64,000 nucleotides of DNA from Ostreococcus lucimarinus (GCA_000092065.1 CP000600.1), one strand, 5' to 3'; positions 1-64,000 are shown, numbered from the stretch's first letter. Notes: generated from the sequence alone by a model not told the origin. Numbers and translations are program-made.

Positions 1-1654
1 GAGTGCGCAAACCGTTTTCGCCTTTCTCTAATGTCCATTCCCAGAATCGCACCGTCTTGTCCGCCGAAGCGGAGACGAAACCACTGTCGTCGGGAAGCAT
101 GGCGAACGCCCACACCGCGCCTTCGTGCGCCTCGTCGGGTACAGTGAGCTGGGTTCCTGCGTTCACATCAACGAGCTCGATCGCGCCTTGCTTGGTACCA
201 ATGATGGCGTGCCGACCGCCCGGGGCGAACGACGCACACAACCCGTATCCACCCTTAACGGTTCTCAAACACGCGCCGTCGGCGACATTCCACAGCTTGC
301 AGCCGTTACTCGAGCACGAAAGCACGGTTTCATCATCCGGCGAGAGTGCTACGGCACGAACATCAGAGCGATGCCCGGGGTTCTCGATGGCGTGTAATTT
401 TTCTGGCTCTTCTTCTTCGATGATTTCCCACTCTTGCACCGAGTTGTCGTCGAGCAACACGGCAACTTTGCACATCACATCCGTCCGCTTCGGCGCTTCC
501 GTCGCGAACGCGAAGCCGCGCATTTTAGTTTTGGTCGTGACCGTTGATGCGAGTTCCAGCTCATCCCCCGCGCTTCGTGCGCCCTCTTCATCGTGCTCCT
601 CTCGGGCTTCCTTCGCCGCATCCAAGTCGCCGAGTTCCTCAGCTTCGCGCGCTTTCGCTTCCATCTTTTCGCGTTTGCGCTTCAACCGGCGCTTTTGTTT
701 CTTCATCGCTTCTTTATCGCCGCGCACGCGGTATATTTCGAGGCCGCGACCCGCGCCTTGCACGCCTAGATAGTTCCCAGTTTGATGAAACCGCACCGTC
801 ATCGCTCGTCCCTTTGCGGCGCGCGTCACCGTTCCCATTCGCACCAACGGCGACTCTTGATCGTACCCATCTCTTGACTCATCGCAGTCATACACATGTA
901 GCTTATCATCCCACGTTCCGATCACGCATCGCGTCTGCGTTGGGTTGACGTCTAAACTCCACGTCTCGCCCTCGAACCCCGTGCACGTCTGCGTGCACGC
1001 TCTCGTCCCCAAATCCCAAACTTTCACGTAGCCATCCTTACTCGTCGACACCACCTTTCGCCCGAATAGCTCAGCGCTCTTGTGCATTTTCCCATCGATG
1101 ATGACCACGTCCGTGATTTGATCGCGATGTCCTCGCAACCGCGTCAGCCCGCTCTCGGCGACTACGTCCCAAACCACAACGTCGGCGTCTCGCCCACCGG
1201 ACACCAGCAAGCTCCCGTCCTGCGAAAATCGTAGCGCGGTCACGTCGCGTTTATGTCCTCTAAAAGTCACGTCGCAGTCTAAATCACTCAACGACCAGAG
1301 TCTGATGCTTCCGTCGCTCGCCCCGCACGCGACGACGTCGCCGTTCGGCGACCTCGCGACGCACGTCACCCTCGGCGTCGCCTTCGTCACTCCGTGATCG
1401 TCTGGCTGCGGCTGTGGAATCAACGACGTATCGCGGACGCCGCGCTTCAAGTCCCAGATCCCCACGCGTTCGAGCGCGACGACGGCGAGGCGTTCTCGCG
1501 CCGCCGCCGCCGCCGGTTGCGCGTCGGAAAAATCATCATTTCCGCGCGACGTCGACGCTGGGACGTACGTGAGCGCGCCGGCGGTGTCCGAGATACCCGT
1601 CGCGACGACACCCCACGCTGCGGCTTGCTCGTAGCGCAGGTACGCCTTGACCAT
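1..1654 (-). CDS. WDR3: WD40-repeat protein, U3 snoRNP / SSU processome component WDR3/UTP12 (Dip2). 5' part only; the gene runs off the window start.
   Basis: Minus-strand translation from the ATG (revcomp CAT at 1652-1654) gives MVKAYLRYEQAAAWGVVATGISD..ALTYVP..LAVVALERVGIWDLKRG, matching the WDR3/Dip2 N-terminus. Multiple WD repeats follow, with no stop through to position 1. The ORF track omits it because it is edge-truncated. Confidence 0.7.
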   Translation of the reverse strand, partial: MVKAYLRYEQAAAWGVVATGISDTAGALTYVPASTSRGNDDFSDAQPAAAAARERLAVVALERVGIWDLKRGVRDTSLIPQPQPDDHGVTKATPRVTCVARSPNGDVVACGASDGSIRLWSLSDLDCDVTFRGHKRDVTALRFSQDGSLLVSGGRDADVVVWDVVAESGLTRLRGHRDQITDVVIIDGKMHKSAELFGRKVVSTSKDGYVKVWDLGTRACTQTCTGFEGETWSLDVNPTQTRCVIGTWDDKLHVYDCDESRDGYDQESPLVRMGTVTRAAKGRAMTVRFHQTGNYLGVQGAGRGLEIYRVRGDKEAMKKQKRRLKRKREKMEAKAREAEELGDLDAAKEAREEHDEEGARSAGDELELASTVTTKTKMRGFAFATEAPKRTDVMCKVAVLLDDNSVQEWEIIEEEEPEKLHAIENPGHRSDVRAVALSPDDETVLSCSSNGCKLWNVADGACLRTVKGGYGLCASFAPGGRHAIIGTKQGAIELVDVNAGTQLTVPDEAHEGAVWAFAMLPDDSGFVSASADKTVRFWEWTLEKGENGLRT

Positions 1655-1799
1655 GTCGAGCGGGACGCGGTGAATTGTGAAGCGCGAGCGGGACGGCGCT
1701 CGAGGACCGCGCGGCGACGTCGAGGCCGAATCAAAGAGCGATCGAAAAGCGCGCGCGTGTGAAGTAAAATTAATTATGTCGTGATGTGACGCCACGTGA

Positions 1800-2537
1800 T
1801 CAACGGAAGATTTTAAAGCCGTCGGCGACCGCGCGCATTTCTGCTTCGGCGTCGTCGTATCGTTCGGCGTCCTCCTCCACGGTCAACGTGTAAAGCGTGC
1901 TCGATCCAGCGTCGTCCACGTCCAGGGCTAACGTGCACTGAATCACGCGCCTGACGCCCAGCACGTTCTTTTCGTACACGATGTCGTAGTACTCGATCGA
2001 ATCTTTTCGACGTTCGGCGAACACGCGCAGTTTGGCGTTCGCCTTGCCGCGCGACTTTTTATTTTCAGAATCCACCAAACGCGCCGCCACGTCCTCGATC
2101 GAACCTATGTCGCGCAAACTCCGCGGCCCGCCGCTCGAGGCGGTCTGCTTACTCAGCGTGATCGTGTTCCCCGCCAACCCAAAACGTTTGTCCCGCAGCA
2201 GCGTCTCGTACGTCTTGCCCGAGGCGCTGTCCCCCAGATCGATCTCTTCGAAGTACTCCGGCACGTTACCGACGCGAAACGAGCGCGTCTCCACGCTAAA
2301 CGTCCGCGTTTCCTTCGTCGCGTCGCCCTCGTCGCGCGCTCGCGCGTCTTTCGCGAGCAGCGGGAGCAAACTCAACTGTAAACCTCGCGCAAAGCGTCGT
2401 CGAGTCGTCGTCGCTCCCGCGCGCGCGTCGTCGCTCCCGCGCGCGCGCGCCGCGGCCGACCGTTTCGCGTCGCGGCGTCGCTCGCGCCGCGGCGCCGCGC
2501 GAGTCGCCGCGCGCGCGCCGATCGGCGAAGCGCGCAT
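1800..2537 (-). CDS. PsbP-domain (PsbP-like, thylakoid-lumen) protein with an Arg/Ala-rich transit peptide
   Basis: ORF 1800..2585 (-). The first in-frame ATG is at 2535-2537 (the ORF track start is GTG). The C-terminal region (YETLLRDKRFGLAGNTITL..EYYDIVYEKNVLGVRRVIQ) resembles the PsbP/Mog1 fold. The N-terminus is R/A/S/T-rich. Confidence 0.45.
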   Translation of the reverse strand: MRASPIGARAATRAAPRRERRRDAKRSAAARARGSDDARAGATTTRRRFARGLQLSLLPLLAKDARARDEGDATKETRTFSVETRSFRVGNVPEYFEEIDLGDSASGKTYETLLRDKRFGLAGNTITLSKQTASSGGPRSLRDIGSIEDVAARLVDSENKKSRGKANAKLRVFAERRKDSIEYYDIVYEKNVLGVRRVIQCTLALDVDDAGSSTLYTLTVEEDAERYDDAEAEMRAVADGFKIFR

Positions 2538-2601
2538 CGGTTCGAACGTCCGACAGTGCCGCGCGCGCGCGAGACGAAGCGTCACTTTGCGCGGTGCGTC
2601 C

Positions 2602-2615
2602 TATTTTTAAAGAGC
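2602..2615. promoter_or_regulatory. AT-rich TATA-like element (CCTATTTTTAAAGAG) in the divergent spacer between the PsbP-like gene (ATG 2537, -) and the hypothetical gene (ATG 2663, +)
   Basis: It is the only AT-rich island in a >75% GC spacer, lying 50-65 nt from both ATGs. Confidence 0.3.
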
Positions 2616-2662
2616 GCGCGCGCGCGCGCGCCGCGGGCGCGCGGCGGCCGCGCGCGCGCGCG

Positions 2663-4777
2663 ATGGCGCGAGACGCCGTCGTCGAGCGCCGGTCGTCGGC
2701 GCGCGCGACGCCGCGCGTCGCCGCGCGCTCGGAGAGCCGCGCGGGACATCGCTCGCGTCGGCTGGAACGGCGAGACGGACGCGCGGGCGCGGCGACGTCT
2801 CTCGGGTTTCGACGGGCCCGCGACGTCGCGAACGAGGACGGAATCGAGCGGTGCGAGTGGAACGCGTCGTCGGAGGCGATGTCGCGAAGCGTGCTGGACG
2901 CGGCGACGACGCGGGCGGTGGCGAAGGTGGCGGCGCTTCGCGCGGCGAACGGCGACGACGAAGAACGACGCGCGGCGGTGGAGGATGCGCTTCGCGCCGT
3001 AGATCTCGTGGCGTCGAGCGCGAAGGAGGAAGTAAAGTCGGCGATGCGCTCGGTGAAGCGAGGGCGCGCGCGGGCGAAGGAGCTACGTGAGGAACTCGCG
3101 AGGGAGACGCGGCGGAGCGTAAAGGCGGAGACGGACGCGCGAGAGTTGCGATGCGATTTGGAATGCGCGCGCACGGCGTCGACGTGCGTTGATGTAGACG
3201 GCGCGAGTCGTATTACGGCGTCTGATGACTCGAATGGTCTAGGGCACACCGACGACGACGACGATTCGCGCGTGCGGCGCGCGTCGCAGTCGTCTAGCGA
3301 ATGCGCGAGCGCGTCGCCGCGTACCGAACGCGAACTGAGCGAGGTAGCGTCATCTTTAGGGGACGCAGACGTGGTCGCGAGCCTTCCCGTATTCGTTACA
3401 GACTTAAATCGGGAATGTGGCGGTGAAACCGGGACTGCGGTCGCGGGACGCGATCGACACGTTGATGACGACGACGCGCGGTTCTTCGCCGATACGGAGG
3501 CGTTGGATTCGCCGACGACACATCGTTTGGCGACACTCATAGCGATTGAGTTAGCTCTGAGCTATGACTCAAGCATGGACGTTTCGCATCGTGTTCGCGA
3601 GTTCTTTTACAAGCGACACGGCTCGCGGACTCTCGGTGACAAACACCACCAAATGTTCACGAAGGCGCTCGCGACGATCAACGCGCAGAGCGAGTGGGTG
3701 CAGACTTTCACACGATTCAAAGAGCTCGACGCGTTCGAACTCGAGCGAGTGATGTCGACCATTCGATTCACACAGCATGTATTGATTGAGTCACCGCAAA
3801 CTGCGCCGGTATTAGGCGTTGAAGAGGCGACGCGTTCGCTGGCACACTTGCTGGCTCCCGTTCTTGGCGAAGCGGCTCCGTCGACGGAAGACGTCGACGT
3901 CATCCGGCGAAGTGCGACGCATCGAAACGGAATATCGCGCGTCTCATTCGCGCTCGTCATAGAAAGGGGGCTCGTCGGTATTGTGCGTGCGCGGACATTC
4001 GCGCGCGAGGCCATCGCAGCGACGTTCGCCAAGCGGCATCCGTATGGAACCTTGGCGCATCACCCGGCGCTCGTGAAAACACTCAGCGAAGCGTTCAAGA
4101 GCGCGGGTGCGATCGCGCGCGCGATGCTGAACGACGACGACATGATTGATCGCGTCGCTGCTGACATCGCTCGGCGAGATGCCTCGACGCAAGATTTCGT
4201 CACGCTCGAGTGCTTCGTCGACGTCGCCTCGCGCGAACTCGAGCGATCGGGAGTTTCCAAAGCCTCCGACGTCGTAACGCCGCTTCGACCGCATACAGGA
4301 CCATCGCCACCAAAAGTCGCGTCGAATTCAATTCGACTCGTCAGCTCGCTCGCGCTCGTGGCGCACGCCTGGAGCATGGCCGCCGCCGTCGTCGATCGCT
4401 GGCTTCAGAAATGCGCCGCCGACGCGCGCCGTCCCCCGGCGCCGACCGCGGTCCATCGCACCGCACCATCCATCGCGACCGGCGCGTCACGCGCACCAAA
4501 TCCCCCGAATCCACCCTTACCCCAACCCATCGACGCCTCCAAGCGTCGTCTCATCAAGCGTCACGTCGGCCGGCTCGCCAAGCTTCGCGCCACCGCCGAC
4601 TTCGCCGTGCGCGCCGCGCAATCGCTCGCCCGTCGCGCCGACGCGACCAGCGACGTCGACCGCGCGTGGCAAACGTACGCGTCGACCGTGTGCGCGTTCG
4701 AAGCCGCGTTTTTAGCGCGCAGGCGTTCCCTCGGCGTCGTCGAAGGCGCGCTCGCCGACTGTTGGCGCCCACATTGA
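2663..4777 (+). CDS. Hypothetical protein (~704 aa) with no recognisable domain. The N-terminal third is low-complexity R/A/D-rich.
   Basis: Long + ORF 2594..4777. The ATG at 2663 is the first in-frame Met downstream of the TATA-like element. The latter half has balanced composition (FFYKRHGSRTLGDKHHQMFTKALATINAQSEWVQTFTRFKELDAFELERVMSTIRF). The competing minus ORF 2296..3540 is S/R-rich and typical of antisense. Confidence 0.45.
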   Translation: MARDAVVERRSSARATPRVAARSESRAGHRSRRLERRDGRAGAATSLGFRRARDVANEDGIERCEWNASSEAMSRSVLDAATTRAVAKVAALRAANGDDEERRAAVEDALRAVDLVASSAKEEVKSAMRSVKRGRARAKELREELARETRRSVKAETDARELRCDLECARTASTCVDVDGASRITASDDSNGLGHTDDDDDSRVRRASQSSSECASASPRTERELSEVASSLGDADVVASLPVFVTDLNRECGGETGTAVAGRDRHVDDDDARFFADTEALDSPTTHRLATLIAIELALSYDSSMDVSHRVREFFYKRHGSRTLGDKHHQMFTKALATINAQSEWVQTFTRFKELDAFELERVMSTIRFTQHVLIESPQTAPVLGVEEATRSLAHLLAPVLGEAAPSTEDVDVIRRSATHRNGISRVSFALVIERGLVGIVRARTFAREAIAATFAKRHPYGTLAHHPALVKTLSEAFKSAGAIARAMLNDDDMIDRVAADIARRDASTQDFVTLECFVDVASRELERSGVSKASDVVTPLRPHTGPSPPKVASNSIRLVSSLALVAHAWSMAAAVVDRWLQKCAADARRPPAPTAVHRTAPSIATGASRAPNPPNPPLPQPIDASKRRLIKRHVGRLAKLRATADFAVRAAQSLARRADATSDVDRAWQTYASTVCAFEAAFLARRRSLGVVEGALADCWRPH

Positions 4778-5002
4778 CATTTCGCCAACGGCTGGTCTTT
4801 TTCGCGCGTTCGCCGCGCGCCGCCGCGCGACATCATCGCGCGCCGCACACGCCCGCGCGGCGAGCTGGCGCGCGTCGCGGCCGACGGCGAGCGTCAAAGC
4901 GTCGACTCCGCGCGATCGACGCCGACGCGACGCCGTCGCGCGCGCCGACGCGCCGTCTCGAGCGCGTGAAGCGCCGCCGCCGCCGACGCCGAAATCGTCG
5001 TC

Positions 5003-6532
5003 ATGAGCTCGTCGTTCGCGAAAAAGCTCGCGGACAGCGATAAACGCGTGCGCGATAAGACGTTCGTGAACGTGTCGAAGTGGCTGGCCAGTCGCGAGAC
5101 GCTGACGGCGATCGATGGGAAGAAGCTGTGGCGCGGGTTGTTTTACTCGTATTGGCACGCCGACGGGAGAGCGACGCAGCTGGAGGTGGCGAATAAGATG
5201 GGAGCGCTCGTGCACGTGCTGAATCGCGAGGTGGCGATGGTGTACTTGGAAGCGGGGTTGTGGACGATGCGCACGGAGTGGGGTGGGATAGATAAGCACA
5301 GGATGGATAAGTATTGCTTGTTGACGCGACGCGTGTTGCACCACGGGTTTCGATTCGCGGGCGAACGAGGATGGGATATGGCGGATGATATCGGACGCGC
5401 GATGGCGGAGGCGATATTTGGGGCGCCGAAATCGGCGCAGTTGGAGGGTATCGGGTTCAAGTTGCACGTGGCGGAGGTGTTTTTGAGGGAGGTTGAGGCG
5501 GTGTGTAAGGGTGAGACGGGTTTGGCGATGGACGACGGGGAGGAGGAAATCGAGGCGGGCGCTCCGACGCCGATTCCGAGCGGCGCACTCGCGGCGTTGG
5601 TGGTCGTTTTCATCAACGCCATGCAGAAGGAGGAGAGCAATGTGTTGCTCAAGCGCATCCGCACCGACGTGTTCGAACCACTGACGGATGCGTCGCGAGC
5701 GAGCGAGGATCCGCGCGCGCCGCGTTTGACACCGAGTGCTTTGAAGAAACTTTACGAGCGCGCCATCACGCTCGGTGCCGAGCACGGCGTCGACGATGCG
5801 TGCAGAGAGTCGTTATACGAGTTACACGCCATGTTGAAGAAAGGCGCGAGCAAGATCAAGAAGGACGCCGAGGCGCGTGGTGAGGATCCAGAGGCGGAGG
5901 ACGTCGCGTCGCCACCGAAAAAGCGTAAGCAGAACGGCGTCTCGCAAGAGAGCGCCGGACTCGTCAACGGTTCGACTGCGAAGAAAAAGAAGAAGACGAA
6001 ACGCAAAGTCGACGAAGTCGACAAGCCCGTCGACGAAGAGGCCGCGAAGAAAGAAAAGAAACGTCGTAAGCGCGAACGTCGCCTGGCGAAGGAGCTCGCC
6101 GCGCGAGAAGCAGAGGAAGAGCGAAGCGCTAAGAAGAAGAAGAAGAAAAAGTCAAGCTCAAAGTCATCCGATGATGCCGCGACGGCAAAATCGTCAGACG
6201 CGTCAGAGAGGAGTGGATCGAAGCTGGTCGCCATGCGCGCCGTCGTGGACCGCGGAAACTCCGCGTCGCCGACGCCGTCGCTCGACTCGCTCGACTCCCC
6301 GTCCATGTCCCCGAGATCGAAACGCTTGATGTGGAACGACGAAGGCATCACGTATTCATCCCCGGACCTCCGGGGTCCGATCAACACGAAACGCGGCAAG
6401 CAAAATCTTCGTCTGACGCCGACGAAGACCATCTTCCGTCCGATTCACGGCAAGACCCACAGCGCGCCGCCGAAGCAGACCAAAACAAAGCTCTCCAACG
6501 GCGTCAAGCGTTCCGCCGAAGCATTCTTCTGA
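5003..6532 (+). CDS. RRP1: Ribosomal RNA processing protein 1 / Nop52 (nucleolar) with a Lys-rich C-terminal tail
   Basis: The N-terminal SSSFAKKLADSDKRVRDKTF..LWRGLFYSYWHADGRATQLEVANKMGALVH matches the Nop52 domain. The C-terminus is KKKKKTKRK-rich and NLS-like. Confidence 0.7.
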   Translation: MSSSFAKKLADSDKRVRDKTFVNVSKWLASRETLTAIDGKKLWRGLFYSYWHADGRATQLEVANKMGALVHVLNREVAMVYLEAGLWTMRTEWGGIDKHRMDKYCLLTRRVLHHGFRFAGERGWDMADDIGRAMAEAIFGAPKSAQLEGIGFKLHVAEVFLREVEAVCKGETGLAMDDGEEEIEAGAPTPIPSGALAALVVVFINAMQKEESNVLLKRIRTDVFEPLTDASRASEDPRAPRLTPSALKKLYERAITLGAEHGVDDACRESLYELHAMLKKGASKIKKDAEARGEDPEAEDVASPPKKRKQNGVSQESAGLVNGSTAKKKKKTKRKVDEVDKPVDEEAAKKEKKRRKRERRLAKELAAREAEEERSAKKKKKKKSSSKSSDDAATAKSSDASERSGSKLVAMRAVVDRGNSASPTPSLDSLDSPSMSPRSKRLMWNDEGITYSSPDLRGPINTKRGKQNLRLTPTKTIFRPIHGKTHSAPPKQTKTKLSNGVKRSAEAFF

Positions 6533-6692
6533 CGAACGCGCGCGAAACCAACCGACGACGACGACGACGACGATGATCCGATTTACATTACCACACTACT
6601 CCTCACTCTTCATTGTAACACGAATGTGTCTCCATACGTAGAAACGCCCTCGCTTCGTCTTCGCGCCTCGCCGCACTCGCCGCCTCTTCGCC

Positions 6693-8201
6693 ATGCCCGC
6701 GCTCGAAGAGGTCGACTGCGAGTTCATCGGCCCCGGCGGCGCGCGCGTCGAACGCGCCCTCGGCGACGTCGTGCGATGTCCCGTCGCCGTTCGCGGCGCG
6801 TGCGCGACGAGCGACGCGCACCCGCGCGACGCCTCGCGTCAACAGTCTGATTCAGCGAAACCGTCGCTCGCGCGCGCGGTCCGCGACGCCGCGCTCTCGA
6901 ACGGCGCGCTCACGGAGATCACCCGCGCGCTGTCGCAGTCGACGCGCGACGGCGCGGCGCCGAAAGCCGCGCTGGCGTGGCACCCGACGAAGGAAATCTT
7001 GGCGACGACGGATGACGGCGGTCGGTGCGCGACGCGCGACGCGGCGATGGATGATAAAGGCGCGGTGCGGGCGCGGAAACGCGCGAGCGACGACGAGAGC
7101 GAGTGCGAGGACGAGGTGACGACGCTGCGGCATCGCGCGCACGGACGGTGCGCGGCGATGGCGTGGCGGCCGAGACGGGGACGAGCGCTCGCGCTCGCGG
7201 GCGCGTCGGGCGTGTGCGTTTGGACGCGAGAGCGACGCGCGACGCGCGCGTCGAGCGCGGTTGCGAGCGAAACAGGAGCGCTAAGCCCGGTCGATGCGGC
7301 GAAAGTGCGAGCGTTGGCGCAGCGCGGGACGAGCGGGAAGACGAGCGGGTACCGTTGGAGGCTTACGATTTACAACGAGCGCGGAGCGCACGAGGCGGGG
7401 CCGACGGCGCCGCCGGGCGGGATATGCGCGTCGGAGTGCGTAGCGTGGAGCCCAGATGGACTTTTACTCGTGGCGTGCTCGCGAAGGTGTCGCGTGATTC
7501 ATTGCTGGGACGTGAGCGCGGGGACGTACACGCCTTTGGGCGGCGGCGGCGCGGGCATCTCCAGAGTCGCCTTCAGCGCGTGCGGAGGTTACCTTCTCGC
7601 CGCGCACGTGGGCGAGGGCTTTAGCGTTTGGCAGTGCGACACGATGACGTGTAGAAAGTGGAGCACGAACGGGCGCGAGGTGACCGCGACGGCCTGGGGC
7701 AACGTGCAAGGGAAGCAGGGAGACGCTCCGGTGGCGTTGATAGCCACGCGCGGTTCGGCGAAGCTCTCCGCCGTGCATCTTTCGCCCAGGGATTGCGTGA
7801 ACGAGATTGCGGCTCACGTGTTACCCTTAGAACTCCCGGACATCGTCGGCGGCGACGCCTCGCGATCTGGGACGAGCGAGCACGACGTCGCGGACATGGT
7901 TTGGGACGCGTCGAGCTCGCGCCTCGCGCTCGCGTTGCGCGGCGGCGACAGAGACGGTGTCGTCGCCCTCTACGCCACGCGCACGACAAACATCGTCAGC
8001 AGCAGTCTGATCGGATACTTCGACACCGCGGATGACGATACCGGCGCGCGCGTACCGGCGCAAGCGGTTAAAATTTCCACCCCGCTCGCCGTCGCCGCCG
8101 GCAGACTCCGCGCGACGCTCGCCGTCGCCTTCGCCAACGGCGACGTCGCCCTCGTCCCGCTCACCTTCGCCGACCCGTCCCTCGCGAGCGCGGCGTCTTA
8201 G
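6693..8201 (+). CDS. WD40-repeat protein, possibly aladin (AAAS)-like nucleoporin
   Basis: The pattern ..LAWHPTKEILATTDDGG..AAMAWRPRRGRALALAGASGVCVW..VAWSPDGLLLVACSRRCRVIHCWDV..VAFSACGGYLLAAHVGEGFSVWQ parallels the aladin repeats (AWHPH..SLAWKPLSASVLAVAC..IW). The assignment is tentative. Confidence 0.4.
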   Translation: MPALEEVDCEFIGPGGARVERALGDVVRCPVAVRGACATSDAHPRDASRQQSDSAKPSLARAVRDAALSNGALTEITRALSQSTRDGAAPKAALAWHPTKEILATTDDGGRCATRDAAMDDKGAVRARKRASDDESECEDEVTTLRHRAHGRCAAMAWRPRRGRALALAGASGVCVWTRERRATRASSAVASETGALSPVDAAKVRALAQRGTSGKTSGYRWRLTIYNERGAHEAGPTAPPGGICASECVAWSPDGLLLVACSRRCRVIHCWDVSAGTYTPLGGGGAGISRVAFSACGGYLLAAHVGEGFSVWQCDTMTCRKWSTNGREVTATAWGNVQGKQGDAPVALIATRGSAKLSAVHLSPRDCVNEIAAHVLPLELPDIVGGDASRSGTSEHDVADMVWDASSSRLALALRGGDRDGVVALYATRTTNIVSSSLIGYFDTADDDTGARVPAQAVKISTPLAVAAGRLRATLAVAFANGDVALVPLTFADPSLASAAS

Positions 8202-8315
8202 TTTTTTAGCGGCGAGACACGAGCGCGATCGCTCGCGCGATCGATTGTGATACCGACGGCGTCGGCGTTCGCTCCGGAACCGTCTCGTCCCGAGCCTCAC
8301 TCAAAGACGCACGCC

Positions 8316-9304
8316 ATGCTCGCGAGCGCGCGCCTCGTCGCCCCCGCGTCCGCGTCGCGACGCCCGACGACGTCCCCGAGCGCGTTCCGCGCGCGCGCGT
8401 CGCGCGCGATCGCCGCGCGCGCCGGTAAGAAGCGTTCAATATTCGAAGGTGCGTCAGAGCGCACAGACGTCACGCGACCGAGACTGACGACGCCGCGCGC
8501 GCGCGCGACGCAGAGATGCTGGACGTCATGGAGGGTGGCCCTAAACTGCGCCGCTGGTACGGTTCCGATAGCTCCGTCGGCGACGGCACCGGAGCGTCGG
8601 GCGACGAGAACGGCGACGAGACCGCGGCGTACGGCGACGCCGACGAGGCCGACGAGGACGACGACGACGTCGAGTTGAACCTACCCAAGACGAGCATTTT
8701 GGTCACGAACGCGGACGGCGCGCTCGGAGAATCCATCGTGGTGCAATTGATATTGGCCAAGGCGAGCGTGGTGGCGGCGTGCGAGGCGGAACAGATCGTC
8801 GGCGCGGAGACGCGGTTCGGTCCGTACGTAAACGTGGTGTCGAACTCGATGAGCGCGGGAGCGCGGTTGAACGGCGTGCGCGCGATGGTGGTGACGGACG
8901 CGCTGGAGGAGGATTTATTAGCGGCATGCGTGCGGAGAGGGGTGAAACACGTCGTGCTGGTGTCGAGCGCGAAGAGCGCGGGCGGCGGGTTGTTTCCGAG
9001 CGCCAACGAAAAGGCTCGACGAGATAAAACGAGAGAAGAGCTGGCCAAGCGAAGCGGCGTCGCGCTCACCATCATTCGACCGTGCAGCGTGAAATCATCA
9101 CCGTCGCAAGGTCGAGAGATAAGATTTGGACAGGGCGACACGCTCACGGGGGAGGTGAGCATGGAGGATTTGGCAGAAGTGTGCGCTCGTGCGCTCACGC
9201 GTCCGCCGAAGCCCGGCGAATCTCTCGAGTTCGAAGTCTCCAACGGCGCCGCCGCCGCCGAGCGCGACTGGAAAGCGTTATTCGCACCTCTAGTCATCGT
9301 TTAG
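8316..9304 (+). CDS. NAD(P)-binding Rossmann-fold protein (atypical SDR / NmrA-like), probably plastid-targeted. It has 2 exons, 8316..8448 and 8514..9304.
   Basis: Exon 1 (MLASARLVAPASASRRPTTSPSAFRARASRAIAARAGKKRSIFE) looks like a transit peptide and ends at the donor g|GTGCGTC. A 65-nt intron carries GACTGACGACG and the acceptor CGCAG. Exon 2 carries the SILVTNADGALGESIVVQL glycine-rich dinucleotide motif. Confidence 0.55.
8449..8513 (+). other. Intron (65 nt) of the NAD-binding protein gene
   Basis: GTGCGT donor, ACTGACG branch box 22 nt before the CAG acceptor. It joins two ORF-track frames into one protein with a plausible transit peptide. Confidence 0.55.
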
Positions 9305-9360
9305 CTACGCTATACATTCTATCAATACAACACCGAATTCGTTTCGTTTCGTCCCGTGAG

Positions 9361-9693
9361 CTAAACCATCATCCAGCGCCAGCGCGTCGCCATCCACGCC
9401 TCGACGTCCACGTCCGCCCCCAATCCCGCGACGTCGTCCCCCGCGCGCGCCCCGATCGACAGCTCTTGCAACTCGCTCGCGAACGACGCCCAAACGACGC
9501 CGCACGCGAGCACGAGCGCGAGCGTGACGACGCGTAACACCCAGCCCTCGGTCGTCGTCGTCGCCGCGTCTGGCTTGACGAGCAGCGCGGCGCGCTCGCC
9601 GCGCCGACGCCGATCGGGATTTTCGTCTCGTCGCTTGTCGCGTCGCGCGCGCACGAACGGAAGAAAAGAGAAGACGGCGCCGAAGAGACCCAT
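9361..9693 (-). CDS. Small hypothetical membrane protein (110 aa, two hydrophobic segments)
   Basis: ATG-initiated minus ORF (CAT at 9691-9693) between two convergent genes. It has hydrophobic stretches LFGAVFSFLPFV and WVLRVVTLALVLACGVVWASF. There is no homolog, so it is reported with low confidence only. Confidence 0.25.
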   Translation of the reverse strand: MGLFGAVFSFLPFVRARRDKRRDENPDRRRRGERAALLVKPDAATTTTEGWVLRVVTLALVLACGVVWASFASELQELSIGARAGDDVAGLGADVDVEAWMATRWRWMMV

Positions 9694-9764
9694 CGCGCGG
9701 CGACGTCTGCGGTTCGACGCGGCGACGAGTGGCGAACTACGACGCTTCCTAATGACACGTCGAT

Positions 9765-10759
9765 CTAGGCAAGGTTACTCAGGGGAACCAGACTTTGAGG
9801 CGTGGTCGGCGCTCGACACAGCGGACACTCGGGCTTTTTGCTCGCCCACCCCGCGATGCAGCGCCAGCAAAAGACGTGACCGCACGGCGTCGCCGTCGGC
9901 GATTCGCGAGGCGAGAGGCAGAGCGCGCACTTGGCGGCGATCAAAGGCGACGTGGATTTCGATTTTCGAGACGCCGACGCGCCTTCGTCGACGGGATTAC
10001 CGAAGACGTCGAGCCGCGGCGATGCGACGATCGCGGCTTCGATCGCCGGCGAGCCGTCGGATTCGAGCACGCGCGCGCCGACGGACGGCGCCCCCGACGT
10101 CTCGCTCGACCCGCCCCCGCGCGCGAAGCTCGCGACGTTTTCGCACGTCACGACGGCGAGTTGAAACGCCACGAACACGCCTAACAGCGCGTAACTCGGC
10201 CGTTCCTCGCCCGCGTACGCCCCCGTGAACGCGCGTCTCGTCCCGCTCGCTCGGCAGCTCCAATCGTAATACTCCCCGTTCGCGTAAAACAGCGCCAAAT
10301 GCGCCGCGTTCGCGAACCCACCTCGCGCGTCGATCATCGCCTGCCCGTGCGACGTCGTCTCATCCCCCATCCCGCGCTCGACGCGTCGTCCCACGAGCGC
10401 CAGCGCCGTCCTCGCGCTCGCGTCCATCGCTCGCGTCGCCGCGCTCGTCTCCCCGCCCCCCAGCCCGACGCCGCGTTCGTGATTTCGCACCACGCACCCC
10501 CGCAGCTCGCGCGCGATCTCCTCGCCGAACGCATCGATCACGAACCGCGTCCAGAGCGCCCGCGCGCTCGATTTCCTTCCCCGCGCGTCCCCGCTCGCCA
10601 AGTCGCAGTACTCCTCGCCGAGCGTCGCGCGTCCGCTCAGGTACGTCAGCGCCGGGTACGCCGCCCGCCCGCACGCCCGCAGCGCGCGATTCCACCGCAC
10701 CGACAGTCGAGGTCCGAGCGCGCGCGCGCACGCGTCGTGCAGTCGCTCGGCCGTCGCCT

Positions 10760-10793
<34 letters not shown>

Positions 10794-10969
10794 TCGTCAG
10801 TCGTCAAAGTCGTTACGTCATCGCGTCGTCGCGTCGTCGCGTCGCGCGCGTCGTCGCGCGTCGCGCGCGCGTCCGGTGGACGCACCGCGGCGTGCGTCTC
10901 GTCCTTTTGCGCCGCGCGCACGACGTCGGGCCGCGCCGCGCGCGGGAATCCGCGCGAGCGCGTCGCCAT
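9765..10969 (-). CDS. PEX10: Peroxisome biogenesis factor 10 (RING-finger peroxin), 2 exons: complement(join(9765..10757,10886..10969))
   Basis: Exon 1 ([28 protein letters not shown]) matches the human PEX10 N-terminus (VIRAAQKDEYYRG). The minus-strand donor is GTGCGTCC, the branch ACTGACG sits about 36 nt before the acceptor CAG, and exon 2 continues [24 protein letters not shown]3HC4 RING ([39 protein letters not shown]). The ORF track 'start' at 10700 is a GTG inside exon 2. Confidence 0.7.
10758..10885 (-). other. PEX10 intron (128 nt) containing a (GCGTC)n microsatellite
   Basis: Minus-strand GTGCGT donor, (GACGC)n tract, ACTGACG branch (plus strand CGTCAGT at ~10795-10801), CAG acceptor. 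Confidence 0.6.
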
Positions 10970-11182
10970 GGATGCGTCCCGAAGTGCCGCGCCACGCGTC
11001 GACGCGCGCGCGTCGTCGCGCGCGCGTGCCACTCGCATATACGCGCGCGCGACGACGCGCGTCGCGCGGCATGGCGTCGACGGTCGAGCGCGTGGGACGC
11101 GCGCGCGCGCCGGTTCGGAAAACCATCCTCACGCATCCCGACGACGACGCCGACGCGCTCGCGCTCGGATGCGCGGTGCACG

Positions 11183-11273
11183 GTGCGTCGCGCCGCGTTT
11201 GAACGCGAACGGCGCGCGCGCGCGCGAGATCGGGGACTGACGCGACGCCGACGACGGCGCGACGCTTGAACAG
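11183..11273 (+). other. Candidate 5'-UTR intron (91 nt) upstream of the FKBP-like/TPR gene
   Basis: GTGCGTCG donor at 11183, GGACTGACGCG at 11234-11244, CAG acceptor at 11271-11273, 60 nt before the ATG at 11333. The two flanks cannot be joined into one frame with the CDS, so if real it is non-coding. Confidence 0.3.
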
Positions 11274-11332
11274 CGCACTTTTCGCTTCGCGACGCGACGA
11301 CGGGCGAGACGCTGCGCGACACGAGGGAAGAC

Positions 11333-12232
11333 ATGGAACCGATTCAGTTCACGCTGAGCGCGCGGACGGGCATCGCGGACGAGGAGGGAAGGACGCGCGA
11401 CGGCCCGGCGCGCGTGGAGGCGCTGGACGCGTGCGCGATGACGATGCGAGTGGGCGAGCGGGCGACGTTTGAGTGCGGGGCGGCGCTGGCGTACGGGAAG
11501 GAGGGGAACTTTTCGTTCCCGGCGGTGGGGAAAGACAGGGCGGTGGTGTTGGATTTGGAGATATTGGGCGCGCGGGGGAGCGCGGCGGCGCCGGAGATGC
11601 GACAGAGGGACATGACGTACGAGCAACGGGTGGAGCGCGTGCGCGCGCATCGATCGAACGGGAACGCGGCGTTCGCGGGGGGGCGCGCGCGCGAGGCCGT
11701 GCGCGAATACTCGATGGCGTTGACGTACTTGACGGAAGATTTTATGATGCAGTTGTTCGATAAGTACGAGGTCGAGGCGCACGAGGAGTTCGTCGCCGCG
11801 CACGGGAATTTGGCGGCGGCGTATTTGCGATTGGGCGCGTTCGAAGACGCGGTGACGCACGTCGGGTACGTCTTGAAGGTGGACGAGAACAACGCAAAGG
11901 CGTATTACAGGCGCGGTAAGGCGCGAGCGGGTTTAGGGCAGGAGGACGCCGCGAGAGAAGATTTTTTAAAGGCTAAGAAAATTACCGAAGCCGCGGGCCT
12001 CGTCGACGCGAACGTCGTCAAGGCGTTGCGAGAGATCGACGCGGCGATTCGTGATCGCGAGCGGGCGACATCGGCGGCGTTCAAGGGTATTTTCAATACG
12101 AAAACGGACGGTGGCGACGCATCGTCGAATGCCGACGCGAACGTCGCGCGAAAACCGCCGGATGGTGGCGGTTCGTTCATCTCTCGCGCAGTCGCGTCAT
12201 TATTTGGAAAATCGAGGCGCGAGGGGCCGTGA
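11333..12232 (+). CDS. FKBP-like PPIase domain plus TPR-repeat co-chaperone (AIP/FKBP-like family)
   Basis: N-terminal FKBP-like fold (MRVGERATFECGAALAYG..DRAVVLDLEILG). C-terminal TPRs (NGNAAFAGGRAREAVREYSMALTYL..AAHGNLAAAYLRLGAFEDAVTHVGYVLKVDENNAKAYYRRGKARAGLGQEDAAREDF). The ATG at 11333 has a good context (aagacATGG). Confidence 0.55.
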   Translation: MEPIQFTLSARTGIADEEGRTRDGPARVEALDACAMTMRVGERATFECGAALAYGKEGNFSFPAVGKDRAVVLDLEILGARGSAAAPEMRQRDMTYEQRVERVRAHRSNGNAAFAGGRAREAVREYSMALTYLTEDFMMQLFDKYEVEAHEEFVAAHGNLAAAYLRLGAFEDAVTHVGYVLKVDENNAKAYYRRGKARAGLGQEDAAREDFLKAKKITEAAGLVDANVVKALREIDAAIRDRERATSAAFKGIFNTKTDGGDASSNADANVARKPPDGGGSFISRAVASLFGKSRREGP

Positions 12233-12259
12233 GCGCGACACCTCGACGCGTGAAGCAGC

Positions 12260-14218
12260 ATGTCGGAAGAACCGAAAGAAATCACAGGCGCCACTGCGCT
12301 CTGCAAAGTCGCCGCGGCCGGAGGCGTCGAGGTGTGCTTCGCTAATCCCGGGACTTCAGAGATGCACGTCGTCGGCGCGCTGGCCGAGTGCGCGGATATT
12401 CGCAGCGTCCTCGTTCTCCACGAAAACGTCGCCACGGGCGCGGCGGACGGGTACTCTCGCGTCAAGCGCGACGTCAACCGCGATCGAAACGCGATGGCGA
12501 TGACTCTTTTGCATCTCGCCCCTGGCTTGATGAACGGACTTTCGAACTTGCACAACGCGAGCCGCGGCCGGAGCTCCATTCTCAACGTCGTCGGCGAGAT
12601 GAGCACGTTTCATCGAGGTAACGAAGCCCTGTTGGAGAACGATATCGAGTCGCTCGCGCGGACGGTGTCGACGAAATACGTGCACACGAGTGCGGCGGTG
12701 GATGCGATCGCGAGTGATGCTGCGGACGCGATCGAAGCGGCGCTTCGACACCGCGGCGTTGCCACGCAAATCGTGCCGCACGATTTGACTTGGTCTCGCG
12801 TGTTGGACAGTGGCAGACTGAGCGACGCCATCGCGCGCGCCGAAAACGTTCGCAATAGAAGAGACGGCGCCGAAGACGTGGTCGTCACTGATGCCGTTCG
12901 CGCTTTTCTGCGTGAAATGCTCGCTCGCGCGAAACCGTTGGCGCGCGGCGAAGTTCTCTTTTACATCGGAGGCGATGCGTGCGGCGAGGAAGAACTGCGG
13001 ATCGTCGGCGACGTCGCGGAAGCGCTCGGTGCGGACGTGGTGTGTGAGTGCTTCTTTTCTTGCATCGAACGCGGTGGCGATATGCCCAAAGTGCAGCGCG
13101 CGCCTTACTTTCCGAAAGACGCGGCGAACGCGTTCGCCAAGTACAAAGTCGTCATTTTTCTCGACGTGCCGCGACCGCCAACGGCGATGTTCGGCTACCG
13201 CGATTCTCCGACGAAGTTGTTCGCACAGAACGACGACGACATGTGGTTTGTCGATCCTCCCGGAAACGCGATGATGCTTGACGTCTTGCGCGCGCTCGCG
13301 ATGGAAGTGAATATCGGCGTTCAATGCGCGCCGAAGATGTCAGACGTCGCCGCCGTCGTTGAGCACGTCGTTTCCGAAGCGCTCGCGAAATCGGTCGAGG
13401 ACAAGGAGGATAGTTTGTGGAACTACGGGATGACGAGCACGAAGGCAGTGAGCGTGCACGACAAACTGTGCAAAGAGTTCGACATCAAGTTACAATCGAC
13501 GATTGTGTTCAATCACAATTCGATCAACGCGCTCACGAACGCCGTCGCGACAAAGCTCGGCATCGCAGACGAATCACCGAAGACTGCGATCGCACCGAAG
13601 GACGTAGACGCCAGCCCAAAGTCCACGCTCGAGGGTGAATACGTCCAAGTGCGATGCGATTCACCGACGGGCGCCTTGAACGGTGCCAAGGTGTGTCGAA
13701 TCATAGCCGGCATGCAACCAGCCGGCGCGATCGTCGTGGACGAATCGCTCACCTCTGGATCGACGTACTGGAAGGACAGCGAATCGTCGGCGCGTTTTAC
13801 GCACATGACGCTCACCGGCGGTTCCATCGGTTTCGCGAACGCCGCGGCGGTCGGGGTCGCTTTGGCCGCGCCCGAGAGACAAACGATCGCGCTCGTCGGC
13901 GACGGTTCGGCTCAATACACCGTCCAGGCCCTTTGGACGCAGGCGCGCGAGAAACTCAACGTCGTCACCGTGATCATGAACAACTCCAAGTATCAAATTC
14001 TCCGCGTCGAGTGCGCTATCCAGGGCGTTCGCGCGTCCGGAGGCGCGTGCGACTCGCTCACGAAACTCGACGACCCCTCGATCGACTGGTGCAAACTCGC
14101 CGAAGGGTACGGTGTTCGCGGCGTCCGCACCACTACCTGCGAGGAGTTTGCAGACGCGTTCGCGCGCGCGCTCGACGCCGACGGTCCGACGCTTATCGAT
14201 GCTGTTTTAGAGGCGTGA
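12260..14218 (+). CDS. Thiamine-pyrophosphate enzyme of the acetolactate-synthase family with an embedded acyl/peptidyl-carrier-protein-like insertion
   Basis: The N-terminal Pyr domain (VCFANPGTSEMHVVGALAE..ATGAADGYSRV), the central domain and the C-terminal PP domain (LTGGSIGFANAAAVGVALAAP..ALVGDGSAQYT..VIMNNSKYQI) are canonical. About 110 extra residues lie between the central and PP domains. They contain DSLWNYGMTSTKAVSVHDKLCKEFDIKLQSTIVFNHNSINALTNAV, matching the PP-binding consensus (GxDS..lfehPTi..La). Confidence 0.7.
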   Translation: MSEEPKEITGATALCKVAAAGGVEVCFANPGTSEMHVVGALAECADIRSVLVLHENVATGAADGYSRVKRDVNRDRNAMAMTLLHLAPGLMNGLSNLHNASRGRSSILNVVGEMSTFHRGNEALLENDIESLARTVSTKYVHTSAAVDAIASDAADAIEAALRHRGVATQIVPHDLTWSRVLDSGRLSDAIARAENVRNRRDGAEDVVVTDAVRAFLREMLARAKPLARGEVLFYIGGDACGEEELRIVGDVAEALGADVVCECFFSCIERGGDMPKVQRAPYFPKDAANAFAKYKVVIFLDVPRPPTAMFGYRDSPTKLFAQNDDDMWFVDPPGNAMMLDVLRALAMEVNIGVQCAPKMSDVAAVVEHVVSEALAKSVEDKEDSLWNYGMTSTKAVSVHDKLCKEFDIKLQSTIVFNHNSINALTNAVATKLGIADESPKTAIAPKDVDASPKSTLEGEYVQVRCDSPTGALNGAKVCRIIAGMQPAGAIVVDESLTSGSTYWKDSESSARFTHMTLTGGSIGFANAAAVGVALAAPERQTIALVGDGSAQYTVQALWTQAREKLNVVTVIMNNSKYQILRVECAIQGVRASGGACDSLTKLDDPSIDWCKLAEGYGVRGVRTTTCEEFADAFARALDADGPTLIDAVLEA

Positions 14219-14267
14219 GTTCTAGAATCGCTCGCTCGCTCACGTACATTTCATGTTCATTTTACAA

Positions 14268-15572
14268 TCAACTCTCCGTCTCAACGTGCGCCAACGCCGC
14301 GGCTCTTCGCTCTTCCGTCAACGCGTGCGAGGCAAACTTTTTGTGTCGCGAGAGCGCGTCGCTTTCTTCTCGCACGCGCGCGTCTAGAACGCTCACCGCG
14401 CGCAGTCCCCGCTTCAACGCCTCTGCGATGTCTTCGATCGTCGCCGACGATTCGTCGCCCTCCGAGAAACGCACGACGCCGTCGACGCCGTCGATGCGCG
14501 CGGCTATTTCGCCTCGCACAATCATACCGTACAACACTCTTTCCGCGGCTTCGACGTCTGAGAACCCGATCGCGCTCGCGAAATCCCCCAAGCGAAGCGT
14601 CGAGTACGTCTTCGCGAGCGAACGCGCTTTCGCCGCGACGGCTCGATCGCGCACGAGCGCGACCAATCCGGCGTTTCCGTCGAGCTCGTACGTCGCCTCG
14701 TGTCGCTCGACGACGTCGGCCAGCTCCTTCGCGGCGTCGCGTTTCTTCGCAGCCGCGAGCAGCGACGCGTACGCGTCGCACTCGCGCGACGTGGAGTACT
14801 TCTTCGCCGGCGACGAGAACGTCGACGCGTCGGCGACGGCGTCCGCCAACAGCGTCGCCAGCGCGTACTTTTTATACGCCGCCACCGCGATGGCGCTGAG
14901 CGCCGTCGCGGGCGCGCTCAGCGCGTCTTGAAACCACCGCGCGGCTTCGGGATATCGTCGCAACGCCAAGAGCGCGCGACCGCCGTAGTAGCACCGCAGC
15001 AAAAAGTCCGTCGCGTCCAGCGCCGGGGCGACGTCCATCGCCGGCGCGGCGAGAATCCCATCGCTCGCCGCGAGCGCGTCGTACGCCTTCAGCTTCAAGC
15101 ACACTCGCAAGTAACACGCATCCTGCGGCGTGATCACCGCCTCGCTCTGCGCGCGCGCCATCGCGACGTCGCGCGCGCGTCCGAGCGCCTCCGCCACCGT
15201 CCGCCCGTCCGCCCCGCGCGCGCGCCCTCGACACCAAAGCTCGCTCAAACCGCGACACACGTCCGCGAAATCCCACGCGTCGTCGTCTTCGCCCTCGCCC
15301 TCCTCGATCGACGCCTCGACGCACGCGCGCACCGCGCGCGCCGCGAATGCCTCGTCGTCCGCCTCGTCGTCCTCGTCGCCCCGTCCCTCTCGCGCCCTCC
15401 CCACCGCCTCCCGCGCGTACGCCGCGAGCGCCGCGCGCGCGAACCCACGCCTCTCTACCTCCGTCGCGCCCTCCAGCTCGCTCGCGTCGTCCACGAACGT
15501 CCGCCACCGCGTCGCCGCGTCGCCGCGTCTCTTCTCGCCGCGTCCCATCGCGTCCCGCGTCCACGCGTCCAT
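14268..15572 (-). CDS. COPS3: COP9 signalosome complex subunit 3 (PCI domain)
   Basis: The stretch CYYGGRALLALRRYPEA..AYKKYALATLL..KKYSTS..LAKTYSTLRLGDFASAIGF..VLYGMIVRGEIAARIDGVDGVVRF aligns to human CSN3 ([66 protein letters not shown]). The first plausible ATG is at 15570-15572. The ORF track extends further to an upstream Met at 15815. Confidence 0.75.
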   Translation of the reverse strand: MDAWTRDAMGRGEKRRGDAATRWRTFVDDASELEGATEVERRGFARAALAAYAREAVGRAREGRGDEDDEADDEAFAARAVRACVEASIEEGEGEDDDAWDFADVCRGLSELWCRGRARGADGRTVAEALGRARDVAMARAQSEAVITPQDACYLRVCLKLKAYDALAASDGILAAPAMDVAPALDATDFLLRCYYGGRALLALRRYPEAARWFQDALSAPATALSAIAVAAYKKYALATLLADAVADASTFSSPAKKYSTSRECDAYASLLAAAKKRDAAKELADVVERHEATYELDGNAGLVALVRDRAVAAKARSLAKTYSTLRLGDFASAIGFSDVEAAERVLYGMIVRGEIAARIDGVDGVVRFSEGDESSATIEDIAEALKRGLRAVSVLDARVREESDALSRHKKFASHALTEERRAAALAHVETES

Positions 15573-15907
15573 CGCCCCTCGCGCTCTCGCGCGCGCCGCC
15601 GAGCGCCCGCGCGGTTCCCTCGTCGCGTGCCTCGACGACCGTCGTCGTCGCGGCGCGTGCGCGAGCGTCGCGCTCGCCGTCGACGCGCGGTGTCGCGCGT
15701 CGTCGTCGCGCGCGCCGTCCGACCGCGACGACGTCGTCGGCGTCTGAATCGTCGTCGCGTCGCGCGCGCGCGTCGACGCGCGCGCGCGTCGACGCGCCTC
15801 CAGCGCCGCGCGCATCGCGTCGCGTCGTCGACGTCGACGGGGCGTCGCGTCGTCGCGCGACGCGCGATGACGAACGATCGATGCGTGGACGGTGGTCGAC
15901 GCCGACG

Positions 15908-15928
15908 CCCTAAACCCTAAACCCTAAA
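15908..15928. repeat. Interstitial telomere-type repeat (CCCTAAA)3, i.e. a telo-box-like element, in the divergent spacer between CSN3 and the glutaredoxin-like gene
   Basis: gCCCTAAACCCTAAACCCTAAAaaa, the reverse complement of the plant-type telomere unit TTTAGGG. It lies about 340 nt from each flanking ATG. Confidence 0.8.
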
Positions 15929-16004
15929 AAATTTAGGATACTTCACTCAAGGAGAGCTTTTAGATGATATATTCATCAAAGCACCACGATCTCATCCGCG
16001 CGCC

Positions 16005-16211
16005 AATCGGCGAATCGGTTTCGTGTTACGGGTCCGACGCCGTGACGGCGACGACGTGCGTGGCGCGAAATTAGGGGAAATTGCGCGCGCACGACGAAAA
16101 AATTAGTGACCATCGTCACCGACCTCAACACAAACGTGCGGTCGAACCGCCGTCGCGCGCGCGCGAATCGGCGAATCGGTTTCGTGTTACGGGTCCGACG
16201 CGTGACGTCAC
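16005..16211. repeat. Two copies of a ~45-bp direct repeat (AATCGGCGAATCGGTTTCGTGTTACGGGTCCGACGC..GTGACG) about 160 bp apart in the glutaredoxin-like gene promoter. Copy 2 ends in the palindrome GTGACGTCAC (CRE/C-box-like).
   Basis: Copy 1 at ~16005-16050, copy 2 at ~16166-16211. A 36-nt stretch is identical between them. An inverted repeat GTGACcatcGTCAC and an AT-rich TATA-like GATATATTC lie between and upstream. Confidence 0.7.
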
Positions 16212-16251
16212 GACACATCTACACATCTCGACGACGACGACGACGACGACG

Positions 16252-16400
16252 ATGGCGATGGCGATGGCGATGGCGACGGCGACGCGCTCGACGGCGACGA
16301 TGGCGAGGACGACGCGCGCGATGGCGGCGACGGCGCGCGCGGGGCGCGGCGCGCGGGCGTCCGGCGCGCGCGCGGTGAAGATGCCGATGAAGATGACGAA

Positions 16401-16436
<36 letters not shown>

Positions 16437-17427
16437 GGCCGTGCGCGAGGACGACGAGGACGCGTCGAGCGAACCGGAGATCGTCGAACCGAGCGCGATG
16501 CGCGAACCGACGACGACGACGACGACGCCGGACGCGACGTCGGAGGTGATTCGCGTCGAGACGCGCGCGGAGGGCGAATACGAGCTGCGGCAGACGACGA
16601 CGCCGAAGAGATTCGCGGTGGCGGACGGCGAGCTTCTGAACGTGGCGACGGCGGCGGCGCCGATCGCGCTGCGATGGACGAGCGGATTGATGTGTCACGG
16701 GTACGAGGCGAAGGTCGTGGACGGCGAGGTCGGCGAGGGCGAGTACGCGGTGTGGTCGGGGAGCGGGAAGGCGGTGCGGGAGACGTCGGACGTCGCGAAG
16801 TTCCCTCGCCCGGAGAAGCCGCTGAAGATGTACCAGTTTCAGGGATGTCCGTTTTGTAAGAAGGTTCGCGAGGCGGTGATTTCGTTGGATTTGGACGTGA
16901 TTTACTACCCGTGCCCGAGAGACGGGCCGGAATATCGCGAATTCGTGCGCGCCGAGGGCGGACGCGCGCAGTTTCCGTATCTCGTCGACGACAACACCGG
17001 GACGAAAATGTACGAAAGCGACGACATCATCGCGTACATGTACGAAAAATACGGACCGGGCAAGGCAAACATCGGTCCGGCGTTGACGAGCGGAACGCTG
17101 ACCTCCGTCACGGCGGGTTTGGCGCTGTTGCCGAGACTCGGGAAAGGGTCGGCGTACGCGCCGTCGAAGAAGCCGGAAAACATGCAACCGATCGTGTTTT
17201 ACGGCTACGAGGGTAGTCCGTTTTGCGTTTTAGTGGCGGAAAAGTTGTGCGAGTTGGAGCTGCCTTACCTGCAGCGGTCGTGCGGACGAGGCTCGCCCAA
17301 GCGTCAAGAGTTGTTCGACAAGCGCGGCACGTTTCAAGTGCCGTACATCGAGGACCCCAACACCGGCATCGCCATGTTCGAATCGAAGGACATCGTCAAC
17401 TACTTACAAGAGCAGTACGCGGCGTAA
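16252..17427 (+). CDS. Thioredoxin-fold protein with two glutaredoxin/GST-N-like domains (CPFC active sites), probably plastid-targeted
   Basis: Two repeats of xYxFxGCPFCKKV..D..Y and VFYGYEGSPFCVLV..PY..DPNTG..ESKDIV.YL. The N-terminus (MAMAMAMATATRSTATMARTTRA..) is transit-like. Poly-Thr runs are encoded by (ACG)n. Confidence 0.6.
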
Positions 17428-17539
17428 CGACTTTCCGCCGCTCGAGAGAGAACGAACACACTTGTAACGAATACGCAGCAACGATTTTTTTAGTGTAGAC
17501 GCGATACGCGCTGTGTGGATATTAAATTCCAGATTTTTA

Positions 17540-18724
17540 TCAACGCTTCGAGTACGTCGGCGGGTTGCCCTGCGTGACGCGACAATACTTCAGTAACTGC
17601 GCCTCGATGTTTTGCCCCGGCCGCGCCTGGCCTTTCAAATACGGATCGAGCTCGCTCAGCGTCCATCGCGGTTTCACCGCCCAGAGCGCGGCGAATCGAT
17701 CGCCCGGCTCCCTCGGTAAATCGCTCGCGATGAGCGTGCGCACGAACGCCTCCGCCGCGCGCTCGGGTCGATCGATGAGCGCCAAGCCCGAGAGATACTC
17801 TTCCTTGGCCTCGACGTGCCCGAGATTGAACTCGCTCAGCTTTTCGCGCCACTGGTCCATCATTTCCACCAGACGCCACGCCTTCAATCCAGCGCCGTCG
17901 CGCAGCACGCGCTGCGCCAACGCTCGACACACGGCTTCTTCGTCTAGCGCCCACGTGGCGTCGACATCGTGTTTCGTCGCGAACGCGTGAAGCGTGTTTC
18001 TCGCCATCTCCGGCGCGAACCCGTCGCTCGCCATCGCGTCCACGACGGCGTCCGTCGGCAACGCGCTCGTCGACCATCCGTTCCCGAACGCGCTCGCCGT
18101 CATCATCGCCAACGCATGTAACCTGTACTCCGCGTCCACGCCGCGCCACTTCCCATCGATCTCGATGGCGACGATTTCCTCTTGCAAGCACTTTAAAATC
18201 TCCAACTCGCTCGCCTGCACGCGCGCGTTCAACTCGTCGAACCCGAATCCCACGCCCTCGCCCTCGCCCTCGTCCGCGTCCATCGCCTCCGCCGTCCCGG
18301 CGTACGCCACGCTCGCCATCATCTCTCGCAACCGATCCAACCGCGGCGCGATCTCCGTCAAATCCAAATGCGAGCTCGTCTGCGCTCGAACCGTCGCGCG
18401 CCGCGGCCCGTCCTCCTCCTCCTCCATCGCCTCCGTCTCGTCCTCCTCGCCCCCCAACGCCGGTCCGACGATCAGGCACTGATTCGACGATTCCACGCGC
18501 GTCACCTGATACGTCTTCGACCGCGTGCACACCACGGCGACGTCGTCGGGCTCGCCCTTGAACGCGATGACGCCGTCGTTTGAAAGAATCTCGCTCAAGA
18601 TTTCCTCGTCAACCTCCAGCAGCTCGACGCGTTCGCTCGCGTAGTCGGCGCCGCGGACGAGATCGAACTCTTCGCCGTCCTCCGCGACGAAGGCGCCGTT
18701 CGCGACGGCGTCGCGGCGCGACAT
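17540..18724 (-). CDS. DSCC1: Sister chromatid cohesion protein DCC1 (Ctf18-RFC subunit)
   Basis: KTYQVTRVESSNQCLIVGP and LSGLALIDRPERAAEAFVRTLIASDLPREPGDRFAALWAVKPRWTLSELDPYLKG parallel human DSCC1 (KTYDLKIADTSNMLLFIPG; LKGLALVDRHSRPEIIFLLKVDDLPEDNQERFNSLFSLREKWTEEDIAPYIQD). Confidence 0.7.
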   Translation of the reverse strand: MSRRDAVANGAFVAEDGEEFDLVRGADYASERVELLEVDEEILSEILSNDGVIAFKGEPDDVAVVCTRSKTYQVTRVESSNQCLIVGPALGGEEDETEAMEEEEDGPRRATVRAQTSSHLDLTEIAPRLDRLREMMASVAYAGTAEAMDADEGEGEGVGFGFDELNARVQASELEILKCLQEEIVAIEIDGKWRGVDAEYRLHALAMMTASAFGNGWSTSALPTDAVVDAMASDGFAPEMARNTLHAFATKHDVDATWALDEEAVCRALAQRVLRDGAGLKAWRLVEMMDQWREKLSEFNLGHVEAKEEYLSGLALIDRPERAAEAFVRTLIASDLPREPGDRFAALWAVKPRWTLSELDPYLKGQARPGQNIEAQLLKYCRVTQGNPPTYSKR

Positions 18725-18763
18725 GGGTCGAGAAATGGCGTCAGAGCGCGACGCGCGGTCGAC

Positions 18764-20631
18764 ATGGGCGCGACCGATGGGACGAGCGCGCGCGAGGCGC
18801 GTCGAAAGGCGCGCGAGTTGGAGGAGGGTCGAAAGGTGCGCGCGCGCTCGCGCGCCGAGCGCGTCGACGCGTCGCGCGAGCGACGCGCGGACGACGCGCG
18901 AGGACGATTTCGTCGCGCGCCGCCCGCCATTCCTCGCGACATTCGTTTCGTCGCGCCTCGACGCGACGCGACGCGCGCGACGGCGGTGGACTGACGGCGA
19001 CGACGCGTTCGCGCGCGCTCCAGGCTGGGTTGATCCCGCACGAGATCGATGAGGACGGGAACGCGATCAACCCGCACATTCCTCAATTCATGGCGGCGGC
19101 GCCGTGGTACCTGAAGCAAGACGGGCCGGGATTGAAACATCAAAAGGCGCCGAAAAAAGCCGAAGAGAGCGCGGAGTGGTACAAGAGAGGCGTGACGACG
19201 ACGAAGGCGACGAAATTTCGTAAGGGGGCGTGCGAGAATTGCGGAGCGATGACGCACAAGAAGAAGGATTGCATGGAGCGGCCGCGCGCGAGAGGCGCGA
19301 GCAAGACGCAAAAGGACATCGCGGCGGACGAGTACGTGCAACCGGAGTTGAAGCTTGGGTTTGAGAGTAAGCGCGATCGGTATAACGGATTCGATGTGGA
19401 TGATTACGTCAAGGTGGTGGAGCGATACGAGGCGGCGGACGCGATGAAGCAAAAATTGGCCAAGCAAAAAGAGTTGGAACGCGCGTTTCGGCGGGCGAAT
19501 AAAAAGGAGGACGACGCGGCGAGCGACTCGGATTCGGACGATACGAGCTCCGACGACGACGACGACGACGACGCGAAGGTTGCGGATAAGGCGGCGACGG
19601 GGTTTGCAAACATCAAACGCGCGGTGCGCGCGCCCGGAGGGGGCGCTTCCGGCACGGTGCGTAACTTGCGTCTTCGCGAAGACACGGCGAAATATTTGCG
19701 CAACCTGGATGTGGATTCGGCGTACTACGACCCAAAGACGCGCTCGATGCGCGAGAATCCGACGCCGAACGCCGATCCCAAAGACAACTTCTTCCGCGGT
19801 GATAACGCGGCGCGAAATGACGGGCAAGTGGTGGAGTTTGAGCGTTTGAATCGTCACGCATGGGAGCAGGCGGAAGCCGGCGGCGCGAGCGCCATTCACA
19901 TGCAAGGCGCGCCGTCGCAAGCCGAGGCGCTGTACAAGCAATTCAAAGAAAAGAAGGAAAAGCTCGCGGGAATGAATAAAAAGAACATCATGGAAAAGTA
20001 CGGCGACGCGAGCGCGGGCAAAGAGCTTCCCGACGGTTTGGCGCTCGGTCAAACGGAGCAATACGTCGAGTACGACCGCGCGGGCCGTCTCATCAAGGGA
20101 ACCGAAAAAGCCACGGTGAAGAGTTGTTACGAGGAGGATGTCCTTTTGCAAAATCACACCAAGGTTTGGGGCTCGTACTGGAACGCCGGTCAGTGGGGTT
20201 ACGCGTGTTGTCAAAGCATGGTGAAGAACTCGTATTGCACGGGCGAGCGCGGCGTCGAAGCCGCGCTCGCGAGCGAGCAACTCATGGTGGACAACATGGA
20301 GAACAAGCGCGCGATGGACGAGGCGAACGAAGCGCGAGCGAAGTCGCAGCTCAACGCGACGACGAAACCGAGCGATCTGTGGGGTGGTGATGTCAAGGAT
20401 GACGTCGAGATCGATCCTCAAAAGCTCCTCGAAGCCTTGAAGCGGCAAGACGAACGCGAGGAAGCGCTCAAGCGCGGCGGCGACGGGAAGAACAAGCGCG
20501 GGTACAACGTCACGCACGATTCGCAAGTCACGGCGGAAGACATGGAGGCGTATAGGATGAAAAAGCGCGCATTCGAGGACCCGATGAAAAAAGCGTCGGG
20601 CGCGGGGACCGATGGTTACGATCTAGTGTAG
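18764..20631 (+). CDS. SLU7: Pre-mRNA-splicing factor SLU7 (CCHC zinc knuckle), 2 exons: 18764..18835 and 19024..20631
   Basis: Exon 1 MGATDGTSAREARRKARELEEGRK matches human REDWRKKKELEEQRK. It then runs through a GTGCGC donor, a 188-nt intron with GGACTGACGG and CTCCAG, and exon 2 AGLIPHEIDEDGNAINPHIPQFMAAAPWY..CENCGAMTHKKKDC. The ORF-track N-terminus (18580-) overlaps DSCC1 and is untranslated. Confidence 0.8.
18836..19023 (+). other. SLU7 intron (188 nt)
   Basis: GTGCGCGC donor, ACTGACG branch 40 nt before the CAG acceptor. It restores the conserved SLU7 N-terminal motif. Confidence 0.65.
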
Positions 20632-20668
20632 AAATTGTATAGCAAGTTTGAGCGATTCGCCCTTAAAG

Positions 20669-21865
20669 TCACGCCGCGACGGCGATCTCGTCCGTGAGAT
20701 TGCTTTCGACCGCGCTCACTTTCTCAATCCATCCATCTAAACGCCCGGCGAGTTCGGCGATTTGCGAGCGTAACAAGACGCGAGGTTGGACCCACGTCAC
20801 GATGACCTTGCTCTCGACCTGGTCGATGATGCCTTCGATCAAGTGTACGCTCAGCGCCTTCATGAGCAAGTACTCCACGCCGTCCGTGGTCAGCTTCGTC
20901 TTCACCGCGATGTCGCTCAAAGAAATCTCTCGATGCTCGGCGGGAAGTTTGAATATGATTTGCAACAGGGACAAGATCGTAATCTTCTCCCGAAGCCTGC
21001 GCTCGTTCGCCACGAGCGCGGGTTGCGCGTTCAAAGCCGCGGCGTGCTTGACGCACAACTGATCGTACTCGTGTAAATCGCCCTCGTTGAACGCCTTGAC
21101 GACGTCCATCAACCACGCGAAAGGCCCATCATTCAAACTCTCCACTATCGGATGCGCGAGAAGCTCGGCGAAATTGTACACGTTCTCCCCGAGCAAAGCG
21201 GCGAGACACAAGTCGACGCTCAACGCCGCGCGCGTCTCCGCGGGCAACATTTCGCACGACACGTACGCCAAATACAACATGCCCGACTTGTAAAACTCGG
21301 CGTAATTTTCCCGCACCTTGTAATACCGACTCGCGACGTAATGATACGCCGCGCTGACGCTCGGATCCGGCGCCGGCAACGCCTCCAACGCTTCTTTATC
21401 GCCCTCCGTCACCGCGCGTTTGGCGTACTCTAAATCCCCCGCCACCAATCTCAACAGCGTCACGTGCGCCGCGACGTACACCCCCGGTTCCCTCGCATCG
21501 TCCCCGTGCGCCGCCACCAACCTCGCGCTCGTCTCCGTCAGGAATTCCACCGCTTCTTCCCCGGTCAACGCGTCGCTCACCGCCACCGCCACGTGCGCCG
21601 TCTTCAACGGATTAAACCTCGTCTCCGCCTCCCTCACCACGCCGTCGTACATCCCTCGCAGGCCTCCCGGGAGAAGCGCCACGCGCGCGTTCATCGGCGC
21701 CGCCACCGCGCGCTCGATCGCCAGCGTCAGCTCGTGCCACAGCTTTTTCGTTCGCAAATCGCCGATCTCGATCAACAGCTCGCGCGTCTCGTCGTCGATC
21801 GCGCGCGCGGCGTCGATCGCGGCGTCCAGGTACGCCGTCCCGGCGTCGGGCGCCGCGGCGGGCAT
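20669..21865 (-). CDS. PSMD13: 26S proteasome non-ATPase regulatory subunit 13 (Rpn9, PCI domain)
   Basis: Near-collinear match to human PSMD13 (TKKLWHELTL; YAEFYKSGMLYLAYV; NFAELLAHPIVESL; FNEGDLHEYDQL; LMKALSVHLIEGIIDQVESKVIVTWVQPRVL). The ATG is at 21863-21865 (MPAAAPDAG..). Confidence 0.8.
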   Translation of the reverse strand: MPAAAPDAGTAYLDAAIDAARAIDDETRELLIEIGDLRTKKLWHELTLAIERAVAAPMNARVALLPGGLRGMYDGVVREAETRFNPLKTAHVAVAVSDALTGEEAVEFLTETSARLVAAHGDDAREPGVYVAAHVTLLRLVAGDLEYAKRAVTEGDKEALEALPAPDPSVSAAYHYVASRYYKVRENYAEFYKSGMLYLAYVSCEMLPAETRAALSVDLCLAALLGENVYNFAELLAHPIVESLNDGPFAWLMDVVKAFNEGDLHEYDQLCVKHAAALNAQPALVANERRLREKITILSLLQIIFKLPAEHREISLSDIAVKTKLTTDGVEYLLMKALSVHLIEGIIDQVESKVIVTWVQPRVLLRSQIAELAGRLDGWIEKVSAVESNLTDEIAVAA

Positions 21866-21998
21866 CGCGTCGGCGCGCGTCGCGTCGCGCGTCGCGTCGT
21901 CGTCGCGTCGTCGCGTCGAGGTGTCGCGACGGACGCGTCGGCACACGACGACGCGCGCGACGCGCGACGCGCGCGGCGAGCGCGCGGCGCGGCGCGGG

Positions 21999-22646
21999 AT
22001 GCTCGCGATCGCTCGATCGCGCGCGACGGCGGCGCTTCGCGCGTCGCGCGTCGCGCGCGCGATCGAGCGCGAGGGCGGCGCGGCGACGGCGACGGCGACG
22101 GCGACGAAGGCGACGGCGCGCGCGCGATCGAGCGACGGCGCGGACGCGGACGCGGACGCGACGGCGTCGACGTCGACGACGACGACGACGACGCGCGCGC
22201 GCGGACGCGCGCGCGCGGAGGACGGCGCGGACGAGACGGCGTCGAGGCTGGCGAGCGCGGCGAGCGGGACGCGCGAGGTCGAGCGACCGGCGCGGTTGAG
22301 TCGAGATCGGTTGTATTATCCGGGACAGAACTACGAGCCGAGCGATTTAGCGGCGCAGACGGCGAGAACGGCGCCGGTGCGACACACGGCGGCGGGGAAG
22401 ACGGTGAAGAATCCGATGCGAGGGAAGGCGGTGGAGGCGACGCTGCTCGAACGCGCGGCGTACGAAGACGCGAGGTTTTTGACGCAGTTCGTGAGCGATA
22501 CGGGGAAGATTTACCCGAAGCGACGGTTAGGGGTGAGCGCGAAGGCGCAGCGGAAGATCGCGCGCGCGATCAAAACGGCGCGGCAGATGGGGATTTTGCC
22601 GTACACGTCTCGTCTTCCGCAGTTTCAACGCAGCCGCGAGACGTGA
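21999..22646 (+). CDS. Organellar ribosomal protein bS18 with a long low-complexity targeting/N-terminal extension
   Basis: The C-terminal GKIYPKRRLGVSAKAQRKIARAIKTARQMGILPY is the bS18 signature. The ATG at 21999 is the first Met after the PSMD13 gene. The N-terminus is encoded by (GCGACG)n repeats (ATATATA, ADADADA, TTTTTT). Confidence 0.65.
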   Translation: MLAIARSRATAALRASRVARAIEREGGAATATATATKATARARSSDGADADADATASTSTTTTTTRARGRARAEDGADETASRLASAASGTREVERPARLSRDRLYYPGQNYEPSDLAAQTARTAPVRHTAAGKTVKNPMRGKAVEATLLERAAYEDARFLTQFVSDTGKIYPKRRLGVSAKAQRKIARAIKTARQMGILPYTSRLPQFQRSRET

Positions 22647-22699
22647 CGCGACGCGAAGCGACGTACGACGTAGCCTAATGCGTGTCACAACACGACGCG

Positions 22700-23146
22700 C
22701 TACACCGCGCGCTCCGCTAACTCTAACTCTAACAGTTCCCTGATCCCTCGCTCGATCTCCGCGAGCGACGTCTCGACTTCTCGCAGCGCGTTCGCCGCCT
22801 CGACCTCTCGCGTCGCCGCGTCCCGCCTCGCGTCTCGCGCCCTCCCCAGTCCCTCGTCCACCGTCATCTCCGCCATGAACCCCAGTCCCACGTCCACGAA
22901 CACCGTGCGCGCGTCGTGCGCCCGCGCGCGCGCGCGTATCTCCCCTCCCACGTCCACCAGCGCGTCGAAACCGCCGCCGTCGCCGTCCTCTCGCAACCGC
23001 GACAGCTTCGCCTCGAGCGCCTCCCACGCCTCGCGGTCCTCGCGCGCGTCCTCGAGCGCGCGCGCGCGCGTCGCGCGCTCCGGCACCAGCGTCTCGCGCG
23101 CGACCGCCGCGCGCGCGACCGCGTCGCCGCGCGCGCGCGACGTCAT
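22700..23146 (-). CDS. Prefoldin-alpha-like protein (UXT-like), 148 aa
   Basis: Coiled coil - beta hairpin (TVFVDVGLGFMAEMTVDEGL) - coiled coil, typical of prefoldin alpha/UXT. The ATG is at 23144-23146, and the upstream part of ORF 22700..23503 is S/R-rich junk. Confidence 0.45.
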   Translation of the reverse strand: MTSRARGDAVARAAVARETLVPERATRARALEDAREDREAWEALEAKLSRLREDGDGGGFDALVDVGGEIRARARAHDARTVFVDVGLGFMAEMTVDEGLGRARDARRDAATREVEAANALREVETSLAEIERGIRELLELELAERAV

Positions 23147-23174
23147 TCGTCGTCGCGTCGAGGACTGACGCCCC

Positions 23175-23708
23175 ATGCTCGCGCGCCGCGACGCCCTCCT
23201 GAGCGCCGCGCTGAGCGCCGGCGCGCTCGCGCGACCGCGACGCGCGCGCGCGGCGCCGGCGCCGACGTTCGCGCCGACCAGGGACGGCGTGCGGTTCCGC
23301 GACGCGCGCGTCGGCGACGGACCCGAGGTGTTCGCGCACGACGCCGTCGTCATCCTCTTCACCGCGCGCGTCCTGCCGAGCGACGACGGCGCGCTCGATC
23401 GGCGGCGCGCGGGGGACACGTTCGATCCGTTCGTCGTCGGCGGCGCGGGCGCGAGCGCGTCGAAGGGATTCAAGCTGGAGATTGGGAGCGCGACGAATGA
23501 CATTCCGGAGGGCTGGGCGCGCGCGTTCGAGGGCGACGGCGACGCGATGCCGCGGATGCGAATCGGTGGGAAACGAATCGTGCGGATACCGCCGAGCTTG
23601 GCGTACGGCGAGCGAGGGCATCACTGTCGAGACGGCGTGCGAGGGGCGTGCGAGGTGAACCCGGGGGAGAGCGTGGAGATTGACTTTGAGATTCTTCGGT
23701 ACACGTGA
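23175..23708 (+). CDS. FKBP-type peptidyl-prolyl cis-trans isomerase, lumenal/plastid type (Cys pair in the C-terminal region)
   Basis: FKBP fold (GDGPEVFAHDAVVILFTARV..GDTFDPFVVGGAGASASKGFKLEIG..IPEGWARAFEGDGDAMPRMRIGGKRIVRIPPSLAYGERG). The transit-like N-terminus is MLARRDALLSAALSAGALARPRRARAAPAP. The ATG lies 28 bp from the divergent UXT-like ATG. Confidence 0.65.
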   Translation: MLARRDALLSAALSAGALARPRRARAAPAPTFAPTRDGVRFRDARVGDGPEVFAHDAVVILFTARVLPSDDGALDRRRAGDTFDPFVVGGAGASASKGFKLEIGSATNDIPEGWARAFEGDGDAMPRMRIGGKRIVRIPPSLAYGERGHHCRDGVRGACEVNPGESVEIDFEILRYT

Positions 23709-23721
23709 CGCGTCATCGTCG

Positions 23722-24687
23722 CTATCGATGCTCGTCGTCGGAGACGGTCGTCGCGGCCTGGGCGAGGGCTTTCTTCTTTAGCATCCATTTCGGCGCGTCG
23801 TCGCGGCGGGGCGACAACGCGCTTACCGAAGCCGGCGCGACGCCTTTCGCCTTGGCCTCGAACACGCCGTCGTCCTTCGCGGCGGCGCCGATGGCGACGA
23901 TGTACGATTTCTTCTCGTCTCCGGACGGAAGCGCGGTGAATATCTGCGCGAAGACGACGACGTTCGGGTCCTTCAAATTCACCGAGACTTCGCACTCGGC
24001 GTCGGCGTCCTTGAACGCTCGCTCGCACGCCTTCGCAATCTTCGGCACCATCACCGCGCGCCCGTGCGCGACGTCGGACGCGTCCGTGTCTTCCTCGCTA
24101 ACGCTAGCGGTGCTATCCACCCTCTTGTTATACACCACCGCGAACGCGATCGATTTCGATCTCGCGTCTTCGCTCCGCGCGCGCGTCTCCCGCACGACTC
24201 TCTCCACGCACGCTCGCATCCCGTCCTCGTCCCCGACCTCGAACGCGCCGTCGATCGGGTACATCTTGTATAAAAATTCCGACCCCTCGTCCTTCCCTCC
24301 TCGCACGTCGTCGAGCGCTCGTTTCACCGTCGCCGTCGCCGTCCGCGCCGAGCCGCCGCCGCTCGCCGCCATCAACAGCGCCCCCCTCGCCGGCAGTTTC
24401 ACCGGCGCGTACGCCGAGTCCTCCCCCAGCATCCGTCGCAACGCCGCCGTCGCGCTCTTCTCTCTCGATTGCCGGCACGTCGCGAACACCGCTCGGACGG
24501 CGCCGTCGCCGTCGCCGCGCTCGAGCAGCGTCGCCCGCAGCGTCGCGTACGCGAACCTCCGAAACTCGCCCGCGCCGCGCGCGCGCTTCGCGTCGCCGCC
24601 GTCGTCGTCGTCGGCGTCGTCGCGCGGCGCTCGGCGTCGCATCTGCGCCTCGGCGGCGTCGCGCAGGCGCGCCGACGGCGACGACAT
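23722..24687 (-). CDS. THUMPD1: THUMP-domain protein (THUMPD1 / Tan1-like tRNA acetylation adaptor)
   Basis: The C-terminal half has a THUMP-like fold (VSVNLKDPNVVVFAQIFTALPSGDEKKSYIVAIGAAAKDDGVFEAKAKG). The ATG at 24685-24687 is embedded in a CATG shared with a + strand ATG. Confidence 0.5.
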   Translation of the reverse strand: MSSPSARLRDAAEAQMRRRAPRDDADDDDGGDAKRARGAGEFRRFAYATLRATLLERGDGDGAVRAVFATCRQSREKSATAALRRMLGEDSAYAPVKLPARGALLMAASGGGSARTATATVKRALDDVRGGKDEGSEFLYKMYPIDGAFEVGDEDGMRACVERVVRETRARSEDARSKSIAFAVVYNKRVDSTASVSEEDTDASDVAHGRAVMVPKIAKACERAFKDADAECEVSVNLKDPNVVVFAQIFTALPSGDEKKSYIVAIGAAAKDDGVFEAKAKGVAPASVSALSPRRDDAPKWMLKKKALAQAATTVSDDEHR

Positions 24688-24847
24688 GGATTTCGGCGCC
24701 AAAACGCCGCGCAGTGACGACCGACGTCGTCGTCGTCGCGCGCGCCGGGCGCGCGCGATACCGCGCGAAGGCGCGAGCGCGCCGTTCGCATCGTCGTCGT
24801 CGTCGTCGACGGCGCGTGTGAGTCGAACGGCGCGACGGGAAGGCGCG

Positions 24848-27800
24848 ATGCGTCGACGCGTCGCGAATGTCTCGCGGCATCTTAATCTCAATCTCGCGAC
24901 GCGCGCGACGCGCGGACGGGCGATCTGGACGGCTCGAGCGGATCGAGACGACCGCGCGGATGTCGCGGCGCGAACGGGGGGGCGGGACGCGGCGGGAGAG
25001 ACGTCGGGGCGCGAGGGGGTGGAGGTGGACGCGGGGACGGCGGCGAGGCGGACGACGAACGGCGTGCGAGCGCCGTTCGAACCCTCGGGAGATCAGCCGA
25101 GCGCGATCGAGCGGTGCAAGGAGCTGCTGAGCGATCGCGATAGGAAGTTTGTGTGCCTGAGGGGGGCGACGGGGACCGGGAAGACGTACGTCGTGGCGAA
25201 CGTGTTGGCGGCGCAGCGAAAGCCGGCGCTCGTGGTGGTGCCGAATAAGACGCTCGCGGCGCAAGTCGCGCGCGAACTTCGGGCGTATCTGGGCGAGAGT
25301 CACCGGGTGGAGCTGTTTGTGTCGCATTTCTCGGTGTACGTGCCGGAGTCGTACTCCAATGGGCGGTACACGGAGAAGCGAAGCGCGATTGATTCTGATC
25401 TGGACGCGTTGCGGCATCGAGCGACGCGAGCGCTCGTTGAACCTGGGAAGACGCCCGTCGTCGTCGCGAGCGTGAGTTGCCTGTATGGTTTGGGGTTACC
25501 GACGGATTACGTAGATGCGGCGCTGACGATCGAGATCGGGGCCTCGGCGTCGACATTCGGCATCGACGGCGTCGAGGATAAGCTTCGCGACGATTTACTG
25601 TACGAGCGCGTGATGCCGTACATGGATATTGAGCGCGGTCAATACAAAACTACCGCCGCACCTGACGACGACAACTGCTTCACCATCACTATTTGGCCGC
25701 CATATTTGGAAAGTGCGTTGGACGTACGAGTTCGAGGCGACGACGGCGTCGTCGTCGCGTGTGAAGCGCGCGGACGCCGGGTCGATTTACCGCTCACGAT
25801 TTGGCCGCGCGTGCACTACATCACCCCGGCCGAGCGCCTGCAACGCGCGCTCGTGAGCATCAAGGCTGAACTGGACGAACAAACGAAGAAGCTTCGCGCC
25901 GAGGGGTGCGCGATCGAGGCTGATAGACTGGAGCAGAGAACCAACGCCGACTTGACCTTGCTGCGAGAGCTCGGTTGGTGCCCAGGCGCCGAGCACTACA
26001 GCCGTCATTTACGCTGCGCAAAGCCCGAAGAGCCGCCGGTGACGCTTCTGGATTACTTTTCATACTCAGCGGACTCCCAAACGCGTCGCGACTGGTTATT
26101 GGTCGCCGACGAATCTCACGTCATGCTGCCGCAACTTCGCGCGATGCACGGCGGCGACAGAAGCCGTAAAACGGCGCTCGTGGGCGCCGGTTATCGTCTG
26201 CCATCGGCGTTGGACAATCGTCCACTCATGAGCGAAGAATTCTGGCAGCGTGTCCCGCAGGCACTGCTCGTGAGCGCGACTCCGGGCGATATTGAGACGG
26301 AATGGGTCGGCGGCAAGTCGAGCGATGCCATGGTTGACATGGTCGTGCGACCGAGCGGCGTGCTCGATCCGCCGGTGCACGTCGTAGGCAAAGAGAATCA
26401 ACTCGAAGCGTTGGCACAGCGAGTGAATGAGAAAGCTAAGATTGGCGAACGCTCGCTGGTGTGCGTGCTCACCAAGGCGGACACCGAGGATCTGTCGATG
26501 TACTTGAACGCGCACGGCGTGCGCGCCGATTGGGTGCACTCAGAGCTCACTGCCCCGCAACGTGCCGAAAAACTGTCCAAGCTTCAACAAGGCGAACTAG
26601 ATTGTATCGTGGGTGCGCAGCTTCTGCGCGAAGGCTTGGATCTACCTTCAGTGTCGCTCGTCGCCATTTTAGATGCGGATATTCCTGGTTTCATGCGAAG
26701 CGCGCGCTCGTTGATGCAGATGGCTGGCCGGGCGGCGCGGAACAAGAACGGCGAATGCGTGCTCTTTGCGGATTCCATCACCGCCGCCATGAAAGAGATG
26801 ATGAATGAGGTCGATCGTCGTCGCGTGAAACAACACAAGCACAATGTCGACAACAATCTCGTTCCGGTGACGGCGACGTTGGGGTCTTCGACGTCGACGC
26901 TCTCTCTCTTCGACGTCATGGCGGATGAGATCGAACTTGAGAAGCAAAAGTGGGCCGTAGAACAGTCCGCTGCGCTCACGTCGCCGAAGAGTGCTGAAGT
27001 AGACACGGAAGCCGTCGATAAAGCGCTCCGAAGTTGGCGAAAGCGACGAGAAGGCGGCGGCGTACGGCCGGGTCCGAAACCGTCAGACGCGCTCAAAGAA
27101 GTGCAGGTGGAGGAGGGCGAAAAACTCGTCGCCGAGACTGTGTTAGATGCGTATGGGCTCGATGCGACGCATGTCGAGCGACTCAGGCGTTTACATCGCG
27201 ATATGCCATCGAAAACAGGAGTGTATCGATGGATCGATGAGGCTGGCAACGTGCTTTACGTCGGCAAGGCGAAGAATTTGCGCTCGCGGACTGGGCACTA
27301 TCTGTCGCCCGCATTGATACAGTCATCGCCGCGACATCGAAAGCTCTTAGCCTCAGCACGCACTCTCGATGCTGTGCTGACGCCAGGCGGCGAAGCCGAT
27401 GCGCTTGCGCTCGAAGCGAGATTAATTCAGCGCGAGCGTCCAGCGTTGAACATTTTGCTGAAGGATGCGCCGAAGCCCGAAAGCGCGCGAATCGTTTTGA
27501 CATCGAGGGATGCCGACGGGCGTATTTTCGTGGCTAAGTTTCAAAATGAGTTCGACCCCACCAGAGCCGAGAAAGTGTGGACTCTCCCCACTCGCGAAGC
27601 AGCAATTCGTATGATGGCTGTTCTCGAACGTGCGCTCGATTTGCGCGGCGTTTCGTTTCGCTCGCGTTTCGGCGAAACCGCCGCCGTCGCGCAGTGGCGC
27701 TTCGCCGCGGAAGTCGCGACTTTGGTACTCGATGCCAAGTATGACGAAGCGGTCGCGGCACTGGAAGACCGTGGTGAAGTTGCGTCGGCGCTTGAGTTGC

Positions 27801-28915
27801 GAATATCCGCCCAAGAAGAAGCCGAGCGAGGCCAGGGCGCTCGCGGTTCGCTCGCTGCGCTCCTGCAAGCGGACTCCGCGGCAAAGCAATGGAACATGGA
27901 TGTCATCGCTGCCGCGAGCAGTGGTGGTGCGACATGTGCGGTAAAGATCGTTAAAGTGCGCGACGGTACAATAGTTGACGTCTACGGTACGAGTGTGGAT
28001 GTGCCGAATGCCACAGCGGACGACGCCATCGCCGAGGCCACTCTAGCCGAAGCCGCACAGCTCGTCGCCGAGCAGATGTACTTGAGCGAATTCTCCGATC
28101 GCCCGGACATGGTGTACATCCCGCACACTATCGCAGAACCGATGAACTTACGCGCAGCGCTTCGTCACACCGGCGTCGGCGCCAACGCGACGAAGAAGAG
28201 TAAGGTCTTGCACCACGGTGCCGCCAAGGAAGGATCGCTCCTCGAGGCGCTCGCGGAAATGGCACTCGAGAACGCCGACGAATCCGCGCGCGCAACGGCG
28301 GTGAAATCCGCCGCGGCGCTTCGCTTAAAGGACGCCATCGGACTCGATGAGTCCCCCACGAGCATCGAAGGCGTGGACGTTTCTCATCTCGCCGGCCAGA
28401 ACGCTGTGACGAGCTTTGTTCGATTCGAGGGAGGTTCGCCGGCGCCGCTCAAGCATCGCCGATACCAGCTCAGTGAAGCCGTAACACCAAGCGACGACTA
28501 TGGTGGTATCGCTGAGTCAATAACCGCGCGCTTGGCGTCCAAGAGCAAACTTCCGGACGTCTTTCTCATCGACGGTGGAGTCGGCCAACTCACCGCGGCG
28601 GCGCACGCGCTTCGCGAAGGCGGCGTCGTCATCTCAAACATGATCGACGACGACAACACCCCGATCGCCGATTCCAGCGCAAAGGCACATCGAACCGTTG
28701 CCTTGTGCGCGCTCGCCAAGGGCCGAAGCAGCGGTGAAGAGGCTCTATGGGTCCCCGCGCTCTCGCCCGGAGGCGTCGTCATGGGCCGAAAAGTCGACGA
28801 CGCCCACCTTGACGCGCTAAAACTTCTCCGTTCGGTGCGCGACAGCGCCCACGCCGTGGCGCTCGGCGCGCATCGTTCTTTACGTCGCGAAGAGCGACTA
28901 AACGCCTTCGCTTAG
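24848..28915 (+). CDS. uvrB-uvrC: UvrB-UvrC fusion protein: complete bacterial-type excinuclease B helicase followed by UvrC GIY-YIG and RNase-H-like endonuclease domains. Single exon, N-terminal R/A/T-rich presequence.
   Basis: UvrB: [151 protein letters not shown]..helicase C ([29 protein letters not shown]). UvrC: [30 protein letters not shown] (GIY-YIG)..[80 protein letters not shown]. An alternative in-frame ATG at 24686 would add 54 aa and overlap the THUMPD1 start. Confidence 0.8.
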   Translation: [1355 protein letters not shown]

Positions 28916-28959
28916 CGCATTATCGCATTGTATTTATCATTTATCTCCGCGCGCGTTAA

Positions 28960-30540
<1,581 letters not shown>

Positions 30541-30623
30541 TATCGGGAGTCTTTAGTGTTTTTGTTTGTTATGTGATGATAAACCACGTGTGCTATCTAA
30601 ATTTGCTACTTTTTGTGTGCGTC

Positions 30624-33600
30624 TCAGAGACGAATGTGCTTGCCCGTGGCTTTGTTAGCCTCTTGGTACTGTGCAGCCCGCACGATGTCGTGTTTGAGAG
30701 AAAACGAGCCCGTGCCCAGATCAACAGTGCGACCAACGACGATTCTCGACGATGGCGAGCTCAAGTCGTCCGTTTCTCCGCGAATTGTTGCGTCCGTTAA
30801 GAATGCCGTCGCCGTCTCGTAAGACATCTTCAGGAATGGCGAAGTGCTCTTTTCGATGCCAGATCTGTTGCAGGGTCGGTATTCACCTTGTTGCGTCATG
30901 AAGTCACCGATGAGAGAAAGATGACGCGTATCAACGCCGATGCCGTACACGCCGAATACAGCTTGCACTTCGCTCACGAGCGTCGATCGGCCCGCCTCGA
31001 CCCCAAAGGTTTGCATGATGTCCCATACAGAATTTGATTTCATGGAGTTGACCTCGATGAGATCAGAGTTCGCCCAAGCGGCGCCAAAATTGATACCATC
31101 GGTTTGAATGGATAAAGGTTGCGAGCCAGTGGGATCTTCATCGTCCGTCTTGCCGACGACGAAAGTTTGCTTGATTCCCGGCGTTTCGCGAATGATCGTT
31201 TTCACGGCAACTTCTTGTGCGATTTCGAGCACGAGTACGTGAGGAGAGTTTATACCAGCTGGAACCGTGAACTCTATGGTTCGAGATTTTTCGTCACACA
31301 CGATTGTCTCGACAACTTCATCCTCCGTCAGCTGTACGCCACAGTCCGTCATCTCACTCGAAGGAACTCGCTTCTTCTTTGACTTTGGCGTCTTGGCGCT
31401 AGCGTCGTCCGAAGAAGCATCGGAATCATCGTCACCGGAAGAAGATGAGCCATCAGAATCGCTGTCGACCTCAGTTTCGTCTATTTTGCGATTCTCCGTC
31501 TTTGCACCTTCCTCGTCTTCCTCATCGTCCTCGTCCTCATCCGACGCGTCGCCATTCTCAAATTTGACATTTTTCGCTCGCGCGGCGGAGTTCTTCTCTT
31601 TTTCGTCATCCTCTTCTTCGTCATCGTCCTTGCGAGGGTCCGTGGTTCCTTGCATCGGGCCATTTTTCGCGTTTTTCACGATGACACCATTGTTGCTTTT
31701 GCTCTTCCTCATGTCAGAGCCAATTCTCGCCACGAGCATTTTGGCGAACTTGCGCTTGACGGCGTGCAGAAATTCTGCAAACGTCACCTCATTTGGATCG
31801 TCGTCATTTTGACCTTCGCGCATTTGAATGACAACGGTATACAATCGTGAGAGTCCCTCATCTGGACCTATACCGTAGTCTTTCACCTTGATACAAAGCT
31901 TTGTGATGAGTTCGGCGAGGATCACTCGTCGGAGTCGGCGACAGAGCGTCTCAGCATTTTCCTTAGTTCTGCACCCAGGTTTCAACGGAAGTATCATGAC
32001 GGGCGTCAAAAGCTTCTTTGATGCAGCCATGAGCAACTCTCGAAGACGAGGAATACCAAGCGTGACGTTTGCTTCGCCGCGGCCGGCAAAGTGGAAGGTA
32101 TTCAACGTCATTTGTGTGGATGGTTCTCCAACAGACTGCGCGGCAATGACGCCGACGGCTTCGCCGGGGGGCGCAACGTACGTGAGATAACGCATATTCA
32201 TCAGCATGGCAAACTCTTCAGCGGTCAAACCGGACTTTGCCGCCAATGAACTTTCATTCTTCTTTCCTTTCTCTTCGGCCCAGTAACCTTTCGGTCGCGA
32301 GTCGATGAACGTTTTAAGTTCATCGCCGAATTTCTCTGGCAACACTCCCAACTGGTCGCCAAAGTTTTCCATGCAGAATCGCGGTAGCTCTTCTTTACGA
32401 CCTATGGTCTCAAGAACACTTACTTTTTTCTTGTTGAGCTTGGGCAACATCGAAATCGCGGCTTCGTTGTTGAGCAAAATGAGTTCCGGGTTTTCGGCAA
32501 GGAACTCAAACTTCTCCAAGTACCCAGAACGCGTGACGTCGACGCAATCCTCCCCGTATTGAAACTGCACAATGCTTCCATCGCTGTCACGCACGGTAAA
32601 ATCGTAATGCACTCTCATCGATTCTAGGTTTTTCACCAAACAACGCTGCAAGTAACCAGAGCGCGCAGTCTTCACGGCGGTATCGACCAAACCTTCGCGA
32701 CCAGCCATGCAGTGGAAAAAGTACTCGGCGGGATCCAATCCGCTAAAAAACCGACAGGCGATGTAACCGTTCGCCCGCGAGCTGATGTCGAAAGGCTCGA
32801 ATGAAGGGAGCGTCTTACCACTCGGCATGCGAGGTACACGGCGACCCTCGAGCTCTTGCTGGCCCAAGGCGGCGGCGATTTGAGAAAAGTTCACAAGCGA
32901 ACCCTTTGCGCCAGAGATGGTCATGATGGAGAGACAATTCTTTGAGAATGGCTTCTTTGTACCGAACGGGAGACACTTCTTCACGGTCGCCGAAGTCACC
33001 TTGTTCAAAGCGCCTGACGCTTTCATGTCCAATTGAGCGCCCCATTCGGGATTTTCGAGCAACTTCGCCGCGATAGCCGTCATCACTTCCTCATCCGATT
33101 TCCCGCTCGCTTCTGCGACATCTGCTGTAGCCGTCTTACACATCTCGTCTGCCTTGTTTAGCTCCACTACGCGATCTTTTTCTGCATCAGCGGTGAGAAT
33201 CAAATCATCGATACCGCACGTAAAGCCATGCTTTTGCAAAAAGTTGGTAAAAAGTCGGGAAAAAATTGACAATAAAGCGCCGGCTGTGGACCGTCCGTGG
33301 AGCTCGGCCACGGCGTGCACAAGGCCGTACTTGCCGAACATATTCTTGTCTACGACCCCAGAGCAAAAGTAGTTTCGTCTAATAATCAGTCGATCTTCGC
33401 CAGAGTCTTCACCGCCGAAAAACGTGGCTGGGATCTTGCACGGTGCGCTGAACGTTAGCGGTGGTCGCCCTCGAGTGATGTGCGATAAAACCGCGGCGAT
33501 GACTTGTTTGCCGGTCCAAAGTGCTTTTGGCTTGAGGAGAGCAGGCGCCGGGACGTCGATTTTCCCGTGCTCATCACCGCAGTAGTCCACGAGACCGCTG

Positions 33601-35846
33601 TAAAGAAGCTGCGTGAACTCGGATCGATCGAAGAAGCTGTCTCGCATGGAGAGCAACAACCCGGAACAGATGTGGTCTTGGATCAACCCTCTGAGAGGCT
33701 TCCCGTCCGTTGGTACGGTGAACTGACGATCGCCGTGCATGATTTCATACGCTTCGGCTCGTCCTAAGTGATCCTGCGGAAAGTGAAGGTTGATTTCATC
33801 CCCATCGAAATCGGCGTTGAAGGTGGAACAGTTGGAGTAGTGCATACGGACGACTCGCTGCCCCGGTAGAACCCGCGCAGTGTGCGCCAAAATACCAGGC
33901 TTGTGCAACGTTGGCTGACGATTAACGAGCATCACGTCGCCGTCGCGTAAATGTCTATACACCGTCTTTGCGAGCGGTCTCGCCGGCCCGTCCGCAGATC
34001 CAGCGGCCGTCGTTGCTAAGAGAGTCTTCGCTATGGCAGCTCGCTTTTCGGCGGTGAACTTGTCCAAGTGAATCACACGCCCTCGTTCGTCTTCGATCGC
34101 GTTCGCCCCTGGATGGATTTCAGGTCCGTTTTCAACGAGTGTGCGCATCAAGTCAACGTTATGTGGGGTGACGAGCTCGGGAAACGTGAGCTTTTTCGCG
34201 AACACCGGAGGAACGCCAATTTCGCTCGTGCCCAGGTATGGATCGGGGGAAATCACCGACCGTGCGGCGAAATTCACGCGCTTACCCATCATGTTCATGC
34301 GAAATAAACCCTCTTTCTTCTCAAGCTGCTGACGAATCCCAATAGCCTGCTTGGCTTCTTGGGTGTCAGCCTTCGTGGCGTCGATGAGCCGATTCACGCC
34401 GGATTGCAAAGCCAACCAAGCGCGTACGGCTCGGCCTGCTCGCACCTCAGGCGGCTCTGGGACCGTTGGAGGCGTCCTAAAGAGCTCGGCCAGACTTAAA
34501 TTGGCCTGGATAATCGTCGTGAGCGCCGTATTTTGCGGGTGATCAAAGATCATATCGCCCATCTTGCTTGGCGGCCGGAACTTTGACGGAGCCACGAGGA
34601 GTGTTTGAATGAAAAACCTCGCCGGATCACTTCGACGCTCTTCGCCTCGCTTCGTGCACTTATTCGGTGGGGTCGTCGCCCAGATCATGGAACAAAAATC
34701 GTACTCGTACATCCATAAACGTTTAAGCAAAGCTCGAGCCTCAATTGGGGTGATGTAAAGCGACTTTGCCGCCTCCTGCACGCGCTCATCCACGGACATC
34801 GTCTCTGAGTCGCTACTATCGCTATCGTCGCTGCTATCAGACTGCGCGTCGACGTCTCGGGCTTCACTACTCTTTTCAGCCGCACCCACGTCATCCGTCG
34901 ATCTATCCGACTCATCCCCTTCGCCGAGTCTCTTGCGCGCCTTCTTTTTCGCCGGCACGAGCTTCGGTTCCACAGCTGCGCCGGCCAACTTCGTCGCTCC
35001 AGCGTGTGAATCTGCGCTCTCGGCGCTAGCTTCGCGAGCAAGGTACGCCATATCGTCGTTGATGTCAATGCCCTTGGCTAAGTTGTTCTCGTGATGCGCC
35101 TTCGGAAGTGCACCTCTGAAGATCTTATTGTGTCCCTCGGGCGACACCTTCGGATTCATAGCCCCACAGTTCTCACACTTCTTCGGTTGTATCGCGAGAA
35201 ACTCCTTGATTAAATTTCGCGCTGCCGTGGACGTGATCGAAGTCCATACGACCGGTTCACCTCGACCACGCGTTTTCAATCTCGGCAAGACGTCGTGGAT
35301 GTTGTCTAAATCCATCTCCTCCGCATCGCCGTCGCCCTCGACCTCTTTAAACACTGAGCTCATCTCTTCCTTCGCCTTCTTGCTAATCTCCGGAAGTACT
35401 CCCTCGGCCGCTTCCATGTCACCATCCATGAGCATCTCTAACCGCTCTCGAAACCTTCGCACGCGACTGGCGTGCAAGCGAAACTTGTGACAATGAAAAC
35501 ACGTCGTCTTCAGCAACCGCACCACCGTGCCGAACGTCAACGGGTTGTACACCGGCACGACGAGCTCGAGGTGTCCAAAGTGTCCCGCGCACATCCCTCC
35601 CGGAAATTTACACGTCACGCACGTCGTTTTCGAGTCCGTCGGTCCGAGCGCGGGGTCGTACAGACCATCCGCCACCGCGTTGTTCAACCCGTCGAACAGC
35701 ACCGGGTTCGTGATCCTCTTCACCGATATCTTGCGCACATCCTCGGCGTCGTAAAAGCTGAAGCTCGCGCTCGCGATCTCTTTCTGCACCAGTCCGCGCT
35801 GTTTGACCCGGTGTCGCGCCGTCGTCGCCGTCGCATCGCGCGGCAT
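30624..35846 (-). CDS. POLR1A: DNA-directed RNA polymerase I largest subunit (RPA1/A190)
   Basis: The N-terminal zinc ribbon (CVTCKFPGGMCAGHFGHLELVVPVYNPL..CFHCHKF), the NADFDGDE catalytic motif, the funnel/cleft domains and a large D/E/S-rich insertion are typical of A190. There is no CTD heptad. The ATG is at 35844-35846 (MPRDATATTARH..). Confidence 0.8.
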   Translation of the reverse strand: MPRDATATTARHRVKQRGLVQKEIASASFSFYDAEDVRKISVKRITNPVLFDGLNNAVADGLYDPALGPTDSKTTCVTCKFPGGMCAGHFGHLELVVPVYNPLTFGTVVRLLKTTCFHCHKFRLHASRVRRFRERLEMLMDGDMEAAEGVLPEISKKAKEEMSSVFKEVEGDGDAEEMDLDNIHDVLPRLKTRGRGEPVVWTSITSTAARNLIKEFLAIQPKKCENCGAMNPKVSPEGHNKIFRGALPKAHHENNLAKGIDINDDMAYLAREASAESADSHAGATKLAGAAVEPKLVPAKKKARKRLGEGDESDRSTDDVGAAEKSSEARDVDAQSDSSDDSDSSDSETMSVDERVQEAAKSLYITPIEARALLKRLWMYEYDFCSMIWATTPPNKCTKRGEERRSDPARFFIQTLLVAPSKFRPPSKMGDMIFDHPQNTALTTIIQANLSLAELFRTPPTVPEPPEVRAGRAVRAWLALQSGVNRLIDATKADTQEAKQAIGIRQQLEKKEGLFRMNMMGKRVNFAARSVISPDPYLGTSEIGVPPVFAKKLTFPELVTPHNVDLMRTLVENGPEIHPGANAIEDERGRVIHLDKFTAEKRAAIAKTLLATTAAGSADGPARPLAKTVYRHLRDGDVMLVNRQPTLHKPGILAHTARVLPGQRVVRMHYSNCSTFNADFDGDEINLHFPQDHLGRAEAYEIMHGDRQFTVPTDGKPLRGLIQDHICSGLLLSMRDSFFDRSEFTQLLYSGLVDYCGDEHGKIDVPAPALLKPKALWTGKQVIAAVLSHITRGRPPLTFSAPCKIPATFFGGEDSGEDRLIIRRNYFCSGVVDKNMFGKYGLVHAVAELHGRSTAGALLSIFSRLFTNFLQKHGFTCGIDDLILTADAEKDRVVELNKADEMCKTATADVAEASGKSDEEVMTAIAAKLLENPEWGAQLDMKASGALNKVTSATVKKCLPFGTKKPFSKNCLSIMTISGAKGSLVNFSQIAAALGQQELEGRRVPRMPSGKTLPSFEPFDISSRANGYIACRFFSGLDPAEYFFHCMAGREGLVDTAVKTARSGYLQRCLVKNLESMRVHYDFTVRDSDGSIVQFQYGEDCVDVTRSGYLEKFEFLAENPELILLNNEAAISMLPKLNKKKVSVLETIGRKEELPRFCMENFGDQLGVLPEKFGDELKTFIDSRPKGYWAEEKGKKNESSLAAKSGLTAEEFAMLMNMRYLTYVAPPGEAVGVIAAQSVGEPSTQMTLNTFHFAGRGEANVTLGIPRLRELLMAASKKLLTPVMILPLKPGCRTKENAETLCRRLRRVILAELITKLCIKVKDYGIGPDEGLSRLYTVVIQMREGQNDDDPNEVTFAEFLHAVKRKFAKMLVARIGSDMRKSKSNNGVIVKNAKNGPMQGTTDPRKDDDEEEDDEKEKNSAARAKNVKFENGDASDEDEDDEEDEEGAKTENRKIDETEVDSDSDGSSSSGDDDSDASSDDASAKTPKSKKKRVPSSEMTDCGVQLTEDEVVETIVCDEKSRTIEFTVPAGINSPHVLVLEIAQEVAVKTIIRETPGIKQTFVVGKTDDEDPTGSQPLSIQTDGINFGAAWANSDLIEVNSMKSNSVWDIMQTFGVEAGRSTLVSEVQAVFGVYGIGVDTRHLSLIGDFMTQQGEYRPCNRSGIEKSTSPFLKMSYETATAFLTDATIRGETDDLSSPSSRIVVGRTVDLGTGSFSLKHDIVRAAQYQEANKATGKHIRL

Positions 35847-36171
35847 CGCGGCGCCGATGCCGGCGGCGGCGGCGGCGGTTCGAGCGCGGCGACGACGCGC
35901 GCGACGACGCGTTCGAGGCGCGCGCGACGGGAGCGCGCGCGATGAACGTTCGTACCCGCGGCGGGTGTCGTCGCGAAAGTCGCGCGGGCGCCGAGACGAC
36001 GGGGCGTCCGTCTGTGCGGCGCGGGTTTTCAGTCGGTTGGAGCGACGGCTCTGCGAGGTCGCGTCGCGGAGAAGAAATGGATGAAACACTCTAAAGCTCG
36101 ATTTGATCACACGCGAGACTACGGCGCTCGCGAACGATGTTGTTGTGTAGATCTATGGAGACTATGTTTTG

Positions 36172-37278
36172 TTAATGCATCGGAGAGTGCAGGTCGTCGT
36201 AATCGGAAGAATTGCTCACATAGGAAAGGGGCGGCGTGCCGAGATCGCTGCCGAGCGCGATAAACGTCGCGTTTGGATCCTCGAATTTTCTAATCCACGG
36301 GTGCTTCATAATGCGCTCGATGTTGAAACGACGTCGAGGGTCGACGCGCAAACATCCCGCGATCAAGTCTTTGGCGCCCATGCTGATGGAGTCCCACGTC
36401 TCCACGTCGTACTTGAAGGCGGTGAAGTTGCCTTGGCGAATTTTCTCGCAAAGCGTTCGACTATCTTCGCCTTCAAAGGGAAGGTATCCCGCCAATAACG
36501 TGTACATGATCACGCCGAACGACCATACATCCACCGACGGTTGCCGATCGCGTCCTCGAGAGTCCGGCTTCAAGCGCTCGGGCGCGGCGAAGTGTAACTT
36601 TCGCGCATCCTCTGGAAACGTTCGCGTCACCGGTTGTCCCAACTCATCCTCGATCTCGTACGTCCCGTACTCCACGACGTACGGCGAAGGGTGTCCCGCT
36701 AACGATGCATAACGCATCGACGTCACCACTAATTCCATGTTATCTTCCTCTCTAAACACCAACGTATCTAAATCCAAATTCCCACACGTCACCCCGCAGT
36801 CGACGAGGTGCTTCAACACCGACGCCAGTTGCACCATGATCTCCCGCGCCTCGTCCTCACCGAGCTTCGCCCCGTCCTTCTGTTGCAAGTAATCGATCAG
36901 TTTCGCCCCGCGCAACCGATCCACGATCAACACCCCCATCGCCGGTCTCTTTCGCAGCTCCGTGAAGCTCTCGTACACGCTCGCCACGCCGTCGTGACGC
37001 AACAACTGCAACACGTACTCCTCCATGGAAAACTGCGATATCGTCAAGCTCTCGCCGTCCGCCTGCTTTTTCAACCGCGCCAACACCGCCGTTCGCGCGC
37101 TCCCGTCTTCCCTCGACACGACGTCGAACGCGCCTCCGTACGCGTCGAACGTCGCCTTGGATTCCACCTCGTACGCGTCCACGAACGCCACCGGAAACAA
37201 CGACTTCATCACCGCGAGCGACCGATCGCGCGCCTTCACGCTCCCCGCGCGCTTCAGCGTTCCCTGCGCGCATCCCAT
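36172..37278 (-). CDS. CAMK-like protein kinase-fold protein, predicted pseudokinase, N-terminally myristoylated/palmitoylated (MGCAQG..)
   Basis: The kinase-fold landmarks APE (HFAAPERL) and the alphaF region (DVWSFGVIMYTLLAGYLPF) are present. HRDLKPEN is replaced by TCGNLDLDTL and DFG by TSM, so the catalytic Asp, loop Lys/Asn and DFG Asp are all missing. The MGC N-terminus fits an N-myristoylation site. Confidence 0.6.
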   Translation of the reverse strand: MGCAQGTLKRAGSVKARDRSLAVMKSLFPVAFVDAYEVESKATFDAYGGAFDVVSREDGSARTAVLARLKKQADGESLTISQFSMEEYVLQLLRHDGVASVYESFTELRKRPAMGVLIVDRLRGAKLIDYLQQKDGAKLGEDEAREIMVQLASVLKHLVDCGVTCGNLDLDTLVFREEDNMELVVTSMRYASLAGHPSPYVVEYGTYEIEDELGQPVTRTFPEDARKLHFAAPERLKPDSRGRDRQPSVDVWSFGVIMYTLLAGYLPFEGEDSRTLCEKIRQGNFTAFKYDVETWDSISMGAKDLIAGCLRVDPRRRFNIERIMKHPWIRKFEDPNATFIALGSDLGTPPLSYVSNSSDYDDLHSPMH

Positions 37279-37310
37279 GACGCGCGCCCTCGCGCTCGCC
37301 GCGCGTCGTC

Positions 37311-37450
37311 GAATTCGCGTCGAATTCGCGTCGAATTCGCGTCGTTGAATTCGAAAGGTCGCGACGCGCGCGCGCGTCCCGCGATCGATCGACGCGCGCG
37401 TCGACCGCGTCGACCGCGTCGACCGCGTCGACCGCGTCGACCGCGTCGAC
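37311..37450. repeat. Tandem repeats upstream of the pseudokinase gene: (GAATTCGCGTC)x3 at ~37311-37345 and (GTCGACCGC)x7 at ~37388-37450. A (CAAA)n microsatellite follows at ~37600-37625.
   Basis: Perfect 11-mer and 9-mer arrays. The ORF track translates them as STRSTRSTR.., but they lie upstream of the MGC start. Confidence 0.8.
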
Positions 37451-37710
37451 CGCGTCGCGACGTGCGGACGCGCGCGCGAACGCGGCGAACGCGCCGGAGA
37501 ATGCGCGACGTTTCGCGAAACCCACGATTGGCGATCCCGAGCCCCGCGAGACGAGACGCGAGACGAAGCGCGAGACGCGGCGACGCGCGAACGATCGACG
37601 TCGCGAACAAACAAACAAACAAACTAACACACACACCGCTACTCTCTTCCACGCCGACGCCCGCCGCGATCGATCGATCGATCGACGACGCGCGTCCTCC
37701 GGCGCGCGCG

Positions 37711-38232
37711 CTACGCGTCCTCGGCGCCGTCGTCGCGCGCGCGCTTCTCCCCCACCTCCGCGCTCGCCCGCATCCCCTCCAGCTCGTCCCGCAACAATTT
37801 CCCGTACCCGCCCCGCCCCGCGTCGTAGTACGTCCTGTACTCGTCTCGCACCTGCCCACCGGATTTCCCTCGTCCGAACTCGCGTCCCGGCTCGTAGCCC
37901 CAGTCGAAGTCGATCCTGATCTCGCGATCGTCCAGTTTCGTCCCGTTCAGGTACCGCACGCACCGCTCGGCGTCCGCGCGCGTCTCGTACTCGACGAACG
38001 CGAATCCGCACGGCGTGCGCCGCGCGCTGTCGAGGCCGACGACGATGGCGCGCACGACGCCGACGGATCGAAACAGCGCGTGCATCTGATTCTCCGTCGT
38101 GTAAAAGGACACGTTCCCGACGTACAGCGTCGTCGACGCGCGCAGGCGGTCGAGGTACTCGTCGAGCGTGCCGTTGAACCGGCGGTCTTTGTACTGCGTC
38201 AGCGGCTCGCGGTCGAGGAACAGGCGCGCCAT
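37711..38232 (-). CDS. NCBP2: Nuclear cap-binding protein subunit 2 (CBP20), RRM
   Basis: [81 protein letters not shown] is near-identical in pattern to the CBP20 RRM. The ATG is at 38230-38232. There is an RG/Y-rich C-terminus. Confidence 0.85.
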
Positions 38233-38309
38233 GACGCGTCGATTCGAGATTCGATTCGATGCGGCGCGATGTGACGCGGCGTCGTCTCGCGTCGCATTCG
38301 TCGACGCGC

Positions 38310-38591
38310 ATGCGCGAGCGATCGAGCGAGCGCGACGATGGCGACGACGACGACGCGGAACCGCGCGGGCGCGGCGCGACGGCGCGCGCGATCGCGACGT
38401 GGGCGAAGCGCGGCGTCGCGAGCGCGCTCGGCGTCGTCCTCGCGCTGTACGTCGTCGGTCTGGCGGTGCCGGAGGCGCGAGGCGACGAGGAAGCGGCGAT
38501 AGAGGAAGCGCGCGCGACGGGACGCGCGAAAGAGACGCCGACGAGCTCGAGGATCGAGTACGTGCCGCAGGCGCCGCGCGCGGGACGATGA
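38310..38591 (+). CDS. Small hypothetical single-pass membrane protein (~93 aa)
   Basis: ATG-initiated, GC3-rich ORF divergent from CBP20, with a hydrophobic segment [18 protein letters not shown]. It has no homolog and is reported with low confidence. Confidence 0.25.
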
Positions 38592-38697
38592 GACGACGAG
38601 GCGCTCGACGACGGCGCGACGGCGACGGTGTACGCATTAATTTTTTGTGTGAATTGTAATTGAAGCTACGGATGCTACGGCTACTGCGCGCGCGCGA

Positions 38698-39696
38698 TCA
38701 CGCGTCGGGCTCGAGCTTGATTTTTTTCGCTCGACGCTTTTCGGACGTCGGCGTCGCGGATTCCTTGAACGCGGACGGGCACGACGCGTCGGCGGCGAGC
38801 GGGCACTCGGCGCACTTCGGTCGAAGCGGCGTGCACGTGAGCTGGCCGAAGCCCACCAACAGCGGGTTGATCTCGATCCACTCGTCCCGGGGAAGCCAAC
38901 GCTCGAGCGACGCGCGCGTGTCCTCGGGCGTCTTTTTACGCGGCGATCCATTCTTACCGATCGCGCGCTCGGGCGTCCACCCGAGGCGCTCGGTGATTCG
39001 ATGCACGTGCACGTCGACGCAAATTCCCGTCGGCTTTTGCCATCCGACGTTCATGACCAAGTACGCCATCTTCGGTCCGACGCCCGGCAGCGCGCACAGC
39101 GTCTCGACGCTCGAGGGAATGTCCCCGTCGTACTCGTCCAATAAAATCTTCGCCGTCGCCCGTAAATATTGCGCCTTGCGCCTGTGAAATCCCACCGGGT
39201 TCAGCATCGCGTCCAGGGCGTCCTCATCCGTGTTCAGCACGTTCTCCGGCGTGCACCCGTGCGCGCGCAGTCGCGCCATCGCCGCGTGATTGATCTCGTC
39301 CCTCGTCTGCGAGCTCAGCATCGCGCTCGTGAGCGTCAAATATCTCCGATACTTTTCCTCATCCATCGCGCCGCCCTCGCCCTCGACGTCGGCGATCTTT
39401 TCGCACCCCATCGTGTCCACCGCCGCCCGCGGTCCCTCCGCGCGCCAACGCTTGATCGTCGCCAGCGTCTTTTCCCATCCCTCCGGCGCCGTCGTCTCGC
39501 GCGCGGGCTCGAACGCCATCTGCACCGTCTTCGAGCGGCGCTTCGGCGTCGACGGCGGCGCGACGGCGGCGCGCGTCGTCGTCGCGTCGTCGACGTCGCG
39601 GCGTCCGGGCGCGGGCGCGCCGAGGGCTTGGGAAAACGCGCTTCCCATCGCGCGCGCGCGCGAGTCGACGACGCGCGCGAGGACGCGAGGGCGCAT
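38698..39696 (-). CDS. NTH1: Endonuclease III (Nth) DNA glycosylase with a 4Fe-4S cluster loop
   Basis: HhH-GPD (LCALPGVGPKMAYLVMNVGW..GICVDVHVHRITERLGW) and C-X6-C-X2-C-X5-C (CTPLRPKCAECPLAADASC). The ATG is at 39694-39696. Confidence 0.8.
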   Translation of the reverse strand: MRPRVLARVVDSRARAMGSAFSQALGAPAPGRRDVDDATTTRAAVAPPSTPKRRSKTVQMAFEPARETTAPEGWEKTLATIKRWRAEGPRAAVDTMGCEKIADVEGEGGAMDEEKYRRYLTLTSAMLSSQTRDEINHAAMARLRAHGCTPENVLNTDEDALDAMLNPVGFHRRKAQYLRATAKILLDEYDGDIPSSVETLCALPGVGPKMAYLVMNVGWQKPTGICVDVHVHRITERLGWTPERAIGKNGSPRKKTPEDTRASLERWLPRDEWIEINPLLVGFGQLTCTPLRPKCAECPLAADASCPSAFKESATPTSEKRRAKKIKLEPDA

Positions 39697-39783
39697 GCGC
39701 CGAGGTGTGCGGAGCCGACGCGACGCGCGACGAGGCGAACGACTCGCGCGGCGCGCGTGGATTACAAAACGCGGCGGCGACGA

Positions 39784-41070
39784 TCAGTTCCAATCGTCCT
39801 CGGGCTCGTCGTCGGCGACGTCGGCGGCGCGCGCGTCGGCGACGATCGGCGACGCCGCGGCGGCGGGCGCGACGGCGGCTAATACCTCCTCCTTGAGCGG
39901 CTTCTTAAAGAATTGTCGCAACGTCGCGATGTGATTCAGCACCTCGCGCTTGCCTTCGCCGTTCACGGATGAGGTGTAAAGCATGGGCGGTAACTCGTCC
40001 CAATACTCGCTCACTTCGCGGCAAAATTCTTCGACGTTTTCCGCCGGGTTGGCGCGCTTGCCGGCGCCAACTTTTTTACGCTTGTCCACCTTGGTGAACA
40101 CCACGGTCACGGGCACGCCGGCTTCGCCGAGCCAATCGAGACACTCCAAATCTAAACGCTGCGGTTTCACCGTGCTGTCGATCAAGAGCAACACGGTGAT
40201 GAGCGATTCTCGTTTGATCAAATATTCGCGCGTAAACGCCGCCCACTTTTCTCGCAAATCCTCCGGCGCGTTCGCGTACCCGTAACCGGGAAGATCGACG
40301 AGGTAAAACTTCCCATCCCCGGTCGTCATGCGATAGTGATTGATCGTCTGCGTCTTCCCAGGATTCTTCGACGTCTTCGCCAACGACTTACGATTCGTGA
40401 GCATGTTCACCAGCGAGCTCTTCCCGACGTTCGACCGACCGATGACGGCGATCTCCGGCAGCGTCGGTTTCGGGCATCCCGCCAAGTCCACGCACGCCTG
40501 CACGAACTCGCAGCTCTTCACATTCGCCCCGCGTCCCTGATCTGCGAGCTCGAGCGTGCGCACGCCCAGCGCGCCTTCGTCGTCGTCGTCGTCGTAATCC
40601 TCCGCGTAATCCTCGAACCCATCCGACGTCTCCAGCACCACCACGTCCTCCGCGCGCCCTTCCCGTCGCGTCGCGTCGCTTCCCGTCGCCGTCGTCCGCC
40701 GCTTCGCCCGCGCGGGCGCCGGGACGTCGTCGTCGAAGTCTCGACACTCCCTCGGCGCGTCTCGCGTCCTCGCGCGTCCGCCGCGTCCGCCGCGTCCGCC
40801 GCGTCCGCGCCCGCCGCCGCCGCCGCCGCCGCGCCCCCGCGCGCGCGCGCGCGTCGCCGTCGTCTCGCCGCGCGCGGACGCCTCCGCGCGCGCGTGCGAC
40901 GCCGCGCGCGCGGCGAACGCGCCGCCGCCGCCGCATTCGCCCGGACGTCCTCGCGCCGTCGTCGCGACCGCGACCGCGCGCGCGCGCGCGCGCGAGGGCT
41001 CGCGCGCGGCGCGGCGCGCGACGGAGGCGCGCGCGCCGCGCGCGAGCGCGCTCGCGGCGCCGCGGAGCAT
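39784..41070 (-). CDS. engB: Ribosome-biogenesis GTPase EngB/YihA (organellar) with a Gly/Arg-rich (RGG-like) N-terminal extension
   Basis: G1 IAVIGRSNVGKSSLVN, G3 DLPGYGYA, TKVDK. The N-terminal region (..GRGGGGGGGRGRGGRGGRGGRA..) is encoded by the (CCGCGTCCG)n/(CCG)n repeats at ~40779-40840. The ATG is at 41068-41070, and the ORF-track start at 41949 overlaps the next gene. Confidence 0.7.
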   Translation of the reverse strand: MLRGAASALARGARASVARRAAREPSRARARAVAVATTARGRPGECGGGGAFAARAASHARAEASARGETTATRARARGRGGGGGGGRGRGGRGGRGGRARTRDAPRECRDFDDDVPAPARAKRRTTATGSDATRREGRAEDVVVLETSDGFEDYAEDYDDDDDEGALGVRTLELADQGRGANVKSCEFVQACVDLAGCPKPTLPEIAVIGRSNVGKSSLVNMLTNRKSLAKTSKNPGKTQTINHYRMTTGDGKFYLVDLPGYGYANAPEDLREKWAAFTREYLIKRESLITVLLLIDSTVKPQRLDLECLDWLGEAGVPVTVVFTKVDKRKKVGAGKRANPAENVEEFCREVSEYWDELPPMLYTSSVNGEGKREVLNHIATLRQFFKKPLKEEVLAAVAPAAAASPIVADARAADVADDEPEDDWN

Positions 41071-41274
41071 GTCGACGCGATGTGACGCCGCCGAGCGCCA
41101 TCGCGCGACGCGTCGCGCCGCGATTCGACGCGCCCGACTTCGCGCGTCGACGCCGCGCGCGCGCGCGCGCGAGAGCGCTCGACGCGCGTCGTCGACGGCG
41201 ACGCCGGGACGCGGCGACGCGGATTCGGGACGCGGCGCGCCGAGGACGGATCGAAGATTTAAAATTAAATCAAA

Positions 41275-42384
41275 ATGTCGAAACGGTCGGACGACGGCGA
41301 CGACGACGAGGCGCGCGCGACGATGCGCGCGCCGCACGAGCGCGCGATGCGGGTGAAAATGATATCGACGACGCGACCGGCGACGGCGGCGCACGAGCTG
41401 GACGCGTCGGAGGCGCTGCTGAAACGGGACGGGAAGGACATCCATAAGCGAAGCGCGGCGAAAAAGGCGCGGTACGCGATGGTGTTCCCGGGACAGCTGA
41501 GCGTGAGCAAAGAGGGAAGGATCGGGGAGATGCGAGAGATGCACACGCAGGCGCCGGTGGTGTACTTGGATTTCGAGGGAGGGCGGATAAAGATGCTGGG
41601 GAGCATCGTGCGGCCGAAGTCGACGCGATACTTTACGCTGAACGCGAAGTCGAAGGATAGGATGAACCTGGAGGAGTGGTTCGAGAGCGTGATCGTGTTT
41701 CCGAGTTGGTACTGGATCGGGACGAAGGAGGAGAATCCCGAGGAGAAACCGTTGGCGCTTCCGGCGGAGTTGGGGGATTTGGCGGGGGAGGCGGAGACGG
41801 ATTGGGACGCGTCCGTGGCGGCGGGGAGCGGAAAGGCGGCGACGACGCCGACGACGGGTGCCACGGCGACGGCGATGAAGGCGAGTGAAACCGTTGTCGG
41901 CGATGACGCGAAAGACGCCGCGGACGGCGGTCGAAGACCGCGTCGACAAGCCGCGACGGTGGCGCGCAAGAAGATGTACGCCGACGACAGCGAGGCGGAA
42001 GAGGCGAGCGACGACGACGACGACGACGGACGCGTCACGTCCCCGATCGTCGTGCGTGGAAAAGTGGAGTCGTTCATGCCTCCACCGCCACCCGTGACAG
42101 CTCCCGCGCCGGTGCGCGAATCGATCGCGGCGCCCGCCCGAACGTCCGTTTCGGCGCCGTCGCGACGAGCCTCCGTTTCGGCGCCGTCGCGACGAGCCTC
42201 CGTTTCGGCGCCCAAGGTGGCGCCCGCGGCGAAGCGTCAGAAGAAGGACAGCGACGCCATCGTCATCGAGAGCGACTCGGACGATATCGAAAAGTCGGAT
42301 GATGACGATGATGAGATGGAGCTCGACGACGACGACGACGAGAGCGAGAGCGAGGACGAGGACGACGACAGCGATTTCGAATGA
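41275..42384 (+). CDS. Acidic nuclear-type hypothetical protein (PH-like N-terminal region, poly-Asp/Glu tail, 27-nt tandem repeat encoding SVSAPSRRA x2.4)
   Basis: The ATG at 41275 lies directly downstream of the AT-rich GATTTAAAATTAAATCAAA. Conserved-looking N-terminal block VVYLDFEGGRIKMLGSIVRPKSTRYFTLNAKSKDRMNLEEWFESVIVFPSWYWIG. The C-terminus is DDDDDEMELDDDDDESESEDEDDDSDFE. Confidence 0.45.
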   Translation: MSKRSDDGDDDEARATMRAPHERAMRVKMISTTRPATAAHELDASEALLKRDGKDIHKRSAAKKARYAMVFPGQLSVSKEGRIGEMREMHTQAPVVYLDFEGGRIKMLGSIVRPKSTRYFTLNAKSKDRMNLEEWFESVIVFPSWYWIGTKEENPEEKPLALPAELGDLAGEAETDWDASVAAGSGKAATTPTTGATATAMKASETVVGDDAKDAADGGRRPRRQAATVARKKMYADDSEAEEASDDDDDDGRVTSPIVVRGKVESFMPPPPPVTAPAPVRESIAAPARTSVSAPSRRASVSAPSRRASVSAPKVAPAAKRQKKDSDAIVIESDSDDIEKSDDDDDEMELDDDDDESESEDEDDDSDFE

Positions 42385-42445
42385 CTTGGGCGATTAGCGA
42401 GCGTTGAGTGTAATTCATTAAAATCAATATGCCACGAGACGGGTC

Positions 42446-43576
42446 TCAATACTTCTTCAAGAACTCTTGCAAGTCTTGCACCGCGGATTTCGACCCGACG
42501 AACATCGGGCTCTTTTCGTGAATATGCTTCGGCACGACGTCGAGCACGGATTCGTTCGCCTTCGGGCCTCGCGTCGACATGCCACCGGCTTGTTCGGCAA
42601 TCATGGAGATTGGCGCGATTTCATACAGCAACCGCGCCTTACCGTTCGGCGCCGACGTATCTGGCGGGTATAGCCAAATTCCGCCATAGAGCAAAGTGCG
42701 GTGGAAATCTCCGATGAGCGCTCCGATGTACCGATACGTCCACGGCTTGCCGCCGTCGCTACCACCCTTTTGTAGATGCGCGACGTAATCCTTGAGCTCG
42801 GGCGCCCACAAGTTGACGTTGCCGTTATTCCCCGAGTAAATGCGTTGCATCTTATCCCCGTCCGGAATCGTCACGCGTTCCTTCGAGCACACGAACTCGC
42901 CGACGTTTTCGTCAAAGTCGTACTGCGCGACGCCGTCTCCCGTCGTCAGCACGAACACGCACGACGAGCTATACATGCAGTATCCCGCCGCCACGAGCGC
43001 CTCGCCGCTCTGCAACGAATTCGTCAAGCAATTCGCCAGCGTCTCCTCCGCGCTATCCGTATCCTTAATCTCGCACGCGCCCGGCGCGTACACCCCGAAG
43101 ATGCTCCCCGTCGTCACGCACGCGTCGATGTTGCTCGACCCATCGATCGGATCGAACGTCACGATGTATCCACTCGCTCGTTCCACCGCGATCGGCGTGT
43201 CTTCCTCCTCCGTCACGATCACGCTCGCCCGTCCGCACGCGCGCAGCGTCTCCACGAAGACGTCGTTCGCGATGACGTCGAGTTTCTTCTGCTCGTCCCC
43301 GCTCGCGTTCGACCCGCCGGCGGCGCCGGTGTTCCCCGCGATCGGCGCGCGCGCGACGAGCGCGCGCACGCGCTTGCACGCGATGGCGACCGAGTTGAGC
43401 GCGATGGCGAGATCGGCGTCGATGTCCCCGCGCGCGCTCGCGCTCGCCAGGTGCGCGCTGAGCGACTCGCCGAGCGCGGCGCGCGCGCGCATCGCGCGCG
43501 CGGGCGCGCGGCGCGCGCGTCGCGGCGCGCGCGCGGGCGCGCGAGCGATGCGGGCGCGCGCGGCGAGCGTCGACAT
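42446..43576 (-). CDS. FBP: Fructose-1,6-bisphosphatase, chloroplast redox-regulated type
   Basis: The FBPase motifs DVIANDVFVETLRACGRASVIVTEEED and GYIVTFDPIDGSSNID are present. A Cys-containing insertion (GACEIKDTDSAEETLANCLTNSLQ) is typical of plastid FBPase. The ATG is at 43574-43576 (MSTLAARARIARAPA.. transit). Confidence 0.8.
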   Translation of the reverse strand: MSTLAARARIARAPARAPRRARRAPARAMRARAALGESLSAHLASASARGDIDADLAIALNSVAIACKRVRALVARAPIAGNTGAAGGSNASGDEQKKLDVIANDVFVETLRACGRASVIVTEEEDTPIAVERASGYIVTFDPIDGSSNIDACVTTGSIFGVYAPGACEIKDTDSAEETLANCLTNSLQSGEALVAAGYCMYSSSCVFVLTTGDGVAQYDFDENVGEFVCSKERVTIPDGDKMQRIYSGNNGNVNLWAPELKDYVAHLQKGGSDGGKPWTYRYIGALIGDFHRTLLYGGIWLYPPDTSAPNGKARLLYEIAPISMIAEQAGGMSTRGPKANESVLDVVPKHIHEKSPMFVGSKSAVQDLQEFLKKY

Positions 43577-43652
43577 GGCGTCGCGTCGCGGAGTGTCGAA
43601 TCGCGACACTCATCCGCGCGCGACGCGCGAACGACGCCGACGCGCGCGCGGG

Positions 43653-44534
43653 ATGTCGCGCGCGAGCGTCGCGGCGACGCCGCGCGCGCTCGCGCGCGCG
43701 CGCGCGACGTCGCGCGTCGCGCGAGGTCGACGCGCGGTGGAACGTTTGAGAATTCTCGAGCGCGCGACGACGACGACGCGCGCGAACGCGTACGACGACG
43801 GCGACGGGGACGGCGACGACGACGGGAGACGCGCGTACGAGCGCGGGTCGCGGTCGACGACGCAGGGCGATCGCTTGCGGGAGGCGCGACGGCGGGAATC
43901 GGCGTACGAGCGCGCGCCGCCTCGAGCGGGACGGGGCGGCGGCGGCGGCGGAAGGATGGCGTACGAGGACGACGGGTACGACGACGGTGGTGGACCGGGA
44001 AAAGAGTTGAATAAATTTCTCATCGCGGGCGCGTTCGTGGTGGGGATCGGGGCGGGGGTGGTGTTCGACACGGCGGTGGACTTGGAGCCGTCGAACGTGG
44101 CGTCGAGGGAGATTTTGGATAGGCGGACGCCGAGCTCGGAGCTGTGCATGGCGAACGGGGCGTCGGCGATGGTGTTTGATCAACGCGTGTTCTTGTCGTT
44201 GAACCCGTTTAACGTGTACGTGGCGCAGCCGGAGGTGAAACCGGGGTGCGTGGTTCGCCGGTCGAATTGGGGCGTGTTGGAGCGAAACAACGTAGTGGAT
44301 AAAAAGGCTGAAGACGTGTGCAAGCAGCATTTGAACACGTTCGCGTTCGTGGGTGATCTAGACAAGTCCCCGGAGGTGTCGTGCGTGTATCACAGCGAGG
44401 ACGCCGAGAATCAATTCATGAAGGATCCGTCCAAAGCGGTGTTGGGGGACGGAGTCGCCCAAGCGATGCGCGAGGCCACGGCGGCGAAAAAGGCCGACAT
44501 GGGGCCGCAGGCGGGTCCGAAAGGTTTCCGGTGA
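43653..44534 (+). CDS. Conserved hypothetical single-TM protein (plastid-lineage, DUF-like)
   Basis: N-terminal low-complexity presequence, a TM segment FLIAGAFVVGIGAGVVF, then a conserved-looking soluble domain (EPSNVASREILDRRTPSSELCMANGASAMVFDQRVFLSLNPFNVYVAQPEVKPGCVVRRSNWGVLE). Confidence 0.35.
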   Translation: MSRASVAATPRALARARATSRVARGRRAVERLRILERATTTTRANAYDDGDGDGDDDGRRAYERGSRSTTQGDRLREARRRESAYERAPPRAGRGGGGGGRMAYEDDGYDDGGGPGKELNKFLIAGAFVVGIGAGVVFDTAVDLEPSNVASREILDRRTPSSELCMANGASAMVFDQRVFLSLNPFNVYVAQPEVKPGCVVRRSNWGVLERNNVVDKKAEDVCKQHLNTFAFVGDLDKSPEVSCVYHSEDAENQFMKDPSKAVLGDGVAQAMREATAAKKADMGPQAGPKGFR

Positions 44535-44616
44535 TCGATCGGTGCCGTCGTTGTACGTGTGTAATGAACCAACCAATTTGTTTTCTTTGTTTTACATGTG
44601 CTAGTACACCGCGCAG

Positions 44617-46377
44617 CTAGGCGTCGGTGGGTTGAGAATCTTCACCCGCCGGCGACGATAACTGCGTTGCCTGAGATGCGAACAGCTCGGTCAGCGTCCT
44701 TTGGGAGACGTCGATCACGGGTTGCACTTTTTGCCGTTTCGGCGACTTCCCGTTCGTCGATGTCGTCTCGAGGTGATTTCCGCTCGTTTGCCCGTTCAAC
44801 ACCGCGCCGAGATTATCCAACTTCTTCTTTATGCTTTGCCAAATGATTTCGTCGATCGTGTCCTTGGCGTGTAGGTACTGCACCAAAACGCTCGATTGCT
44901 GCCCGATTCTGTGCGCTCTATCCTCAGCCTGAATCAAGTCGCCAGGCGTCCACACCATTTCGCCGAAGATCACCGTCGAAGCCGCGGTGAGCGTCAAGCC
45001 CATCCCCGCGGCTTTGATGCTGAGAATCGCCACGCGAACGTCGTCGCGACGCTGGAACGCGTTCACTAAGTCGCCTCTCACCGCCGCTGGCGTCGATCCG
45101 TCGATGCGAATCGTTTTGACTTTCTTCGCGTCCATACACTGAGCCACGGCGTCGAGCAAGACGCCGTGATGCGCGAAGAACAAAAATTTCGACGTACTCC
45201 CGTCGATCAACGTCTCCAAGTACTCGCACACCGATTTCGTCTTCGCCTTGGCGCTCGCTAAGAAGAGCTCGTTTAGCAGCCTTTTTTCTTCCAGCTCGTT
45301 CCCGCCTCTCTGACGCAGTTCGTCGAGTAGCGATTTTATGCGGCGCACGTCGCCCATGCTCGACTTCTCCAGCGCGAGCCAAACCTGCGTTCGTTGCTTC
45401 GGCGGCAAGTCCTTGAGCACGTCCTTTTTCAAACGACGCACCATACAAAGCTTTGAAATCATGACGTGCAGTTCGTCGGCGTGAGTACATCCCGTGTACA
45501 TGCCGAACGGCCCGCCGTTTGCGCAGTACCGCGCGCCGTACTCGTTCAATCGCGCGAAGACTTTCGGCACCAAGGCCTCGAGCTGGGTGAACAGCTCGAT
45601 CGGCCTGCTGAGCGCTGGCGTGCCCGTCAGACAAATCGCGCGATTGGCATCCTTGAGCAGCGGCATCACCGCCTGCGTTCTCTGCGCGCGTCGATCCTTT
45701 AAAAAATGACTCTCGTCGCACACGACGATTTTATACCGCTTCGCGAGCAATTTCGAGCGAAGCTTCACGACGAGCGAGTACGGCACGATGTCGAACGGTC
45801 GTCCTTCGTCGAGTTTCCACCCCTCGCTCGCCGCCCCCACGCACGCGACGTCGCCGTCCGCGACGTCGAGCCACGATTGCAAAGCGTTTCGCCAAGCCTC
45901 GCGCAACGAAGTCGGCACTAAAATGAGCGCCGGGCACTCCTCGCGATAACACGCCAACAACGCGCACGCCTGCACCGTCTTCCCCAGCCCCATCTCGTCC
46001 CCGATCAACACGCGTCCCCGTCGCCTCAGCGCGTACATCACCCCCGTCCTCTGAAATTCAAACATCTTCGCGTCCAGCGCCTTCGGCACGCCTCTCGCGT
46101 ACGCCCCCGCCGCGTCCTCCTCGAACCGCACCTCCGCGCACCGCAGCGCCATCCCCGGCACGTCCAGCACTCGCGCGTTCGTCCGACGCACGAGCGCGTC
46201 GCGAATCGCGCGCACCGCGCCCGCCGGCGCCGTCCACGCGCCGTCGCTCGCGCGCGTCGCGCCCGCGTCCCGCGCCGCCGCCGCCGCCGCCTCCCCGAGC
46301 GCGCCCGCGCGCGGCGTCGCGCGCGCGATCGCGAACGCGTCCCCAGGTTCGCGAAGCGCGAACTCGATCGTCGTCGG

Positions 46378-46429
<52 letters not shown>

Positions 46430-46533
46430 GATTCCGCGCGCATTCGCCGTCGCAGCGCCTCGCTCGCGTCCGCGACCGCGCGCGCGGCGCGCTCGGCGTC
46501 GACGGCGTCGTCCCACGCGTCCCACGCGTCCAT
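44617..46533 (-). CDS. SMARCAL1: SNF2-family annealing helicase, SMARCAL1-like (HARP-like N-terminal region plus SNF2 ATPase)
   Basis: LIGDEMGLGKT (motif I), VVCDESHFLK (DExH), LTGTPALSRPIELF, and the helicase C motifs (LSIKAAGMGLTLTAASTVIFGE..QAEDRAHRIGQ). A HARP-like block (ASDGAWTAPAGAVRAIRDAL) precedes them. Poly-Thr is encoded by (GTC)n. Confidence 0.7.
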
Positions 46534-46792
46534 CGTCGCGACGCGCCGCCGCGAAGCGCCGCCGCGACGCCGCCGACCGCGCGCGCGCGAGTGCCTCGTT
46601 CGCGCGACGGATCGGGCGACGGACGGGTTTTAGTATTGCGTCGTATCCCAAACCCTAGGATACAATATACATATTCAACGACCCAGTAGACGCATCGGCG
46701 CGCGCTGTAGATATACACGACACCGCACTGTATGCGCACACACGCAATCCGCGAGCCGGTCGCGATCGCGGCACACCTCGACGCATCCCGCG

Positions 46793-49700
46793 ATGCGCGC
46801 GCACGTCACCCTCCGCGCGGCGACGCCCGCGCGCGCCGCCGCGACCGTGCGCGCGGGCCGACGACCGTCCGCGATGCGCGCCGACGCGGCGCCGACGCGC
46901 GCGACGAGCGCGCGCGTCGCGTACGGCAACGCGTCGACGACGACGCTCAAGCTCGACGCGCGAGGCGCGACGCGAAGGCCGACCCTAGGCGGGGGGCGTC
47001 GACGATTCGAGACGCGCGCGATGTTTGAGGTGCGCGCGACGCGACCGCGAGGGCGGGGCACGCGAGCGTGTATTTTGATGCGTCGCGGACGCGGCGCGGA
47101 GGGGGAGGGGCGACGCGGGAGAGGACGAGGGACTGACGAGACGATGGCTTCGATCGACGCGCGCGCAGCGGTTCACGGAGAAGGCCATCAAGGTGGTGAT
47201 GTTGGCGCAGGAGGAGGCGCGGCGATTGGGGCACAACTTCGTCGGGACCGAACAGGTGAGTGGAGAGAATATTGAACGCGCGAACGGGCGCGGATTCGGG
47301 GCGCGGGGAAGGGGTAGGGCGGCGTCGGGGGGGACGCGGAGGACGCGACGTTAGGTTTAAGCGGGAAGGCGCGGCGCGCGGGGAACGCGCGGCGGCGTCG
47401 CGGGCGCGAGGAACGCGAGGACGGCGCGCGAGGACGCGTGGGAGGGGTGGAAGATGCGCGCGCGCGCGCGCGACGGCGCGATACGGACGGTGACTGACGA
47501 GACGGCGTTCGCGACGCGACAGATCATGCTCGGTTTGATTGGCGAAGGCACCGGCATCGCGGCCAAGGTGCTCAAGTCGATGGGCATTTCGTTGAAGGAA
47601 GCGCGCATCGAGGTTGAGAAGATTATTGGACGCGGTTCCGGTTTCGTCGCGGTGGAGATTCCGTTCACGCCGCGCGCGAAGCGCGTGTTGGAGCTCGCGC
47701 TCGAGGAGGCGCGCCAGTTGGGCCACAACTACATCGGCACCGAACACTTGTTGCTCGGTTTGCTCCGTGAAGGCGAGGGCGTGGCTGCGCGCGTGCTCGA
47801 AAACCTCGACGCCGACCCGGCAAAGATTCGTTCTCAAGTGATTCGCATGGTTGGTGAGACGCAAGAAGCCGTCGGCGCGGGCGCCGGCGGCGGCCAAGGC
47901 GCGCAATCCGGCTCCAAGACGCCGACTTTGGAAGAGTTCGGTAGCGACCTCACCAAGAAGGCTGAAGAGGGTAAGCTCGATCCGTGCATCGGTCGTGCGA
48001 ACGAAATCGTTCGCGTCACGCAAATTCTCGGTCGCCGTACCAAGAACAACCCGTGCTTGATTGGTGAACCGGGCGTCGGTAAGTCTGCCATTGCCGAAGG
48101 TCTCGCGCAAAAGATTGCCGCCAACGACGTTCCGGATACTCTCGACTCCAAGCGTATGATGACGCTCGATATGGGTTTGCTCGTCGCCGGTACCAAGTAC
48201 CGTGGTGAGTTCGAGGAGCGTCTCAAGAAGCTCATGGACGAAGTGAAGAGTGATGAAAACATCATCCTTTTCATCGACGAAGTCCACACGCTCATCGGCG
48301 CCGGCGCGGCGGAGGGCGCCATCGATGCGGCGAACATCTTGAAGCCGGCCTTGGCGCGTGGTGAACTCCAGTGCATCGGTGCGACGACTATTGACGAGTA
48401 CCGCAAGCACATCGAGAAGGATCCGGCGCTCGAGCGTCGTTTCCAACCGGTTCAAGTTCCGGAGCCGTCGGTGGATGAAACCATTCAAATTCTCCGCGGA
48501 CTCCGCGAGCGTTACGAATTGCACCACAAGCTCAAGTACGATGACGACGCTTTGATCGCCGCCGCAAAGTTCTCGAGCCAGTACATCTCCGATCGTTTCT
48601 TGCCGGACAAGGCGATCGATCTCATCGATGAGGCTGGTTCTCGCGTGCGACTGGAAAACGCCGCCCTCCCGGAGGAAGCCAAGGAACTCGATAAGGAGCT
48701 CAAGGCTTTGATGAAGGAGAAGGATACGGCCATCCGCTCTCAGGATTTCGAAGCCGCTGGTGGCCTTCGTGATCGCGAAGTCGAGCTCAGAGCTCAAATC
48801 AAGCAAATCACCGAGCGAAAGCAAGAGGAGAACAAGGCGAAGGCTGAATCCGGTGACGCGTCTGGTCCGACGGTGGTCGAGCAAGACATTGCCGATATTG
48901 TCGCCGCCTGGACTGGTATCCCCGTCGATAAGGTGTCTTCCGATGAAGGTACCCGATTGATGGACATGGAAGAAACCCTTCACAAGCGATTGGTTGGTCA
49001 AGAAGAAGCCGTCGTGGCGTGCGCTCGCGCCATTCGCCGCGCCCGTACCGGCTTGAAGAACCCGAACCGTCCGGTCGCGTCCTTCATCTTCTCCGGTCCC
49101 ACTGGTGTCGGTAAATCCGAGCTCGCCAAGTCCCTCTCTGCCTTTTACTTCGGTTCCGAAGAAGCCATGGTTCGTCTTGATATGTCCGAATTCATGGAGC
49201 GCCACACTGTTTCCAAGCTCATCGGTTCCCCGCCGGGTTACGTCGGTTACTCTGAGGGTGGTCAGCTCACCGAGGCTGTTCGGCGGCGTCCGTACACCCT
49301 CGTGCTTTTCGATGAAATCGAAAAGGCGCACCCGGATGTGTTCAACATGATGCTTCAAATCCTCGAAGACGGTCGCTTGACCGACTCCAAGGGTCGCGTG
49401 ATTGACTTCAAGAACACCCTCATCATCATGACGTCGAACGTTGGTGCGTCGGCGATTGAAAAGGGTGGCGGTGGATTGGGCTTCCAACTCGACGACAACG
49501 CGGAGGATCAGTCCTACAACCGCATTAAGAGCTTAGTCATGGAAGACTTGAAGAACTACTTCCGACCGGAATTCCTCAACCGTCTTGACGAAATCATCGT
49601 GTTCCGTCAACTCAACAAGCAAGAAGTGCGAGAAATTGCGTACATCATGCTCGAGAACGTCTTCAAGCGCCTTAAGGAGAAGGAAATCGTCCTCGAATGC

Positions 49701-49949
49701 ACGGAGCGATTCAAGGATCGTCTCGTCGACGAGGGTTTCTCTCCGGCGTACGGTGCGCGTCCTTTGCGTCGCGCCATCATGCGCTTGCTTGAGGACAACC
49801 TCTCCGAGAAGATGCTCACGGGTGAGATTTCGGAGGGTTCGTCGTGCATTATGGACGTGAACGCGGAAGGTGAAATCACGGTGTTGACTGGCGACGGTAG
49901 AGAGCTGAAGGCTGGTAGCGCGATCGGTGGTCCGGCTGGCATCGCGTAA
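46793..49949 (+). CDS. CLPC: Chloroplast ATP-dependent Clp protease ATP-binding subunit ClpC (Hsp100), 3 exons: 46793..47029, 47169..47255, 47523..49949
   Basis: Exon 1 is the transit peptide and ends ..RAMFE. Exon 2 is [29 protein letters not shown]. Exon 3 is [21 protein letters not shown].., followed by two AAA+ modules ([16 protein letters not shown]; [14 protein letters not shown]) and a UVR-like linker. Both introns have GT..ACTGACGAG..CAG. Confidence 0.85.
47030..47168 (+). other. ClpC intron 1 (139 nt)
   Basis: GTGCGCGCG donor after the MFE codons, GGGACTGACGAG branch, GCGCAG acceptor. It restores the conserved [12 protein letters not shown] junction. Confidence 0.75.
47256..47522 (+). 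other. ClpC intron 2 (267 nt), G-rich, similar to the uL11c intron
   Basis: GTGAGTGGAGAGAATATT donor region, internal TTAGGTTTAAGCGGG and GGGAGGGGTGGAAGA, GTGACTGACGAG branch, GACAG acceptor. It restores ..GTEQ|IMLGLIGEG. Confidence 0.75.
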
Positions 49950-50256
49950 TTCTAGGCTGCGAGAACGCTTAAAAAATGATTGATTACAAAATGACTTTTG
50001 TTCTTTGGGGGTCACCCCATCATCAGCGTCGGAGCCTGTGTTATTAGGCGATTTAGATTACGTGTCTCTCACGCATGTTATACGATGAAACGAGCGAATT
50101 AACACCCGCGCGCGCCGAACCACATAAGTGACCTCTTCTCCTCTGAGCTCGTCAGTCCACGACACGGCCCGAATTCTCAGAGCAATTTGACAGATTGTTT
50201 TGATTGTTTGTATCGATTATCACAACTGTTGTATGTTCGTAACGTCGCAACGAATC

Positions 50257-53121
50257 CTAAGCCAGCAACTGAACCAAGTCCCCCCGTATAGAGCACGTCT
50301 CTTGCTCGACGAGTAACATCGCTGCGTCTCGAACTTCCTGCACGCTGAGCGCCATAGAACCGTCTCTCTCCGCGAGCATCTTTACCAACTCACTCAATCT
50401 AAGTCGACCGCTCGACGACGTCAAGCACGCCGTGATACCGTCAGCGATGACCTTGCGGTGTTGACGATCGCTCGCACTGTGTCCGGTTAAAATCTTGTCC
50501 ATGTCGATGGTGCCCGTTCGGGGATCGACGGCGGATTGTTGCATGGCGACGCGCATCAAACGCAACGCTTCCTTCGCGTCGTCGCGATCGACTCGGACGC
50601 TCAAGCGCATACGGGCGAGAGACTCTGAAAGACGGATCAAAGACTCCAACTGTCTCGGCGTCGCCGTGATCACTTTACGACTACCTCCCATGCGACGCAT
50701 CTCCACGTACCCTTCGACGAGCTCCTCCGCGGCTTCATCGCTCAGCACCGGTTGTACGTGAGATCGCGCGAAAGAAACGTAGTCGGTGAGCAACGACGCT
50801 TCAATCGCGCCGCGCTTCTTTTGCGGCGGATCTTTGTAGTGCAAGCTCACCAAGTGTCGCGCCAATCGTCGATCCGTCTCCGGGTTCGCGCGATCGAGCA
50901 AAAGGTACAACAAATCGAAACGCGAGAGAAGCGTGGGCGGAAGCTGAATGTTCTCCACCATGGACATATTTGGGTTGTATCGACTCCCCACCGGGTTCGC
51001 GGAGGCAAGCACGGATGTTCGCGCGTTTAACACGGCGATGATGCCAGCCTTGGCGATGGAAACCGTTTGTTGCTCCATGACTTCGTGCAACATCGATCGA
51101 GCGCTATCAGACATTTTGTCAAACTCGTCGATGCAACAAATTCCTCTATCGGAAAGCACAAGGGCTCCAGATTCAAGAACCATGTCCTTTGATTCCGGAT
51201 CGCGTGTGACGTACGCCGTGAGACCGACCGCTGAGGAACCTCTGCCCGAGGTGTACATGCCGCGCGGCGCGATGCGGTGGACGTACGTCAACAATTGCGA
51301 CTTGGCCACCCCCGGATCACCGACTAGTAAAACGTTTATATCACCGCGAACTTTATTTGCTGCGGTGCCACTGAATGTCTTGTTCGTCGCCCCGAAGAGT
51401 TGGCACAGTAGCCCTTTCTTCACGTCTTCCAACTCCCAAATCGACGGCGCGAGCGACGCCACGAGACGTTGGTAAATATCCGGCGATCGCCCGAGCTCTT
51501 CGATCTCCGCCGTCCTCGCCGGAGTGAACTCGAGTTGGGCGTTCGGATTTTGATTGCTCGCCGGTTTCGATGCGCGCTCGGCGGAAGAATGCTTCGCCGC
51601 TTCGTCGTCTTCGGTGCCCGCGGTGTTTCGCATGCGATTACCGGCGTCTTTTCTAATGTGAATAATGTCCAAGTACGTCTTGTACACGCTCTTCAACGTC
51701 CTTCGCGTCGAACTGATGCGAATCGGCACGGCGCGGTACACTCCCGTGACTTCCACGCGATCGCCGGGTTTGGCTTGGTCGACGAGTTCGTCGAAAACGC
51801 ACATCGAAACAGTGTGTGGGGTTTCACCCTCGGGAATCGCGTCCGGCGTCTCTTGCATTTTGACGGTTTGCTTGTTCGCGAAGACGCACTGGTTATGAAT
51901 CAACGTCATCGTCCCTGGCTTTCCGCACTCCGTACACTTGAGCGGGGGCTCGTTCACGCGTCCACGATCAACCTGAACGTGCTCGGGGGCGAACCCGCAC
52001 ATCAAGCATTTGAAGTACGCGAGCTTCAGATCGGGAATAATCGTCGTGCATCGCGTCACCATCCCGCGCACGCACACCATCTTGTCAATATCCGAAGGAT
52101 TCAAGTCACGCATCGGCTTGGCGTCCATCATGTTGAACGGTCGAACGATGATTCGCGCGGCGGGCGTGTCCTCGTCCATATCTTCGGGCGCGACGACGTT
52201 TTCCAAAAAGTATTCGTTCGCCACGACATCAAAGAGCGGAATGATCTCTTGCGGATAATGAATCAACTGCTTGTACAAAAACTCATCGTACTCGTGCACG
52301 TGTTGACAATCCAAATCCAAGTGCGTGTGCTCTTTTTCGTAAATCTCTCGCATGCGCTCGTCGTAGTACGAATCCGCGGAGTCGGGCAATTCAAAGTTTT
52401 CGATAAACCTCCGAAAGCGCTGCTGCGTGTCGAGCACGTTCACCCTCGTCCCCCAAATGTACGTCTGCGCCGCCACCTCATCCCGCTGCGCCTGCGCCGC
52501 GTGCAAGTGTTCGCCCGCGCTCATCGGCGGCGACGCCAAGAAATCCGCCGCGTCCTGCGTCGCCGTCAACTGTGTCATCTCCTGCGTCCCGTATCGTTGA
52601 CTCGCCCCCGGCGCGCCGAATCCGTCGTCGTCCCCGTCCGTCACCCGCCTCGCCCTCGCGCTCCCATTCAGCCCCAAATCGCTCCTCGGCGTCGCTCTCG
52701 GCGTCCCAAACAATCTCGGCGTCCCAAACTGTCCCTGTCCCTGTCCCTGTCTCGCCGGCGTCACCGCCTCCCGCGTCCCGTTCGCCCCGCTCGACCGTCG
52801 CCGCGCCGGCGGCGAAAACAAATCCTCCATCGGGCTCCCTCTCCCTCGTCCCGCGCCCTCGGGCCCCCCGACCGCCCGCGCCCGCGGCGGCGACATCAAC
52901 CCCACGTCCGCGCCCGCGCTCGCCCCGCCTCGCCCCCCCGACCGCGTCGGCGCCGCGTTCTCGTCGTCCTCGTCCCCAGCTGTCGTCGCGATCGCGACGT
53001 CCCGCCCGTCCCGCGTCGTCGTCTCCGCGTTCGCGTCGCTCAGCCGTCGTCGCGTCGTCGCCGGCGACGCCGACGGCAACCTCGACGGCGCCTTCCTCGG
53101 GCTTCGTCGCGGCGTCGACAT
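50257..53121 (-). CDS. MCM4: DNA replication licensing factor MCM4 (Ser/Pro-rich N-terminal tail, C4 zinc finger, MCM AAA+ core)
   Basis: Zinc finger CLMCG..(19)..[14 protein letters not shown], Walker [12 protein letters not shown], arginine finger/SRFDLL, and an N-terminal S/T-P-rich region ([20 protein letters not shown]..) typical of MCM4. The ATG is at 53119-53121. Confidence 0.8.
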
Positions 53122-53282
53122 CGCCGTCGAGCGCGTCGCGGTGTCGCGCGGCGTTTGAAATCCGCCGCGCGCGCGATTCAAACGCGCGACGAGACTGGGT
53201 TTACACACGGACGCATCGATCCCCCGTCGACCGGTCGCGACTCGACGACGCGGGGGGTCCGCGTCGTCGATCGGTCGGATCG

Positions 53283-53290
53283 TATATAGG
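53283..53290. promoter_or_regulatory. Canonical TATA box (TATATAGG) in the MCM4 / uL11c divergent spacer
   Basis: cggatcgTATATAGGcgttcg, about 205 nt upstream of the uL11c ATG and about 165 nt from the MCM4 ATG on the other strand. Confidence 0.35.
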
Positions 53291-53495
53291 CGTTCGACGC
53301 CGCGATGTGCGACGCGCGCGCGCGATTTTCATTTACGTCGCGGGTTCAGGGTCGCGCGACGTCGGCGACGTCGGCGCGCGCGCGGGCGCGACGCGCGCGC
53401 GCGACGCGCGGCACACCGCGACGACGTCGCGACCGACCCACGAGGCGCCGCACGTCGCGCGTCGACACACGCCACCGCGCACCACGAGCTCGAAC

Positions 53496-54476
53496 ATGTT
53501 CGCGCGAACCATCGGCCGCGCGCGCCCCGCGCGCGCGACGCCCGCGGACAAGCGCGCGGACAAGCGCGCGGCGGCGACGCGCGCGATGACGCGCCCGGTC
53601 GCGCTCGGCGACGCGCGCGCGGTATTTACGACGAGCGCGTTCAGGGCGAACGCGGTCGAGCGCGCGCGCGACGTGCGCGCGCGCGGGGCGAGACGGTCGA
53701 CGGTGATGGCGGCCAAGGTGGCGGGGTACATCAAGCTCGCGATCGAGGCGGGGAAGGCGTCGCCGGCGCCGCCGATCGGACCGGCGCTCGGCGCGAAGGT
53801 GCGTGAGAATATTTCGTTCGACGCGACGACGGCGCGCGCGGGACGCGCGCGCGGACGCGCGCGAGGGAGGGGTGGGAGAACGCGCGCGGCGGGTGAGGGT
53901 GGAAGACCTAGGCGAGAGAGGGTTTCGCGCGGCGACGCGAGCGCGCGAGGGACGACGGCTGGGCGCGACGCGCGGGCGCGGTGGCGAGGGAGACGCGCGC
54001 GCGATGGATCGATGGTCGCGGGGGACGCGCGCGGCGCGGTCGGGACGCGAGTGGTGCGGTGAATCGACGCGAACGGCGACTGACGACGACGACGACGCGC
54101 GCGCGCGATTCGCGGCACGCAGGGCGTGAACATCATGATGTTTTGCAAGGAGTACAACGCGCGCACGCAAGATCAACCGGGTATGATCATCCCGGTCGAG
54201 ATTACCGTTTTCGAGGATAAGTCCTTCACGTTCATTTTGAAGACCCCGCCGGCGTCGGTGTTGTTGAAGAAAGCCGCGGGCGTGCCCAAGGGGGCGGGCG
54301 ATCCGCAAAAGCAAGTCGTCGGGCGCGTGACCAAGGAGCAACTCGAGGAAATCGCCAAGATTAAGATGCCCGATTTGAACTGCGTCAAGGTGGAAAGTGC
54401 GATGAAGGTCGTCGCCGGTACCGCGGCGAACATGGGGATCAAGATTGACGGCTGGCCCGAGGTCGACGCCGCGTAA
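53496..54476 (+). CDS. RPL11: Chloroplast ribosomal protein uL11 (nuclear-encoded), 2 exons: 53496..53798 and 54123..54476
   Basis: Exon 1 is the transit peptide plus [32 protein letters not shown]. The donor GTGCGTGAG and a 324-nt intron carrying GGCGACTGACGACG and CACGCAG follow. Exon 2 is [53 protein letters not shown].. (the L11 signature). Confidence 0.85.
53799..54122 (+). other. uL11c intron (324 nt), G-rich, related to ClpC intron 2
   Basis: Shares GAGAATATT near the donor, GGGAGGGGTGG, GGTGGAAGA and a GAGGGTTTCGCGCGG element with ClpC intron 2. The branch ACTGACG lies 48 nt before the acceptor. Confidence 0.75.
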
Positions 54477-54742
54477 AGCGCGACGACGACTGCGGACGCC
54501 CCGTCGTAGCCGAGACGAAGGCGCGCCGAAGAACATTCTTACGCTCCCGTGGCGATAAATTCATATAAATTGCTCGAAGACCTCGCGTAGTGGTCTGCGT
54601 TAGATTTGTAAATGCTTTATACCTAGTGATGAAAACGAACGCCCCCTCGACTCGCGAAGAGACGACCCTCGCGCGCCCAAGCCCTATCCGCGAAACGCGA
54701 ATCGGTGCGTGTGAATTATAACAATGCTACGCTGACGACGCC

Positions 54743-55254
54743 CTACTTCTTCAACTCCCGGTGAAGCGTGTGCTTTTGCAAGAACGGATTGTACTTCATC
54801 AACTCCAATCTCTGCGACGTGTTACGACGGTTCTGCGAATCGAAAACGAGCGCGCCTCCGTCAGTCCTTCGTCCCGAAACCCTCAAATCGTCCCGTCGTC
54901 CCATCCCTCGTCGTCCCGCGCCGTCCCGCGCCGGCCTCGGCGCGCGTCCCGCGCGCGCCCGCTTCGCCTCGCGTTCGCCCGCGCGTCATCGCTTACCTTC
55001 TGGGTCATGTATCGCGACATCCCCTGCACGCCGCTCTCCTTTTGCTCGGTGCACTCGAGGGTGACTTGCAGGCGCACGTCCTTCTTCTTGCTCGCCGCCG
55101 TGACGACGAGCGCGCCGCGCGAGCGCTCTCTGGCGCTCGCGGCCGACGGGCGCGCGGCGAGCGAGCTGGTGGAGCAGACGTTGGCGCGGGCGGCGAGCAT
55201 GGCGAGTCGCGGCGCGGAGTGCCGGCGCGGCGATCGGGCGGCGGACGTCGGCAT
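54743..55254 (-). CDS. RPL33: Organellar ribosomal protein bL33, 2 exons: complement(join(54743..54832,54997..55254))
   Basis: Exon 1 is the presequence plus [29 protein letters not shown]. The minus-strand donor is GTAAGC, the branch ACTGACG (plus strand CGTCAGT at ~54859-54865) is followed by CAG, and exon 2 is [29 protein letters not shown]. Compare E. coli L33 ..[33 protein letters not shown]. Confidence 0.7.
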
Positions 55255-55388
55255 CGCGCGCGTGTGCGCAAACAGTACGCGTGTACTTTTATGGGGTGGT
55301 CGGTCGGACACCGCGCGCGCGAACCGCGCCCGAACCGCGCGCGCCGACGCGCGCGACGCGAGTCCGCGACGCCGACGCGCGCGCCGTC

Positions 55389-56082
55389 ATGTCCGCCGAC
55401 GCCTCGACGCGACGATTCAAGATTTACACCAAGACGGGCGACGCGGGGACGAGCTCGCTGTACAATTGCGAACGACGCGATAAGGACGACGCCGCGTTCG
55501 ACGCGCTCGGGGACGTCGACGAGTGCAACGTCGCGTGCGGGATCGCGCGGGAGTTTTGCGTCGATGAAAACAACGGGCTCGAGGCGCAGGTGCGGCGTCG
55601 ACGACGACGGACGCGAGGGGAGAGAGCGAGGCGACGACGCGCGGCGAGCGACGACTGACGGGGACGACGAACGACGCGACGCGCAGCTCGCGGAGATTCA
55701 GAGTCGATTGCTCGACGTGGGATCGGCGGTGGCGACGCCGCTGTATGCAAGCTCGGACGCGATGAAAGCGCGCGCGGCGTTTTCGGAGACGCACGTGGAG
55801 ACGTTGGAGGGATGGATCGACGGGATGGACGCCGAGTTGCCGGCGCTGTCGAGTTTTCTGCTCGTGTCGGGGGGGAAGGCGAGCGTGTTTTTACACCAAG
55901 CGCGCGTCGTGTGTCGACGCGCGGAGCGTAGGTGCGTGCCGTTGGTGCGGAGCGGAGCGGTACCGGACGTGGTGCGGGTGTACTTGAATAGATTGAGCGA
56001 TTACATGTTCACCGCCGCGCGTTTCGCGGCGATGAAAGCGGGCAGAGAGGAGGAGGCGTACAAAAAGTCGACGGCGAATTGA
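55389..56082 (+). CDS. MMAB: Cob(I)alamin adenosyltransferase, PduO/MMAB type, 2 exons: 55389..55589 and 55687..56082
   Basis: Exon 1 KIYTKTGDAGTSSLYNCERRDKDDAAFDALGDVDECNVACGIAREF. A 97-nt intron (GTGCGG..GACGACTGACGGGG..GCGCAG). Exon 2 LAEIQSRLLDVGSAVATP..LEGWIDGMDAELPALSSFLLVSGGKASVFLHQARVVCRRAER..YLNRLSDYMFTAARFAA. It is collinear with human MMAB. Confidence 0.8.
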
Positions 56083-56160
56083 ATCGGGACGTGTCGAAAT
56101 AATCGAGCGAGCTTGCAAATACTACGTCTACGTTAGGTGTACAAATGATCTATTCAACGC

Positions 56161-56931
56161 TCAGTCGTCGAAGAGCGACGCCGCGAGCTCTTCGACCGTG
56201 TCGAAGACGACGTGGAAATTTCGCGCGTTGGCTTCTTCGCGCAAATCGTGCGACCCCCAATTCACGCCCACCGCCAACATCCCAGCCGACTTCGCCGCCG
56301 CACCGTCGCTCGGTGCGTCCCCGACGTACGCCATCGATCGATCGATGCCGTCGAGGCCGAGCTCGCGCGCGATTTGAACCAACCCATCCGGCTCTGGCTT
56401 CGCTCGCGGCACGTCGTCGGCGCCGTACACGCGCGCCATCACATCCACGCATTCGTTCGCCGCGATCACCGCCCGCGCGTACGCCCCGCACGCGTTACTC
56501 AGCACCGCCTGTTTTCTCCCCTCTTCGCGCAATCGCACGACGATGCGGGCGATTCCGGGGTAAAATCCCGCCGTCGTCGTCGTCACGAGCGCCACGTATG
56601 CGTCGTCGAACGCCGCGCCGAGCGCCTCTCCGCACGCGTCGTCCGCGTTCTTCGTCGCGTGCCACGCGAGGCGACGGGGCGTGGTATAGCGCGTCCCGCG
56701 CAGGTACTCGTCGCGCGTGATCTCGCGCAGCGCGGCGTCGCGCAGGACTTTGTTGGTCGAGCTGAAGCCCAGCTCGGTGCTGTCGGCGAGCGTCCCGTCG
56801 ACGTCCCAGAGGACGACGCGCGCGCGGCGCAGGGCCGCGCGGTTCGAATCGCCGCGCGACGCGCTCGAGGCGCGCGCGGCGGTGGCGCCGCGCGTCGCGC
56901 GCGGCGGCGGCGACGCGCCGAGAGTCGCCAT
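56161..56931 (-). CDS. HAD-superfamily hydrolase, subfamily IA (CbbY/phosphoglycolate phosphatase-like)
   Basis: Motif I VVLWDVDGTLADS, motif II region, motif III K..(AKPEPDGL), and motif IV YVGDAPSDGAAAKSAGM. The ATG is at 56929-56931. Confidence 0.65.
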   Translation of the reverse strand: MATLGASPPPRATRGATAARASSASRGDSNRAALRRARVVLWDVDGTLADSTELGFSSTNKVLRDAALREITRDEYLRGTRYTTPRRLAWHATKNADDACGEALGAAFDDAYVALVTTTTAGFYPGIARIVVRLREEGRKQAVLSNACGAYARAVIAANECVDVMARVYGADDVPRAKPEPDGLVQIARELGLDGIDRSMAYVGDAPSDGAAAKSAGMLAVGVNWGSHDLREEANARNFHVVFDTVEELAASLFDD

Positions 56932-57011
56932 GTGCGGGCGCGCCGGATGAAAGAGTATAATGACAACGCTAATTCGGTGCTCGTTCGGCGCGATGATCGT
57001 ACAGTACATGA

Positions 57012-57866
57012 TTATGATTTTTGTGGTTTGACGGCAGACTTGTTCGCGACGGCGGCGAACTGGTCGGTGATGGCGTCGAAGGCGTGGACGCACGCGCCGA
57101 GGGCGCGTCGCGACGTCGATTTCGCAAAATCCGTGGCTTCGTCCAATGTCGGCGCGCGGATGTCGCCCTTGGCGTGCGCTTGCTTGAGCTTTCCCGCCGC
57201 CGTTGTGGCGTGTTGTTTCGAGTAGTCGAACGCCTTTGTAGTCGCCGAGCGCACGTGGGGCGCGGCGAAGTCGACGAATTTCTTCGTCGCGGCGAGCGCC
57301 GACTTGGCCGCCTCGGCGGCTTTTTCGCCAGCTCCGGGCCCGAGTGGGGCCTCGTACGTCGACTGCTTGAACGTCTCCTTGACTTCACGCAAAGGCGCGA
57401 CGGGGATACCGAGCTCGGACGCCATGTGTACGACTTGCTCGCGATATCGCAGCGCGTCTTGAAACTCTTGGTTACTCTCCACTCTTCGCGCGTGGGCCTT
57501 GTGCACGAGCGCATTCGCCTCATGAATCGCGCGCACCAGCTTGGGATGCTCGGCGATGACGTCGTATGCTTCGCCATCGGCATGATGCCGCTCGACGATC
57601 GGTTCGACGTCGTGGGATACCGTCGGCGTCGGCGCGACTGGCGCCTCCGACTCTGGCGTCTCGAACGAGCGCTCGTTCACGGACACCACGCGCACCGCCG
57701 CGTCGGTCGCTTCTGTTTCGTCGCTCGACGTCGACGCAGATATCACGGCGGTATCCTCGACGTCAGCGCCGACGTCCGATCTCGTCGACGCGTCCGCCCG
57801 CTCGTCGGCGGCGCCTTCCGGCGCCGGCGCCGAGACATCCTTCGGCTTTTCTTCAACCTTAAAATT

Positions 57867-57904
<38 letters not shown>

Positions 57905-58628
57905 CTCCCGCGGGCCCGGTCGCGCGCATCGTCTTCGCCGCCTTCGCCCTCGCCGCCTCCTTCGCCTCGTCCAATCGCTTCGCGAGCTTCGCCGCCTCGT
58001 CGTCTCGCTCGACGCGCCGCTTCGCCAGCGTCTCCGACTCTCGCGTCTCCATCGCGTATTTCTCCCGCTCCGCGCGCGTGGGCTTTATCCCGCGAAACAC
58101 CAACCACGCAACGGGCGCCAGCATCGTCGACACCACGCCCGCGAAGAGCGCGCCGCCGTCCGCCGCCACTCTCGCGCGTCTTCGGTCCGCGCGCGCCCAC
58201 GACGCCGCCCTCGACGCGTCGTCCTCGCCGTCGCCCTCGCCGTCGCCGTCGCCGTCGCCGTCGCGGCCGTTCGATCCGCCGTCGCCGTCGCCGCCGTCGT
58301 CGTCGTCGCCGTCGTCCCGGGACGTCGAGCCGCGCGCGTCGCGCGTCGTCGCGTCGTCGCGTCGCGTCGCCGCGTGCCCCTCGGCGTCGCGCGCGCGCGC
58401 GTCGCTCGGCGCGTCGTCGGCGCCCGGCGCGCGCGACGTCGGCGTCGCGAGCGACGAGACGTCGCCGTCGTCGCCGAGCGAGGCGCGCGAGGACGCGCGC
58501 GCGCGCGCGCGGGGCGCGATTGCGCGCCGACGCGAATTCGCGAATTCGCCGACGCGCGCGGGACGCGCGCGGGACGCGCGCGCGGACGCGCGGACGCGCG
58601 AGGCGGCGCGCGAGGACGCGGCGCGCAT
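57012..58628 (-). CDS. Hypothetical protein with an N-terminal Asp/Gly repeat region encoded by (GCCGTC)n, one predicted TM helix, and a C-terminal alpha-helical A/K-rich domain
   Basis: The long minus ORF is ATG-initiated (CAT at 58626-58628). The C-terminal half has balanced composition (..HPKLVRAIHEANALVHKAHARRVESNQEFQDALRYREQVVHMASELGIPVAPLREVKETFKQSTYEAPLG..). The TM segment is FAGVVSTMLAPVAWLVF. Confidence 0.4.
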
Positions 58629-58779
58629 CGCGCGAGGTCGCGGCGGCGCGGCGCGAGGCGAGACGACGGACGGTCGTCGAGTGCGGGCGCGGCGCGCGAA
58701 CGCGGCGGTTGGTCTGGCGAGCCGACGCTCGGCGCGCGAATGGTTAAAAGCTACTACGTGCGCGCGCGCGTCGGTGAAT

Positions 58780-60648
58780 CTAATCTTCGTCCATGGCGTC
58801 GACGTCGCGCGCGGCGTCGTCGGCGTCGGAGTCGTCGTCGTCCTTGATCTCCACCTTGGGCTGCGAACCGCCGGCGCGGTAGGCTTCCATCTCGCGCTCG
58901 TATCGAATCTTGTCCTCGTCGGCTTGTTGCTGGTACACGCTCTTTTCTTCGTCGGTGATCGTCTTCCACTTTTCGCCGAGCGCCTTGGCGACGTCGGTGA
59001 CGCCGAACGAAGGGTTAGCGGCGGTGATTTCGGCGCGCTTGGCGGCGGAGAAGAACATGTACGCGGACAAGCCTCGTTTCGGAGCGTTCGGATCCTTCTT
59101 CGCGCGTTTGGCTTTGGGCGACTTCTTCGACTTCTTCGCGCCCTCGTCGCTTTCGCTGTCGGAATCGCTGTCGGTGGGCTCGCCGCCGTCGGACTCGCTT
59201 CCCGCGGCGAAGTCTTCGTCCTCTTCGCTGTCGTCGTCGCCGCGTCGCGCGTAGCCTTCGTCGTCGTCGTCCGAAGCTTCGGCGATGAGCTGGTCCGCGC
59301 GCGCGTTGGCGTCGACGTTGGAGATTCTCACTTGTTTGGCGGTCAAGAAGTTAACCAAGTTCTGGAACTCCGACCGTTGAATGCCGTGGAAATCGTACGA
59401 TGAGCCATTCTTCATATTCACAGAGACGTCAAACGTCCTGCCGCTCGTCGCGCCCTGCGCGCTGTGACGCTCAAACTCAACCTCATCGACTTCGCTGTAG
59501 TGCAACAACAGCGGAGGTTTGGGCAAGTAGAAGAACGCTTTTTCAAGCGGGTACAGTAGGCCGACGTCAGCCTTGTGCGACACGCGGATGGCGTGTCCGC
59601 CCGCCGAGGCGGTGAATAAGCTTTGTCTCGTCAACTTGACGCCAGCCATGTTTTTCAATACGCGCACGAAGACTTCTCCCGAGGAGCCGTCGTAAGTCGA
59701 CTCGAGGGTGGGGAACTTGTCTTTCATGTCTGCAGCCAAGTTTGGTTCCACCGTGAGATGATCGTCGTCGTTGAACATGGCGAGAATGTGCGGGTAAAAC
59801 GTTTGTCCCTTGCGAATCGGTGGGTCGAGCGCGATGACCGCGTGCGACTGGTTCGAGTGCGGCTTCGGAAGCAAGTACACGCGAACGATGGAGCTGTACT
59901 GAACCTTGAAGTCCAGCGTCGAGGATTGCATGCGCATGTGCGTGTTGTGCAACTCGATCGAAACCTTGCCTCTCGGGACGACCATGGAGACGCCGTCGAA
60001 TTCCGCCACGGGTTCGCCCGCCTCGGCGTCGGCGGCGGCGATCGACATGATCGCCGCGTGCAAACGCTTCGCCGCGGTGTCATCGGGATCTTCCATATCG
60101 TCTCCTTTCCAAGTCTCGCTGCCCGGCGGAACGTAAAACGACATCTCCACCAAAGAATCCTTCTCCGCCGCCGTGTCGTCGTGGTGAAATTGCAAGACGA
60201 CGTCGCTCTTCCCGACGACCGTCGCCTCGGAGATGTACTGCCCATCGATCTCAAACGCCGTCTTCCCACCGACCTCAAACACCGTCCCGCTCCCCTCGAT
60301 CGCGACGTCGCCCCAGTTCCGTCCGTTCACGTTCATCTTCGTCTCGCCGCTCGCGCACCCCAGCTCGCGCGCCGCGTACTCCGCCGCGTTCTTCGCGTCC
60401 TCCGTCCCCATCCCTCCCAGCACGAGCGTCCGTCCGTCCGTCGATCGCACTCGCAGCACCCCACCCGTCGGCGCGTCGCTCCATCGCACCTCGCGCACCT
60501 TCCCCGCCTCGATCTCCGTCTTCTTCTGCTCGCCCGCGCCCGTCGCCGCTCGAAACCGCGCGCCGATCGCCTTGCTCAGCGTCAACTCTCCCTGCGTCCC
60601 GCTCCCGCGTCCGAGCGCGCGCGCCGCGACGGTAAACTCCGCGCTCAT
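58780..60648 (-). CDS. SSRP1: FACT complex subunit SSRP1 (Pob3-like N- and middle domains plus a C-terminal HMG box)
   Basis: The N-terminal GRNWGDVAIEGSGTVFEVGGKTAFEIDGQYISEATVVGKSDVVLQFHHDD aligns with human SSRP1 GWNWGTVKFGG..VTLEFHQND. The middle region has YSSIVRVYLLPKPHSNQSHAVIALDPPIRKGQTFYPHILAMF. The HMG box is PKRGLSAYMFFSAAKRAEITAANPSFGVTDVAKALGEKWKTITDEEKSVYQQQADEDKIRYEREMEAY. The ATG is at 60646-60648, and the upstream 1,140 nt of the ORF-track ORF is not coding. Confidence 0.8.
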   Translation of the reverse strand: MSAEFTVAARALGRGSGTQGELTLSKAIGARFRAATGAGEQKKTEIEAGKVREVRWSDAPTGGVLRVRSTDGRTLVLGGMGTEDAKNAAEYAARELGCASGETKMNVNGRNWGDVAIEGSGTVFEVGGKTAFEIDGQYISEATVVGKSDVVLQFHHDDTAAEKDSLVEMSFYVPPGSETWKGDDMEDPDDTAAKRLHAAIMSIAAADAEAGEPVAEFDGVSMVVPRGKVSIELHNTHMRMQSSTLDFKVQYSSIVRVYLLPKPHSNQSHAVIALDPPIRKGQTFYPHILAMFNDDDHLTVEPNLAADMKDKFPTLESTYDGSSGEVFVRVLKNMAGVKLTRQSLFTASAGGHAIRVSHKADVGLLYPLEKAFFYLPKPPLLLHYSEVDEVEFERHSAQGATSGRTFDVSVNMKNGSSYDFHGIQRSEFQNLVNFLTAKQVRISNVDANARADQLIAEASDDDDEGYARRGDDDSEEDEDFAAGSESDGGEPTDSDSDSESDEGAKKSKKSPKAKRAKKDPNAPKRGLSAYMFFSAAKRAEITAANPSFGVTDVAKALGEKWKTITDEEKSVYQQQADEDKIRYEREMEAYRAGGSQPKVEIKDDDDSDADDAARDVDAMDED

Positions 60649-62007
60649 CTCGCCGAGCCGTTCGGCGTCTCGATCGCGCGTCTCAATCGCGCCGCGCGTC
60701 GCCTCGAAGCTCTTTCGCGATGCTTTTTGAAATCCAAAAGATCTCGCGTTCGCGTCGCGTCGTCCGCCGTTCGCGCGTCGTTCGCGCGTTCGCGCGTTCG
60801 CGCGTTCGAGACCGCGACCGAGGCGCTTCGGCGCGCGGTCGCTCGCCTCGTCGCGCGCGCGGTCGCGGCGTCGGCGTCCGCGGCGTCGCGCGCCGCGCGT
60901 CGCGCACAGGGAGGCGAGCGAAACACGGACCAGTCTCACGGATACGAAACGACACAACACGGACCGGTGACCCGAAACGACGCCGACGGTCGCGCGCGCC
61001 GTCGACGCCGACGCGCGCGACGACGATGGCGCGCGCGCCGGCGACCGACGGCGGCGACGCGGCGTCGGCGTTTCGCGCGCGCGATGACGGCGCGAGACGC
61101 GCGTATAACGTCGAGATCCCGGCGGCGTGGCAGCGCGAGAGCGTGGACGAGTCGCTGCTGCGAGGGCACAGAAGCGCGTGTACAACGGCAACGCGCACTG
61201 ATCGTCGTACGCGTACACGCCTCGCGATCGCCCCGAGCGCCGAGGAGGGCGCCGCGACCGTCGCCCTCCTCGAGCGAGGTTTCGCGAACGCGCTTGCTCG
61301 CGACGAGCTCCGGCGCCGCGCAAAGCTTCGCGAGACGACTCGCAGCCGCGCGCGCACATATCGCTCGGTCGCCCGCGTCTTGACCGGGCGCGAGCGCGAT
61401 TTGCGCGAGCCGCGCGAAATTTCGGTCCCCCGCGACGCGCGCGTTCTCCGCCACGCGTCGTTGGCGTCGCAGAAACTTTTTCGCGTGCGTCTTCTTCGTC
61501 ATGCCTCCATGTGACGTTTCGTCTCGGCGTCTCGACCTCGTGACGCGCGCCTCGGACGCGCGCGAGGGCACCTCGGCACTCTGCGACGCGCGCGCGACTC
61601 GGCGCGGTCGTCGCGGACGCGTCGCGAGAGAAGAAAAAAAGTCGAGCGTCGAACCGCGCGTCGTTCGAGCGCCGCGCCGCGGCGCGCGCGACGCGCGGAC
61701 GCGCGAGATGGGGCGCGTTGAAGCGGCGTTTCTCGGCGCCGGATCCCGCCTCGGGCGGCGCCTCGGGCGTCGCGCGCGCGACTAGCAAGACACGAAAACG
61801 AAGGAAAGAAAGCGGGTACGAATTCTTTTGAATCGATGTGCGCGGCGATGGACGCGCGCGCGCGCGTTCGCGCGCCGACTCGCGCGATCGTCATCTCCGA
61901 GACGGGCCGCGCAGACTGACCCTCGCGCAGAGGCCGACGCCAGAAGACACGCGAAACAAGGCGGCGATAGCGTACAAACTATCGCTCGCCTGCGGCAGGT
62001 TAACCCA

Positions 62008-62034
62008 GGGTTGACCCAGGGTTGACCCAGCCGC
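62008..62034. repeat. 11-mer tandem repeat GGTTAACCCAG/GGTTGACCCAG x3 in the long SSRP1-Cpn20 spacer, about 350 nt upstream of the Cpn20 ATG
   Basis: caggttaacccagggttgacccagggttgacccagccgcag. Confidence 0.75.
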
Positions 62035-62380
62035 AGCATTACACCCTCGCGACGCGAGGACGCGAAGGAGGGACAGCTCGCTCGCGCGATCTCGTAGCCC
62101 TCGAAAGTAGCGATTGTAATGCGCCGGAAGACTTCCATCGAGTCGCTTCGCCGAGAGAGCGCCGACGACGTCGAGCGCGGCGCCGCCGTCGCAGACGCCG
62201 CCGCCTCCCCGCGCTAGCCTACCCTCCCAATATTAGTATACTTCACCCACCGTCGTTTTCTTCCCCATCGCGCGTCGCGCGACGACGTCCACGACGTCTC
62301 CAAATTCCGCGCGCGCCGCGGAGGCGTCCTTCCAGAAGCCGACGCCGCGCGCGCGTCCTCATTACTCGCCGCACATCCGA

Positions 62381-63280
62381 ATGTTCGCCGTCTCCGCGCA
62401 CTCGCGCGCGCGCATCGCGCCCGCGGTCATTCCGCGCGCGCGCGCGCGCGTCGTCACGCGCGCCGGCGCCGCGTTCGAGGTGCCGTCGGCGTACAAGACG
62501 GTGACGCCGTGCGGCGCGGGCGTCTTAATCAAGGTGGCGGCCGCGGAAACGGTGACCAAGGGCGGGATCGTGCTCACGGAGAGCGCGCAGCGCAAGCCCA
62601 CGAGCGGTGCGTCGACGCGTTCGACCGACGCGCGCGCGCTCGAGGACGGGCGACGCGACCGCGCGACGCGCGCGGGGGATAAAGGACGACACCCTAACCT
62701 TGAGGGTTTGACGGCGGGACGCGCGGCGAGACGCGCGAGACGCGAATGGATCGACGCGCGAACGCGAGCGACGCGCGAAGACTGACGACGATGACGAATG
62801 AATCGCGCAGGCGACGTCACGGCGATCGGACCGGACGTGAAACACGTCAAGACCGGTTCCACGGTGTTGTACAGCAGATTCGGCATCGGGTGCACCGACG
62901 TGGTCGTCGCCGGCGAGGAGTACACGATGATTCGAGAACAAGATCTCATCGGTACGCTCCCGAGCAGCGGCGCGCGCGCGAACGATATCCCAAAGCTTCA
63001 ACCTTGCGGCGATCGCGTCCTGTTGTCGGTGGAGAAGGCGGCCGCGGAAACCAAGGGGGGCATCTTACTCACGGAGGGGTCCAAGGAGAAGCCCATCGTC
63101 GGCACCGTCGTCGCCGTCGGGCCGGGCAAGGCGGGCGAAAAAGACGAAGAAGTCAAGCCGATGACCCTGAAGGCGGGCGACAAGGTGATTTACTTCAAGT
63201 ACGCCGGTGACCAAATGACCGACGAGGAAGGCAACGGCTTCGTCGTCTTGCACGAGAGCGACTGCTTGGCCAAGCTTTAA
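62381..63280 (+). CDS. CPN20: Chloroplast 20 kDa chaperonin Cpn20 (tandem GroES domains), 2 exons: 62381..62606 and 62811..63280
   Basis: Exon 1 is the transit peptide plus VTPCGAGVLIKVAAAETVTKGGIVLTESAQRKPTS(G). A phase-1 donor g|GTGCGTCG and a 204-nt intron with GAAGACTGACGACG and CGCGCAG follow. Exon 2 is (G)DVTAIGPDVKHVKTGSTVLYSRFGIG.. and a second GroES domain LQPCGDRVLLSVEKAAAETKGGILLTEGSKEKPIVGTVVAVGPGK.. Confidence 0.8.
62607..62810 (+). other. Cpn20 intron (204 nt) containing CCCTAACCTTGAGGGTTTGACGG
   Basis: GTGCGT donor, ACTGACG 24 nt before the CAG, phase-1 split Gly codon. It carries a telomere-unit-like CCCTAA / GGGTTT pair. Confidence 0.7.
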
Positions 63281-63745
63281 GCCGCGCGCGCGTCGCGTCG
63301 CTCGTTTAGAACGTCGACGTTGTGAGTACCAGCGCCGGATCGAACGTCGAACCGACACATCGCAGAGCCTTCGCCGCGCGCGTCGCGTCGCGTCCTCCCC
63401 TCGCGTCCTCGCCCTCGCCGACAAAAAAGAACGCAACGCGTAAACAGAAACCACGATACTCGCTCCGCGCGAACCCGCGCGTCGGCGCCTTCGCCGCGCG
63501 ATCGGCGCGATCGCTTACGGGCCGATCCATCGACCGACCGCGCGCGCGCGTACGCGCAAACAGTCTCGCGATCGAACCACCACCCAATAAACCACCCATC
63601 GCATTGAAATCACGCATTCAAAGACCCCGAACCGGTATCGATCTCCACCCCGCGCCGCCCGACGCGACGCCCGTCGCGCGCGCGGTCGATCGCGCGATCG
63701 CGCGCTTCGTCGCGCCGCGACACTCCCGCACGCGCGCACAGGACC

Positions 63746-64000
63746 ATGCAAGTCAACGCCCTGCTCAAGAAAGCCGCCCCCGCGCCCGCCAAGACCGCCA
63801 AGGCGCCGGCGAAGACGCAGATCAAGAAGGCGCCGGCGAAGAAGGCGTCGCCGTCGCTGCCGTCGCTGCCGAATCCGTTCGGCGGCGCCGCGCCCAAGGC
63901 GAGCGCGAAGACGGTCAAGAAGGCCGCGCCGGCGAAGAAGGCGGTCGCGAAGAAGGCGCCGGTCAAGAAGGCGCCGGTCAAGAAGAAGGCGCCGGTCGCG
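63746..64000 (+). CDS. 5' part of a Lys/Ala/Pro-rich protein (histone-H1-like or ribosomal-protein N-terminal-like). It continues past the window end.
   Basis: ATG at 63746, MQVNALLKKAAPAPAKTAKAPAKTQIKKAPAKKASP..KKAAPAKKAVAKKAPVKKAPVKKKAPVA, no stop before the edge. It is absent from the ORF track because it is edge-truncated. Confidence 0.35.
   Translation, partial: MQVNALLKKAAPAPAKTAKAPAKTQIKKAPAKKASPSLPSLPNPFGGAAPKASAKTVKKAAPAKKAVAKKAPVKKAPVKKKAPVA

Follow-up and report, generated by a model that had tools for sequence, protein, structure and literature searches.

Several nuclear genes for plastid proteins in Ostreococcus lucimarinus carry long, G-rich introns with sequences that resemble the telo box of plants. 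This raises the question of whether such introns are copies of one propagated element, share a regulatory site in the DNA, or encode a regulatory RNA able to form G-quadruplexes (G4), three possibilities put forward in a first-pass annotation of introns in the ClpC, uL11c and Cpn20 genes. Our analysis covers ~73 kb of O. lucimarinus DNA, namely a 64-kb window (the whole stretch analyzed here) and a further 9 kb, together with a handful of loci from its relatives.

Ancient introns in four genes for plastid proteins

Splice sites and gene models of the intron-bearing genes in the window were verified by translation. In the plastid-protein genes, each intron starts with GTGCGT or GTGAGT, uses the extended branch point GACTGACG and ends in CAG (Table 1). 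ClpC matches that of O. lucimarinus CCE9901 with 100% identity. The identity of Cpn20 comes from its match to Chlamydomonas Cpn23/Cpn20, and bL33c is of the plastid type, its PDB matches to bL33c being far stronger than those to bL33m. The three introns singled out initially are unusually long, as had been claimed (204, 267 and 324 nt versus 65-188 nt for the others); in O. lucimarinus, higher expression goes with more and longer introns (PMC2367439). Other parts of that description needed amendment. The span given for the set, 47256-54122, misses the Cpn20 intron, and intron 2 of ClpC is not the 5'-most one since intron 1 precedes it. The list of three motif-bearing introns overlooked a fourth, that of bL33c on the minus strand, which contains TTTGAGGGTTT.

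The same positions hold introns in O. tauri and two further Ostreococcus lineages. Those of both ClpC introns, uL11c and bL33c are common to two Micromonas species. Bathycoccus likewise has introns at the uL11c and Cpn20 positions and no longer has intron 2 of ClpC or the intron of bL33c. Because their positions are shared with Micromonas and, in part, with Bathycoccus, these introns are old, predate the genera and do not represent recent gains. The introns of uL11c, bL33c, Cpn20 and ClpC are ordinary, ancient U2-type spliceosomal introns.

Table 1 Introns, telo-box-like motifs and shared blocks in the 64-kb window
Feature	Position	Strand	Remarks
Full telo box AAACCCTAGG	46650..46663	+	Overlaps TAGGATAC; ~140 nt 5' of ClpC ATG (46793)
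GACCCTAGG	46981..46989	+	ClpC exon 1, transit-peptide coding
ClpC intron 1	47030..47168	+	139 nt; G-rich
ClpC intron 2	47256..47522	+	267 nt; donor GTGAGT; branch point GACTGACG 47492-47499; acceptor CAG
GAGAATATT	47265..47273	+	10 nt into ClpC intron 2
TTAGGTTTAAG	47351..47361	+	ClpC intron 2; core TAGGTTT
GGGAGGGGTGGAAGA block	47440..47454	+	ClpC intron 2; common to uL11c intron
GGGTTTA	53197..53203	+	MCM4/uL11c divergent intergenic region
uL11c intron	53799..54122	+	324 nt; sole intron; donor GTGCGT; branch point GACTGACG 54078-54085
GAGAATATT	53805..53813	+	7 nt into uL11c intron; O. lucimarinus-specific
GGGAGGGGTGG	53865..53875	+	uL11c intron; O. lucimarinus-specific
GGTGGAAGACCTAGG-CGAGA-GAGGGTTT	53898..53925	+	uL11c intron; bipartite conserved element
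bL33c intron	54833..54996	-	164 nt; sole intron; branch point GACTGACG 54866-54859
GATTTGAGGGTTT	54877..54889	-	10 nt 5' of bL33c branch point
ACCCAGGGTTG tandem	62000..62032	+	~2.5 copies; roughly 350 nt 5' of Cpn20 ATG
Cpn20 intron	62607..62810	+	204 nt; sole intron; phase 1; branch point GACTGACG 62780-62787
CCCTAACCTTGAGGGTTTGACGG	62692..62714	+	Cpn20 intron

A heptamer retained in otherwise diverged introns

The window contains nine occurrences of the heptamer AGGGTTT or its complement AAACCCT where 2.1 are expected, and three of these matches lie on the sense strand within the uL11c, bL33c and Cpn20 introns. The strings AGGTTTAAGCGGG, AGAGGGTTTCGCGCGG and CCCTAACCTTGAGGGTTTGACGG named at first are present, and the remaining introns do lack the block, AGGGTTT being found in none of the other five of the window. 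When A/T-containing 7-mers were compared, AGGGTTT was the only one, branch point aside, to occur in at least three of the five plastid-gene introns and also in at least three of their five O. tauri orthologues. Within the window the motif accompanies all four intron-bearing genes for chloroplast translation or chaperone proteins versus none of the five other intron-bearing genes. It is nevertheless neither universal among plastid-protein genes nor confined to them: an LHC-like gene has a 336-nt G-rich intron without the motif, and a telomere tract occurs in the CSN3/GST promoter.

From multiple alignments of orthologous introns we listed the invariant blocks 5 nt or longer, splice signals excluded. 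AGGGTTT, or its variant TAGGTTT, is the sole block of this kind kept in orthologous introns that are otherwise unalignable across three to five Ostreococcus lineages. In the uL11c intron, AAGACCTA and GAGGGTTT are the only invariant 8-nt blocks in four Ostreococcus lineages, the listing for this alignment also including the low-complexity GACGCG. AGGGTTT is invariant in the bL33c intron of four lineages, the Cpn20 intron retains TGAGGGTTTG in five Ostreococcus-type lineages (one of them, L100, carries the composite AACCTAGGAGGGTTTG), and TAGGTTT is, besides the branch point, the sole invariant block of ClpC intron 2 in three lineages. ClpC intron 1 serves as an internal control, with the branch point as its sole conserved block across orthologues. 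Pairwise comparisons agree with the alignments. In uL11c, bL33c and Cpn20, local alignment of the O. lucimarinus intron with its O. tauri counterpart has its best match anchored at the motif, and the best matches between M. pusilla and a second Micromonas are CCCTAAACCCTC in uL11c, AAACCCTA in bL33c and TAGGTCAA in ClpC intron 2. The first lies on the strand opposite to the Ostreococcus motif, the second is likewise reversed in both species, and the third occupies the place matching TAGGTTT.

The heptamer itself is present in all 11 orthologous uL11c, bL33c and Cpn20 introns examined in other Ostreococcus-type and Micromonas lineages, and in several loci it is found nowhere else. The O. tauri-like locus (L003, 12.4 kb) has three matches, all of them in the three introns, which total 654 nt (chance probability ~0.00015), and the M. 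pusilla locus (L007, 21 kb) has two, in the uL11c and bL33c introns (~0.001 for two of two falling within 638 nt). L096, L098 and L100 have a single match apiece, in the Cpn20 intron. Bathycoccus is without the element, its uL11c and Cpn20 introns holding AAAACCT at most. Orientation is constant within each genus, the G-strand being sense in Ostreococcus and the C-strand in Micromonas, and follows the strand composition of the introns.

Related copies exist outside the introns. In addition to the telo box ahead of ClpC in O. lucimarinus, the O. tauri gene has GAGGGTTGTAC ~40 nt before its ATG. In ClpC exon 1, GACCCTAG is invariant in an alignment of five species amid unalignable flanks and employs the rare leucine codon CTA (2 of 166 Leu codons). 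The MCM4/uL11c intergenic region contains CAGGGTTTAGGGAC in O. tauri and (GGGTT)3 in L017. All conserved sites fall between ~-140 and +560 nt relative to the ATG, in the upstream region, exon 1, or the first or second intron, those of uL11c, bL33c and Cpn20 at 317-423 nt past it.

Alternative explanations for the shared sequence

Could the introns resemble each other as copies of one element inserted into several genes, like the introner families described for strains of Micromonas and for metagenomic sequences related to them (PMC3879977, PMC4540971)? ClpC intron 2 and the uL11c intron do have more in common than splice signals, as had been noticed. GAGAATATT, GGGAGGGGTGG and GGTGGAAGA have exactly two copies apiece in the 64 kb, one per intron, and in both introns GAGAATATT is found no more than 10 nt from the donor site. 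The two introns share six CpG-free 9-mers, in three colinear blocks, the highest count among 45 intron pairs, whereas 2000 dinucleotide shuffles share 0.02 on average and never more than 3. This similarity does not extend to the whole introns, for which local alignment does not stand out (z = 2.1, rank 14 of 45 pairs). No further copy of the diagnostic strings was found in the rest of the 64 kb or in the additional 9 kb, and the shared blocks are missing from the orthologous introns of sister lineages: O. tauri and L017 keep only AGAAT of GAGAATATT in ClpC intron 2, and of its GGGAGGGGTGGAAGA block orthologues keep GTGGA alone. The extra blocks GAGAATATT and GGGAGGGGTGG, restricted to these two O. 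lucimarinus introns, are statistically real but mostly lineage-specific. Introner elements (IE-A to IE-D, ABC-IE, E2-IE) are also Mamiellales spliceosomal introns with sequence common to unrelated genes, and the GACTGACG branch point is also that of the IE-C class (PMC3879977), but they repeat entire introns, hundreds to thousands of times and at lineage-specific positions, whereas the introns studied here have only blocks of 7-11 nt in common and occupy positions older than the genera. We consider descent from a propagated element very improbable and abandon that part of the initial proposal. Much the same holds for functionless motifs produced by chance and compositional bias, or left as neutral relics of telomerase-mediated repair. 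The heptamer is short, G-rich introns make G-rich words frequent, and the motif was chosen post hoc in the discovery species; yet it recurs in all 11 uL11c, bL33c and Cpn20 orthologues examined in Ostreococcus-type and Micromonas lineages outside the discovery species, is often missing from the rest of the locus at the low probabilities given above, and stays invariant between unalignable flanks, which makes this explanation hard to credit.

A constraint on the RNA is another reading. The genus-uniform orientation could mean an RNA-level or strand-specific constraint. The element would then act in the pre-mRNA through its G-rich strand, a G4 or the GAGGGUUU block, for instance as a splicing enhancer near the branch point or a regulatory G4. 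The G-richness of the sense strand is real (GC skew of +0.14 to +0.37 versus ~0 in four other introns), the motif is always sense in Ostreococcus, and the bL33c block lies 10-25 nt 5' of the branch point in four lineages. Across the five introns of the four plastid-protein genes of O. lucimarinus, G4Hunter maxima are 1.0-2.4; two of these introns (ClpC intron 2 and bL33c) have canonical G4 motifs of four runs of three or more G's separated by short loops, as do the bL33c and Cpn20 introns of O. tauri. These G4 motifs are not conserved, however: that of ClpC intron 2 exists in O. lucimarinus alone, being lost from O. tauri and L017, and the one in bL33c is lost from L017 and L018, two lineages without any. 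In the Micromonas orthologues the sense strand is rich in C and bears the complement (AAACCCU in RNA), the distance to the branch point differs between genes (10 to ~150 nt), and members of the motif family are also found upstream of genes, in DNA that is not transcribed. The conserved feature is not the G-richness, which is a compositional trait of these Ostreococcus introns at the level of the lineage; we do not retain the G4 proposal, and an RNA-level role in general appears quite unlikely. A DNA site might also serve something other than activation of its host gene, such as recruitment of Polycomb or other chromatin factors, boundary formation or nucleosome positioning in a very compact genome, or internal or cryptic promoter activity for a neighboring or nested transcript. 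In Arabidopsis, telo boxes recruit PRC2 via TRB proteins (PMC8788455), and telo boxes together with other boxes mark cryptic pol II promoters within introns (PMC3022908). Packing is tight in the window, where genes lie tail-to-tail or head-to-head with intergenic spacers of ~190-590 nt. Nonetheless, no conserved sequence fit for a nested RNA follows the motif on its 3' side, no Rfam family matches across the region, and housekeeping genes for chloroplast biogenesis would be unlikely Polycomb targets. Roles of this kind seem to us unlikely.

A candidate telo-box-like control site

Phylogenetic footprinting in three to five Ostreococcus lineages and two Micromonas supports the second of the original ideas, a shared telo-box-like cis-regulatory element. 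The motif is probably a gene-control site, because relatives kept it while the rest of the introns changed beyond recognition. It is most likely read as double-stranded DNA, since it is sense in Ostreococcus and antisense in the orthologous Micromonas introns. From these comparisons of sequence, we lean toward a site of the telo-box type, located in 5'-proximal introns and kept by selection, that a regulatory factor would recognize in double-stranded DNA.

The plant telo box, a short interstitial telomere motif made up of one repeat unit and one extra base, is bound by telomere-repeat-binding factors of the Myb type or by Pur-alpha and raises expression in concert with partner boxes. Most telo boxes of Arabidopsis and rice cluster in 5' UTRs and in the first two introns, with a link to genes of the translation apparatus (PMC3022908). 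Similarly to the plant box AAACCCTA, the core of the algal element corresponds to the telomere repeat unit, of TTTAGGG type (PMC2794166), and the element occupies the 5' part of transcription units, including the first two introns, may share the tie to genes of the translation apparatus, and is retained across species where other sequence (in plants, that of the promoter) is not (PMC3022908, PMC2576244). Differences are also evident. The Ostreococcus intronic sites match the plant box at seven of eight positions (AAACCCTC or AAACCCTG instead of AAACCCTA), ending in C or G and not in A, and ClpC intron 2 has AAACCTA, a variant with two G's only; the full AAACCCTA is found upstream of ClpC, in the 15.9 kb promoter tract and in the Micromonas bL33c introns. 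Moreover, the sites belong to a prasinophyte alga, are often paired with a RACCTAGG half-site, sit well inside introns at over 300 nt past the ATG, beyond the plant window of ~-60 to +140/180 from the TSS (PMC2576244), and reside in genes for chloroplast ribosomal proteins and chaperones.

Two other systems invite comparison. Intron-mediated enhancement by plant first introns also involves conserved sequence in a promoter-proximal intron of genes that are likely well expressed, but its signals are dispersed, redundant and orientation-dependent, whereas the element described here is one discrete block whose orientation is flipped between genera. The yeast Rap1 'rpg box', a parallel already drawn by Gaspin et al. 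(PMC3022908), is likewise a telomere-repeat-type site reused for co-regulating translation-machinery genes, although it involves another motif and factor, lies upstream and not in introns, and belongs to the fungal lineage.

The element has the core AGGGTTT (= AAACCCT), TAGGTTT in ClpC, often preceded by the RACCTAGG half-site, and purifying selection has retained it in introns whose remaining sequence is saturated with changes. Related copies are present upstream of the same genes and in ClpC exon 1. If the telo-box-type reading holds, the element may be bound by a putative telomere-repeat-binding Myb-like factor, which would act, like the telo boxes in 5' UTRs and first introns of plant translation-apparatus genes, on the transcription or chromatin of these chloroplast ribosomal protein and chaperone genes from 190 to 560 nt 3' of the start codon.

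Gene models and intron age

The spliced ClpC protein (46793–49949) is 100% identical to ClpC of Ostreococcus lucimarinus CCE9901, which identifies the window as nuclear DNA of this prasinophyte. Translated through their proposed splice junctions, the ClpC, uL11c, Cpn20 and bL33c models all yield uninterrupted proteins. PDB matches show the bL33c product to be the chloroplast form, those to bL33c having E values of 1e-21 to 1e-16, versus 1e-5 or worse for mitochondrial bL33m. The Cpn20 product matches Chlamydomonas chloroplast Cpn23/Cpn20. A branch-point consensus scan located 10 introns in the window, all with a GT donor, a CAG acceptor and GACTGAC(G) 27–47 nt 5′ of the acceptor, in agreement with the extended branch point described for Ostreococcus (PMC3879977). 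These models correct the first-pass annotation on two points: ClpC intron 2, taken there as the 5′-most intron of its gene, is preceded by another one, and the Cpn20 intron lies outside the span 47256–54122 assigned to the introns of interest. Searches of the protein collection with the spliced O. lucimarinus uL11c (53496–54477) and Cpn20 (62381–63281) proteins gave neither an exact nor a full-length match, only exon-2 ORFs from metagenomes; the public O. lucimarinus annotation seems to lack or mis-model both genes, and we flag them as apparently absent from the public protein set.

Coordinates of the four plastid-protein gene models, in window positions
Gene	Features	Strand	Evidence
ClpC	exon 1 46793–47029; intron 1 47030–47168; exon 2 47169–47255	+	translation
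ClpC	intron 2 47256–47522; exon 3 47523–49949	+	translation
uL11c	exon 1 53496–53798; intron 53799–54122; exon 2 54123–54477	+	translation
Cpn20	exon 1 62381–62606; intron 62607–62810; exon 2 62811–63281	+	translation
bL33c	ATG 55200; intron 54996–54833	-	translation

Syntenic loci were obtained by exact-protein look-ups and by one metagenome scan with uL11c exon 2 as query, which returned mostly bacterial L11 and useful loci only in L016–L020 and L022–L024; the P0125 sequences are transcript assemblies without introns. The ClpC-MCM4-uL11c-bL33c-CobAT locus was sampled from O. lucimarinus (L001, L016, L103 and the initial 6 kb of L002), O. tauri (L008 as well as L003–L006), two further Ostreococcus-type lineages (L017, L018), Micromonas pusilla CCMP1545 (L007), a second Micromonas (L019) and Bathycoccus (L014, L020, L022–L024), and Cpn20 loci were sampled from three more Ostreococcus-type lineages (L096, L098, L100) and from Bathycoccus (L101, L102). 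The metagenome contig L002 is a chimera joined near position 5986, inside MCM4, its first 6 kb being 99% O. lucimarinus and the remainder O. tauri-like (~75% identity to the window).

The order ClpC, MCM4, uL11c, bL33c, CobAT is kept in Ostreococcus, Bathycoccus and Micromonas (46793–56100 compared with L007, L008 and L014). Both ClpC introns, the uL11c intron and the bL33c intron occupy identical codon positions in Ostreococcus and Micromonas; Bathycoccus has its uL11c and Cpn20 introns at the same positions as Ostreococcus and has lost ClpC intron 2 and the bL33c intron (L014, L023). The introns of these genes are ordinary and ancient. The CobAT intron, present in O. lucimarinus (55590–55686), is absent in O. 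tauri (L008 18486–18779) and could thus not serve as a cross-species control.

Elsewhere in the window, a 1736-codon ORF (23705–28915, plus strand) with UvrB-type helicase and UvrC endonuclease domains appears to be a UvrB-UvrC gene fusion. The region 30000–37000, with a GC content of 0.50–0.56 versus ~0.65 elsewhere, coincides with a 1828-codon minus-strand ORF for an Rpb1-type largest RNA polymerase subunit. An LHC-like (chlorophyll a/b-binding) gene, at 63747–64000 and L103 1310–2577, encodes a Lys/Ala/Pro-rich N-terminal extension.

A telomere-like heptamer inside and outside introns

Apart from short blocks, orthologous introns are unalignable, and global MAFFT pairwise alignments misplace these conserved blocks, so that local and iterative multiple alignments were used instead. 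An unbiased enumeration of 6- to 8-mers containing at least three A/T and occurring in at least three of the five O. lucimarinus introns of these genes and at least three of their five O. tauri orthologues leaves nothing but the branch point and AGGGTTT (GGGTTT and AGGGTT, contained in it, also appear), a heptamer found in none of the five other window introns. The best O. lucimarinus/O. tauri local match is anchored on this block in three genes, as AAGACCTAGG..GAGGGTTT in the uL11c intron, CGATTT[G/C]AGGGTTT in that of bL33c and TGAGGGTTTG in that of Cpn20; ClpC intron 1, which serves as an internal control, shows no comparable footprint in the same comparison. When invariant blocks of at least 5 nt are counted in the iterative multiple alignments, splice signals excluded, four lineages retain AAGACCTA and GAGGGTTT in the uL11c intron (plus low-complexity GACGCG) and AGGGTTT in the bL33c intron, and three lineages retain TAGGTTT in ClpC intron 2. 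Each of the five Ostreococcus-type Cpn20 introns has TGAGGGTTTG, and the L100 intron carries a composite, AACCTAGGAGGGTTTG, reminiscent of the uL11c element. In the two Micromonas species the top local match of each intron is a telomere-like block on the opposite strand (CCCTAAACCCTC in uL11c, AAACCCTA in bL33c and TAGGTCAA in ClpC intron 2). The minus-strand bL33c intron, one of those with the motif, had been overlooked in the first-pass annotation.

The heptamer has nine matches in the window versus 2.1 expected: three in introns (uL11c, bL33c, Cpn20), three in coding sequence and three in two upstream regions, namely that of ClpC and the CCCTAAA tract at 15908–15929. In the other loci, the three matches in O. 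tauri-like L003 (12.4 kb) fall exactly in the three introns, the two in M. pusilla L007 (21 kb) exactly in the uL11c and bL33c introns, and the single ones in L096, L098 and L100 in the Cpn20 intron.

Related sites also exist outside introns. A full AAACCCTAGG lies ~140 nt upstream of the ClpC ATG, and in ClpC exon 1 (46981–46989) GACCCTAG / GACCCTAGG is invariant in five species within unalignable transit-peptide flanks; this site is spelled with CTA, which encodes just 2 of the 166 leucines in the verified window coding sequence, a rarity that points to constraint at the nucleotide level. The MCM4/uL11c spacer contains GGGTTTA (CAGGGTTTAGGGAC in O. tauri), and a tandem near-palindromic ACCCAGGGTTG is repeated in ~2.5 copies upstream of Cpn20 (62000–62032).

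A CSN3-like gene (14268–15815, minus strand) and a GST/glutaredoxin-like gene (from ~16081, plus strand) are divergently arranged, and the spacer between them contains, at 15908–15946, a short tract of interstitial telomere sequence, CCCTAAACCCTAAACCCTAAAA, and after it TAGGATACTTCAC. The 64 kb contain three copies of the word TAG[G/T]ATAC versus 0.24 expected (15934–15941, 46656–46663, 62234–62241), always in intergenic sequence and immediately 3′ of telomere-like sequence, two copies extending as ATACTTCAC; it may be a core-promoter word.

Shared blocks, G-richness and alternative readings

The initial proposal that ClpC intron 2 and the uL11c intron have more in common than splice signals holds. 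In the 64 kb, GAGAATATT, GGGAGGGGTGG and GGTGGAAGA have exactly two copies apiece, one per intron, and the two introns have six CpG-free 9-mers in common, in three blocks, versus a shuffle mean of 0.02 (maximum 3 in 2000) and at most two for every other real intron pair. A plain local alignment does not single the pair out (z = 2.1 relative to dinucleotide shuffles, rank 14 among 45 pairs), because all introns here are dominated by (CG)n low complexity; a repeat search of the whole window found nothing but CG and GAC low-complexity families. The block sharing is real, yet it is not whole-intron homology. Introner families have been described in Micromonas strains and related metagenomic sequences (PMC3879977, PMC4540971), and an introner-like propagated family had been suggested here too; however, these intron positions are old, being shared with Micromonas and partly with Bathycoccus, and whole-intron similarity is lacking among the window introns, which together rule out a recent spread of this type. 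GAGAATATT and GGGAGGGGTGG are for the most part confined to O. lucimarinus, part of GGTGGAAGA corresponds to the conserved uL11c element (its L018 counterpart is GGGTGGAAAGACCTA), and ClpC intron 2 orthologues keep only AGAAT and GTGGA of the shared blocks.

The reported G-richness of the sense strand is confirmed, with a GC skew of +0.14 to +0.37 in the ClpC, uL11c, bL33c and Cpn20 introns versus ~0 in four others. The G-quadruplexes proposed on this basis are rejected as a conserved feature, since only some of the species have canonical motifs and the Micromonas orthologues are C-rich on the sense strand. An intron-hosted RNA (e.g. a snoRNA) is likewise unsupported: Rfam gave no match in 46–64 kb, and the iterative multiple alignments of orthologous introns contain no conserved sequence past the short blocks.

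A candidate telo box and its significance

The reading best matched by the footprints is the cis-regulatory one, also raised at the outset, with a heptamer conserved in orthologous Ostreococcus introns and, on the opposite strand, in Micromonas: these introns carry a conserved telomere-like cis-element that is probably functional and is best classed with the telo boxes. The telomere repeat of this alga is of the TTTAGGG type, one unit of which is the conserved core (PMC2794166), which makes the plant telo box the closest known element. That box is concentrated in 5′ UTRs in Arabidopsis and rice, where it is also commoner in introns 1 and 2 than in those further downstream and marks genes of the translation apparatus (PMC3022908); it belongs to a small number of promoter words retained between distantly related plants (PMC2576244). 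The opposite orientations in Ostreococcus and Micromonas favour a site read on double-stranded DNA, a suggestion to be taken with caution because orientation is uniform within each genus and follows intron strand composition. Intron number and length increase with expression in O. lucimarinus (PMC2367439), as would fit introns providing space for such sites in a genome whose intergenic spacers are ~200 bp. The link with chloroplast proteins comes from nine intron-bearing genes in one window and is not universal, as the 336-nt G-rich intron of the LHC-like gene is devoid of the heptamer. Our literature search, incomplete in coverage, turned up no account of telo boxes in Mamiellales introns, and earlier reports may exist.

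More tentatively, and as a possibility rather than an expectation, telo-box control of translation and chloroplast-biogenesis genes might be older than the chlorophyte/land-plant split, with the sites placed inside 5′-proximal introns in the ultra-compact genomes of Mamiellales. If this is true, the long introns in well-expressed genes of the most gene-dense free-living eukaryotes would be protected regulatory space. Because O. tauri is transformable, tests by single-site mutation or inversion are practical. Were the element inert, the finding would come down to ordinary old introns with a compositional quirk. A working telo box, by contrast, would extend the cis-regulatory code of flowering plants to the deepest green-algal branch. 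It would suggest that telomere-repeat-binding factors have been tied to the ribosome- and chloroplast-building machinery since very early times, and would explain, in a concrete and testable way, why Ostreococcus keeps introns in a genome that has otherwise shed its non-coding DNA.
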